A stretch of DNA of 64,000 nt from Marsupella aquatica (taxonomy: Eukaryota; Plantae; Marchantiophyta). Below the pieces are notes generated by a model, which had not been told where the DNA came from, searched no databases, and saw only the letters and a program-made list of their open reading frames with translations. Made by a program: the position numbers and the translations under genes. This document shows, piece by piece, positions 1 to 64,000 of the stretch (its first letter is position 1; each line of letters opens with the position of its first letter). The stretch lies in the NCBI GenBank assembly GCA_973895155.1, contig OZ316895.1:10714184-10778183 (forward strand), in the 5' to 3' direction.

Positions 1-129
1 CTGGAAATTCTGGTCATCTTTCTCCTCGACTGTTTGCCTTTAGATTTCAGGAAAGCTGAACATGGTGTGATGTCTCAGGAAAACGATCGATATGGATCTG
101 ACAAAAATATTGATTTTCTACTTTTGACA

Positions 130-3100
130 GATATTATTCTCCACACTCATATGAAGGACAGTAAGAATGACTGGAAGATTCAACCGATGAATCCAATTTT
201 CTTAAAGATTCCGAAGGGCGCCGGGCTAAAAGCTGACAAATATGTCACACTAGAATATTTTTTCGAATATAATTGTGCTGAGGACGATCGTGGTATTTTC
301 ACTACTGCCAACGCCTATCTTAGTCTATCTCCTCTGTACAACATGCGGAATTCGGATTGAACAAAGCGTCGGGGCCCATCACTAACACCTATACTAATCG
401 TGGAAGCTTTGGCAACGAGAACTATATTAAAAATGGAGCGGTCTCTGAAAAACGAACACCAAAACATTGTTCAGAGATTATTTATTACGTTTGAATCTTC
501 TCTTGAAGCTTTGGCCTCAGGTTCTGTTCATTTTCTGGACTCTCTGCCTCACTTACAACTGCCGATTTAATTGATGACTAATTTTCTTCCTCGTGTCCAG
601 GTTCGCAATTGAAGTTTATCTGCAGGTATCTCCATCTTTTCCTACTCGTCTGAGTCATGTCACAAGAAGAAAACTTGAGTTCTTTCGCGACAGCTTAGTC
701 ATCCTAAAGCTTTGTCGACTGACATTACCCTAATAGTTAAAGCGTTAATCAGAGTGATTAGAAGTTTCTGGGATATGCGATCTGGAGAAAACGATTGATC
801 TTTCCACGTACCTATTTTCGGTTGAAATCTGCGGCCATCAATTTAATTATCGTTGTTCATGTCCAGCTAAATGAGTTAGTGCTGAATTTCAGGGGGATAG
901 AAGTCGATGCATCAGAAGGATGCCGACACACCAAGTTGCCTGATGGAAACGACGTTTTTGAGGTCAACGGTTCAGAGTGATTCCCAGCTACAGCGCTCGA
1001 CACTGCTACGGTATGGCTAACAGATTCAAATCAACCCAACATGGGATCTATTTGAGACTATGTATTGTCTGAATTGGTGCAAAATAATGTTTTGTTAATC
1101 ACGATTGTCGGAAGTCTTCAAACTTTCTGAAGATCATATAGTAAAGAATTAATTGAGTGGTGAGTTTTGCTCGATTAAAGTGCCCATCACCAGCTGTTGG
1201 AACCTTATATGCTTGGACCCTGTACTTCAAGTTCCATGCTAGAGACGCTAATTAATTAGCTCACTGTCAGGCAAGGGAAGTACGCCATTTCATCTAACCC
1301 ATCGTATGCGAAATGGTAGCGATTGGATGTTGCCGCATGGAAGAAAAAGAGGGAAGAGATTTCCAACAAGTTACCGGGAACTATCGAAGTATTGAATGAC
1401 GAGGAATCCTCGCAGTTTGAATTACGTGAGGTAAGCAAAACCACTTTTTGTCTAAGACTAGTCCTTGGTGGCATGACCAAAATGACCAAAATCCTTTCTT
1501 AATTAACCCACCTAGGTCATGACCAGGAAATCTCACTTTTCTATCATTAAATTAAACATTACAAATGAATGTGTGCTATAAGTTAGAGTGTGCCTGGATG
1601 TGTGCAGGCGTTTCCGGTTGGTGGCAGTAAACATGAGGCAGGATTTTCCTTGCCGACGAATTTTATTGTTGTTGTTCGCCCCAGAAAAGGATCTGGAGCT
1701 ACGTTTAAGCAAGGCTGTATTGTCCCAAATCCTATGGGAATAAAACTAACGCTTTCACATTGTAGTTGTTCCAATCTAAAGGTCCCCCACACAAATGACG
1801 ATCATACCCGAGAGGTGTGCACCTTGATCAGTAAAAGCACTTCGAAAAATGGTATCAAAGGTCTATATGTGCTCAACACGGAGTCTTCTGAGATCAACCG
1901 TCTCGTCAAGCAAGGGACTTACACGTTTTGCTTCACACTGGTACGTAAAGTACACAATTTGCAAAAGTCTGGAAGGCTACTAAGCCCGCTACTAAGTCAT
2001 CAGTAAGTTTTAATAAAGCACAATTATTCGCTGTCGCTGAATGCTACCTCCCACATTTCCTGATGTTATATACTACAAATGTGATAAAAACTGAGGATTA
2101 AACTAACGTGACATGGTGATCCTGGTTTTCAGGATAGTGAGAAGCACAAAGATGTTCGACCTGCAGTGTCTTTCATTGAAATTTTACCATCGGCGATAAC
2201 AACGAAATGGACATTTTGCAATCACCCAGTGCATTGCATGATAGCCGATCATGAAAACACTAAAGCCGATTTGCAGCCCCTTGTCATAAGGTATTTCATT
2301 CTCCATATTTTCTAACCTAGGGCTGCTAGAAGGAAGATCAACTTTCTGAGACGTTGGTCTTCACGTTCCTTCAGTATTGAGCCTTCTGCAATTTGTCGGG
2401 AGTATTCGGCTCTTCGAGCTCTGTCTTGAGCATTCTGGCGACAGGTGTGGAAGAGTACTATAGTAAGGCTTGTGGAGAGTTGTTCTCGTGTCTTGCTTTG
2501 CTCAATTTCAGTGGTTCAAGCATCACTTTTTTCTTCGTTGCAGGCTGAATGAGCCGGTGAAAGAAGACCTTTTCTTACAGAAATATGATCAGTATGGAAA
2601 TAATCAAGACTTTAAGGCACCTCTCAAACTCGACCTCGTTGGCGTCTCGTGTAAAGGAGAGAGTTTAGGTATGCGTGCCGAGGTTCGGTCTTCAATTGTA
2701 GCAGGGCCTCAAGCGCGACACCGGCTACTAGTGAAGGTGTGGAGAGTCTTGCCAAGCCATTTCCTGGGGGATTTCAGGGTTTGACAGTGCAACGTCATGT
2801 GAAGTATCGTTGAATTTGATCGCCCTTGTCCAGCACATCCGACAGCAAATCTAAGATTGGAACTTAAATTTTTGGAATTTCGTGTAGCGTCATCAGAGGA
2901 TAACAGTCCGCCGAAGCTCGGATTCTTTTGTGCTTCTTGAGGATTCAAATCCAGTTAAACGATATTCATGTTCATGTACCTCATGTTTTTTCCGAGGCTT
3001 TTCCCTACACACTTCAAACACTGAATGTGCACTGAATTTACTGAGATTCAATAAATAATAATTTTTCACTGACTTTAGCTGGCTGATTAACTCTTATGTT

Positions 3101-6100
3101 CAGGATATACTTTTTGCAACTGCGTCATTAAATCAACTGGGTTCAACACACGATGCTCTACTGCGTGTGTGCGTTTCGAAGGATCAACTAGTAGAAATCA
3201 AATGCAAAGGTATCGCTTTGACATGGGCAAGCACTATGATCAGAATTCTGAGAGTTGTGGAATCCGTTTATTGACCTGACTGTACCGTAATGTGGAATCA
3301 GTTGTCACCGTCCAGACCTCAATCCTTACGATCCCTGATGTTTCGGTGTTCAATTGAGCAATGCGACAACGTTTGCTTAATATATTGGTTTCTTTTAATT
3401 TGAACAGTGCTTCCCGGAGCATTGGAAAATGTTGCGGTCACCTGCAGTGAGCCTCCAGTTCTAATGGAGTCTATGCGCTTTCAAGATTCTCTCCGGCCCG
3501 GTGACGTTATCAGAAACTTAACAATTCAGGTTGGTACTCATGGACATCAACTCGAGCTCTCTTTGGTGATTTTCATGCACTCAATTTTGAAAGACACATT
3601 TAAAAATGCAGGTAGATCAGCAAGGAGAAATAAAGCGAATAAATAGCGCATAGCATGAAATCAGGTGACGTGTACCCGCATTCTCTATGCTGTACACATT
3701 AACAGTGGCAAAAAATCTTGGTCTCGGCAGAGTTTGTAGAATTGGAAGTGTTTATCTCTTCCTTTTGATCAGCCAACTAAACAGGAAATGGCAGCAGAAT
3801 TTACTCGCAAGAAAATGCATGCAGGAAGACCGCACATGTTTGTTGAAGAGACGAATGATTGAGTCCAAGAAGTTCTCTTGCTTCAATGTTTTCAAAGAGG
3901 TGATGGTCATGATAAGAGAGGTGATCGTTGCAGGGGTTGGATTCTTATATGAATTCGATTGAGAAAGGCCAGAAGCTACGCGTCTTACTAGAAGGGGTCG
4001 AGTTTCAGGACAACTGTGGCAGCGATCGGGTGGTATCGTCTAGACAGACTTTAAACGCATGTGATTTTGTGTGGTGTTATGAAAATCTTTGCTTTAGAAC
4101 TTTTAGAACATATATATGCTTTAGCCTCTTGAGAATGTTTCTGAATGGCTCCCACTTCTTTGTCACCAGTTCCTCTGAAAATCGTTCAGCGAGTGTAGTA
4201 GAGCTTGACCGGAGCGGAAAAGTGAAACCCTCTCATTCTTGACTGCATTCCCAATCAGAGTTGATCATCTGTTTAGTCTAATTACCAAATAATTATGTAT
4301 CTTAAGTAGCAACAGAAATTAAAGCAAAATTTCAATCCACCAAGCTTCCTTGGAAAAGTTTGGATAGGAATTATTAAGCAAATCCGATGCCAATGATTTT
4401 TTCCAAACAGGTCGATGAGAACGGTACGTTGCAGCTAGGGGGCCTCCTGAAAATCACTTGCCTCTACAATTCAACAGGTTCGTGGCTGAGCCTTCCTTAA
4501 TTGACTACATAATTGACGTAGCATCGTTCCTGTCTCAATTTTCCCCGCAATTTTCTTTCATGGATCTCAATCATCACCATTAACAAAAGTTCTCAAGACC
4601 GGACTTCAACTCGAAACAAACCTTTTCCTTTGTCAGATTGAATTCGTTTTTAGAAGTTACAATCGATGAGATACAATTCGGGCTATATAAGCTCATTAAA
4701 AATTCCGGCTTCTTGATACTATATAGTATGCTCCCGTATTTTTTGGAAAAATATCATGTAGTCGAATACTGATATATCTTTATATCTTCAGGTTCGGTTG
4801 CTTTTTATTCAGACACTAAATTCATATCTTCAATTACGTTTACAACGGTAACACGACGTCTTCGTGCGTATCAGGTGAGAAATACCCTTCGTTGGGAAAC
4901 ATGTACACTCGGACCAATTAGTCTCTACATTAATATGCTGCAGCTGCATGGATGGGTAGCTTTTTGTGATCACACTCTATATATTTGATTAAATTCTAGA
5001 AGCATTTAAGAGATGTCCTCTGACTAGTAGCTTGGAGGTTTTTTGAGTCGAAGTACAGTCCGAGCTATCCTTTAGTAGCAATTACACTAACGCCCAATTA
5101 TATAACGAGAATTGGGATTCCTGTCAAGTAACAATGGCCTTTACGTTGTAATGTCGTGAAACAGGTCCCAGTCGAAGCTTACGTTGGGAGAAAGCTAGAA
5201 GGAATATCTGTCAAAATGGTTGATGAGTATGAAAACGTGGACACATCTGTGAACGCAGACCAGTCCATCACAGTGGACTGGCAGCATGGTTTGGCTTATC
5301 CATTTATCAAAGGAGAATGTGTCCTCCCCAGCTTGCAGATGCCAGAGAAGCATGGAGCTTGGCAAGGAAATGCTTCCCTCACTGCCGATAAAAGTTTGAA
5401 GGTTACACTAATGGTGCGTTCTCCAAACGTGCTCAACCTGATTCCTGAATCGAAAGTAATCGATTTTAGGAGGTCATGAAACTAAATTAACTAAGTTCGA
5501 TGATCTTTGAACTCTGACGTACTGCTGCTTGGAATGTCAAAATGTGTCACCTTACAGTACGTCGGGAAAGAACAACCAATTTCATCTGAAGAGGACCACG
5601 AAAAAGCTTATGAAAATCCTAGATAAGAATACTAAACAGTAATATGCTAGGTGCTAATGAACAGGAATGCTTTGTCAAGTTAGCTCGACATCTCTCAAGC
5701 CTACAATGGACTATTGCGTGTAACTTCCATTGAGGGAAGCGTCCTTTGAGTTATATGAAGTATTGTTCTGAAAATTATGGTGCCTTGATACTGAAACCTT
5801 TGGTTCCGAATTTCCAGGTAGAGCTCAAGTTGGCCACTGCGTCAAGTTTTGGTCCAGCAAGTAAGGTCGAAGAGATTTTGACCGCAGAGTGTGGCATGCC
5901 AATAGTGTTTCCCTTCAGGACTTATGACGACAATCAGAAGCAAGCTCTTCTCACTGACTCGCAGAGAGAAAACGTAGGCCCTTATAATCTCCAGCATTCA
6001 TTTATCTGAGGTGTTTTATATTGTGCTTCGCTAGGTGGGAAAATGAGTTTTCATCGATCATGCGAAATCTGCAATTTCAGATTAAATTTAATGACCCGAA

Positions 6101-9100
6101 TTTGATTTTGCAGCTACATATAAATTTTGAACCACAGGAAGATGGCAATGAAAGTCATTCAGTGTTCAGACCGATTACGGTGGAGCATGAGGAAGTGAAG
6201 ATGTTGATGGTCGATGGGATCCACACCTACGAAGCCCGCATCGTAGTATCAGGGTCTGTGGGGATGTATATGATGACTCTCGAAGACAAATCATGCACAT
6301 TACGTGGGAGAGCACAATCACTCTGCAGTTTACGCCATGGTCGCATTGCTGAGCTTGTCCTGGCACGATCTGATGGCACAAAGTTCCAGGACTACGAAGA
6401 AAGTGACGAAGGACCACTTCCAATCATGGAGGTGAAAAGGGGTAGCTACTCAATGCCCGACTTTGTTGTAAAACTACTTGATTCTGCTGACAACGTTTGC
6501 AGTTCTTGCGATAATGGCAGAACACTCACAACGAGATTATTAGAGTGGCCTCAATGTGAAGTGCCGGCTATTCAGATTACACAAGGCATAGCGAAATTAA
6601 AGTGCTCTGATTATTGGGATGCTCCCGTCGGACGATATCATGTTTTGATTGAGTTCGAAAGGTCTGCTGAAGAATTATACTCCCTTGAGGACGAACAATT
6701 GAGACCTCTTCAGGCACAATTTTCGATCAGGATAAACCATGGCAACTACCCCTCAGAAATGAGGCTTACGAATTCTAATCCAGTTTTTATATCTCTGACC
6801 GATGAAGAGATTCAGTACCTTCCACCCATGAGCATCTTGATCAAGTCGGGGGACGGGTTGCGATTTGAGTCTAGGCCAAAGGTTGGAGTAAGACTTAGAC
6901 TTGGTAATGGTTCCCTGGTCCCATCTGGTCCAAAAGAGTATTTTGGGGAACTACTGGAGAGCTGTGACACAAAGGGGAAGCGAGAGGTGAAGTCCCCGAT
7001 ACATCTCAATCAAGACCAGGATTTGTCGTCATATCAATGTAGATACGAGTTCAGGCAAGTATGTGCTCCATGTCAGGCTGGCACATATCGAATGGAATTC
7101 TTTATAGTAGATAGTGATCTTTCCTGCCCATATCGGACTCTGATCGTGCGCCATGGTCCCCCCAACACTATATTGATCACTTCAAGAGCAAGTGGGCGAG
7201 AGATCAAGGATCTGACGGTCAAAATCGTTGATGTCCACTGCAATCCGTGCGAGAGTGTAGGTGGCCTGGAGCTAAATCTTAAGTTTACTCTTCGTAAATC
7301 CTTCACTTCGGATCAGCTGAGGCAGGTGGGGCCATGTACCATTTTCAGCAAATGTACTGCATTTGTAGAAGAAGGAAACGGCGACTTTGGAGCCTTCCAG
7401 GTGACTGAAGGCGTCCCTGGAATTTACACTTTGGAAATCTATGTTGAGCGCCAAGAGGGAAAAGCTAACTTACGGCCTTCAATAGTCGACGTGTGCGCCA
7501 TTAAGGGAAACATGGATCAAAGCCTAGTTCAGCTGCTTAACCAGAATCGAGATAGCAAGGTACCACACGATAGTGCCTCAGCAATGTTCTATATTGAATT
7601 TCCAATACGCATTTAATGGTACAATTTCAACGCTGGATAAATGACTGACTGACTTTAACGTGGCCCAGTTAATTGACGACTGTGAGAGACGAATGGCGAC
7701 GGAAAGGAAAGAAATTCGTATCAAGCAAAAAGAGATTCAGTATTTTCAGGAGACAAGGAAGAAGCTTGACGGTCCGTAATTTCCTGAATGCCTTTTATCG
7801 AGCATCACCGATAGAGTTTTAGACTGAAATATATTTCCTTAGTACTCATCCTTGAACAACTTTGCTTCAGTGACCATTTCATCCATAAATTCGTGGCGCA
7901 AGTGGCTTCCACCATGCGTGAAAGCGTGTCATTCATGTGAAGAATGCACTTATGCATAGGCCACAAGACAGATGACGAAATTCTCATACTTGCAGTAAAT
8001 ATAATTCATAAAATTCTTCAAAACTCATTATGTAACTGGATTCGTTGTATGTACGTACTTTCTGGTTTTCATGCAGTGGAATTGGGGTCTCACGACAATG
8101 AAAGAAAGACAATGATCGCACAGCAGCTTGAAGAAAATGATTCCGCAATACTACAAGCAGAGACGGAGCGCGACGTGCGAAACTCTCAATCCGTATTCAA
8201 AGATCTGATACAAGTGGCACCGAATAGTGCACCCCGAGCATTTTGGGAATTGTTAGAAAGTCGAGCACTTTCGATACAACAGCGTACAGATTTTGTGGGG
8301 TTGGTTGTTATGCTTGCTCGAGTTGAGAATGACGCTCTAAACAGGTATTCGCTCAGAGTCAACCATTTCCATATCGTGAGGAATTATTTTTGCTTCCAAA
8401 ATATGCGTGGAGGTTGACACCCAATTCCTAGGCCGAGTCCGATACCAACAAGTTGTTATGCGAGATGAACCATTTGCAGGATGCTGGCTGAATATATGGG
8501 GCTGGGTTCTCTTCTGCTGATCGTTACCCGGACGCAAGAGGCAATCAATCAACTGGAGGTCCATGATCCACACGGACAGCTGGATGAGAACAGCGGTCTC
8601 GATTGGTTTGCTCGTTCTCGCGGGTACACTATATCCAGCAGATATGACGCTCTGGCGCTCATGGACACGAGGTACGTATAGGGCGCTCTTTACTTTCTCG
8701 TTATTAATGGCAGTGAGTGAGTTTCTAGAGATTAATTGGGATTCTTAACCATGATGTTTTGCTCGGGCTCTCACTTTTAACTGCAACAAATTATGTCCAT
8801 CCGGGTTGTCATGATGCCATCGATTCCGTAACTCCAATGGAAGGTTTGGATCCGGGGGTGTTCATATATATTCTGTTGCTGAGACAGTCCGTACCAGCCA
8901 ACTCGTGGGCCAGCAGTAAATATGGAGCATTGCCAAAGGATCCTTAATATTGATCCTCCTTTACTTCGTTCTCGTCAAATTCCTGCGGGATTTCTGGGCT
9001 ACGCCGTCAACCTTGTCTATTTGACGCCTGAAAATCTTCAGATGAGAGTAAAGACAAGATTCCACCGTGGAGAGGTTGGGTTGAGAGAATCTCTCTTCTT

Positions 9101-9735
9101 CCACCTCTTGAGAAAATTACAGGTTTACGACACTAGACGGAACATGATTTCCGCCAAAGAGCACTTCGGAAAGTTTGATGGTGGAGCGATTTCTCTTGAT
9201 GGTGGAGTTATAAAGCCGAACGGACGTCAACGACTCGGCAGACTCACACGGTAAGGTAGTTGGAGTTTGGCAAGCATATCTGCAATCTTGCTGGTACGGT
9301 TTCGAGTAATTTCCTAATAACTGCTCAATATGTGATCTCAGGAACGAATGCCCAATTCGATTTGGTTTGGTTCCTTACGAAGAGCGGATGGAGATGGGGA
9401 GCATGATGCCCCCAGCATGTGTAGCCATCGAGAGGCAAAGAAGGTACTTAGCGCTAGACCACCGCATCACAATCATACAGCAGGATTTAAGCTTACTGCA
9501 ACAGACCATGGATCAGGGAATTTTTGAGTTAAACAAACTGAAGTGGAGTTTAAACCAGAATGAGCAATTACACAAGGTGGCCCAGAAATCTTCTAAATTG
9601 AGTGAAAGTCACATTGTTGAGCTACAGAAAGCTGCCCATGCCGAAGCAGCCATGACCGGTTCAGACAGGAGAAAAAGGGAAAAGCCATATACTGAGATTA
9701 TAGTCCGGCTGAAGATGCAAGCATTTTTTATGTAA
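130..9735 (+). CDS. GMI1: GMI1-like (SMCHD1-related) SMC-hinge protein; multi-exon, 5' part (GHKL ATPase) outside the window
   Basis: GT-AG-bounded exon fragments follow the order I recall for plant GMI1: KYVTLEYFF (~130-292), WKKKREE..KLPGTIEVL (~1271-1430), FIVVVRP..GIKGLYV..GTYTFCFTL (~1608-1940), LRVLLEGVEFQD (~3931-4030), VDENGTLQLGGLLKIT (4411-4477), ECVLPSLQMP (~5164-5413), and a large exon at ~6081-7559. They end in the DMS3/GMI1 hinge: FVGLVVMLARVENDALNR, MLAEYMG, GFLGYAVNLVYL..GLRESLFFHLLRKLQVYDTR..GAISLDGG (8885-9251), followed by a coiled-coil tail. Exon edges are approximate and the last exon is uncertain (a further one is possible near 9794-9880). Confidence 0.85.
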
Positions 9736-10943
9736 ATTTCCCATCTGGTCCGGATGCGGCCAGTAAGAAACGATTCAGATTGCATTTCGGTCAGATTCCT
9801 TACTCCGCAAAGAGGCAGCTACAGGATTTTTGGCTGCCAGAGAGAAATCCAATGTAGCAGATTTGTCACTTCAGGTTTGTTAGTTACAAGAAGTACAGGA
9901 TAGTAGTATTTCAAGTTGTATCGAGCTTTCCAGTTAATCGACAACCTTGATCATTGAGGCTTAATGTCCAGTACTTATGAGCCGAAGAAGGGGAATTCAC
10001 TTCATTACTTTGTTTTTTGTATCACCCTGGACTTTGAAACCACGTTGCCCTTCCAAGACTTTTGAGTTGTGTTTTTCCTGCGCCATTACATGAACTGGAC
10101 TGAACGTGAATTATGCCAAGGATCACATTTACAAGTTGGAAGGAGGAACTGCTTCCGTTGACGGAGGACTTGTAAGATCGAGTTTCCAAACAACAACGTG
10201 ACAGACCCAGGTAAGATGGACATTGATTTTCAAGATTTTCAAGGACATGGCAATTAGCATGCTAATTATATGGTGCAACTAGCTAACCACTGAGGCCTGA
10301 CGTCTCAATCCACTTTGGCTCCCTTCCTTTTGAATGGTGGCGAGTCTGATGCCCCCAGCAAGAGCAGTTTCTTCGAAGGGATGCGACAGCTTGCCGTAGA
10401 GAGAGACATGACTAGCGACTAGGCAATGAATTAAGCTCATTGCTACCAACTATGAATGAGATGATGTTACATTTCACACAATGAACTCAGAATGTCACCA
10501 ATGATATAATAAAACAATTGCAGGTAGCCCAGAACTCTTACAAACTGATTGAAGAAAGATCGTCCATTTGCTGAGGAAAAATGTAGCTGCAGCTAAAGGT
10601 GATATTATCAGAGGAAATAATAGAAATGTACATGTCGAATATGAATGAAAGCGACGACTTGGACGTGACAGTGATGCGTGAAATTATGAGTCTCGAAGAA
10701 TGGCACACATGATTGTGCCCTTGCTCATAACTTCAGAAACTCGAAATAGCTGCAGCACCTTCGATTGGACATCCATATTGAAACAATTGAGATGATCGGG
10801 CAGCAGCTGCGTCTTTTGTTTTCAAAAGTCAATTTACAAATACCTCCAGCCAACCTGCAGGAAGTAGTAAACCGGTGATTTTGTACAGGAATTGACTTCA
10901 CAAGGATGTACACACTAACTCCTAATTTGCCGATTTACGCTCC

Positions 10944-13900
10944 TCAATTCTGTACACTATCGTTCGCAAAGAGCGCCTCAATCTGGGCTTTGTATTGTCG
11001 AACAATGATATCCCTCTTGATCTTCAAAGTTGGGGTCAGTAAGCCATTTTCAACCTGCAATACATGACAAATGAGTGAGTGACCGATCGATGAGAATCGA
11101 GTCCAGTTGATCTCTAGGAACCAAACTAAACATTCATTGTCTTCTACGGAAGGCATTGAGAACCGGACTTCAGGATCCCACTTACTGTAAATGGTTCCTC
11201 GATGAAACCAAAAGGGCCGATTGGAAATTGCATGTCTGCGGACCTGTGCAAGAGATGAAAGAGAAGTCTTCAGCGAGTATGGAGAGCGAAATTTACGGGT
11301 AAGGAGGACAGGGGATAATTGGAATAGAGAGAAATGTTGCTTTTGAAAGTAGTTTTGCAAATAGAATAGATGACTTACCGCTTCCTCAGGTCCCGCCGAA
11401 CAGCGTCTTTCAAATCATCGTCTGACAAGTTCGCTGCTGAAGGATGTTCTTTGTCGACGACAATCAAAGCTCCTAATCGCCTTTGATCCTGTGTACCAGC
11501 ACGACAGAGGATTTTTGTAAACATACATCACTAGCTTCTTACTGTCGAAAATCAATGGATCTTGGATAATGAACCCGGACAGGTGAGAAAGTGAAGTACG
11601 AACCTGTCCTACAACGACAATCTGCTGCACAAATGCGCTTTGGAGCGCTACTTCCTCCACTTGAGTTGGCTCCACGTTTTCACCTGTCACAAAAGTTTGG
11701 CAAATTTCGAGCCCCATGAATGTTAGGACTTGGAAGAAAACATGTAGAGGTAACAAAATGACCAAAGGCTGCTAATTAGTTCTAAAAGACATGTAGAAGT
11801 AGTAAGTTTCCCATTATAAACTAAGCCAAACGATGATAAAGAGTGCCCCAAGCAATAATAGGACCACTTGCCTGTTTTCAAGACAATTGTATCTTTCGCA
11901 CGGCCATCAAGAACCAAAGCTCCAGCACATAGCCGGCCACCGCCCCAATCCCTTCTTGGAGCGATCCACCCGAGATCACCAGTGTCAAACCAACCATTTG
12001 CATCAATGGCCTTCTTTGTGGCGACTGGATTCTGAGAATGATGCATTTAAAAAAGTCAACATTCGCTTCTTTCATTTCTCAAATGCTTACTTCTTTGTTA
12101 CTACATTTCCCATTTTATCACGAACTTCCAGAATGCATTCTGTTTAACGGTGAAAGGAGAGTACGAGCCTAAAGGAACGATAAGGACAAGGAAATCAGCA
12201 CTGTGAGGTGCAGTTCACATACCTTGTAATACCCTTTCATAACTTGTGATCCTCGAATTTTGACCACTCCCGTGGTCCCGGGCGGTTGGATGGCATCAGT
12301 CTCTGGATCAACAACTTTGATCTCTGTCTCGGGTATCGGCCATCCTACTGACCCCAGAACCTGTGCACAAGAGTTGACATGATCAAACGTTCATCAAGCA
12401 CAAATGTCCCCCTTTTCCCAACACCCCTACACACAATGGTCAAATAAGTTTCTTTCCTTCAATCTGCCAAATATCTGGCATTGCACTATCTATTAATCGG
12501 GCTTCAATCTCACACTTAAGAAGTTCAGCCGGACGGCGTTTTTAAGAGAGTGGCACCCTCGAGCCAGAACAAACCTAAGTAGTACACACTTATACCATGA
12601 GAATAATTGAAACGAAAGGAAGAAGTATGGTCACCTACATTGTTAGTTATCAACCGTGCACTGATGACAGGTGAGGTCTCCGTTAGGCCATACCCATTCA
12701 GCACTGTTATACCAATAGCCTACAAAGCACCACCGTTGCATTAAAGACAAGCTAACTTGATGTGGTGTGAGAATGGCGTGGGATATCCCAATTATCACTT
12801 TCGCTGTATATGAATGATCAATGCTAGTAACAAACTTCAAATAGTGGCTGTTGAAACTCGGGGAGAGTTTCAATCGCAAGCAATGCGTCTTAGCACCAAA
12901 ATGTTGGTAGAACGTGTTGTTCAAACATTCGCAAGATGTGAGAAGTTTCAATGCAAATCCAATACTGCATCGACCCATCAACCTCCTGGCGCCCCAGAAG
13001 CTTCCAACTCACCTCAAAGAATTTGTCTACATTCGACGATAAGCTTCCACCTCCAGTGATAGCAGCCTGAAGACACAGATGGGCAGTCAATAGAATATCA
13101 CAGCCGAAGAAAATTGGAGAAGTTCCTTGTACGCCAATTTTTACAGAGCTGCTCATTTTCTCAGATTATTCGATGCCATTAGAGACCCAGAGTGACTTGC
13201 TCGTTTACCTGCTTAATGGTGATAGCACCCAAAATCTTGGAGTACACCATCTTTTTCGCAAGAAGGTGGATTGGCAACAAAACTAATGCAAGGAAAGATG
13301 CTCCCAGCCATTGCACCATCGAGATAAATGCATTCCGTTGATACCTTGCATGTGACAGATCTCGGCCCTGTCAAAGTTACCACAAGTTGTGTCAAAACGG
13401 CTGGTATCAGCACCCTTTTTATAGTAAGGAGACTAATGTGTAAAAAGCCTTGCCTGTTTTCTGAATTGGAGGCAAACAAACATTTCCTTCGTAAATACGC
13501 CAAAAGATCACATGTCCCTCCCCAGTCCCCAACCCACCCCTTTCTTCCGAGGTCTCCCACGTGAACCAAAGTCTCCTCACCCTCCACAACATGACTCATA
13601 ATTGTGTGGGGACTACGAACGATACCTCATGAATTCTTCGGAAGTCCATGAATTTTAGACTAACATTGATGAGTGCCATGGCAATCATCTTCTTGGCAGC
13701 AGAGCCTTGCGCCAGCTTTCTCTGTACACCACTACATCCTCAAACAGATACTATCAAGATACCATTACTGGAACGAATCCAAGTACTTAATTGAGAACCT
13801 CGGAGAGAGACTACGAGCGAGAGATAGAGAGAGCAAATGAAGATATCAGGAACGATAATTACTTGTAGAGGATATCAAACACAAGTGGCACCGCCACAAA

Positions 13901-16900
13901 GAAGTCGGGTGGGTAGGTGACCAGATCATCCTGCGGGACGGACAACGAGCAATTAGGATGTAATTCAAATATCTACAGGAGAACGAGAGTATTTCGGAGC
14001 GCTACCTGTAGCCAAAACTAATGCTGGTTACCCAGTTTTTACAGACTACCACAAAGATGTCACGACCTACAACCTTCGTTTCATCAAAACAACACAACTA
14101 GCGTTGAGTCTCAGTCACAGCTAAATTACTGAATATCAGGAAAGGCTCAGAACCTTGAATTTCTTCACTGATGTGTAGACTTGAACCACACCAAGGGACA
14201 GTGCAAAATACTCTGCAGATCTTTCGTACATGTGCCAGGGAGGAAGAAGGCTCAGAAATCTGTGTCCTGGCTGTGGTTGTAGCACAGCGGTCAGATTCGT
14301 GACCTATCCAAAGCAATCAGAAACAAAGTCAAGAGATAAGACTCGTTTGGAAACCACGTATATCGTCTTCTTTAGATTTTAAATACACATGAAGCATTCA
14401 AACACCAGTTCAAGTCCTATAACATCAAAAAGAAGATGAATGAAAAATGGAAGTACCTGATGTAGAAGATTGGCGTGGGTTAGCATGACCCCTTTAGGGT
14501 TGCCGGAGGTCCCGCTGGTGTACACAATAGTAGCTACATCGTCAGGTCGGATGACCTCATACTGCAAATCTGCTGCGATGACAATACAAGAACCAAATTA
14601 CACTCAAGATAAACTACATGAGCTCTCTCCACTCCTGCCGGCAAAGGAGGCATTCTGCTGCTGCCAGGCAATTTGGGAAGGACCATGGAGGAGCATACTA
14701 TAATTATAACAAAATTCAGAGAAAAGAATCTATCCAGAGATATATTTGGAGCCAAAATTTCATCGAATGAACTAGACCCTGAAGCAGACCAAACGAGGTG
14801 AAAGAAACGTGGTCAAGAGAAAATATTACGGTTCTAATGCCACTGCTCTACTCGTCAAGGTACTTACGAAATGGAACAGAACAAGCTTACCGGAATTATT
14901 TGCTGCAGCGAGAGCCTGCCGGCTTACTTTACCAGACTTCAACACCTCGTCATAGGAGTACATGGGGAGACTACCGTTCGCCTTATCTGCCACTTTGTCC
15001 TTCAAGGAGGATGTGTCCCCCCATAAAACAACTACAAACTTCAAATTCGGATCCGGCATCAGCCGAGATGCCACCCTGCTGTACACCTCTGGAGAATCTA
15101 CCACAAGTGCAACACTGCCCCACGCCCAACCCGCTGTCAGATTGCTCTGTCCTTTCGATTTAGTCTTGGCGGCGTCCTGTACTTACTTTAAAAAATAGCT
15201 AGACCTCTTGTTGAAATACCATACGTTCGGCCTGGCCTGTTTGGGGACAAAAGCAGGCATTGCTGAATCCAGCCAGTGCCTTTTACGCTGAAACCAGCCA
15301 GTGTCTCTTACGCTAAAACAAACCCTTTCATCGGGTACTGTACAAGCGTTATTTTAATAATTTGCTGAATAACATCATCATCCTTAATTTGTCAACACGA
15401 GGTCTACCACGTCAAACGTATCCAAACACTGTCCACTGAGTAATGTACCAAGGTACATAGCATCGTAGACGGAATTCAAATTTGCAAAACCAGATATAAA
15501 CATTGATGTTAACGATGAACTCCAGTGTGTGCGAAACAGAGCATCACACCTCAGCTACAGAGGGAGAGTCGGAACCTGTCAGAATGTTTGATGATGTGGA
15601 CCAACTCGTCAGTAGCTGACCTCGTTCCTCTGACGGCATTCGTCGCTCCGGCTGCCATGATACCTGGAAATTTCCAAGCAGCGAGGTATTTACCCACATC
15701 GTCTCGTTGCTTACCTGAGAGCACGTGGGATCTATTGCATCGACTCAGCGAGCGATTTGAACAAACTACAACTGATATTGGAATGTGATGGGTTCGGGTG
15801 AGTAGGCTTACCTTGGTCAGCAATTAACCAGCGGTGCGAATTGTCGGCAATAAGTGCCACGGTCTCGTTTGGACGAATTCCATACACTCTTAGCCCCTCT
15901 GCAAATTCTAAAATAGATTGCTCCAACTGATAGTCGAGAACACACAGCCAAGCCGGAAGTTTTGTAGAACAGTGAGCTCCCATGATTCGGCACCTACTGA
16001 CGAGAACTACTGACACTGACTAAAGCAATGCCCCCGGCTCTCCAAACTCAAACCCTTGAATAGTGATGACCCCACTTAGTTGACTGCGAGTTCCTTCATT
16101 TTTTGACCGGGGGAAATGCAATTTAAGACTCCAAGCAACTGAAGATCAAGGACTAAACAAGAGAACGGGAGCAAGATCTGCTGCCAATTCACTCGCCTAT
16201 GGAGAAACTGAGATGATTGACGAAATGTGATGGGTCTCATCGACAGATCATTCCCCTGGTAATCTTCGAATCTAGCTTTTACAACCTCAATCAAGCGTCA
16301 AAACTAGCTAACCCCACTGGAGAAGCAACGCGCAGGGTCAACGCGGCTCGATTCGAACTAGCATTTCTCAGAAAAAAACACCTCAGCACAATGCCTTTCT
16401 GTGGAACCTTCCTTGTTCTTCCAACAAAGTGAACAGGGCAAGAATGCTGTCGAAGGAAGCGTTGTTGCGCAGCGGAGGGAGGTGTACGTACGCACCTGCT
16501 TGTACGTGACTTCAACGGGGGGGTCACGATGGGGATCCGACAGAGCTACGCGGTCACCAAATTTTTCAGCAGTTGTCCTCCATATGTCGGGGAGAGCTTT
16601 CCATTCCGTCGAGTCCTTGGGTACATTATTGAATTCATTCGGAAGTAAGCCGCTCTCTAGCAATGGCGCGATCTTTCGAATTCCCCCAACAAACTCTCGA
16701 GGCTGCAGGAGCACCATCACCACAGCACATTACTACTGAACGCAGCCTATCATAAACCGAAAGTTTCTGTGACCGATTCCAGCGCCAATTTTGTGAAACA
16801 AGATAGTAAGAGAGGATTCGAAAAGATTGGCGGACGAGGACCCTAACATAAATTACGAATTTTCAAAATGTTCCAGCAAACAATGAAAGGCGCCTCCAAA

Positions 16901-17669
16901 ATATGCAACATCCGGGAAACAAGAAACTGAGAGTTTGATTAAGTGCTTCCAGACGAATAGCCATAGTAAGGAAATTGGAAATTGAGCCTTGAGGCAGGCC
17001 CCAATCCTCCGCAACGAAGGCACACATGATCATAACATGGACACATGCGTGCATCTACCGTAGGTCGGAAATTCAAATGCTTCCCCACTAAAGGATCGGC
17101 TCGGTTGCAATTTCCAGTCACCGGCTGGTGCAAAGTTTTTGAGCCTAGGCTTTAGTATCTGAGCTCCAAAGGCATTGATCCATTTGTGAAACATTGGGGG
17201 ATTTTCCTTTTCTCCAAAGAACTTAAATTCAAGGCTAGCAATTATGACAGGAAATGCTACAGACTAAGGCAGGTCGAAATTGAAACTCGCGGATGAAAGA
17301 GAAATTGGAGGAGGCTACCTCAATTGTGCACCGAATGGAGCTGTTGAAGTGGGGGCCATCATTCTGCAATAGCTGGTGCCGGAATCCGGTCTTTGGACGT
17401 GGAAAAGCTCGCAATTGGGACAGCCCGTTGCCCGAGGAAATCCTGCTGGTGCTGCAAGCGTGAGGTGACATCCGCGTTGCTGCTGCTGCTGACGCTGCCA
17501 GAGGTGATGAGAAGGACATTGTTTGGACTCCACCACTCCTGTGACCAGACTCTACACTGGCTGTTGAAATTGGGATTGCTACCACCGCTTGTGAAATCGA
17601 TTGGGAGTGGTAGTAGTGATGGTGGTGGTGCGGGGATAGGAAGCCCTCGCAGAGTGGCGAAGGTCCCAT
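10944..17669 (-). CDS. AAE15: Plastid long-chain acyl-activating enzyme / acyl-ACP synthetase (AAE15/AAE16 family), multi-exon
   Basis: Ser/Ala/Arg-rich transit-peptide-like first exon (ATG at 17669 or 17519, donor at 17318). Later exons encode [42 protein letters not shown], the AMP-binding motif [64 protein letters not shown] and [13 protein letters not shown], with TGA at 10944-10946. AAE15 and AAE16 cannot be distinguished by eye. Confidence 0.92.
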
Positions 17670-19196
17670 TTGGAAACGCAATCCACAACCACCAGACTTT
17701 CTTTCGTTTGCAGTCCTCCTCTTTCCACAAACCAAACCAAATCAATCCAAACCCAACCAAACCCTCACCTCCCTCACCTGCGGCAAATTAATCTCCTCAG
17801 CGGCCCAGGAGGGCACCCAACCACTAGACAAAACAGAAGACCAACAGTAGCAGCAAATTGACCACATCACTCGGTCTACGAGCCTCTCTCCCTCCCCTCC
17901 TCCTCCTTCTCTCCACCAACACGACTTTGCCGCGAATTCTCGATTCCCACGACAGCTCCGGCCGCAATCGCAGCTTAGGATTCTCCAAATTCCCCGTTAA
18001 CAAATCTTTGTGGGTGGCAGAAGAATTTGTTCTATCAAATCAACGGCACCTCACTCCGCGGGGCTCATAACGCTACCACCACCCATCCATCCACCGAACC
18101 CACCACCCCGCCCCACCTCATCAGTTCACGCCCCGAAAAGCTCACCAGGAAACAAATTCCTCCCTTTACAAAACAGTACAGAGCATGTAGCTCCGTCCAA
18201 GAATTGAGCAGGAGTTTGCGTCAGCTCCCCTCAGCCCACCGCAGCTTCGGTCTGGCCATATCTTGTCCGGTCTGGTCTGGTCTAGTGGGGCTCGTTCTGG
18301 TTTACTCGAGTATGCACAGATCTAAACTTTCCGAATCTTTGTTCGGTTCGGTCAAGTCACAGAGAAAAGTTGGCACGGCAGAAGAAGAAAGGAAGGGGTG
18401 AGGGAGGGAGCAAGAGAAGGAAAGGGCCATCCTGCTGTTCTACGTGCCCTGTTGCCGAGCCAGGAAAAGCACAGCGGCGAGGAGCAAGGGGATGGGATTT
18501 CAGGGGACGGGAGCAGAGGAGTGAGCAAACGTAGCAGCGTTGCGTGTGCGCTCCAAAAGCTCGACACTAGTCTGCTAGATGAGCAGCCACGGGCCACCCC
18601 ACCCCAGCACAGCGAGCTCTAGCTCTACTCACTACTACTGAATTCGCTTCCAAGCCTGAGTGCTTGCTTTTTAGTTCCTAGTCTCTTTTCCTGCCTGCCC
18701 TCGCCAACTGTGGTACGTCATACCTTGCCCCTGACGTCTCTGTGCTTTGCCTTCCCCCAATCCAAAGCACCCAAAGTGAACTGAAGATGTCAAGTCTTCC
18801 CCAATCCCCCAGTCTAAAGCAGCCAAAGTGTGAACTAAGGAATGATGTCAAAGAACAAAAAGGATCCCAAAGGCAGGAAACACAAATAATGGGAGAAGAC
18901 GAGAGAAGAACTGAACCAGATCAGTTGCATGCAATTGATTGATCATTTTGGAAGCCACCGTTCCATCAGTGCAATTGGAAAGGCTACTTACCGGCAGTAT
19001 TTTCTGCATCCTTCTCCCACCTTATTAGTTCAGGACTGTAATATCCTTTTCGTAATTGGGGCTTTCAATAGAATGTAACCCATTTGTGGTGGTAATTGTT
19101 ATTTACATGATTTCTTTTCAGGTTATTGTTATGCAACCATTTCTGGAGGTTATTGCTATTTCCATCATATCTTATCAGGAAACTCATGATTGGTAT

Positions 19197-19483
19197 CAGC
19201 CTATTTTTTAAGTGCAAATTTTAGCCAAATTCCACCTCCCCAAAAAACTTTCGCCACTTTTGGCTAAGATTCGCTACATTTTTCTGACACCATTAGCCAC
19301 TCTTCCACCAAATCATTGACCCCATAAGCCAGAATCTAACGGCTCTCCTTAAATCTAGGGATATCTGACGGTCACAATGTAATTTAATAAAATTTGACAG
19401 AGAATATTCTTAGAATCTCCTCCCTCAGAGAAGCAAACATTCGCCACACTGGCTAAAAATAAAAAACCTTAAAAAATAAGCTG
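19197..19483. mobile_element. hAT-like MITE (287 bp)
   Basis: Terminal inverted repeats (TIRs) CAGCCTATTTTTTAAG / CTTAAAAAATAAGCTG with one mismatch. Perfect 8-bp TSD ATTGGTAT at 19189-19196 and 19484-19491. Confidence 0.88.
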
Positions 19484-22400
19484 ATTGGTATCCTATTTCT
19501 GGACTGAAATTTACTCAAAATAAAGGAGGTCTGCGCTGAGGAAGTCCTAGCCTAACTCATGATTGGTAACCTGGTCCTAGACAAGAATTACTCAATATAA
19601 AGGAGGTCCGGAATTACTCGATGTAAAGGAGGTCTGGGCAGGGGGTTCTAGCCTAGTCCCCGACCTAAGAATGCTCAAAAAATCTTTCGTGCCCAAGGTG
19701 AGCTTTTACTCACTCCCTTGTCAATAGTGACAAGCTAGTAACCCCAGCCCAAACTCCCCGTTATCCTATACTTTTGGCTTTTCTGGGTGTCTGTCTGAAT
19801 CCTGCTATTTCTGGTTTTGGGCTTCCGATTGTAGCATAGATTTAGATTTTATGGACAACAATTACTGTAGTGCAATATTGTCTCATTCTCTCACCACTGT
19901 TCGGGAGCTTAAAAAAACCTCATCCACGATGGCCCACCCTCAAATCAATCAAGCTCGCCAATGCCACATCAGTGGGCCCTCTAAAGTACAGTCCCGCCAG
20001 ATTCCTTACTGCCAGTCGGAAAAGTGCATCACTCCCGGCATCACCTTTGTACATATGAAATTGAGCTCATCGGTTCAGACTGTCTGGCCCTGTCATGCGG
20101 TAACCTTTCCTCGTTCAATAAGAGTAAATGATTGGAACAGAAATCGAGCTCAGTCACCCTGGACCCTAACCAGTACCTTTATTTCCTTTCGGCAGTAGAG
20201 AAGCAAGCATGATTGTACAGAACTGGAAACCACAGGGTAATCAATCCACACTGCACTCTTCTTGGTGGAGAGACGATTCAGAGAGGCACTCATGCTGATG
20301 AGGATGTTTGAAGAGAAAGGAGAGTGATTGAGGATAACTTTAAGATAACTTTACTCGTAAGGAAGAGCAGTCAAGCAGACAAACGAACGAGAACTGGTTT
20401 TTGAGATGGCCCTGGACCGTAATTCCCTCCCATCGCTGATTTTGGTGGGTTGGGTTGGGTTAGGTGGCACGCTGACGGAGCAGCAGATCTGATGGGTCTC
20501 GGTAACTGCACATCAAAATATGACATATACTATGTACGACACCCCTGCATACTGTGATAATCCTAGTTTTTCTCTTTCAATCAATGAATGCAACCACATT
20601 TTGATGTGTGATTACCAGCAGGGGATCTGATCGACTAAATGACAGGCTCGTAGAACAGAATCAGCACTTTGTAGTACTTGTCGTGTGACTCAATTGCATC
20701 ATTCTATCTGCCAATCCTAATCCATTGCTGCTGCTTGCCATCTCTCCATGGTTGTCTTGCTGACGAGAGGTGCTAGGAAGCGAGGAGGTTTGCACTCTTT
20801 GCTTCACCTTTTTCTTGTTTTTGGCCTAGGAAGAACCAGATGAATTCCATTCAAATAGCCAACATACACAATTTGGTTAACTTTAACTCCCTAGTTAAGG
20901 GTCACTGACACACAAAGCTACAGACTACAAAATTCCTAGTCCATGACTTTTGGCCATCAGGATTGTTCATATGCCATTACTATCAGTCACTCTAGAGGCT
21001 AGTGAAAACAAAAACAAAAACACCTTTTCCAGAACCTTGTGAAAAAAAGTTATGACAATTCCTTTACTACAAGATGCCATCAATCATTCCTAGTTTCAAA
21101 GCTTTGAAATCTGACCCGGGCCAACTTTGGCACCCCCCTACCGATATTGGTCCTTCACCAAGCAGCATAAGCAAACACTGATGAGGCGCAGGAAGCAATG
21201 GATAACCCCGAGAGGAAACTTGACAAGTGGTGCAATGAGTGTAAAGTCCGAGCCCCTTTTGATAACAAGAGGGGAAAGGCTCGACCTGTGAGAAGATACA
21301 AGGCACTATCCTTCTTGTTAGATTAAAAATGTGGATTTTGCACCTAGCCATAGCCTGAAGTGAAGGGAAATAGGAACCTTGAGTTGACTAAGAGGTGACT
21401 GTCTTTTTGGCCTCTTCCAATAAATATATATCTAGAATTTGCTAAGATTTGCCACGTCCCATTACTTATTTTTGAGCACGTGAATGTTACTTAGAGGCAT
21501 ACATCAGCCTGTTTTTTTTTTTTACCTTGAAATAAAACGAAAGAAGACACCTGCATCAATATATGATCATCTTTTGAGTGGCCACACTGTAGGATAGCCC
21601 ACGAGGGATCCAACACAGGGCCCTACCAGGAGGTTTCTTGACTATGAAAGTCCCAACAACAAATAAGCCTTTCTCTGACACAAAAATAGTGCGCTTCCTT
21701 CTTGCATGGTATACAAAAACCAAAGGGACCAGATGAAAACATAAAACAGAAGGGACAACTTAGAACATTGGACAAATTCATTGACATACGTCACTAAGGT
21801 ACTTCTATAACAAAACACAAAATTCATAATTACCTGAGTGGGGCCTTGTGGTCTCTCAGGTGGCCAGGCTGACTTGTGACTAGAAGAATCAACTGAAATC
21901 CATCCCTAGAAAATTCTGCTTGATTCTGCCTTCAGTATGTATACGGCTTCCATGCCAAATCGCTTCTGGTGGGTAGATTTAGTTCCTGTGTCACACACAC
22001 TTTTCATAGTTGTAGGAATTATGCTAAAGAAATAAAACCCCTGGCCATATGTAAACGAATTAGGGTGCGAAGCTTTGATCCATTGGCGTACAGTTTTTAC
22101 TTAGGTTCTAATCAAACTCCTCCATTTCTCATGGATCGAGTTATACTGGGCCTTTTCGAGGCATATGAATCTTCCTTTCACAGCGACTTGAAATATTGAA
22201 TACAGTAGCGGTTCTAACATTGATGGGGATTGATCTCAGATTAGTGCTATGAATACTCGACAAAACAAGGTGCCCAAAAATCAAGTTTAGCACTACCTTC
22301 ACTATCAATAGTTAGGCAAGTTGTGCAACATACATTACAAATGTTCATAAGCTCTCATAGGTCACCTCAACAACGAACACAAGCTCGCTGGACATAAAAC

Positions 22401-24494
22401 CTAGAATGCAACTTGCATCAATGTGATTATCGATCCATCTGTGTGTAGGTAGCAATTCGAAGGTAACTTTGCACCTTTGGAGCCTGGGCACTTCTTAGAG
22501 ATCGAACAATAATAGTGAATAAATCTTCAATAGAGGGCAAGTGTGGGTGACAAGAAACGCGAAGTCCATCCATCTGCTTGGTCAAGCCAGGACACGCACC
22601 TATCCCAGACATTCCACACAGTCTGATTTGAAGTGATCAGTTATGATATGTGTACAGAAGTTATCTCCACTCCGGACCGGACTAGTTCTCATTGAAAACC
22701 TTCAGTATTAGGTTTTTGACTTGCTTTGGTGATTCTTCCGCAAGAAAGTGACCAACTCCAGGAAGAATAGCACCATCCCTCAGGCTTGGTACCAATAGGT
22801 CAGGACTATCTATGTAACTTTGAAACATAGAGTAGCACAATCATCTGAATACAGATTCATTGCGGAATGTTATCACACCAAATTAAAGCATCAAATACAT
22901 GCTACGGAGAGCTTCACACATCTAGCTGGTCTTCTCTGTACAGAACTATTTTCTGTGTACATAATTATTGAGCTCTTCACCTACAGGCCCCTTACTGGCT
23001 GGTGGACGGTGAGTGTTCATGAGTGTAAATTACCAATCCAATGCGAAAATTTCCATAACAGCATTGAGCGGAACTACATCTCCTACTAAAACACAAATTG
23101 GAGGGACAGGTGTAGCCTTCTATAGTTTCCATAAAAGTGGGGCCCCAGGTTTTGTCAAAGCTGTCAACACAGTACTGGAGATCTTCATCCGTAAGTCAAG
23201 TCGGCATGGGATCAGGAAGCTCGATACTCTCAAGTACTGTTTTTCCATACTCTTAAAATAAAACTTCAGGATTCTTGTAGAATAAAAACTTTTGAAAAGC
23301 ACTCTGAATGCCCTGTTTTGCAACTTCAGCTTCAGCCTCACCTTCTTCGGAACCCTACAGAGGGCAGACATACCAGCACCACTCAAGATCTTTGAGTACC
23401 CAAAGAACTGTCTTCAGAACCGCTGAAGTTATTATGTTGCCTTCCAATATCTTCTGTACTTATTGAGATTTAACTTCGGTCTGCCGAGAAGTCTCTTCAT
23501 GGTTGCTATTGTCACAGAACATGGGCCCCCAGGGAGGGTAATGTTTCTAATGCTAGCTTCAAGGGCAATTATCCGAAAGCTTCTTCCATTTCTTTCAAAG
23601 TGATTCTTCTCCGTATTAATGTAATGCCGTATCAGTACACACATCGAAAGAGACATAATACGGCAAGCAATTCGGTGAAGACAATCAAGAGAAATAGTCT
23701 CACTCAAGAACCAATATGTATGGGATCTAAATAAAACGGGCGTAGCGAAAAGAGAGATGACTGAAGGCTGCAAGCATACTCTGCTTTCACAAAGCCGTTA
23801 TAAGCCATTTTACATGGAGGGTAGTTAAAGGAAGACAAACCTGCCACCGCGGAATACACTGTCACCTACAGATGCTGGGAGTGCAGTGAGAGGGTCAACC
23901 TTGGAATTGCGCGGTACGAAAGGAACGCTTAAAAATACAAGATCAGGTCGGAAAAGAGTCACCCAGGAAGTAATGACTGATCCCTAGTCATGGCCAACAC
24001 GAAACGCCTGCACCAAAGACGAAAGTCACATTCCTGTCCATGACTCGATTCTTTGTGTCTGTGGAATGCAAGTTGGTGAGATTGGGTAGCAGATAGGGGT
24101 TCCGGTCCATATCTTGTGGAGCAGTGCACTGAATGCGTCTAGTCCTAACCGGCAAACCCAATCTGGATATCACAATCTGCATAAAAACGGCTCCTGTATT
24201 TGGCAGATCGCATGCAACGAGACAGCTTTGTCACTTCCCATTCGATGCACCTGAGTATAATGGACTTAAAGAGCATCATCCTCATTCGGTCCTATGTTAT
24301 TCCATTCTACCAACAGAGCTATAATCTACATGCATTGGCCGTTGAAATTTATTGTCTAGTGCTTAGCGTTGATCTGACCTAACGCAGAACTGCAAAAGAG
24401 CCCTCCTAATGAAAATCCTTGTTGGCAGTTATTCAAAAATCACAAAATAATGCGCCAATCAGATTTAATTACTCTAAAAATGGATTTTCCATAG

Positions 24495-24705
24495 TTGTTT
24501 CTCTCGCAACGCGTCAATCATGGAAAATACGTCGCCAGCACGGTGAAGAATGCGGTAGTCGGATTCTTCAGCGGGAATGTCGCTCTGTCCGTGTCCTATC
24601 AAGTCAAAATCAACTGCACGGTAGCCCGCCGGTGCCAAGAAGAGAATCTGGTGGCGCCATGAGTACCAGCATTCAGAAATCCATGCACAAGCACAATCAG
24701 GGGCC
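24495..24705 (-). pseudogene. Decayed exon of a soluble epoxide hydrolase (alpha/beta hydrolase)
   Basis: After an acceptor CAG it reads GPLIVLVHGF, then a 1-nt frameshift, then ECWYSWRHQILFLAPAGYRAVDFDLIGHGQSDIP..GDVFSMIDAL. This matches the HGFPExWYSWRHQ..AGYRAVAxDxxGxGxSD signature. No intact flanking exons were found. Confidence 0.8.
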
Positions 24706-27700
24706 CTGTTGACGAAGGAATTTCGGTCAAACCATGTCATGATTGCAGTCATTTCCAGCGGGATTTCCAGTCCTGAAATTAGGACATGATTCAACCCTTG
24801 ATGGCGAGTGTACTTACGGCATGCAGAGAAGTAAATTGATCAAAACCCTACTCTCTAACAAAATTCTGATCTGATACTTGGAGTGTGTTTCTGTGGTATT
24901 GTAATATGCTTCAACTTCAACTTCACAAATTGCCAATGTTTTTATGCTCATACAAAGTGTGTTACAAGTGTGAGTCACAAAGAAACATGTTCCAAAATGC
25001 TGCAGTTTACAAGACCAGAATTCTGTGAGTGATGTTTTCCATTGTCGATCGATCGAAATGTCGAATGCTGGGACTCTCACAGTTGACAAAAAATCGGTCT
25101 TAATCAGCTCCTACGAGATCGATCGACGATGAGACGGTAATGTCAAACCCTCCAGAACGGCGCGGCTGACATCGAGGGAAGCATGTTGGCTGTTAGTCGA
25201 CTTTTCTGTATAGCAATCATACGCGTTAAAAACTCTTTTCTCAAAAGGCCAACGTCTTTCATCACATGATCACGATTGGCCGGATTGTAGGCGGTCAGGC
25301 CTCAGCCTTGAGCACAAATCAACGGATGATGGTAGCCCAGTCCAGCTTGCGGTCAAGCGTTACCGAAGCCGTTGTGTTGTGACTTGCAACATTCAGCATG
25401 GTCTTGCGGTCAAACGTTATTGAAGAGTTTGTTCGATAAGTCCTTTGGCCTTACCCCAATTATGGCCCTGTTTTTACATGACCAATTAGGCCCAACGAAG
25501 GAACCATCGAATGACTATGAAGTCCTTAAAGACGTGCACAAACAGGCCTTTGGAAGGTAAAGCACAAAATCCATCCATGAAAGACAAACCAGTTGAATGA
25601 TCAGAGAGACAGAAGTCCTCCAAGCACTGCAATCCCTAAGTAATATATTCACCAACATATTTCTAACTTGTATGGGACAGAAATCGATAGAGACACTGCT
25701 GTTAATGGAGTGGTGAAGGGACTCGTTCAAGTCTATCCCAACACTCATAAAAATCACAACAAAAACGAAGTACGAAAAGAGGACTTGCAATGGCTGGCAC
25801 CACTGTACCTGATTATATTGTCTTGATTTCAATAAGTAAATAAAATGTTGAGCAATTGCTTCATAGCCAGAATGACATTCTCCTCCCTCTCCAAACATTC
25901 AAGCTCGTCTTGAGCTAGCTAATTGTTTTTATGCACCAATCTCTAAAGCAGAACACATTGCAAGAAGCAGAGGGGTAGGGTGGTAAACATTTTTGCGCGA
26001 GCCAAAAGTTTCAGTTTGGAGGATATTCAGATACTTAGCACTTCAGCATCGGTGTTCAGTTCGTTTATTCTTCGTTTTTTGCCATCTCCGAGACTTTTAA
26101 ATTGCATGTAGGGTACAAAGTAACCCTACATACAAGCTGATTGGCCTGAGGTAGCTTCTCCTTCAACAAGGTCCATTGAGATCTTCGAATGCTAGATCAA
26201 ATAAAAGATTGAAATGATCATGTCTCTTCAAATTCAAAGAACTGAGCGAGCCCTTCTGCAAGTGGACATAATGAGTGGGTCTTTCAAAATTAGTCCAAGT
26301 AGTGCCCTCAGATTGAGATACCTCACCGTTCTCCCTCGAAGCTCATGCATGACAATTTGAGCTTTCTATATGTAATATATTGATTTGCGAATTGACAATC
26401 ATTGAAACTGCCGATTAATGCAAACGGTCATGGCAGCAGAACAAACGGGGCACTCACGAAGTAATACACTTTCTCTCCACATCACATTCCTCTTCCACAG
26501 ACAATCAGCTAAGTTCGTTACTGTGAAAGATGCAATTTTAGGATAAAGAGCTCAAGTCCTTACTTTATCAACTGTCCTTTCTACTGTCTTCTGTATGTGG
26601 ACCTCACTGTTTTTTACTACTGGCCCATTGTCCATGATATGGTTTCTGTCCCGTGAGTAGCTAGTGTATCATGGGTACTTTGTTGGTATCTGTAGCCAGA
26701 CCTTCAGCTTACAAGCTAGAAATGTGCTAATGACCGTTTCGTTCATATATCAGACATTCTTGAATGCCCTCGCGAAGGGCCGGCATATGCCACAGGCTAT
26801 TTTTCCTTCAACCTTTTTAGTTAAACCAGTGACTTGGCCAACCAGACTGTGTTGTCGAGATACCTCATTGAATGGTATTGATGCCCCTCACTGTCCCCGC
26901 TAGAAGGCACAATTAACGACAAATAAGTACCCAAACTTGAAGCAGGCCCACATTGGTCAAGGAGAGAAGACTGATAAGTAGAGAAACTCTTTAAATAGTT
27001 ATCAAGGAAACTTCTTCAATTTATCAGTCACATCAAAGTTTGAACAGACAAAAACGATCCTCAATTCAACCCATAGATTGTTGCTTCCAAATTAATAGGG
27101 ATCAAAGAAATGAGATCCAGTCTTTGGAATCACTAGTACATGCAGCAGTACGTGGGATCGTGGCAAACTCAACCGTTATTGCCGTTTGGATATGGCGTGT
27201 CTACTCCGCTGGACATGCATTCCCGATTCCCTTCATTATGCCTTGCGTACTGTAAGTCCTTCTTGAATGTACGAAATCCTAATTCTCTTGCTGGTTATCA
27301 TCGATTTCTATGCATTCAACAAAATTAGAAGATTTCCATTATAATTCACTGTATTCACCGTCCTTTCTTCAAACCTGATTTTTATACGGAATGTAAAATC
27401 TATGATTTTCCGTATGGTCTAGTTTACGTATTGACAGGAGGCTTTTAACCTAATTCTGTTGCACCAAACTTCTCCTTGACCCTTGTTTAAATTTCTTTCC
27501 ATTCACTGTCAGTACGGAGATGGTTGAAGCTTGATTAGTCCTCCCTTCCATCAATTTGTCCTTTTCGATCGAATGTACATTCAGTGCGTAAGTAGGAGCT
27601 CTGTAAGATATGTCTGCAGCCTAACGACTGACAGGGCTTGACCAAGAAAACAGGTGCAATATATATAGACCAAGTCTCCTAGCTCCGGAGCTTGGTTTCT

Positions 27701-30700
27701 CGTCGTGAAGCTATGTTTACTGCACGTAATCCCTACTCCGCTAGCAAGACCATGATTTATTGCACAGTCAGGACACAGCTATTCTGCTCTTAGTGTGACT
27801 CGGAGGACAGATCGTCAAATCCATCCGATCCATGAACGCCTATAATGAACTACGTAGTATTAGCTCTGGTTAGTACGTAGTGAACACAGTCAGAATTATT
27901 GCGAATCTTAAACGAGCTGAAATGCAATCTTAACGAGCTGAAATGCAATCTCGACGAGGAAGGTCAAGACTAATCCTTTCAGACGTTAAACAAAAGAAGG
28001 TGCGCAATGTTGAAAAGTTCGACCACGTACTCGCGTAAAGAAGACGTACATAAACTAATGTATATAGGCTGCAAGTTCGACAAAATAATCGCATACTAGA
28101 CACGTATGTCCAGTGGCTTATCGTCACTAGGAAGAAACAGTTACCGTAATAGCACCCGGCCGGCGCGCACAACCAGGAACTCGTCGCGTGTATTACCGCC
28201 GAGATGTGTCTCAATTCTAGGAAAGAAAGGAACAGTGAACGTGTAATTGCCGCCAAGTGGCGGGCCACGTACAGAAGATTGTGATATAAATATTCTGTGA
28301 AGTTGTACTCGGAATTTCACTGCAGGCAGAGTCAGGCAGAGTCAAGATTGTACAGTCCATGCAGAAGAGAACAAAACTTATAAAGAGGACTACATTCCCA
28401 ATCCAGGCCTGTGCAAGTCAATCATAGTCAATCAGCTGTTTAATTTTGGACGACAGCGCTTAACAGCAAGAGAATGACACGAGGCCCCAACAGATTTAAC
28501 AGTTTGAAATGTCATAGAACCAAGCTGCAGATGATCTGACGAATTGGATCCAAAATAACATATTAGTTTCTGCACCAAGATTTTCTCGTTAATTCAGACT
28601 CATTATTTGTGCAGAAGCTTATCAGATGCGAGCTCTACAATGAAAGCGTTGTTGTGAAGGATGAAGCAGAAGTCGGACAATCTCTATCAGCCTAAGCGGT
28701 TGCTGTCAAAGCGCACGGAAAGAAGATTTAATGACAACATAGTATACCACATCCAAAACGAAGTTCGGTTCATGCTATAATTAATTTCAGTACTTCTTTT
28801 AATTTTGGTGAAACCTGTCTAGTTATACGGTATATAGATACGAATGAACCATTCGATCGTCTAAGTGTTGGCAAGGAGGACGCACAGCACTGTTGTCCTC
28901 CTTTGAAGGTCGTTCGACAAAAATGAAAAGAGTGCCAAAGGCAGAGCCTATCACTTTGTAGGCATACCGGGTGAGTTCATTCAAGAATTGAGCTTACAGT
29001 TTCTTAAGGCGTAACCTGGCCTGCATGAGATTAATCGGATCCGTTGTGGGCGGGATTACGTTTAGTTGTGGGGACCACGAAATGAACTTTACGGCAGCAT
29101 GCATTGCCGTATAGTAAACTCTTGGAACACTGTGCAATCGATCGATGTATTCGACTTCGAAGTTCAGAGGTTCGGAAGTTATCCTGGATATTCAGCTTTT
29201 TAAAATGTGCCGATTCCTGATATAATATAGTTTCCGTCATAATAGCTGCAGGATCAGAAAACAAAGTACGTATAATCACCAGATGAAGTTTCGTCATATT
29301 GTTTGGCATGGGTTCTCACTGCAGGATTGAAGCGAGAATATTGTACGATGCCTACATTCCTGCTGGTGATCTCTAGACTAGACTGTACGATTAGGACAAT
29401 TCTTTATCACCTTTGTGGTGACGAAGGCGACGAAGCTGAGCTTTGTAGAACAGTGAGGTAATGCAACATACTACATACTCTAATCATCAATAGAATCAAT
29501 AATTGGCATAGTAGTATCTGTCAAGCCTTTTGATTCCTACTTTGACAATGTTTAATGTTGCGTGTGTAGAAGATAACGAAGTCAATCTCTCGGCCTCCAG
29601 ACTGCGATACGATCCCTTACCTGGGATTATTATCCTTGCCATGCACCGTGCCAGTACTCTTATGTGGACTGGACTACTAGCTAGTGTTCTTTGCTCAGTT
29701 GCAGTTATGCAATATATCCTTGGTAACCGCAACTTATTGGAATGCTCAACAGTCGGAACGCATAACTAAATCATTAAAACATAGTCAGCTGGTTTGGAAC
29801 CTCGATGTATAATTATATTACAAAAGTTAAAGAGAGTATTTTAAGGCGCGACAGCTCTATCAACAGGAAATCTACTACATCGAGCTATTTCCGTGTCAAT
29901 TCAGCAAATTGACCTTCCAGCTTGATTCAGTTCCTATCAACCTTGAATCTCATTGTGTCTAGCTGTTTGGACTTTCTGCCTCCCGAGATCGTTCCTATGA
30001 TCTCAACCGGATATTAATCTTATTGGAATATCATGGAGTAATTTTAGTTCAATCCTTTTAAACCAACAAAAACAATTTGCTCACGTGTTGAGCACCGTGT
30101 GTTTTAAGTAGAGGAACGGCGCCAGCATTAATTGCAGCATTTTTTAGAGGGATTGATGACACTTTAAACGCGAACTTGTATTCACTTTCTTAAGGAAATT
30201 AACACAAGTTCTATCTAGGAGTCCGAGCATAGTCGGCAATGGCTGGAAATGTGTCAAATGATGACGTAATCGAAAGTGGGCACTATTGATCGGTGAACAT
30301 TGACAAGTAGTCTAGTAGTTTTTCAATAGTAGCCACCTGCGATGCTATAGGCCGGTTTTAGGCTTACCCAACTAACATGGGCAGCTATGATATGGGTCAC
30401 TATTAGAGATGCCAGTAATTCATGCCCTGTACGATTATAGTATGCCTTATGAAGAATACAAAACAACAGAACTTGAGAGCAAAATAATGAGTCTCTGCGC
30501 TGATCGCGTTTCTAGTTTGGAACCTGAGCCACCTGAGCTTTTGTGAGTGGGTTGGTCTCAGCTCAGTTATTGAGTCCATTGGTCGAGTCTGATCTTTCTA
30601 GCTGCTCTCCACGTCATCCACTAGACGAGCGTAAGCTAATCCTTAAGAAGATTGTCAAGTACGGACGCAAGTGTACCTCGTAGCACCACAACCGTTTAAG

Positions 30701-31715
30701 CTTTCAAGCCTTGGTCCACTGTCTAGTAACTTGATTCATTTGACTAATGAAATAACTATTCAGAGAGTCTGAAACACAAACTGAGCTTTCGACGAAAATA
30801 TTCTACGTACAGGTATAGTTATTGATCCATGTCAAAAGTATCATGATGCGTGCTTAATTTCAATTGGATCGTCGATGTTTTTGTCTTGCTTTAACACTGC
30901 ATTGGCCCTGGGTACTAGCTCGATGCCCTGCTTACCTGTTTTTTTTGCATCTGTTTGAGTAAAATCGTTCTTTCAACATTGCAGCTAGAAGGAAACATCA
31001 ATCTTGCACGGTCAGGTCAACTAATATTTACTGTCTAGCATACATACTGAATCGTATCGTCTTCAAGGCTAGTCTCCTTTATTGCTGAAACACATTTATC
31101 CTTGAACATTCTGGCAGTGGCATGAAGCAATGTCAACAAGGAGTCCTTCTCAACTATGTGGATTTGAACAAACAATATTGATCAAGTATCCGGCCAATTC
31201 GAACTACGAGCTCGCTAACATTGCCGTTCAGAGACAGTCCTGGACAATGGTTCTCTTCTCTGGCCTACTATTATATTGGCCAATATGCATGTTTAGTGAA
31301 ATCTCCAATCATTCACTCATTCATAGCACATCCGACACTTCTGTATTCCCAAGAATAAAGGGATTCATATCGATCTCTGAAAGTTTCTTCACTTGCCCTA
31401 GCCCTGGAACCCTATATTGAACGAACTATGACCCGGGATAGAGCGCTAACTATTGGATGATAAGAACTTGTCTTCCTGAATTCTCTCTGACTAGGAATCT
31501 GGCAATATTCATCGCGAGCTTCATGAGCTTCAAAGCTGCTGATAATCACGATCTCCACGATGCTTCGCGTACTTCATGAACAGGCCGGGCTGCATACGTG
31601 ACGACGTCTTTCCTTCCCTGCCTGGGCTGGCTCGTTATTAAGAGCAAAATGTAACAGCCATCGATCAGTTGCTCGAAAGATTGTTAAAAGTGACACCAAA
31701 TCATCTGTTTAATTT

Positions 31716-34505
31716 TCATCTTTTCCATGAAGAGGCTGCGATAATGGGCTTGCCCTTCCATCCCAAAACGAGGCAGCCCTTCTCCTCGGACAGGGTGTAT
31801 CCCTCGCACGAGTAGAGTCCTAACCAGATCCTCGCTTGGCTCAAGAACTTCAGAGGCAGAGGCTGGAAGCCAGCTCGGCTCATTCTCCTGCGCCATTGGT
31901 CCACCCGTTCATGTCTCTCTACCCGGGCAGGCCCTTCGCAAGATACGATGTTCTTGATCTCCTCCGCAAAGTGGAACTGCTCCATCTTCACTCTTTGTTC
32001 GCTGTTTCGGGGCAGAATGGCGTCCAGAGAATCGAAGATGGCGGAGTAGTAGTGCAGAGCTTCCATGAATCGGCCCAGGAAAAAGGGCCCGTTGTGGCTT
32101 GCATCCTGCTCGACGAGAGTTAGGATCTTCGGTGACAGCTCGTGGATGGACTGCAGCACCGCGTTGAGGGATCCCCGGCTCTCCTTCACAACACAGTGCA
32201 ATTGAAGGACACTGTTGACAGCCAGAGCTTCCCCCTCGCGAAGTTCGAGTTCTGATCTCTTCAGGTCCTCCAGAGGTCCCTCTACCAAATGGAACTCGAA
32301 CGGGACCTTGGCTTCCGCTGCTACTCTCGACAGCTCCTCGCCGGCTTCCTTCATGTTTTCGACAGACAATCCAAATCCGGTGATGCGGAGAAGTTTGGGC
32401 GGTCCACTGGGTCGTTTGGCAAGACCGTGGATCAGATACGGCCATTGCAGAGAATGCATCATGCCCAAGTCGACGATGTGCATACGCTCCTCTCCTTCAA
32501 ACGCCTCGAGAATAGCGGAGTTGGCTGCGAAGTGTCCGAAGGCAACGTATGGAGAAGATTGGTAGACAAGGTTGAATCCCTCCCGCTTCTCGGCGTTGGA
32601 GGGAGGCTTCCGTATGGGGTTCGTGAATTTGAAAGGCTGCGAGCCGGTGATGGCAAGGCGAGCACTGAGTCCCTCGACAAAGCAGGCTGTGATTCTCTGC
32701 ATGGCGTCTCCGTATGGACAGGCCATGTGCTGCAACTGCTGGAGAAGAATGTTGGCCTGGCGAGAATCCCTGCATGCCACTGCTTCAGCGCAAGCTAGGA
32801 GCACCTGCACCATCCGCACGCCTCCCATGCCTGACGCTTGCGTCTCCACAGCGAGCCGGACCACGCTGGGAATTTGCGTCCCAACAGTGGGCAGCTGGAC
32901 GCCTCCCATCTTCACGCCTCCGCTGGCCTGCTCTGCCAGGGTCACCACCCTTCCGGCTCCTCCCATGCTGTGTCCTCGGTGGTCATTTGAACCATTGTTC
33001 TTCTCACCACCGGATTTCTGACCTGCACCGGCGTCGGTTCTCCTTCTAGACATGGGAAGCTCGGATGAGACTGGTCGACTTGTGTAAACGGAGTCCCCGG
33101 GTGCCAGAGAGTGGGATGTAGGTCGAACGGGACCCCAAAGCTTAGTGCTCGGCTTGGTGGATGCCTCGAGAGCAGAACCTGGAAGACCCATACTTTGGGG
33201 GCGGGAGGTCACTGGAATCGGCATCTCGAACATTCGGGGAGATGGCTTGATGTCAGTAGGAGACGAAGCCACTGATTGGGCATTCATGAAGTTGCTGCTG
33301 CGATGATGGTTCAGGTGAGTGCTTGAATCTGAAGCGGGGATAGACATCTGAAATTTAGGAACAGGACTGGCAGTCCTGCTCACGGAGGACAGGTTCTGCG
33401 AATATGTGGGAGAACTGGCAATCGGAGGGGAGGCTGAAACTTGTTGGCCCCCGGGCCCTATAGTGTCCTGAGTTCCTGAGAGATACCAATTGGGCGACGG
33501 CTTGATGTCCTCCATGGAAGACTGGATATCGACGCACATAGGGGCATTGTTAGGGTTGAAATCTTCCAGTGATAGCTGCATATCGTACTGGTCCTCGATG
33601 TGGGTGTCCACGAGGTCAGATGATCCCTCCGAAGCGGCCGCAGAACTTGCACTTGAGCACCTGCTGATGTAATTCAACTGCTGCTGCGAACCTGCACTCG
33701 AGCTCCTGCTGATGCAGTTCATCTGCTGCTGCTGTTGATCGACAGAATTCGATAGAGTATCGTGTTCATCCAGCATCAAGAAACTTTGGGAGGAGGAGGA
33801 CTCAACTTCCGTGGAGACCGAGGTGAGTGAGCTGTCCCCAGAGTACGAGGTCATCCAGCTCTCAAGGATTAAGGGATCTTCCAAGCACGGCAGGCCTTGC
33901 ATCAGTTGGGGTCCGAAGTTCTCCTGTTGCTGGAAGTCCACCCACGGAACGGAGGGAAGGGTTTGCAGCATCATCGCGTCGTGCCCGTTGCCGCTTCCCT
34001 GGTAGTGGTCGCAGTTGACTGCGTCCCAGCTTGATTGAAGCAGGGAGTGATGGGGGTCGGGAGTGTATGGAATCTCGAAGCCTGTGGCGTAAGGAATCTG
34101 AATCCGGTCGTTTGAAGCTTGCAAGTACTGCAGCTCGGCAAATTCCACTTGTTGCAGCTCCCAAATCTGATGTTTCTGCTGCTGCTCCCATTGCTGCTGT
34201 TGCTGCCACTGGTTAATCTGCTGCTGCTGCAAAATCTGCTGCTCTACCTGTTGCTCGTACTGAAGGACCTCCTGCTGGCGCTGCTGCTGATGCTCTGCCC
34301 ACTCTTCGTGCGAAAGGGGTGGTGAGATGCACTGCGACAGTTCCAGCACCGACGTCGGTTCATCCAAATCGTCCGCCCCGTGGCCGAACGACTTGATGAT
34401 CAATTCAAGATCACCCATCTGAGCTACAGTGTGGCTGCCGCTATAGGAAGACTGGTTCTTCGCCATCATGGACTCGTAGCTACTACCATGAGAAGAAAAC
34501 GCCAT
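31716..34505 (-). CDS. RAD1: GRAS transcription factor, RAD1 (REQUIRED FOR ARBUSCULE DEVELOPMENT 1) type, 929 aa, intronless
   Basis: Complete GRAS domain: LLACAEAVA, MHIVDLG (VHIID), RVERHE, WKGKPIIAASSW (SAW). It has the motifs I associate with the RAD1 subfamily, LQLHCVVKESRGSLNAVLQ and EQDASHNGPFFLGRFMEALHYYSAIFDSLD. The N-terminus is long and Q/S-rich. Confidence 0.9.
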   Translation of the reverse strand: MAFSSHGSSYESMMAKNQSSYSGSHTVAQMGDLELIIKSFGHGADDLDEPTSVLELSQCISPPLSHEEWAEHQQQRQQEVLQYEQQVEQQILQQQQINQWQQQQQWEQQQKHQIWELQQVEFAELQYLQASNDRIQIPYATGFEIPYTPDPHHSLLQSSWDAVNCDHYQGSGNGHDAMMLQTLPSVPWVDFQQQENFGPQLMQGLPCLEDPLILESWMTSYSGDSSLTSVSTEVESSSSQSFLMLDEHDTLSNSVDQQQQQMNCISRSSSAGSQQQLNYISRCSSASSAAASEGSSDLVDTHIEDQYDMQLSLEDFNPNNAPMCVDIQSSMEDIKPSPNWYLSGTQDTIGPGGQQVSASPPIASSPTYSQNLSSVSRTASPVPKFQMSIPASDSSTHLNHHRSSNFMNAQSVASSPTDIKPSPRMFEMPIPVTSRPQSMGLPGSALEASTKPSTKLWGPVRPTSHSLAPGDSVYTSRPVSSELPMSRRRTDAGAGQKSGGEKNNGSNDHRGHSMGGAGRVVTLAEQASGGVKMGGVQLPTVGTQIPSVVRLAVETQASGMGGVRMVQVLLACAEAVACRDSRQANILLQQLQHMACPYGDAMQRITACFVEGLSARLAITGSQPFKFTNPIRKPPSNAEKREGFNLVYQSSPYVAFGHFAANSAILEAFEGEERMHIVDLGMMHSLQWPYLIHGLAKRPSGPPKLLRITGFGLSVENMKEAGEELSRVAAEAKVPFEFHLVEGPLEDLKRSELELREGEALAVNSVLQLHCVVKESRGSLNAVLQSIHELSPKILTLVEQDASHNGPFFLGRFMEALHYYSAIFDSLDAILPRNSEQRVKMEQFHFAEEIKNIVSCEGPARVERHERVDQWRRRMSRAGFQPLPLKFLSQARIWLGLYSCEGYTLSEEKGCLVLGWKGKPIIAASSWKR

Positions 34506-34949
34506 AATATCTCAACTCTAGGTCGAATCCTACGTCTTCAAGCCGACGAATTGAGGGACATTTACCGCAGGAGGTTGGTCAATTGGCCTCGGTCGGCTAG
34601 CGAATTATATTCATCAACGCACACAGCAGAATAGTCTGCCTCTCATGTTGATTAACCAAACAGTCCTTTGGATGGACCGAGGACGCAGTCTTCCTGTCAA
34701 TGGCCGAAGCCTTCACAGTGATTCTTTCCTCCGTCAATGCTTACACGCAGCTCGATCACAGTGAATTTGCAACACAACCTCGCGTCTAATTACCTGTTCA
34801 GAATTGCATAACGTTACAATTGAGCTGTTGTCAAGAGCATAAGAACGCACACGGCGGACTTAGAAATTTAGCTCTATACTCGAATGAGAATCCTATGATT
34901 GGGCTTTCTTCGTACGTTGTCTGAAAAATTGAACAACGTAGGAATCCTA

Positions 34950-34951
<2 letters not shown>

Positions 34952-35005
<54 letters not shown>
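34952..35005. repeat. (CT)27 / (GA)27 microsatellite in the RAD1 leader region
   Basis: Pure dinucleotide run about 450 bp upstream of the RAD1 ATG. Confidence 0.97.
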
Positions 35006-35009
<4 letters not shown>

Positions 35010-35352
35010 TTCAAGAGTGGAGCTCCCAAATAGTACAGTTGCAATGAAACCGTGGAATCGATTGACCTTGAGAAATGCTATAATGAAAAGTCAGCTGTCT
35101 CTCGATCCGATCACCAACAATCTAGCTGCCTCTGACTCTCTTCTAATCTGTCACAATTAAGTGTACTAGACGTTTCTTTTGTCAATGAGGAGTTTCTCGA
35201 CACTCTCTGTCCTTCTTTCCTACTACTGTAATACTGATGAGGATTACGGGGCTCGAGCTCTAATTCAGCCCTACAGCTGTGGTAGATCGAGATGTGTGAA
35301 TTGCGGGGGAAGGAAAGGGAATGAATCTCGTTAGCAAGAGAGGTCAAGCGCG

Positions 35353-36102
35353 TCTATATATGTAGAGAGAGTGAGCGGCCATGAACTACGAAAGGGAAGA
35401 AGCGGGAATCTTCCCTTGGGATCCCCGACCGTGAGATCAGCGGCCCAGATCGAGAGGGGCAAAGTCACCTGTCTACGCCATCGATGGAAAGCTGTACGTG
35501 TTCCCTGTTCTTCGTTTATCAGTGTTTACGGTACACCTTTTCGTATGTAGTACACTAGTACTGTATGACCAATACAACATGTATTCCATCAACCCTCAAA
35601 CACAGACAACCCTGCCCTCTAAACCCTTCTTGCATTTGCATTGTATTTTTCATTGAAGGATATGGGCCACAAAGCTAGGGATTCACTGATTTAAAGACTT
35701 TGTGATACTGGCGCACATCAGGGACACAACTCCTCCCACACATAGTTTTCTCAAGTATATTCACTCATTTTGGGTTTAAGTTTGGTGACTCATCCTCTCT
35801 TTGGAGGGCCATGGAGGGTCGGGCTGACCCCACTCTGGGTGACCGTCCTCAACGAGTACAACCTATAACATGGGTTACCCTGGATACACATACCCATCTT
35901 TATAAAACAAGAAGAAATCACAGGCGTATGTCACTTCGAGGCAACTGTCCAGTGGATGGGCAGCCCTGTCATTCAGTCTTTGCTTTGCTTGGTTGGTCTC
36001 AAGTCGACCATAACAGTTTGAGAATGATGAAAAACTGCTCTAAGTGTGCCAACGGTAGGTGCTTGTGTGTCGTTACCCAACTTTATCTACAAATGAATAT
36101 AC
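35353..36102 (-). promoter_or_regulatory. Putative RAD1 promoter: TATA-like box, AW-box and two P1BS elements
   Basis: TATATA at ~35355-35361. AW-box CnTnG(N7)CG at 35414-35427. P1BS GNATATNC at 35755-35762 (GTATATTC) and 36095-36102 (GAATATAC). The motifs are short and the transcription start is only inferred. Confidence 0.4.
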
Positions 36103-36746
36103 TGGTTACCGAGCAGACCATTTCTGAGATACTCTCCTAATTTTCTTTCTATTTCTTCATTTAACTACAATGTTTGAGTTGAAGTGTTGCATATTATTTT
36201 CATTTAAATAGACCTTGGTAGATCAAAATTGAGTTTAGGGACCACTTTTAATGGATAATTCTTTGCATGGGAAAAGGTTTAGACAAACGGTTAATTGGCT
36301 CACTTTCTTCCAAGGCTTGAAGCAATTGTCAGTTAGTGGATGTCTGACATTATTGTCATGTGAGATTGCTCTCCATAACAGAAAGTCATCAGGCCATTTT
36401 TGTATTGAACTCTTCTTTCCTTTCAACTAAGGGGAATCTGCTTTCTGGTCCATTCTATGACATGCCTATTTTAACTTATTCAAAACTAACTAATATGCAA
36501 CTAAGACAAGCTCAAATGGCACATAAACACATTTAATGGGTCCAAGAAGGTTTGGAGAAAACCCATTCTAACACCAAATTGAAACAGGCTCAGCAAAACT
36601 TAGAATTGTTTGAATATGAGAAAGGTTTTTTGTTATTGCCTGACATTACTCAAATTAATTATCCTTCAAGATTGCCACCTGCTACTGTAACAAAGGGAAT
36701 TTTTAAGATGGAAATGGAAGAATTAGCCAGACGTTGAGGTGACAGC

Positions 36747-37026
36747 CAGTGTATTTTTTATTAAAGATTTTACTTTTTTGCCAGAGTGGTGAATGTATGG
36801 TCTCTGAAGGAGAAGATGCTCAAAAGATTCTCTGTTTAATTAACTTCCTGCCCGTCAGATCTCCCTGGATTTAAGGCTGACTGTTACATTCTGGCTAATG
36901 GGGCTTGTGATTAGATGGAACACTGGCTAATAAGACAAAGAAATAGTAGCAATTTTTTGCCTAAGTGGTGAAAGATTTTTTGGGAGATGAAATTTGCCAA
37001 AAATTTTGCCACTAAAAAACACTCTC
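36747..37026. mobile_element. hAT-like MITE, diverged inverted relative of 19197-19483
   Basis: 8-bp TSD GTGACAGC at 36739-36746 and 37027-37034. It aligns over its length to the reverse complement of 19197-19483 (for example ccgtcagat.tccct.gatttaagg and attctggct.atgggg). The right TIR is degenerate. Confidence 0.82.
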
Positions 37027-39226
37027 GTGACAGCATCTCCTGACTGGTGACTGTATCTGTGGGAACCCTCAGGACTGATAAATGTGCAAGGCTCCCAGAG
37101 CCTACCCCTCACACTTGTGTTGCAAGATTTTTCGGTTTCCCATTGGTCACTTCCTCTCACCATGTCCTTGATATTACAAAAACCAAGATTAAGTGATCTG
37201 GAAAAGTATGGGCACTAGTCAAAGGCCACATTAGGGCCCTATTCCACGGAAGAGAGAAACGGATCCATATTTGAGACCCCGTATTACCGTGCGTTAAATC
37301 TATGCTGCTTTAAGACCCTCCAAGATGTCGGGTGAGTCGTACGGGTGAGTCCCCCGGACCGGTCCCCGTATTTGCTTGCCACATCCTCCCAAGAAGCTGG
37401 TGGCTGGACTCACCAGTGTACCTCCTCAATCATGGCCTGAGTCCTCCTCATGTACTTGCAATTGATTTCCTTCTCAGCAAGCACTTGAAAGGGTGGAGTT
37501 CGGCTATATACTTTTGCCCTGTGTACTCCATACGAAAAGGTGCAATAGTTAAAAGTTGGACTATGCTAGATAGCATTGTGAGTCTTGGATGCATGGAGGG
37601 GTTCACTTCCCCAGCAAATAATTACTTCACAGTTGCCCATGTGAGTTTACAGTTTTGGTCAACTAGTTCTTAGTACTATTTCTCATCGTTTTTTCTTCCT
37701 GAAGGTTGTGGTATGTCAAACAACTCACCAAGAAGACACCCTAAAGTTGTCATCGCCTGGTCCTTGATTATGGACACGTCTGACAGATCTTCTCACCAAA
37801 AATATACATTGGGTGAGGAAGAGATTGTCACCCCTCCTGAGTCAAGAATCCATGAGGTCACCTCATGGCAACAGTGGCGACTTGTCCCTGACCTAAAAAA
37901 CAATTCTGATACACATGAGTCATGAGACCTTCTATAGACAGCTTATGCTGCTATGGTACCATTACTGTACAAGTCACTATTTACTTGGACTATTTAATAT
38001 TTTGAATGTTGACTAGCCTTGCCCTATTTGTGGACTAAGCTCAACTTAATGTGGACTGTTGACTGACTTTGGACATCAGCTGGGCTACAGTTTCAGCCAT
38101 CTTTAGCCTCATGGCCCGCCTCATGGCCCACCTCATGGCATGCCTCACGGCGTGCTACTTTAGGTGGAGTATGTACTTGGTCAAGTCAAGATTCACTCCC
38201 ATTTCTAAGTAAACCTTAACCCCTCAGTCTCGTTCTCATACATCTCCAAAGACTCTGCATCACATATGACTCACATGAATGTGTCTAAAATAAGGTTGCT
38301 CCAACTGTAGACAACCTTCTTCAAATCGTATTAAAAAGTTTTAGGATTAACAAATAGATATCTAAAGGCCTGAAGATCCCCAAAAGAAAATAAAGTAGCA
38401 TGTCTTGTAGTTTTTCCTACTCCAAAAGATTCTGATATGAAGAAGAATAATTAATCATTCCTTTCTGGAGGAGTGATGAATTTTGATCAACCGCCTCAAA
38501 ACAAGAATAGAGTAGTGTTGGGTAAATTGGTGCCCTCTCCTCATTATAAGACCCTACTTTTTAAGAAGTCCCCACGTGTCATTTTGCTAAATAACAGACA
38601 ATTGTTTACCCTCTAGACGATTGTGAATCATTGTTTTGAAAAAGTGGTGGGCCTTGCATGTTTACAATGGGTGGATTCCATGGGGGGACCACCACTATCT
38701 GTTTTCAGCACACATTTTAGTCTGCAAATTTCAGTGACATTGCTCGGGTGCTCAAGCTCTGGTGATCCATTGTCCACCTCTCACCATGGGTGCTAGTGTG
38801 CCTCAGCAGAGGCTTGCCCCCCTTACAGGCCAGGAGATTCATGTCCAACTTGCATATTTAGTCACCCCACTATGTATATGTGGACCATTATGTAGCTCCC
38901 GACTCTTTTGTATTAGCTGTAGACTATTAGGTTAAAAGCTCATTCCACTGTTGAAGTGGAATCTATTTTCCCCTTTTGTGGTTTCCTCTTTCTCAATTGT
39001 AGGGGTTGTATTTGCCTATTTTAGGGTTTGGTGTTTGTCCTCTTAAACCTTTTAATTTTCTTTTCCTTCATAATTGTACTTTGTTTGATCCTTTTTATAC
39101 AAAAAATATATGTTTTCCTTGACTTTCATGTACTTCTCACATGATGACTTTAGTTAGTGGCATGTAGCTAAAGGGACTCATTTTGAAGCCTTCCTTTCTC
39201 ACACTCCTGGGAAGACGTAGCCTAAG

Positions 39227-39556
39227 GTATGTATCCCTAATGTATGAAATGTCAAGTAAGTAAATACTTTTGTACTGGAATATAAGGATGAAAATGCCTT
39301 ACTATAAAAAAGGATGGGTAAGACTGTAAAATTCATGTAGAACTAAAGAGGGAGGTCTAGGAGGGTTTAGGGTTAGTCCAATAAAAAACCCGTATGTATC
39401 CCTAATGTATGAAATGTCAAGTAAGTAAATACTTTTGTACTGGAATATAAGGATGAAAATGCCTTACTATAAAAAAGGATGGGTAAGACTGTAAAATTCA
39501 TGTAGAACTAAAGAGGGAGGTCTAGGAGGGTTTAGGGTTAGTCCAATAAAAAACCC
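39227..39556. repeat. Tandem duplication of a 165-bp unit
   Basis: 39227-39391 and 39392-39556 appear identical by eye. Confidence 0.93.
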
Positions 39557-41143
39557 TTATGCTTGTAATAGGTAGAAAGAAAATAAGTCAGGACCCAGTT
39601 TTTGAGGAAATCTTGACTGGTATTTGAGAGGACCAATCACATATTGCCATGTGGGAGCAACCCAATCATGGGCGACCTCAGGTTTTGCTAAGTAAAGGGG
39701 TTCAAGGTGACAATTAGAATAGTTTTGAGGAAAGGTTACCAATTTTGATAGTTCAGTAAAAACTGGTATGTTAGTATGCAAAGCGGAAACATCAGTAATC
39801 TTAGCACTACCTGGAAACCAAACCATGCCGCCCACTTAATTGAATAATGTACGTCTAGACAAGCACTGAACTTAAGACAGTGCTAAGCTACTAATATAAC
39901 TTTCAGAGCCCATGCCTGTAATTATAACATGGAATATGGAATCACTCTTGACTGGATGCAACCACACGTCTCTTAGTTGACAATCAAGTACATAAAATAA
40001 TTCTTATGAATTAGTATTGGTACTAAATTAGCACAGAAAGTGAATAGAAAATCAGTTTAAATGTGTCTCTACTGTACAACAGCCTGTGCAACTGAGAAAA
40101 CGATTATAAACAGAAATGTGCACTTGCAAGTAACTTACTCTTAGTTCATCGCTATCTGTAGTACTTCACACTTGTCCACTCTAACTAGTGAGCCATGCAT
40201 GCACAGAACATATGCCAAATTTAGTTAGACTAGAAAACGGTGGGTAATGAGAAGATTCTGATGGGATGGGGGCGGAGGACAATGGATTTGGGAAGGCGGG
40301 AAGGCAAGGCAAAATGCTACTCAATCTAGTGGCCTGTGTGATACACAAGTCAGCACAAGATATTTGTTTTTAAGACAGCATGAAAGATGGTTGGCCAAAG
40401 GGTTGTTGGCACAAAAAAGAATGACGGTAGACAATGAGATTGTTAGCACAAAGTAAGTAATTTAATACATTGTGTGTGAATTCCATTTAGTACTTGTGCA
40501 GTGCAAGGTCCAGGATAAAAGTCTAGGAGCGAAGGAGAGATGGAGTCAAGCCGCTAGAATTAAAGGGCCTGGGGCTCAGTACTGGAGGAGTTAAGCAAGG
40601 AGCCTTTTTTTCGAGATTGCTATGTGGGAACTGACGACTGTTTAATATTAAGGAGTTGGACTGGAGCCCCGACTCAGCCACCATGGGTTATAAGAAATAA
40701 TAAATTATAACCAAGGGGTTTCCTTGCTTCAGGACCCGGTTTGAACTTATGGGCATTCAAGTTGCCAGGTTGCCCAGCTCTATTTTCCGGGAAAATCCAA
40801 ACCGGGCTTCAAGAAAGCTATTGTAGTTGCCCAGCTTGCTCAGGGGTATCTTATCTATCTTCTATCTTCTATCAATATAATAAAAGAGCTCGTCAAGTAA
40901 TTAACTGGGGAGATTGTATTTCAGATATGTTTGAGATGAAAATATCATAATTATCTGGTCTGCTTGACATTAGGAGTTCATCTATATATGTGACCAAAAC
41001 TATTCAATACCGTGCAACCCACAGATCCCGCAGGCCATACTTAATTGAATGTGCAAGTTAATACTTACTATAAAACAACTCAGTTTACTCTCCCCAAATA
41101 TATCATGGCTTCAGCTCAATAAGTCCTGACTCACAATGGACTC

Positions 41144-41564
41144 TGTTGGGTATTTACTCTTACGTCTAGGTTAGGTATGACGTGGTTGGTACAACAACGT
41201 GGGTTGGTACAACTACGTGGTTAGGTACAACTACGTGATTAGGTATAACTATGTGGTTAGGTACAACTACGTGATTAGGTACAACTATGTGGTTAGGTAC
41301 AACTAAGTTGCACACTATATCATAAGAGGCATGTGTGCTTGGAGAGGTAGAACCAAGGCTCATTGTTATGGAGCCACTTGAGAGATAGGGAGAGCTTACA
41401 CTGTGGAGACTCGGTATAGCTGACGGGCTTAGAGTTCAGTAAAGTTCTCTTGTGTGTTCCCGTGGACGTAGCCTCAAGGAGGTGAACCACGTATCTCTTG
41501 TGTCGACTATTGTGCGTTGGATGGTTCATGGGCTTGCCGTTATGATCGTCGTCTATGCTCAACA
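41144..41564 (+). repeat. 5' LTR of the copia element, with an 18-bp tandem array
   Basis: Direct repeat of 47220-47640 with about 5 substitutions counted by eye, all transitions. Confidence 0.97.
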
Positions 41565-42715
41565 ATTGGTATCAGAGCATGCTTGGGAGGTGACGTGTGT
41601 TCGTGACGGGATTTCATTACGGTTTTTCCAGCGTTGAGTGTCGGTGGATTTCCCGGAGTTCCGTCGCATGGAACTTGGAGTTTATGGGCTCAACGGATAG
41701 ATCGGGGCAAGAGCTTTCTAACGGTGTGAAGAAATCGCTGAACGGAGCTCGTGGTGCAGAGAGATCTAAGTTTTCGTCGTTCTGGATTTTGTGAAGAAAG
41801 TTGGCAATCGACTCGGAGGGAGAAGCGTCAAGTGTTTTGACTCAACGGAGAGATTGAGGCAAGACGATTGTTTTGAGTCCGGGATTGGCTCTTTGATGCA
41901 AAGAGGAAGGCTAAGCAAAATCAATTACCTTGTTGGATTGGTGACGGCACCAAGTGCAATTGATCAACATTCGTTGTTGACAAGGTACCATTTTTTCTCT
42001 TTGAAAAACTGATTCGAAATTGGCTATGGCAATTGAGAGAAATCTGTCATCTTTACCAATTTTTTTCTCCCTCGTTCTTTCCTCGTTTTGGGTGCTTCTT
42101 ATATCGATCTTCACCGCCTCGAAGTCTAGTTTCCAAATCTGAAATCAGATCTTGATTTCGTCAAAACCCGAGTGAGATATCTTGCGTTTGGTGTCGAGGG
42201 GTACATTCTGCCGTGTGTATTTTCTGCGCGCGCGACCAGATTTCGACGACGAAGGGTGGTAGGGGGTTTTGGGGGTTCGAGGACACGTGTCAGCCCCTCG
42301 ATTGTTCTTCCAAAATTCCCACAGGGCCTGTACAAGGGTCATAAAATATTCCAAAAAACCAGAGAGCTATTTTTTGACCGTCCGACAAAGATTTCATCCG
42401 TCGAACGGTAACTTTTTTGGTTATTTTTTGGCGAGGTCGTAGCCATTGAAGTTGGCAACGCGGCGCACCAATCACATCGTAATTCCGACAACGGGTTGTA
42501 CTTGGTATTTCGGTTATTCCCTGAGGTGGTCAAAACAGGGGAGTTTCCCAAGGTTTTACCCACCTCGACCGAAATTTGAATAACTTTTCCGTCAAATTTC
42601 GATTTTGATTTTGGTTTACAGTATTGAACTCCTAGCTTTGTGGGCTACGCGGCGGTGTAGAGTTTCGAGTTTTTTGAGAAGTTGTGAAAAACAACAATTT
42701 TTGTGATTTTCTCAT

Positions 42716-43756
42716 ATGAGTGATTCGGAGGAATTTTTCGAAGACGTGGAACTTGAAGCACGAGGATCACCGTGGCGGTTTCAGGGGCAGAGAGAGGAGC
42801 AGGAGGAAGAGCACGTGACACCGATACCATCACCGGTGCGGCGTGTGGTGGAGGAAGCAGTACTACTACCGGAGCTCACGGTAGTGCCAAAGAAGAAGAT
42901 GGGGACTTTCAAGCTTGGGGGACCCAAGTATGAAGTGACAAAGTATGATGGGCGCTCTGACTACTTGCTATGGGAGAAGCAGGTGAAGGGAGTACTCTAT
43001 GCGTCAGGGATGGGCCAACTGCTGAGCCCTCGTGAAGACGATGTTGATGAGAAACAATGGGACCGCATGCAGGAGCAGGGAGTGTGGTGTGTTACACTCT
43101 ATCTCATGCCTCCCATCATCAAGCAGTTGGGTGCACATAAGGATTGCATGTCCTTGTTTGCGGAATTGCAGAGCAAGTATCACCGCAAGGAGTTGTCGAA
43201 CCGGCTCTACACTTCCTACAAACTCATGAGTTTCAGGATGAAGGAATCTGGCACAAAGTTGCAAGACCATGTGGATGCTTTCAACGACATGGTCGTTGAC
43301 TTGGAAAACCTTGGGGAGACTTTGAATGATGAGACGAAGGCTCTGCAGCTTCTTAGTTCATTGCCTCCATCTTACCAGTCCCTATCACGAGTGTTGTTGC
43401 ATCGTGATAGGGATACCATTTCATATAATGACGTGGTAAGTTCTCTGCTTAGTGATGATCTTCAGCAGAAGATGCACATCACATCACAGCCTTCATCATC
43501 TGGTGTTGCCCTCAATGTTAACCGTGGGAGGGGTATGCAGCGACCAACTGGGGACCGTAGAACCCAGTTTAGATCTAAATCCAGATCTAAGTCCAAGGGT
43601 AAATCCCCTCAGAGGAGGCAGGTGACATGTTGGAAGTGCAACCAAGTTGGACACTTCAAGCGAGACTGTAAGGGAAAGGCAGCGGAAACTTCATCGGCAA
43701 ATGTGGCTAGGGCTGATGGAGAAGCTGATTTACTCAATGACGAGTATGTTTTATGA
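42716..43756 (+). CDS. gag: Copia Gag with CCHC zinc knuckle
   Basis: KYDGRSDYLLW, LLSSLPPSY and CWKCNQVGHFKRDC. Ends in TGA, in frame with pol. Confidence 0.93.
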   Translation: MSDSEEFFEDVELEARGSPWRFQGQREEQEEEHVTPIPSPVRRVVEEAVLLPELTVVPKKKMGTFKLGGPKYEVTKYDGRSDYLLWEKQVKGVLYASGMGQLLSPREDDVDEKQWDRMQEQGVWCVTLYLMPPIIKQLGAHKDCMSLFAELQSKYHRKELSNRLYTSYKLMSFRMKESGTKLQDHVDAFNDMVVDLENLGETLNDETKALQLLSSLPPSYQSLSRVLLHRDRDTISYNDVVSSLLSDDLQQKMHITSQPSSSGVALNVNRGRGMQRPTGDRRTQFRSKSRSKSKGKSPQRRQVTCWKCNQVGHFKRDCKGKAAETSSANVARADGEADLLNDEYVL

Positions 43757-46700
43757 AGCCGGGGGTATGCCCTGTGCACGTCATCTAGGAGAGCAGATGA
43801 TGTGTGGATTCTTGATTGTGCTTGCTCTTTTCATATTTGTTACATTCGTGAATTTTTCAGTTCTTACTCTATTTCAAACGGTTCAGTTCTGATGGGAAAT
43901 GATCACTCCTGTCAAATTGAGGGAATTGGGTCTGTGAAGATTCAAATATTTAATGGCGCTGTGCGCACAGTGTCCGGAGTCAGGTATGTACCTGGCATGC
44001 GTAAGAATCTGATTTCACTCGGTGTGTTGGATTCAAATGGTCATCAATGGAGCGTTATTGATGGTGAACTTCAAGTCAGGTCGGGAGAGACAGTGATTTT
44101 GAAGGGGAGTAGACAAAAGAATTTGTATGTGTTACAGGGCAATACTGTATGTGGAGAGGCCAATGTAACCAAGTCTCACGAGGAGATGACTCAACTGTGG
44201 CATTCACGGCTAGGCCACATGAGTGAGAAGGGTTTGGCTATCTTACGGAAGAATGGACTCATTTCTGATTTGCAATCTTGTAAATTAGAGTTTTGTGAGC
44301 ATTGCATTCTTGGAAAGCAGCATCGTCGTGCTTTTGGTGTTGGAACTCATCGTTCCAAAGCGGTTCTTGAGTACATACATAGTGACGTGTGGGGTCCATC
44401 CCCGACTCCCTCACACTCTGGAAAGTTGTACTATGTATCATTTATTGATGATTACTCAAGATTTGTGTGGATTTATTTCATGACGCATAAGTCTGATGTC
44501 TTGTCCATTTTTAAGAAGTGGAAGGCCCAGATGGAGAATCAGACTGGAAACACGATCAAGTGTTTGGATACAAGGGTGAAGAGTCTGAGGTCAGACAACG
44601 GCGGGGAGTACACTTCAATGGAATTTGAAGAGTACTGTTCAGAACAGGGGATAACTCGCCATCTCACCATAGTTTATACTCCGCAGCAGAATGGTGTCGC
44701 TGAGAGGCTCAATCGGACACTGTTGGAGCGGTCACGGAGTATGTTGAGCCAATCAGGTTTACCACAAGAATTTTGGGCAGAAGCTATCAATACCGCAGCT
44801 TATTTGGTAAATCTTTCTCCTTCTAGTGCTATCAATTTCAAAACGCCGTTTGAGATGCGCTATAAGCGGCAAGCAGACTATCATGGCTTGGTAGTTTTTG
44901 GAAGTGATGCATATGCTCTCACACCGAAGCAGAATAGGACCAAGTTGGATCCTACCTCCAAGAAATGTGTTTTTCTTGGGTACCAGAGTGGTGTGAAAGC
45001 CTATAGGCTATGGGATCCTATTGCCTGTAAGCTCGTTGTCAGTAGGGATGTTTCCTTCAATGAATCCAGATTATTGAAGGAGGGGGAGAATACTCAGGTC
45101 TCCCGTACTGACAAAGGAAAATCTCCTATCCCGGATCTTGTTGAGGGGGAGATTGGTTATGAGGTGCATGACCGGAGAGAAGGAGTTGCTCCAATTATGG
45201 AGCTGGTTCCTGTGCCAGAGGAACCATAGGAGTTTGTTGATGCTGGTGAGCAGCAAGTGGATGCTGTTGAGCTTCAAATTGTACCAGCACACGCAGATCA
45301 ACCGAAGTCATCGGCTAGAAGAACATCTGGTCGCACTGTACGTGCTCCACCAAGGTATGGACAGTGGGTTGATTCATCTCAACTGCAAGAAAATGATTTT
45401 GCAACTGATGATGAGGGTGATGCGTTAATTTTGGAAGAAGGGGAACCTTCTTCATTTCATGAGGCAAGTGCTTCAAAGGAGAAGCAGAAGTGGACTGCAG
45501 CAATGCAAACGGAGATGCAGTCACTAAAGGACAACAAAACTTGGGAGCTTGTTAAGCTGCCTAAGGGTCAGCAAGTGGTGGACAGCAAGTGGATTTACAA
45601 GCTGAAGGATAATTCCATAGGAGGTGGATCGAAGGTCTACAAGGCTAGGTTGGTAGCAAAGGGATTCACACAAGAGAAAGGTGTGGATTACAATGAGGTC
45701 TTCTCACCAGTTGCTAAGTACTCTACAATACGACTATTGTGTGTACTTGTTGTAATGTTTGGTCTGCTGCTAGATCAGATGGATGTTGTCACAGCTTTCC
45801 TCTATGGCACATTGGAAGAGGTGATCTTCATGAGACAACCGCTAGGTTTTGTGAAGAGAGGACAGGAGGAATTGGTTTGCAGATTGCTGAAATCCTTGTA
45901 TGGGTTGAAGCAGTCACCAAGACAGTGGAACAAGCGGTTTGACGATTGGATTCGGTCACAAGGTTTTCACAGAAGTGTATTTGACCCTTGTGTGTATTTG
46001 AAATCAGTAAAGAATATTGTATTTGGGTTCATTGTTTTAGTACTTTATGTGGATGATATGCTAATTGCAGCCAAGGATAGGTCTGAGATTGTTAAGCTCA
46101 AGGCACTGCTTAGTGCAGAGTTTAAGATGAAGGACTTAGGGCCAGCTAAGAGGATTTTGGGTATGGAGATCACTAGGGACTTGGAGGCTGGCAAGCTATG
46201 GTTGACGCAGAGCAGTTATGCGAGGAAGGTAATTGCAAGGTTCAACATGGGGAATAGCAAGCCAGTAAGTACCCCGTTGGCTCCACACTTCAAGTTATCA
46301 TCAGCATTCTGTCCTACGGATGACATAGAGAAGGGGTTGATGTCAAAGGTTCCGTATGACAAGGCAGTGGGGAGTCTCATGTATTTGATGACTTGCACTA
46401 GACCTGATCTTGCCATGGCTATGGGCAAGGTAAGCAGGTACATGTCAAATCCAGGGAAGGTACACTGGGAAGCAGTGAAGTGGATTATCAGGTACTTGAA
46501 GGGTACCGTGGATCATGGTCTTTTATTTGATGCGAATGCAAAGAATGCTAAATCATTGATTGGCTATGTTGATTCTGACTATGGACAAGATTTGGACCGA
46601 AGGAGATCAACAACAGGATACGTGTTCATACTTGGCGGTGGATGCATAAGTTGGAGGTCTACTTTGCAGAAGTGTATTGCTCAGTCTACTACAGAAGCGG

Positions 46701-47029
46701 AGTATGTTGCAGCTGCGGAAGCAGCAAAGGAAGCGATTTGGTTGGATAGACTTATCACTGAAATGGGATTGCCACAGGGGAATGTGAAGCTCCATTGTGA
46801 TAGTCAAAGTGCGCTCCACCTTGCTATGAACCAGGTGATGGACAGCAGAGTGAAGCACATTGATGTCAGGTACCATTTTATCAGGCAGGCTGTGTCTGAT
46901 AATTTGTTTGAGCTAGTCAAGATTGATGGTAAACTCAACCCGGCTGACGCATTTACCAAAGTGATTCCTTTGGAAAGTTTCTCTAGACACCGTGACGTAT
47001 TGCAGGTTTTGCAATTGCATCACAAGTAG
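43757..47029 (+). CDS. pol: Copia Pol (protease, integrase, RT, RNase H), interrupted by one in-frame TAG at 45227-45229
   Basis: WILDCACS (protease); WHSRLGH..CEHC, HSDVWGP, LRSDNGGEY and QQNGVAER (integrase); YKARLVAKG, LYGLKQSPR and LYVDDML (RT); YVDSDY and STTEAEY (RNase H). The ORFs starting at 42716, 43802 and 45257 are all in one frame. Confidence 0.93.
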
Positions 47030-47219
47030 AGTTTTCTTAACATTCATTGTAATTACTGATATATGCTCTTCCTCATTCCTATGTATTAAGCTACGGCTTA
47101 GTTCTGGTTTGCTCTAGTTAGAGAGGGAAACCGGTTTGGTTTTTGTCTAGAACTTCCCGCTGAGGGATCATATACATTGGCAGTATTACTCTCCCCTAGA
47201 CCAGAGTCAAGGGGAAGAT

Positions 47220-47640
47220 TGTTGGGTATTTACTCTTACGTCTAGGTTAGGTATGACGTGGTTGGTACAACAACGTGGGTTGGTACAACTACGTGGTTAG
47301 GTACAACTACGTGATTAGGTATAACTATGTGGTTAGGTACAACTACGTGATTAGGTACAACTATGTGGTTAGGTACAACTAAATTGCACACTATATCATA
47401 AGAGGCATGTGTGCTTGGAGAGGTAGAACCAAGGCTCATTGTTATGGAGCCACTTGAGAGATAGGGAGAGCTTACACTGTGGAGACTCGGTATAGCTGAC
47501 GGGCTTAGAGTTCAGTAAAGCTCTCTTGTGTGTTCCCGTGGACGTAGCCTCAAGGAGGTGAACCACGTATCTCTTGTGTCGACTATTGTGCGTTGGATGG
47601 TTCATGAGCTTGCCGTTGCGATCGTCGTCTATGCTCAACA
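47220..47640 (+). repeat. 3' LTR of the copia element
   Basis: TGTTGGG..CTCAACA, followed by the TSD GACTC. Confidence 0.97.
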
Positions 47641-47697
47641 GACTCTTCTCTTTCAATTCACTTGGCTGCTTAATTAGTTAGGTCTGGTTATTTAGTA

Positions 47698-47949
47698 GGG
47701 CGACTCAAATCTTGGAGATGACAGATGATGACATTTGGTCATAATCAATAGGTCATAACTTTCTCATAAGATTGTATAAAAGTCTTTTTTTATTTTTTCT
47801 TTCACCAGCTTCTACAGTGACTAATGGTTATAGCATATATAAGACCAAAAGTTAATATGGACTATAAAAATTGCAGTCCATAACTTTTTGTGTCCATAAC
47901 CCATAACTAGAGAGTTAAGGTCCATTAAATTGTCAGTTTTGAGATGCCC
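47698..47949. mobile_element. Tourist/PIF-Harbinger-like MITE
   Basis: Imperfect TIRs GGGCGACTCAAA / TTTGAGATGCCC, AT-rich interior, and TAGTA directly flanking both ends. Confidence 0.6.
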
Positions 47950-48129
47950 TAGTAGGTCAGTATTCAGTGATTGGCGACTTCCTCCGTAAGCATTACAATT
48001 TCCTCATCTCTATCTAAATAGGCTCAATCATGCCAGTTCTTATGGGGTTTAATATACGGTAGTTATCCCTCTCAGACTTGAGGCCACTTTTCACCTCAGG
48101 AACATCTTAGTTTTTGTTTTTGTATTAAT

Positions 48130-49959
48130 TTGGGTCCCACCCAGTTGCAGAACTCGACTACCTTAACACTTAGCTCCGGCGTCGTTGATTCCAACGCCGA
48201 GCTTCCTTATGGTCCAGGCCCGGATAGGCCATCCGGGGAGGACTTAGCATGGGGAGACTTGTGGGCAATGGGACGTGGCGCTGGCGAAGGCAAGGCGCCA
48301 AGTTGGTGTCACACAATTAGGACTTAGACTAGCTGAGAGCTGGTTGGGTCAAAGGGAAAAGGGCCAGGCTCAAGGTCGACCATCGATCGAGACCCCCAGA
48401 CGGACTTTGAGTTCTGAGGGCTTGAGTGAGAGCTCCTCTTGGGCCCAAGGCCAATAGAGTTGATGCCATGGGCAACGGATGCTTGGGGCACGAATTATGG
48501 TCCGATCCAGGTTTGGCCGATCGGGGGCTCCAAGTGGCAATGAGATATGGGGGCCTATGCATGAACATTGGGTCGGCCCGATCACAACGGGCTAAGGCAC
48601 TCCGCTTGCGGACGCCTAATTAGGAAGTTATGGGCGTTGCCAGTTGATGACGCACCCAGACATGCGGGTTGGGGTCCAGGTTGGAGGCCAAAAGTTTGGG
48701 GACCAAAGTTGGTCTGGGGGTGACAGGTCTCCATACGCATTTATGAGAGGAGTGGTGTCTCCCTGGGGGCTAAGGGCGAGCCGAAGTCGTGAGCTACGTG
48801 TAAGAAACTGTCGGCTCCAGACTAGACAGCAATGCGGAAACATAAGAGAAACACTCAATCAGACGTTACACCGACGAGACATCCCGAGTGGAGAACCTCT
48901 TGAAGGTTCCATAGCAAATGAGAGTACATGTGAAGAATGAGGGAGAGAAAGCTCTCCCCTCGGGGGGTTGACTATCAACAATCTTAGGAACAATGTGCGA
49001 TCCAAAATAGGTATTTTTCATGTAAATTAGCTAAATTTTTAAAAAGCGTAGAATACAAAAGAAGGTATTATAAACTTATATTTGTAAAATATTCTCTAAT
49101 ATATACCTTTTATAAAGTAAAATAGGTCATTAGTATTGAAAATAGAGAATATTTTTACAATATTCCCATTATAAAATAGGTGTGTTTATATTAGGCTAGG
49201 ATCGCACATGGTACCCCAAAATATACACTAAATTAACCCCCCGAGGCTCTCCCTCCAACCTATACCCCCAAGGGGGCCAAGACATGTGTGGGCCTAAACT
49301 ACTTAAGCGGATCTTATCCTGATGTAATCCAGGGTTAACTAACCCTAGTAAGGCCAAACTAACTAAGCCGGGAACTCAAGTCAATTCCTAACACCGCAGC
49401 GGTCGCAACATTAAGGGAAAATGTCAAACAGAAACGGCAATACCTTTCCAACGAGAAGTTCGTTGGGGGACTTCTTGGGTGCATTGGAAAGCTCTCAAGG
49501 AGGGCTACATCCTCCTGAGCTCAGATAGGTCTTGGGGTGCCATAAGTTCTTGAGGTTTGCGGGTGTTATCTCGCCCGCTTGCCAAATCCTGCCAAAATAG
49601 CAATCGAGCCACGTTCAGTCTCTCAAGGGAGCTTGCGTTGGGGAGGCAAGGCCAAGTAGGCGTGGAGGTTGAGTTCCAAGGGCACTTTGGCCCCTAGACC
49701 ATCGGTGGGGCGAGAACCGGGAGTTGGTTGCTAAAGTCGGGATCATTCTGGTCTCGGCGTGTAGGGACAAACTTGGGACAAGCTTTAGGACAAGCTACGC
49801 TATTTGGGCCATGAGCATGTCTAGGGAGCAGGGCGATCAGTTGGTGATGGATAGGTATGAGGGGGATTGAACCCGGGCTGCGCCCAAGGAAGGAGCTGTG
49901 CTGGACAAACAGTGGGCATCGGTTCGGGTTCTGGCTTATGGCAACGGGAGGACCTATCA
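48130..49959 (-). mobile_element. Degenerate LTR-retrotransposon-like remnant
   Basis: GC-richer non-coding block. On the minus strand a TGTTAGG start near 49393 and a TGGCGCC PBS-like motif near 48300 bracket an LTR-sized segment. No partner LTR or TSD was seen. Confidence 0.35.
48959..49245. mobile_element. MITE with 8-bp TSD and CTCGGGGGG termini
   Basis: TIRs CTCGGGGGGTT / AACCCCCCGAG, an inner inverted pair TGTGCGATCC / GGATCGCACA, and a perfect TSD GCTCTCCC at 48951-48958 and 49246-49253. Confidence 0.85.
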
Positions 49960-50317
49960 CACTAGAAGAATCCGAGGTGAACTGAGACCGCAATATGTGA
50001 CTCATTTTGGCTCATGTGACTTCATTGTGACTCAACGTGACTTGACCCACGCTGTGACCCTTGGAGTTGCAAAAGTTGATACCAAAAAATGGAAGTCACT
50101 ATTGATACTGGGCTTTGCAACTTGCTTGATACCCATTTGTGACTGATCTGTGACTTTATTGTGGAGTCTAGCCTTGTTTCGACGTGACTGCAATATGACT
50201 TCAGCGAGTCACATCGTAAGTCACATACATGACTTACCCGCATTCAACAACGACTAGCGTGTGACCATTTAGTGTCACAGGAGAGACCAATGGAGACCCT
50301 GGCCCGCGTCACACAAC
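49960..50317 (+). mobile_element. CACTA element terminus A, interrupted by element B
   Basis: Starts CACTAGAAGAATCC and is followed by dense direct and inverted GTGAC/GTCAC subterminal repeats. Confidence 0.72.
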
Positions 50318-50704
50318 CACTAGAAGAAAACAGGGCCCTTTATGACCAATCACCCAATGACAGAGATGAATAAATGACCAAAAGTTTTAATGACACAAAA
50401 AGAATGACAGGGGAATGACTGTCCACAATGACCAATAGACTGAAATGACAAAATGTTAATTTTTTCATCATTTTGTATAATGTCTATAATGACTGATGCG
50501 ACCAAAATGACCCAATTTCCCTAAATGGTCAATTTAGACACATGTCTTAAATGACACAATTAATAACAAAAATGATAAATCAGTGTTTAGCAACATTATA
50601 GTCACTCTTGACAATGACTGAAATGACTAAAAATCTATTTGGATCATTTTGGACAACGGTGATAAATGACAAAAAATGTATTATCGTCATTTTAACCAAC
50701 GGTG

Positions 50705-51225
50705 TTAAATGACAAAATTTAGGGTCAATCTGAAAATGAGAATATATCAGTGTTTACAACAACATATTGTCATTATGGACTTCTGCCATAAATGACTAAC
50801 TCTAAGGTCAATCTTGAAATTAGGACATATCAGTGTTTACAAGAACATACCGTCATTATGGACTTCTCTCATAAATGACTAACTCTAGGGTCAATCTTGA
50901 AATTAGGACATATCAGTGTTTACAAGAACATACCGTCATTATGGACTTCTCTCATAAATGACTAACTCTAGGGTCAATCTTGAAATTAGGACATATCAGT
51001 GTTTACAAGAACATACCGTCATTATGGACTTCTCTCATAAATGACTAACTCCACACTCAATTTTGAAATTAGGATATATCGGTGTTTTCAACAACATACT
51101 GTCATTATGGACTTGTCACATAAATGACTAAATATAGGGTCAATCTAAAAATCAGGATATATCAATGTTTACAATAACATACAGCCATTATGGACTTATT
51201 GCATAAATGACTACTTATAGAGTCA
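50705..51225. repeat. 83-bp tandem repeat, about 6 copies, in the CACTA subterminal region
   Basis: CATATCAGTGTTTACAAGAACATACCGTCATTATGG recurs at 50826, 50909 and 50992, with diverged copies on both sides. Confidence 0.92.
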
Positions 51226-51299
51226 TTAAAGAACCCAAGAGATATGAAGATTAAAATACTCAATAGTCATTCCAGACACCTATCATAATTGTAGAGTCA

Positions 51300-53150
51300 T
51301 ACACCTTTGGAGTGATTTTCCAGAAGTGTCATCATATATAGATGCGCGCATACTATCGTATCCATGGGGCAAATGAAACTTTTTTGTCTCTCCAAGAAGT
51401 AGGGCAATACCAATGGAAGGTTGTAATCCTTTGTTGTAATTGTGTCATGTTTGTGCCGGTGTTTGGACGGGGAATATTTTAATTTGCAAATAAATGCATG
51501 CATACCATCACATCCAAAGGCAAATAAAAGTTTTTTTTGGTTCTCCAAGAGGTAGTGCTGCCCCAATGGAATGGGCAGGGGAGTCATGCTTCTCAGTATG
51601 GTGTGGGTGCAGGTTTAGGGAAGAGGAATATTCCAATCTTGCAAGGAATCTAAAGCTGGCTCTCTTTGGAGGTACTAGGGCCTTTATTGGGTCATATGTG
51701 AGCAATGGCCCGTCATAAATGCCAATGACTAAAAGTAGGGTCATTAAAATTGTCATATGGAGAGTCATATCAGTCTAATGACTGGATTTGTGGTCATTTG
51801 AGGGGTCCCTTATGTAGTCATTAAAGAAAAGCACAAATGACCATTTTGGGGCTAGGGGCTTGAGGTGGGCCCTAGAGTGCCATGGGGCCCCACATAGAGG
51901 TGACAACCCCTCCACTAGGTGTGGGACACTATACTCATCATTGTCCAACCACTAGTTGCGACATAAACACTTTGGACACATGTTTTTGTGTTTACTCAAG
52001 GCATGATGCACCTTTGGGGAAATCACTCCCAAGTCGTACGACTTTGGAGTGATTTGCCAAAAGTGTCACCATGGATGCATACCATCACATCCAAAGGCAA
52101 ATAAAAGTTATTTTTGGGTTCTCCAAGAGGTAGTGCTGCCCCAATGGAATGGGCAGGGGAGTCGTGCTTCTCTGTATGGTGTGGGTGCAGGTTTAGGGAA
52201 GAGAAATATTCCAACCTTGCAAGGAATCTAAAGCGGGCTCTCTTTGGAGGTACTAGGGCCTTCATTGGGTCATATGTGACCAATGGACCGTCATAAATGC
52301 CAATGACTACAAGTAGGGTCATTACAACTGTCATATGGGCAGTCATATAAGTCTAATGACTACAGTTGTGGTCATTTGAGGGGTCCCTTGTGTAGTCATT
52401 AAGCAAAAGCACAAATGACCAGTTTGGGGCTAGGGGCTGGAGGTGGGCCCTAGAGTGCCATGGGGCCCCACATAGAGGTGAGAACCCCTCCACTAGGTGC
52501 GGGACACTATACTCATCATTGTCCAACCACTAGTTGCGACATAAACACTTTGGACACATGTTTTTGTGTTTACTTAAGGCATGATGCACCTTTGGGGAAA
52601 TCACTCCCAAGTCATACGACTTTGGAGTGATTTGCCAAAAGTGTTACCATGCATGCACACCATCACATCCAAAAGGCAAATAAAAGTTGTTTTGTGGTTC
52701 TCCAAGAGGTGGTGCTGCACGAATGGAATGGGCAGGGGAGTCGTGCTTCCCTGTATGGTGTGGGTGCGGGTTTAGGGAAGAGGAATATTCCAACCTTGCA
52801 AGGAATCTATTGGGGGCTCTCTTTGGAGGTACTAGGGCCTTCATTGGGTCATATGTGACCAACGGACCGTCATAAATGCCAGTGACTACAAGTAGGGTCA
52901 TTACAACTATCATATGGGCAGTCATATAAGTCTAATGACTACAGTTGTGGTCATTTGTGTGATCCCTTGTGCAGTCATTAAGGAAAAGCACAAATGACCA
53001 GTTTGGGGCTAGGGGCTGAATGTAAGAATGAGTGCCACGCGGTCCCACATAGAGCTCACCACCGTTCCACGAGGTGGGGGATACAATACTTTCTATTCCA
53101 CCACTAGTTGCAGCATAATAAATGTTCAGACATGTTTTTGCGTTTAGGGA
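51300..53150. repeat. About 578-bp tandem repeat, about 3 copies
   Basis: Homologous spurious ORFs begin at 51768, 52346 and 52925 (spacing 578 and 579). Copies 2 and 3 look most alike. Confidence 0.92.
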
Positions 53151-54479
53151 AGGCATTATGGAGCACTAGAAGAGGAGCATAATTTCATTGGGTCATTTTG
53201 GATTAAGGGTATTCATTAATGCCAATGACTGAAGTGAGGGTCATTGGCACCGTCATTTTGCATGTCATATAATTCAAATGTTGTGTCATAAAAACCAATT
53301 TTGACTACAAATAGTGTCATTGAAATGGTCATATTAAGTGTCATATAAGACAAATTATTGGACATTTGGTCATTTAAGTGGTCCCTTGTGCAGTCATTGG
53401 GGTTGTCATGAATTAAAAAATGACATAGTATATCACATATTATCACATCTGAATGTGTAATTCCTTGGACCCAAATTTTTGGGGGCCCCATAAGTGCTAA
53501 TCAAAATAGTACATATATGGTATACCATATCATTCAATACTATAATAAACTTCACTATTTTCCTTAAATAAGAGAGTTCACACAAATTATTAACACGTTT
53601 TAATCGATGTGTGATTATTGCCAGGCCGATTTTAGAGTAGGGGTAATAGTTGATCGTGACATGAACAAAATGGTGCGTCTTTGGCAATGACAAAAAATTG
53701 AGATCTAATGACTGCAACTAGTGGTTGTTTTAGACCGAAGTCATACCGAAGTAGGGGTTCTCTTTTTAATTATCAGGACCTTATATAATGTCATTGTGGT
53801 ATGATATGGGAGGACTCCTATAAGAAATCACCAGAAATGACCTTATTTGGCCCGGGGCTGCCTATGGGTGGGAGGTGGGCTTCCCTTGAGTTAAAGTTTA
53901 GATGGGGGTGTAGAGTCATTTAGGGTTTAGGGTATTGTGGCCTTATGGGGGTCAGGACATTTTTAGGAGTTTTAGGGTAAGTGAATTACCCTATCGTGTG
54001 TGTCGTTTAAGCCCATCCAACGGTAAACATGACCGGGTTTAGGGGGCGACATTGTTTCCAGCACAAGTGTTCACCATTCGCGCGAGGGCCCTTTTTCCCG
54101 AAAACCATCGATCTGCTACGTTGAATGTCGTGGTTTCTTGGTGTGCACATATCAGTTTCCGAGCGGAGTGCTCTCACCTTTAGGGTTGCACAAAGTTTAA
54201 GTGCTCTTGGGACTTTATCACTGCGCTGCGTAACGTCGGGCAAGCATTGGGCGAGGCATTGTTTGAGTGAAGCCTTGGACCTGGACCCTAAACTATTGAC
54301 CATTTGCATGCTTTAGAGGAGGAGCTCCGACCCGAAGCCATTCAGGCTGCCATTGTTTTTGAGTGTGTTGCGCACGTTCAGCGGAGCACCTCGGTAGGAC
54401 TTGGGCGCTACATGTTTCCAGGAGCTTTGATTGATTGGCATTGCAATAGCTTCTTTACATTTCCTCCAAGTTGCGGGTG

Positions 54480-54793
54480 AGGAGCGGAGGACGTGCTGCA
54501 AGCGGAGGACGAGCGGAGAGCGGAGGACGAGCTCGGGCTGCCAGCGGAGGACGAGCGGAGAGCGGAGGACGAGCTCGGGCTGCCAGCGGAGGACGAGCGG
54601 AGGGCTGAGCTGCGAGCAGAGGACGAGTTGCAAGCCGAGGACGAGCGGAGAGCGAAGGACAAGCTCGGGCTGCAAGCGGAGGACGAGCGGAGGCTGAGCT
54701 GCGAGCGGAGGACGAGCGGAGGCTGAGCTGCGAGCGGAGGACGAGCTCGGGCTGAGCTGCGAGCAGAGGACGAGCTGCGAGCGGAGGACGAGT
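54480..54793. repeat. GC-rich minisatellite (GCGGAGGACGA-based), probable CACTA 5' control region
   Basis: About 15 copies of GCGGAGGACGAG interleaved with GCTGAGCTGC and CTCGGGCTG spacers. Confidence 0.88.
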
Positions 54794-57148
54794 TCCCCTC
54801 CATCTCCATTCGTAGAGTGAGCTTCTTGTCTTTTGGGGACTTTAATTGGGAGTCAAGCTTCTCATTTCCCACGAAGAGATTTGTTCTACTGCATGCTAAT
54901 GCCACCGCGTTTCATTCTGTGACACTGAATTTTCTCTTCTAGAGCCTCTAGAGCGTCCACATCTAGAGACAGATTTCTTTTGTTGAACACCAATAAAAAT
55001 CCAGTTCCATTCTACTCACAATAATCTAGGGCTGTTGGGAGGAATGCAGAGTGAGTTCTATTGCTGATTTGTAGTCTATTTCTGGGCACTATGCTTGGTC
55101 TGTCAATTGCCAACTGTGCTTGTCTGTTATAGTTTGCGGAATTTGATTTGAATGGTGAAAAGCACACTCTCTGGATGAAAGTGCCGGCTAAGCGTAGACT
55201 GAGCGTTTCATATACGTTTGATTGATATTCCATTTTGATTGCACAATTCATTTGTTGCGGATCCCTACGAGTGCATTTTCTGTTTGTTATTCTCTGCCCC
55301 TCAGCACCAAGATCGTTTCCTCAGATCTCAATTCAGCCGTTCGTTGGTGTGAAACATGACTACTGTTGCTCCTCTCGGTTTCATCCATGCCTGAACGTAG
55401 CAATCGGCAGCCATGAAGGTGGGGCCATCACCATTTTCACAATCCATCCAACTAGTAATGTTCGCTCAATGGCAACCTTAAGTTGTGGCAATTGTGGTAC
55501 TGTGGACTTTACTGACAAACACATCGGAGAATTTTTGGACACCCTAAAGTGCACTTCCTCTTCTACTTAAAAATTCAAGCCCTAAGATAATTTCCTTATC
55601 TTTGACAAAATAAGAATGGTGATATTGATGTGCGAGCGGAGTAACTATGTGCTCTGTTGTGGGGTAAGTTCATTCATACCAAGGGGCCAGCTAGCGCACT
55701 GCCAACAACATACAATCCATGCATGGGGAGTGCCAAGCCAATCTAGAGCATTAATTTGAGCATTGTTTTGCTCTGTATGAGCGACCAGGCCGTCTAGCAA
55801 GTACTTTGCTTCATAACAATTGTAAAAGATTCTCAACAGACATTGGCTCTATCCATGCATGAGGAAAAAGGCAATGTAGAGCATTAATTTGAGGATTTGT
55901 TTTCCTCTGAATGAGTGAGCTGCGATCGAACAATGTAAGTACTAGTAAGTACTAGACTACTTGCTAACCCTTGCTGGAAAATCTGTGTCAAACATCTGTT
56001 CCCACAATCCAAATCTGCGTATGTTGGATCTCTGTTGCGCTCTACTTTCTTTCACAGATTTTTTTGTTTCTTCCATTTCCTTTCTTGCATCTGAAGTCCG
56101 AGGACCATACTAGTTATCAATGTGCCAAAGACTTCTCATTTCTTCACTTTTCGTCTCCCTGCCGTTGGCACTTTCAGCAACTTTTTTTTTACTGAAGAGA
56201 AGTGCAGGCATGTATGGTGAATCCTCACTGGATTCCAGCAGCGACTCTGTAGAATTCTGTCGCCAAAAAGTTTCAGAGTTTCGTGTGTGGTTTGCCAACT
56301 GCTGTGCCACCTCAGAGAATTCCTCAATGGCTTTTGTACAAGCCTTGCTCTTCAACTATGGTAATTTACAACTAACTGTCTGACGTTCACACATGATTTC
56401 CTTTGGTCTGCAAACTGGACAAAACTAAACTAAAATCAGCTTGGTCAATTTTAAATTCTTCGTAAGGGTCTCTGACAGCAGCCCGGTAATGCCACGACTG
56501 CACGAAGATAGAGTACGGTGCAGCTTTTGAAAAAGTGGGTGGACCAGCAGCTTGTTGAGAGTAAAGCAACTTATGGTTCTGTAACGCATGTGTGCAGCAG
56601 CTTAAGATGTAGAAGGCACGCAATAAAACTTGATTTTTATAGATTTAAAAAAGGGCAAGGTGATTGAGCACTGCATAATGAACTTACTGGTCTGAATCTT
56701 GATTTGATTTCACTGCTAAAATTTGTATCTCTTGCCTGAGTCCCAGTTCGCTGGAGTTTTGTTGCTCTCTGTGCTTTGTTGTGCACATTGTTGTGTTTGC
56801 TCTGTCCATTTTAAAACTTGAGAGCCAAATGAATGCTTTGCTGAAACTCAATTGCTATTTGTTCTGTGTTGCCCTTATAGATTTTAAAAAGGCAGGGTGA
56901 GTGAGCACTGCTGTACAGGAAGCGAAGGCATACAGGTTGCAATATTTGTGATTGCTTCCAATCATAGGCCAAGGTTATTTGCACTGCTCAGTCCTAAATG
57001 CTTTGCCATCCATAAAGCATTGGTTTGTGCTGCACCCTTGTGGTTACATGTCATATTTTATGCTGCACCCTCATTCTTGTGTGTCATGCTGCACCCTATT
57101 ATTCCTTCTTGTTTCACAATCTGATGTAGGGTCTGAGTGTGCAGGACC

Positions 57149-57808
57149 ATGGCTCGCAATAAGCAGAAGGCCATGAATCGTTGCAGAGGTGAATCCTCTC
57201 AAGCACCTCAATTGTCCTTATACTCAGACATTGAGATTAACCAGAATAGTCCACATGTATGTGCGATTTGTGATGAGGGAGGGGATCTCATTGTTTGTGA
57301 TGGGCCTTGCCACCGACATTTCCATAAGAATGTTTCCTGTCCTTTGGGTCAGCAATGGCTATGTCCAACTATATCCCTGGCTGATGGCCATGTTGGAGAA
57401 TGGCTTTGTGTTGATTGCAAGAATGAGGAACATTCTTGCTTTAAGTGCCATGTGTCTGGAAAAATGGGTGAAGAGGTAAGAAAATGTCCAGACCCTCTCT
57501 GTGCCCGGTTTTACTGTCAGCAGTGTTTGGTTCCTGGCACAGCATCATGTGGACTCCATATTTGTCTTACTTGTGGACAGGGGCCCAATGATGGGGCTAA
57601 TGGCTTTTTGGTTCAGTGCATGAGGTGTCCTAAGGCATGGCACAAGGACTGCCTGCTATTTATCCAGCAGAGGGGATTTGCCCATGATCGAACAATTTGG
57701 GATCACTCAGCGCATGGGCAGCCCAAGAAGGGGATGTTTTACTGTCCTGACCATGACATTGACCCTACACTAGGCACTCCTGCTAGGAGTCACATATCTT
57801 GGATTTGA
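57149..57808 (+). CDS. Stand-alone EDM2/NSD-like composite PHD-finger protein (219 aa) inside the CACTA element
   Basis: ATG in accATGg context just after an acceptor (TGATGTAG at ~57129). Motifs: CAICDEGGDLIVCDGPCHRHFH, WLCVDCKNEEHSCFKC, EVRKCPDPLCARFYCQQC, CGLHICLTC, QCMRCPKAWHKDCL and YCPDHDIDPTLGTPARSHI. The last mirrors the YCxxHEID..LxTPxRDH tail I recall from EDM2. Confidence 0.85.
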   Translation: MARNKQKAMNRCRGESSQAPQLSLYSDIEINQNSPHVCAICDEGGDLIVCDGPCHRHFHKNVSCPLGQQWLCPTISLADGHVGEWLCVDCKNEEHSCFKCHVSGKMGEEVRKCPDPLCARFYCQQCLVPGTASCGLHICLTCGQGPNDGANGFLVQCMRCPKAWHKDCLLFIQQRGFAHDRTIWDHSAHGQPKKGMFYCPDHDIDPTLGTPARSHISWI

Positions 57809-58408
57809 TTGAGGCTGGATGGAACACAAACTTGAGATAGAGTTTTTTGATGGTTTCACGTGGACTTCAACAATTTTCAGAGTGCTAAAACATGTGGACT
57901 ATTTATATGCAGTTTGATGAACTCCTCATGTATACACACTCTACGACAGTGCATTGCGGATTGAGGCAATTAATTTTGAGAAATCAACTTTACTATCTTT
58001 TCCAGGGTAGGATTCCGATTTTCATGCATGTGCTTTGAGTGTGACTCGGGTCATTGTTGATGTCTAAACTTCACTTGTAAATTTGTCACTGGTGTCACAA
58101 ACATTACTTATTCCAGACCTGTCTGCTCACATTCCTAATAGGCAAACAAATACTGGAAATGATGAAGGCATAGAGATTTACGTTCATAGTATCATTCTGA
58201 TGACACTGTATGTGATGCTCTATTTGTATGCAAGAAGGAGAAGGTGCCCCACTACAATGGATTTGAGAAACTGGGCTCTGTGGGTTTGAGCAATTGGACT
58301 GTGGTTGGCATCGGTTGTACAACTGTGACGGTAGGCCCAATTTTGTATGCATGTCACACCGATTCAGTTTGAAAATCATAGTTTGAATACAATTTCAATC
58401 AAGCTAGC

Positions 58409-61400
58409 ATGGCACAATTGCCACATAATACGTTAGGTGTGGGTAGAACTCCAAAGTTGCCTCTCTTCCATCCAGCTAGAGTACAACATCGTGATGATGC
58501 TTTGTGGGTTCGAGAACAGAAGGCCTGCCACAAGAGTGGGGACCATAAGATGTACTGCCCTTGTGTGAACTGCAAAGGGAATTATAGGACTAATCGGAAT
58601 ACTGCTAGACTACACCTTATTAAACATGGTCGGTACCCTGCATGTCGAGTGTGGGTGGGAGAGGGACAGGACTCTTCTGATGAAGAGTGGGGTGCTGACT
58701 ACATGTCACAACATGGCCCTGAGGCATTGAGGGTAGCAAACCTTCAGCAGGCATCCTGTGCACAACAGCCAACTGTAGATGTTGAAGAACATTTATTTGT
58801 AGATGTTCCAGAGTATCCAACTGTGGATGTTCAAGAACATCCTACTATAGATGTCGAAGAACATATCAGGGCTCTACTAGAAGAAACGTTGCTGAGAACC
58901 AATGAAGAATCCCCTGAGCATGAACTAGATGATCAGGACCATTTTGACTTGGATTTTATACTTGGGGATGATGAGAGTGAAGGAGGTGCCCATCCTGTAA
59001 ACCCCCTTGAAACCTCTGAAACTCCTATGGAGACTGATCCTGCACAGTTATCTTTAGATGCAGCAATGCAACCTTTGTTCCCAGGCAGCAAAATAGATGT
59101 TGTGTCATTCATGTTGCTTCTGCTGAACATCTGTCACGGCCATGGATTCTCAAACAAAGGAGTGAATGCATTGTTGTCTTTGATGGGGGAGCATGGTATG
59201 CCTGCAGAGCATAATCTGCCCAAGAACTTATATGCTGCAAAGCAGCTATTGAGAAAGCTTGGCTTGGATTATGAGAGAATCCCTGTCTGTGAGAAAGGTT
59301 GCATGCTCTTTAGGGGTGAGAATGCCAAGTTAGAAAACTGTTCAGTGTGTCAGCAGCCCAAGATGAAGAGAGTGGGGAATTCATTACAGGCAAGGAAGGT
59401 GGTGCGGTATTTCCCTATAATTCCCAGGTTGAAGAGATTGTATGCCACTGCTGGTACATCTAAACTCATGACTTGGCATCATGAGAATAGAAGCACAGAC
59501 AACATGGTTCGGCACGCAGCAGATTCAAAGGCTTGGAAGCATGTGGATACAAATATTGATCGGAAATTTGCAGCTGAACCAAGGAATGTGCGATTTGGGT
59601 TGGCACTTGATGGGGTGAATCCCTTTGGGAATAATTCCACAGCTTGGTCTACCTGGCCAATACTGTTGTTGAATTACAATTTACCTCCTTGGCTTACCAC
59701 CAAGAAGTTCTTTGTCATGCTAGCTATGCTGATTCCAGGACCTGATTCAGTAACAGAGGAACAACTGGACATAATATTGGGCCCATTCTATGAGGAGCTG
59801 GAGCTGTTGTGGAAGAAAGGAGTGCCCTGCTTTGACAAATTGCCACGCCCAGGATTGTCTCAACACTTCAACCTTAGGGCTGTGCTATTGTGGACAATCA
59901 ATGATTACCCTGCATATGGTTTAATATCTGGACAACAACACTCTGGATACAAAGGATGTGTCATCTGTGGGCCAAAATGTGTGGCACGTGGTTCTAAGCA
60001 CTTGCAGAAATTAGAGTACAGTGGCCACCGTCGATGGTTAGCAGCAAGGCATCTTTTTCGTAGACCAGACAGTGCACAATACTTTGATGGTGCAATTGAG
60101 AGTCAACCTACACCGTGTAGAATGACAAGCTCTGATAGAAAGAAGTGGGGAGACGAGACAACAGAATATTTGAAGAAGGGAGGAACCAAGGTTGAGGATG
60201 AGAAATGCCCCATAAAGGTGCATGGAGTGAAGAGGGCTACTGGTCTGTACAAGTTACCCTATTGGAATGTAAGACTCCATACTACTACAATGAATTTCTG
60301 CAATCTCTTCATATGACTTTGAAATATATTCTCTTCATATACTTCCTGAACCCCAGATTTTGTAATTGTTGTATTCAATGCAGTAATTTCTGAATTGTGT
60401 CCACTGCACAAACTACTGCCCAGTGATGCCAAAAGTTGTATTCAATGCCCTAATTTCTGAATTGTGTGTCCACTGTAGAAACTACTCATTAACCATTGTC
60501 TAGATCCCATGCACTGTGAGAAGAATCTTGCACACAACATTGTGCACACTATCATTGGGACCAAGGACACTCCTTCTGTGAGAGAAGACATGAAGCTCTT
60601 ACAGGTGCGCCAACACCTATGGCTTGTACCCAATCCAGCTCCCAAGCGTAAGGATGACAAATTGTTGATGCCCCCAGCCCCATATTGCCTGAGCAAGAAG
60701 GAAAGAACAAGGTTCTTGGAGGTTTTATTGACCTTGAAAGGGCCCACTGGTTTTTCAAGTTCTTTGGCAAAGTGTGTTACAAAATCCAAGAAACTCTCTG
60801 GGTTGAAATCACATGATTTCCACCAACTCATGCAACAGATTCTCCCTCTGGCAACAATGGGATTACTTGATGAAGGGGTTCGCTTGGCCATAGCTGGGGT
60901 GAGCAATATCTATCGCCAGATCTGTACGAAGGTGTGGGACCCTTCAATGTATGAGAATTTGATGATGGATGTTGCATTCACTCTCTGCATTTTGGAAATC
61001 CATTTTCCACCAAGCTTCTTTGATGTCATGACCCATTTAATGATTCACCTAGTGGAGGAATTAGACTTGTGTGGCCCAGTTACAGGCAGATGGATGTACC
61101 CAATAGAGAGGAACCTGAAGGTATTGAAGGGTTATGTACGAAACAAGGCACGTCGAGAAGCTTCTATGGCTGAAGGCTATGTATTAGATGAGTCTTTGGG
61201 ATTCCTTTCTGAATACATGATTGATGCAAAGGGAGAGGGAAAACGAACCTGGGAGTTGGAGGAGGATGCTGGCGTTGCAGGCATTGTTTTGGAAGGGGCT
61301 GCAAAGGCGATAACTTTGGATTGGTCTGAAATGATGGCCATGCATCATTATATATTGGAGAATGAAGAGACAGTGGCTCCATGGTACAGGTACATAAACC

Positions 61401-62346
61401 CTAAATTATGTTGCCCCATTGTGTTTGTATATTCATGGTGGATCATGCACTAATGTCTTCAGTGTTGTTGTTGCCATGCAGGATATATGATGCTACCAAT
61501 GAGACTGTTACCAAACGAAGAGTGGATTTCCGGAATGAATGGATGAGGAAGCCTGCCAATCGAAGAAAACCAGTGGAATTTCCCGCTGATTGCCAAGAAT
61601 TGTCACCTTTTAGGGAATGGTTTCAAACATTAGTCAATACCCATAATTTTGAAAAAGAGTCTGAGCGGTCATTACTATCTGCATACTCCACACCACCTAG
61701 TTTGAAGGCACGACTGTATAGGGCATGCAGAGCCTATGGGCACCATTGGAGGACTATTCCATCCTTGGGGTGTTTGAGTGATTGTGATTCTGGTGCTTTC
61801 AACACTTTTGATTCTGGGATGGCTTCTACATTCACTGAGAAGCGAGTGGACAGGTCTGGTGCAACCATAGAAGAATTTGTACAGTATGTAGGGGCCTTGA
61901 CAGATATCTTAGTACTGAATTACGGCAGCTTGAGGAAAGAGGTGATTCTTTTCAAAGGGAAATGGGCAGATCCATCATGGACTCCTAAATCCTCTGCCAG
62001 TATGAGGTATTCCGAGTCTGGTCTTTGGCAGGTGAATTTCCATAGAGAACTGGGTGTGTCCAAGAAAATGGATTACGTTTTCCCAAAGCAAGTGGAGCAG
62101 GTTTTCTTCCACCCCAATGAGAAGGGGATAGCATGGAGAACAATCCTCCACAAAGAATCCAGGTCCACAAGGGTGTTAGGTGATTACACAGACGTTGATT
62201 TCCATGCTACAATGGAAAACAATGCCAAATTACACATCAAATTGGCTAAGGCCTGTAGGTCCAGAGAAAATCCAGGACCAAGTACTGGTCCCAAACGAGG
62301 CAGAGATGCAGAGGGATCTGCAAGAAAGGGCAGGCCTAAGCAGTGA
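58409..62346 (+). CDS. CACTA transposase (TnpD/Tnp2), join(58409..60268,60479..61389,61482..62346), 1211 aa
   Basis: CPCVNC transposase-associated motif; VRYFPIIPRLKRLY, RHAADSKAWKH, LALDGVNPF and WTINDYPAYG (Transposase_21); DPMHCEKN, GLKSHDFH, FFDVMTHLMIHL and RWMYPIER (DUF4218); YVGALTDILVLNY and YVFPKQVEQVFF (DUF4216). Two GT-AG introns keep the frame, and the spliced product has no stops. Confidence 0.93.
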
Positions 62347-62775
62347 ATAGGTTTTAGCTAGGTGTGTGAAGTCCATAGATGGACTACATGTATGGACTAT
62401 TTATGAAATCAGACTAATGGTTTACCCATTTGTGCAGTTGGTGAATGCAGCCTGTGAAAGGAAGATTGCAAGGGTTGTCACATTCTGTGAATCCTTATGA
62501 GGAGGCCTGAAATCGGAACATAGAGCATAATGTCAGAATTATGCGTGATCTAGGACTGGGGCCAGACTGCAAGCTGATGTGTGTGTTGATATGTCTATTG
62601 CAAATTTGATTCAGTAGATGGAGTTGTCAGGTTCATGTTCTGTTTTCATATTCCAGATTGGTCTCATACTAGTATGGATCCTGTACATAAGTACTAGTCT
62701 TACGGTGTTGTAGATTCATTTTGCATGTATGTTTGATCTGCATTGGTGTATGTTGATGATTGCTTTGTTCCTTAG

Positions 62776-63177
62776 AGGCCCAACCACACATGTACAACGA
62801 GAGAGAGGAAAGCCTGCTTTGGTGAAAGGTACTTCAACTGAAACATTGCCAAAGAGGAGGAGCTCTAGACTATCAGAAGTTACCAAGGTGAACATGGCAG
62901 AGTTTGGTGATGATGGATATGGTTCTCCTTCTGAGTATGACACTGAGGATTCTGACATTGGAGGGTCAGAACCAGAGAGTGCACAACAGGTAATGCTTGA
63001 ACTTCATCATCCTAATAGGAAGGGATCCTTGTCCCTTTTTCAAATTATATGTTGATATGCTTACGTTGTCCATGATGTAGGTACAGAAACAAAATCGTGG
63101 TCCTAAGAAGACTGGGCCTGGTGGAGGTGGGCTAGTGAGATGTTGGAAAGACCCAGACACTGGACTCTTATATGAAA
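62776..63177 (+). CDS. Putative short spliced exons of unknown function downstream of the transposase
   Basis: AG/GT-bounded segments ~62776-62989 and 63081-63177 join in frame: PKRRSSRLSE..DDGYGSPSEYDTEDSD..QQ|VQKQNRGPKKTGPGGGGLVRCWKDPDTGLLYE. Confidence 0.35.
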
Positions 63178-63244
63178 GTGAGTGGATTGTACTGTTCTAC
63201 TTTTCAGGTGTGTTTGGAAGTTGATATTCTACTTGGAAATGAAA

Positions 63245-63991
63245 TTAATTGAAGTGCTTTGGTGTTGTGTGTTTGTTTAGTGGTTCCATCAGCATCTGAA
63301 GGCAGATCAGGTCAATCTGATGTACTACATTCCAGAGGATCTTCAGGTAATACACAATCATGCTCGTCATGACAGCTTTAGGTTTCACTAGTAATGTGAC
63401 TAACACTACTGAATAACCTGGGGGAATCCTCTTGCCATGGAACGTTGTGGAACCAACCTGCACTCTGCCAAATCCTACTCGTGTTCCACTCTCATCAACA
63501 GCTAACAAGCCACTTTGTCCCTCAGCATTAGGTGCTTTCCCCACTTCCACCTTAGATCTTTCTGCCAGCACCGTTCTTGGAGGTTTGTATGAAACCTTTG
63601 ACGTGGCTTTGCTCCCACCAGCAGACTTGCTTTGTGTGCGCATGCTTCCTCTCTTCACAGTAGTGAAGCTAGGCTCAGTAGGTTCCTCTGTTAGGACTGT
63701 CACAGTAGCAGGTTCATCACTTGGGAGTGTCATACCAACTAACTCTTTGGTTGGATTTATCTCAACAAGAGGCACACCTGTCATTGAGAATGATACATTC
63801 TGCAAATCATTTATCTCTGCAATGGAGTCAAGATCTACATAGCATGAATCTGGCTCAATGGTATCATTGTCATGCTTGCTGATATCCTCATTTGCCCCAA
63901 CATTGATATCATCCACTCCCTTGCCAATGTCATCCTCATCCAAACATGGTTGACTGCCCTCTGTCAAACAAGTTGCTTGTACAGACTGCAA
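63245..63991 (-). CDS. 3' part of a convergent CACTA accessory gene with a Tnp1/En-Spm-like (TnpA-family) motif
   Basis: Open for more than 740 bp. An acidic/low-complexity stretch is followed by RVGFGRVQVGSTTFHGKRIPPGYSVVLV, resembling the VAxGxV..HGxxIPxGYxxVxV motif of CACTA second-ORF proteins. The 5' end is outside the window. Confidence 0.55.
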   Translation of the reverse strand: MQSVQATCLTEGSQPCLDEDDIGKGVDDINVGANEDISKHDNDTIEPDSCYVDLDSIAEINDLQNVSFSMTGVPLVEINPTKELVGMTLPSDEPATVTVLTEEPTEPSFTTVKRGSMRTQSKSAGGSKATSKVSYKPPRTVLAERSKVEVGKAPNAEGQSGLLAVDESGTRVGFGRVQVGSTTFHGKRIPPGYSVVLVTLLVKPKAVMTSMIVYYLKILWNVVHQIDLICLQMLMEPLNKHTTPKHFN

Positions 63992-64000
63992 CTTTGTTGC

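Follow-up and report, generated by a model that had tools for sequence, protein, structure and literature searches.

An EDM2-type PHD gene with a histone H3-like start beside the transposase of a liverwort CACTA element

Introduction

What might a CACTA transposon gain from a gene that encodes little more than a histone reader? The question is raised by a window of 64,000 nucleotides from Marsupella aquatica, in which a short frame made almost entirely of PHD fingers precedes a transposase gene. The fingers resemble those of EDM2, a member of the Arabidopsis ASI1-AIPP1-EDM2 complex; according to excerpts of PMC7472560, the PHDs of EDM2 recognise H3K9me2 among other marks, and the complex promotes distal polyadenylation. 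We conclude that the frame is probably a conserved accessory gene that has a function in the element. As to its role, the reading that we prefer, with somewhat less than even confidence, is that of an ancient capture from an EDM2 paralogue, a PHD gene whose start resembles H3 and which was likely retained as a histone-tail-reading adaptor on silenced copies.

Results

The gene encodes a stand-alone EDM2-type PHD module

The gene (57149..57808, plus strand, ATG to TGA) encodes 219 amino acids, including 22 Cys and 14 His. Its description as uninterrupted and intronless in the first-pass annotation holds, as relatives of equal length align with it end to end without an intron-sized gap; because they also align through a donor-like site at ~57475, an intron start at that position was dismissed. 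A splice-acceptor-like TGCAG ends at 57144 (AG at 57143-57144), 4 nt upstream of the ATG, so that the frame is probably a single coding exon downstream of a spliced leader.

PHD families are the only ones that Pfam detects in the protein (PHD_NSD, E 2.8e-8; PHDvar_NSD, E 2.3e-7), whose fingers occupy residues 36-219; with neither a DNA-binding domain among the Pfam matches nor a catalytic domain, it appears to be a reader only. The best PDB sequence match is the PHD cluster of NSD3 (E 1.8e-10, residues 36-167), no EDM2 chain having come up in that search, and the predicted structure (pLDDT 76.9) has NSD PHD5-C5HCH as its top fold matches (E 5.6e-4). Unlike NSD1-3, the protein lacks SET and PWWP domains, and the NSD match stops before a C-terminal motif of EDM2 type. 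An NSD origin was dismissed because this motif and the tree described below point to EDM2. The top Atlas match, a Streptophyta PHD_NSD cluster (0.91), serves as a lead only.

The module shares with EDM2 an arrangement of 2.5 tandem PHD fingers that ends in a half finger, whose motif C..H...TP..H is found in 8/11 short stand-alone rows, 5/6 rows of EDM2 paralogues, 12/13 EDM2 rows and 0/9 outgroup rows (outgroup rows P0027, P0134 and P0151 being left out of both this count and the tree). Identity to three EDM2s is 32-36% over ~190-235 columns, and only their PHD part is matched; the 219-residue frame lacks both the N-terminal domain of full EDM2 and its methyltransferase-like C-terminal region, and does not count as an orthologue of EDM2. 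It also differs from EDM2 in being a single-exon gene inside a transposon, in its R-x-K-x-x-A leader and in finger 2, which is shortened by loss of a helical insert and, throughout the family, has FYC where EDM2 has FYH; moreover, His precedes finger 1 where EDM2 has an acidic run.

The gene adjoins the transposase of a CACTA element

The CACTAG terminus at 50318..50345 (plus strand) is a real insertion edge, as contigs from sequencing runs X1 (three) and X2 (seven) reach 50317 and then continue with other letters, as expected of an empty site, and one X2 contig begins to match at 50318 after 162 nt of different flank. This supports the earlier placement of the PHD frame within the region opened by that terminus. 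The AAC before 50318 is presumed to be a 3-bp target duplication, and the element is inserted within another deeply covered repeat (48000-50317). The terminus opens a subterminal repeat region (50318..53900) with tandem units of 83 nt and 578 nt and 57 copies of AATGAC/GTCATT, that is, 15.9/kb versus 0.3-0.8/kb in five other stretches. Together with a Tnp2/TnpD gene carrying DDE motifs, the terminus and the subterminal repeats identify the element as CACTA.

Further downstream, a GC- and CpG-rich repeat block (54477..54795, plus strand; 70% GC, 40 CpG) is followed by donor-like sites and, by analogy with maize Spm, may be an untranslated first exon or a control region. Contig depth over 53112-55918 is ~8-9 times below that of the PHD and transposase genes in runs X1 and X6.

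The TnpD start codon (58409) follows the PHD stop codon by 600 nt on the same strand, as had been noted before. The transposase described there as intact is indeed stop-free, with a spliced product of 1211 aa, but it is divided among three plus-strand exons rather than forming one frame: 58409..60268 (Transpos_assoc, Transposase_21), 60479..61389 (DUF4218) and 61482..62346 (weak DUF4216 and the stop codon), with a 210-nt and a 92-nt intron, both GT-AG, between them. Pfam support is strong for Transposase_21 (PF02992, E 1.6e-65) and DUF4218 (E 6e-35), while Transpos_assoc and DUF4216 lie under the cut-offs. The product aligns with a Calypogeia fissa protein over 973 columns at 57% identity and contains the motifs LDG (D401), INDYP (D499) and YPIER (E830), whose acidic residues we take to be the catalytic DDE triad. 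None of the 202 proteins from the PHD searches matches TnpD, as a PHD-transposase fusion would.

Beyond TnpD, short plus-strand exon-like frames (62714..63345; no Pfam match for 62714-63052) may open a TnpA-like gene. They are followed by a minus-strand fragment of more deeply covered sequence (63371..64000), which has no Pfam match and may resemble a TnpA C-terminal domain. A loose end and a rise in depth mark its edge at ~63370, where the CACTA copy appears to be broken. No 3' terminal inverted repeat was found within the window, which ends at 64000, the best match to the reversed 20-nt end having 6 mismatches; a TAGTG at 53719 was rejected as the 3' end, since it matches the terminus for a few bases only and is not followed by AAC. 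Given the break and the missing 3' repeat, this copy may be neither complete nor autonomous.

Two further observations tie the PHD gene to the element. Its observed/expected CpG ratio is 0.19, close to that of the TnpD exons (0.22-0.28) and far from that of two host genes in the window (0.71-0.73), a transposon-like CpG loss that speaks for long residence in the element. Furthermore, its contig depth, a quantity not equal to copy number, agrees with that of the transposase (701 versus 685-940 in run X1, 233-245 versus 298 in X5 and 26 versus 19-40 in X6) across runs with three organism labels, which argues that the two genes are co-amplified and co-occur in close relatives. No contig among those listed spans both coding sequences. 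The same runs contain further diverged PHD families, represented by contigs that are 83-88% identical; at 57732 and 57777, loose ends were read by eye as C-termini of other family members.

The PHD gene belongs to a conserved family

Thirty-two short stand-alone members were collected; the best 5 of 383 matches from the 50% library are without exception short proteins of 166-245 aa, and a profile search yielded 15 short proteins among 429 candidates. Median pairwise identity among 17 aligned members is 43% (30-90%), with 21 Cys columns that are 95% conserved against 43% for the 188 other columns; 28 columns of the family alignment are invariant. Broken or cut-short frames account for 12 of the 32 members, as expected of mobile DNA, although some of them may simply stop at contig ends.

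In a tree of 36 rows, rooted on 5 distant rows, the PHD gene is placed within the plant EDM2 family. Eleven short rows form one clade (support 100/100), which is sister to 6 rows of bryophyte EDM2 paralogues (94/92); because the stem of the short clade is long (1.53), this sister relation may be an artefact. Bryophyte paralogues of this kind include Marchantia Mp1g03210, Riccia R1sor_003797 and Calypogeia CAM6087769. The search and phylogeny against EDM2 and NSD thus favour the EDM2-type composite PHD first read from the motif series. The accompanying claim that the reader was co-opted from EDM2 without its other domains stands as regards their absence, whereas the donor was likely the bryophyte paralogue clade of Mp1g03210 type and not EDM2 itself. 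The contrary outcome named there, a lone and recent capture that evolves neutrally and is missing from sister copies, is not what was found: the members are numerous, form one clade and conserve their Cys.

The PHD-only build also occurs outside transposons: EDM2-like proteins that consist of PHD fingers alone include Marchantia Mp4g03050 (280 aa) and, at 250-340 aa, proteins of wheat/Aegilops. No relatives were found in metagenome, viral or prokaryote contigs; a 15-residue match from the relative P0079 (L001, E 2e-4) was dismissed as chance. Because no usable DNA locus was obtained for members below ~80% nucleotide identity, we only infer the CACTA link of the distant ones; inspection by eye of the 120 listed of 444 transposase matches revealed no contig equal in length to the PHD-bearing contigs of 4180, 5691 and 13432 nt.

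The protein starts like histone H3

Histone H3 starts ARTKQTAR. The PHD protein starts M-A-R-N-K-Q-K-A (57149..57178, plus strand), a feature missed when the frame was first annotated; the model has low confidence here, with residues 1-18 at pLDDT <50. The motif [AST]-R-x-K is found in 18/24 family leaders, where shuffling gives means of 1.6 and 2.3 and never more than 8 in 2000 trials, and RxKxxA in 13/24 (shuffle maximum 7), counts to be read knowing that [AST]RxK was chosen after seeing the data and that the leaders are mutually related. Within the first 45 residues, [AST]RxK occurs in none of 120 transposase starts and in 4/135 other PHD matches. To us, this leader motif of the PHD family is a new observation.

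The MARNK start of the window protein also fits the published iM-Z-R-X-K definition of H3 mimics (H3TMs), into which 48 of ~21,000 human proteins fall; peptides of this kind are bound by PHD readers and can serve as methylation substrates in vitro (PMC8166343, in excerpt). A strict M-Z-R-x-K start is present in only 7/24 leaders; in 11/24 the motif lies 1-19 residues in, sometimes through the gene caller's choice of start, and in 6/24 it is missing. Because the motif is set back or missing in many leaders, the free Ala1 needed by PHD pockets is not universal, and because it is basic, it could be a nuclear localisation signal instead of a mimic. A complex prediction of leader residues 2-31 on the PHD module, run without an alignment and calibrated without peptides, scored 0.03 (mark 0.34), which speaks neither for nor against contact between the two. 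The M-A-R start is also seen in algal-type and bryophyte EDM2s, and MARxK in three short EDM2-nested proteins.

Discussion

Accessory genes that adjoin a transposase and apparently stem from captured host chromatin regulators have precedents in VANC of VANDAL/MuDR and TnpA of Spm/CACTA elements. These appear to derive in part from MAIN-like proteins (VANC) and, for the TnpA C-terminus, from NDX (excerpts of PMC13547354). VANC and TnpA bind DNA motifs, whereas the present protein is a predicted histone reader without a DNA-binding domain, and hence not a sequence-specific anti-silencer of their type. RAG2, which has a kelch core, is likewise a PHD-bearing partner encoded next to a DDE transposase (RAG1/ProtoRAG), but its PHD is of H3K4me3 type, whereas the present module is of EDM2/NSD type and resides in a plant CACTA element. 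In relation to the H3TMs, what differs here is the combination of mimic and predicted reader within one small transposon protein.

How the adaptor that we prefer might act can be proposed only tentatively. The PHD gene and TnpD would be alternative products from one promoter. The module would bind H3 tails, as EDM2 does, and the likelier ligand would be a K4-unmethylated, silent-type tail, because finger 1 lacks the Trp contained in the cages of H3K4me3-reading PHDs. Reading of H3K9me2 would be an extrapolation from Arabidopsis EDM2, as finger 2 is changed and His replaces the acidic run; many Marchantia transposons carry H3K27me3 (10.1101/827881, in excerpt). The A-R-x-K-x-x-A end could serve as an H3K4-like peptide that blocks the protein's own finger until displaced by a nucleosome or, alternatively, engage host H3K4 readers and writers. 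Because the protein has no DNA-binding domain, specificity for the element would be supplied by TnpA/TnpD on the AATGAC repeats, although we know of no interaction between it and either protein. The outcome would be expression of, or read-through to, full-length transposase mRNA within methylated chromatin. A bolder version, in which a deep bryophyte CACTA lineage encodes a histone mimic and reader that is switched by its own K4 methylation and recruits host activating or RNA-processing machinery to silenced elements, is doubtful; it would give a plant DNA transposon a weapon that counters silencing at the level of histones.

Other roles can be considered for the same arrangement. Chromoviruses tether insertion to chromatin by chromodomains, and the reader could similarly tether the transpososome to target chromatin, by analogy with the PHD of RAG2, which localises to H3K4me3 (PMC5175335, in excerpt). 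The proximity and matching depth of PHD gene and transposase would suit such an insertion guide, as would the location of this copy within another deeply covered repeat; but that location is one insertion site only, the protein has no evident transposase-binding region, and the H3-like end would have no necessary part, so that this role seems unlikely. It is less probable still that the protein is an untethered decoy that occupies H3 tails in place of the host's EDM2-family readers, its mimic soaking up H3K4 readers or writers, and so loosens silencing genome-wide. The reader-only build would fit a decoy, as would a start of published H3-mimic type, given that such peptides bind PHD readers and are methylatable in vitro (PMC8166343, in excerpt); however, unrelated elements would profit from such loosening too, which makes it hard to see why the gene should have stayed in cis in deep families, and known plant anti-silencers are sequence-specific, as excerpted from PMC5735166.

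The remaining readings deny the family a role in CACTA elements at large or any role at all. Distant members could be host genes or riders on other mobile DNA, only the present lineage being in CACTA and its N-terminal motif being a nuclear localisation signal; they come without DNA context, PHD-only EDM2-like host genes exist, and the motif is basic and frequently set back from the start. Against this, 0/14 short members in a cluster look-up have a species name or annotated-gene accession, although EDM2-family genes of Marchantia, Riccia and Calypogeia did come up; members lack introns, lie on short contigs and are frequently broken, and several PHD families coexist within one run, which leaves this reading improbable. 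A functionless Pack-CACTA passenger is very improbable: CACTA elements do capture host sequence (PMC13317346, in excerpt), and 2 of the 5 listed differences between the window copy and all contigs covering the frame change a residue, but frames are full-length, the start region and stop position are conserved, metal ligands persist across families (95% Cys conservation at 43% identity), and there is no close host donor, the nearest named host proteins being only ~36-43% identical.

No CACTA gene with an EDM2-type reader was found in the papers covered; the main texts of PMC13547354 and of a survey of 962 Spm structures (10.64898/2026.08.24.746577) contain no instance of the term PHD. Whereas the plant counter-silencers in the literature covered (VANC, TnpA) act through DNA motifs, a conserved transposon gene that consists of nothing but a histone reader and an H3-like tail would extend transposon-host conflict to the histone code and to the EDM2 pathway that governs heterochromatic transcript ends, in a plant group in which the chromatin of transposons is unlike that seen in flowering plants. 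The 219-residue protein also offers a natural minimal EDM2 module for structural and binding work and might supply CACTA-based tools with a part that targets chromatin.

An EDM2-type PHD gene inside a CACTA element

The first-pass annotation had proposed an uninterrupted 219-residue ORF of Cys/His fingers, and a stop-free frame of this length indeed runs from an ATG at 57149 to a TGA at 57808 (+), with Pfam matches above the cut-offs to PHD_NSD (E 2.8e-8) and PHDvar_NSD (E 2.3e-7) and below them to PHD and PHD-1st_NSD. NSD3 and NSD2 are its top sequence matches among solved structures; an AlphaFold model of the protein (17 sequences; mean pLDDT 76.9, residues 1–18 below 50) weakly matches the PHD tandems of NSD proteins among known folds (best E 5.6e-4). 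The suggested EDM2-type motif series is borne out by the C-terminal half-finger motif of EDM2 and by a tree position near EDM2-like paralogues.

The element's transposase, TnpD, begins 600 bases 3' of the PHD ORF, as claimed, and its 1211-residue coding sequence is free of stops, but it consists of three exons with GT-AG introns (58409–60268, 60479–61389 and 61482–62346, +) rather than a single ORF; an alignment with a Calypogeia fissa protein at 57% identity crosses the first splice junction. Calypogeia, Riccia and Marchantia provide the closest named relatives of both transposase and PHD protein among the best matches, which points to a liverwort as the probable host. TnpD intron 1 carries a 67-nt duplication towards its acceptor (60368–60467), the AG being missing from the first of the two copies. 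Within the spacer between the PHD ORF and TnpD, about 40 nt (~58208–58248), possibly a small exon or control motif, are retained in a diverged contig from organism D, which matches the start of the transposase as well (joint 58248–58466).

The element starts with CACTAG at 50318, where contigs of sequencing runs X1 and X2 that track the window up to 50317 run into an empty site, and where one X2 contig joins 50318 to a different flank; the subterminal motif AATGAC is ~20 times denser in 50318–53900 than elsewhere in the window stretches counted. With this real insertion edge and no second terminus between it and the PHD gene, the proposed position of the ORF within the CACTA region holds, the 3' end of the element being absent from the window. 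This copy appears to be interrupted near 63370. An open frame broken at 63371 (63371–64000, −), which we take to resemble the TnpA C-terminal domain, is either an inverted gene of the same element or part of a second CACTA.

The insertion lies in a very deeply covered, GTGAC-rich repeat (48000–50317), and a further CACTA-like word, which may mark a second insertion site, occurs in an X1 loose end behind 48794. Further upstream is a young Ty1/Copia insertion (41144–47519, +) with near-identical LTRs (~41144–41443 and 47220–47519) and a gag-pol interrupted by two stops, at 43756 and 45229. Host genes comprise a GRAS factor without introns whose N-terminus is rich in Gln (31716–34511, −; Pfam E 2e-121) and, as exons at 5988–8417 (+), a gene that has no Pfam match and resembles a GMI1/SMCHD1-type protein.

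Copies of the PHD gene

The window or part of it is present in seven of the 11 runs listed, under four organism labels, and seven runs were compared. PHD contig depth, which does not equal copy number, is on par with that of the transposase in X1 (701 versus 685–940), X5 (233–245 versus 298) and X6 (26 versus 19–40). Since none of the contigs listed covers both coding regions, their linkage is drawn from the window and from tiled contigs of like depth. The depth of 53112–55918 is ~8–9 times lower than that of either gene in X1 and X6, so that the upstream region may differ in most copies; this suggests subfamilies with swapped promoter or leader regions. Shallower contigs at 83–88% identity, and loose ends in X1, X4 and X7 readable by eye as C-termini of further members, point to several PHD families per organism. 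CpG observed/expected is 0.19 in the ORF, a transposase-like depletion (0.22–0.28) unlike host genes (0.71–0.73).

A family of short PHD proteins

Searches and cluster look-ups gathered 32 short proteins, including that of the window, of which 20 are near full length and 12 broken or cut short. In a 36-row tree, 11 of them form a single clade (support 100/100; stem length 1.53) whose sister is a group of six EDM2-like paralogues (94/92, just below the starred level) that includes Marchantia Mp1g03210 and Mp4g03050 and proteins of Riccia and Calypogeia. In the three named long paralogues an EDM2 N-terminal region is still recognisable as a weak match, and these proteins stop behind the PHDs. 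Like EDM2, the short family keeps the C-terminal half-finger motif; unlike EDM2, its finger 2 is shortened. Mp4g03050, an annotated PHD-only protein of 280 residues on a long branch within the paralogue clade, has an internal PRPKMKA that resembles the transposon leaders. Three short proteins nested within the seed-plant EDM2 clade (P0049, P0101 and P0112) also start with MARxK, followed immediately by the PHD module, a leader-plus-PHD build that possibly arose independently.

The residues preceding the PHD module resemble the start of histone H3, ARTKQTARK (accessible text of PMC12266144): the window protein has ARNKQKA and family member P0001 ARTKQKAYK, with many other members alike. Among 24 of the 32 leaders, tested after excluding five near-duplicates and three leaderless members, [AST]-R-x-K occurs in 18 and R-x-K-x-x-A in 13, a pattern picked post hoc in members related to one another; shuffling the leaders whole, or their most basic 15 residues only, gave means of 0.6–2.3 and maxima of 5–8 in 2000 runs. 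[AST]RxK is found in 0/120 transposase starts among the matches listed and in 4/135 other PHD matches. The window protein satisfies the H3-mimic definition iM-Z-R-X-K of PMC8166343, as do only 7/24 leaders in strict form, and an M-[AST]-R start also occurs in 14/135 other PHD matches, many of them bryophyte-type EDM2s. Instead of mimicking H3, the leader motif may serve as a nuclear localisation signal.

Possible roles

According to the accessible parts of PMC7472560, PMC7529245 and PMC3632883, the PHDs of Arabidopsis EDM2 bind H3K9me2 and other marks, and EDM2 with ASI1 and AIPP1 promotes distal polyadenylation through heterochromatin; many Marchantia transposons are marked by H3K27me3 (10.1101/827881, seen in part). 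The likeliest reading, held tentatively, is a putative reader adaptor that would take its specificity from TnpA/TnpD and favour expression of silenced copies, its H3-like tail serving as switch or bait. The PHD gene and TnpD may have a common leader exon, to judge from acceptor-like sites before both ATGs; if so, TnpD mRNA would have to pass the end of the PHD gene, the type of choice that EDM2 controls.

A role as insertion guide is clearly less probable, and an untethered decoy somewhat less so again. Equally doubtful is that the short proteins belong to the host or to other elements, their N-terminal motif being a mere import signal. DNA context covers members at ≥ about 80% DNA identity, CACTA linkage of more distant ones being our extrapolation. 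Least of all do we expect a neutral passenger; 17 aligned members share 28 invariant columns, 17 of them Cys or His, at a median identity of 43% with Cys columns 95% conserved.

The first-pass annotation knew of no CACTA family with an EDM2-type reader, and our literature searches turned up no publication describing a PHD or EDM2-like gene carried by a CACTA, while supplements, Repbase, Dfam and subscription papers may list such elements. 'PHD' is missing from the main text, as far as accessible, of a study surveying 962 Spm protein structures (10.64898/2026.08.24.746577), an atlas of Arabidopsis transposon products (PMC13547354), a review of gene capture (PMC13317346) and a survey of fungal DNA transposons (PMC5751038), and in the available text of PMC13621724 and PMC13361950 occurs only in reference lists. 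Transposon capture of chromatin regulators is already known from VANC, TnpA and RAG2. Nor is the PHD-only build alone new, because annotated Marchantia and wheat-relative genes outside the short clade also encode PHD-only EDM2-like proteins; what is new is the transposon setting of such a protein.
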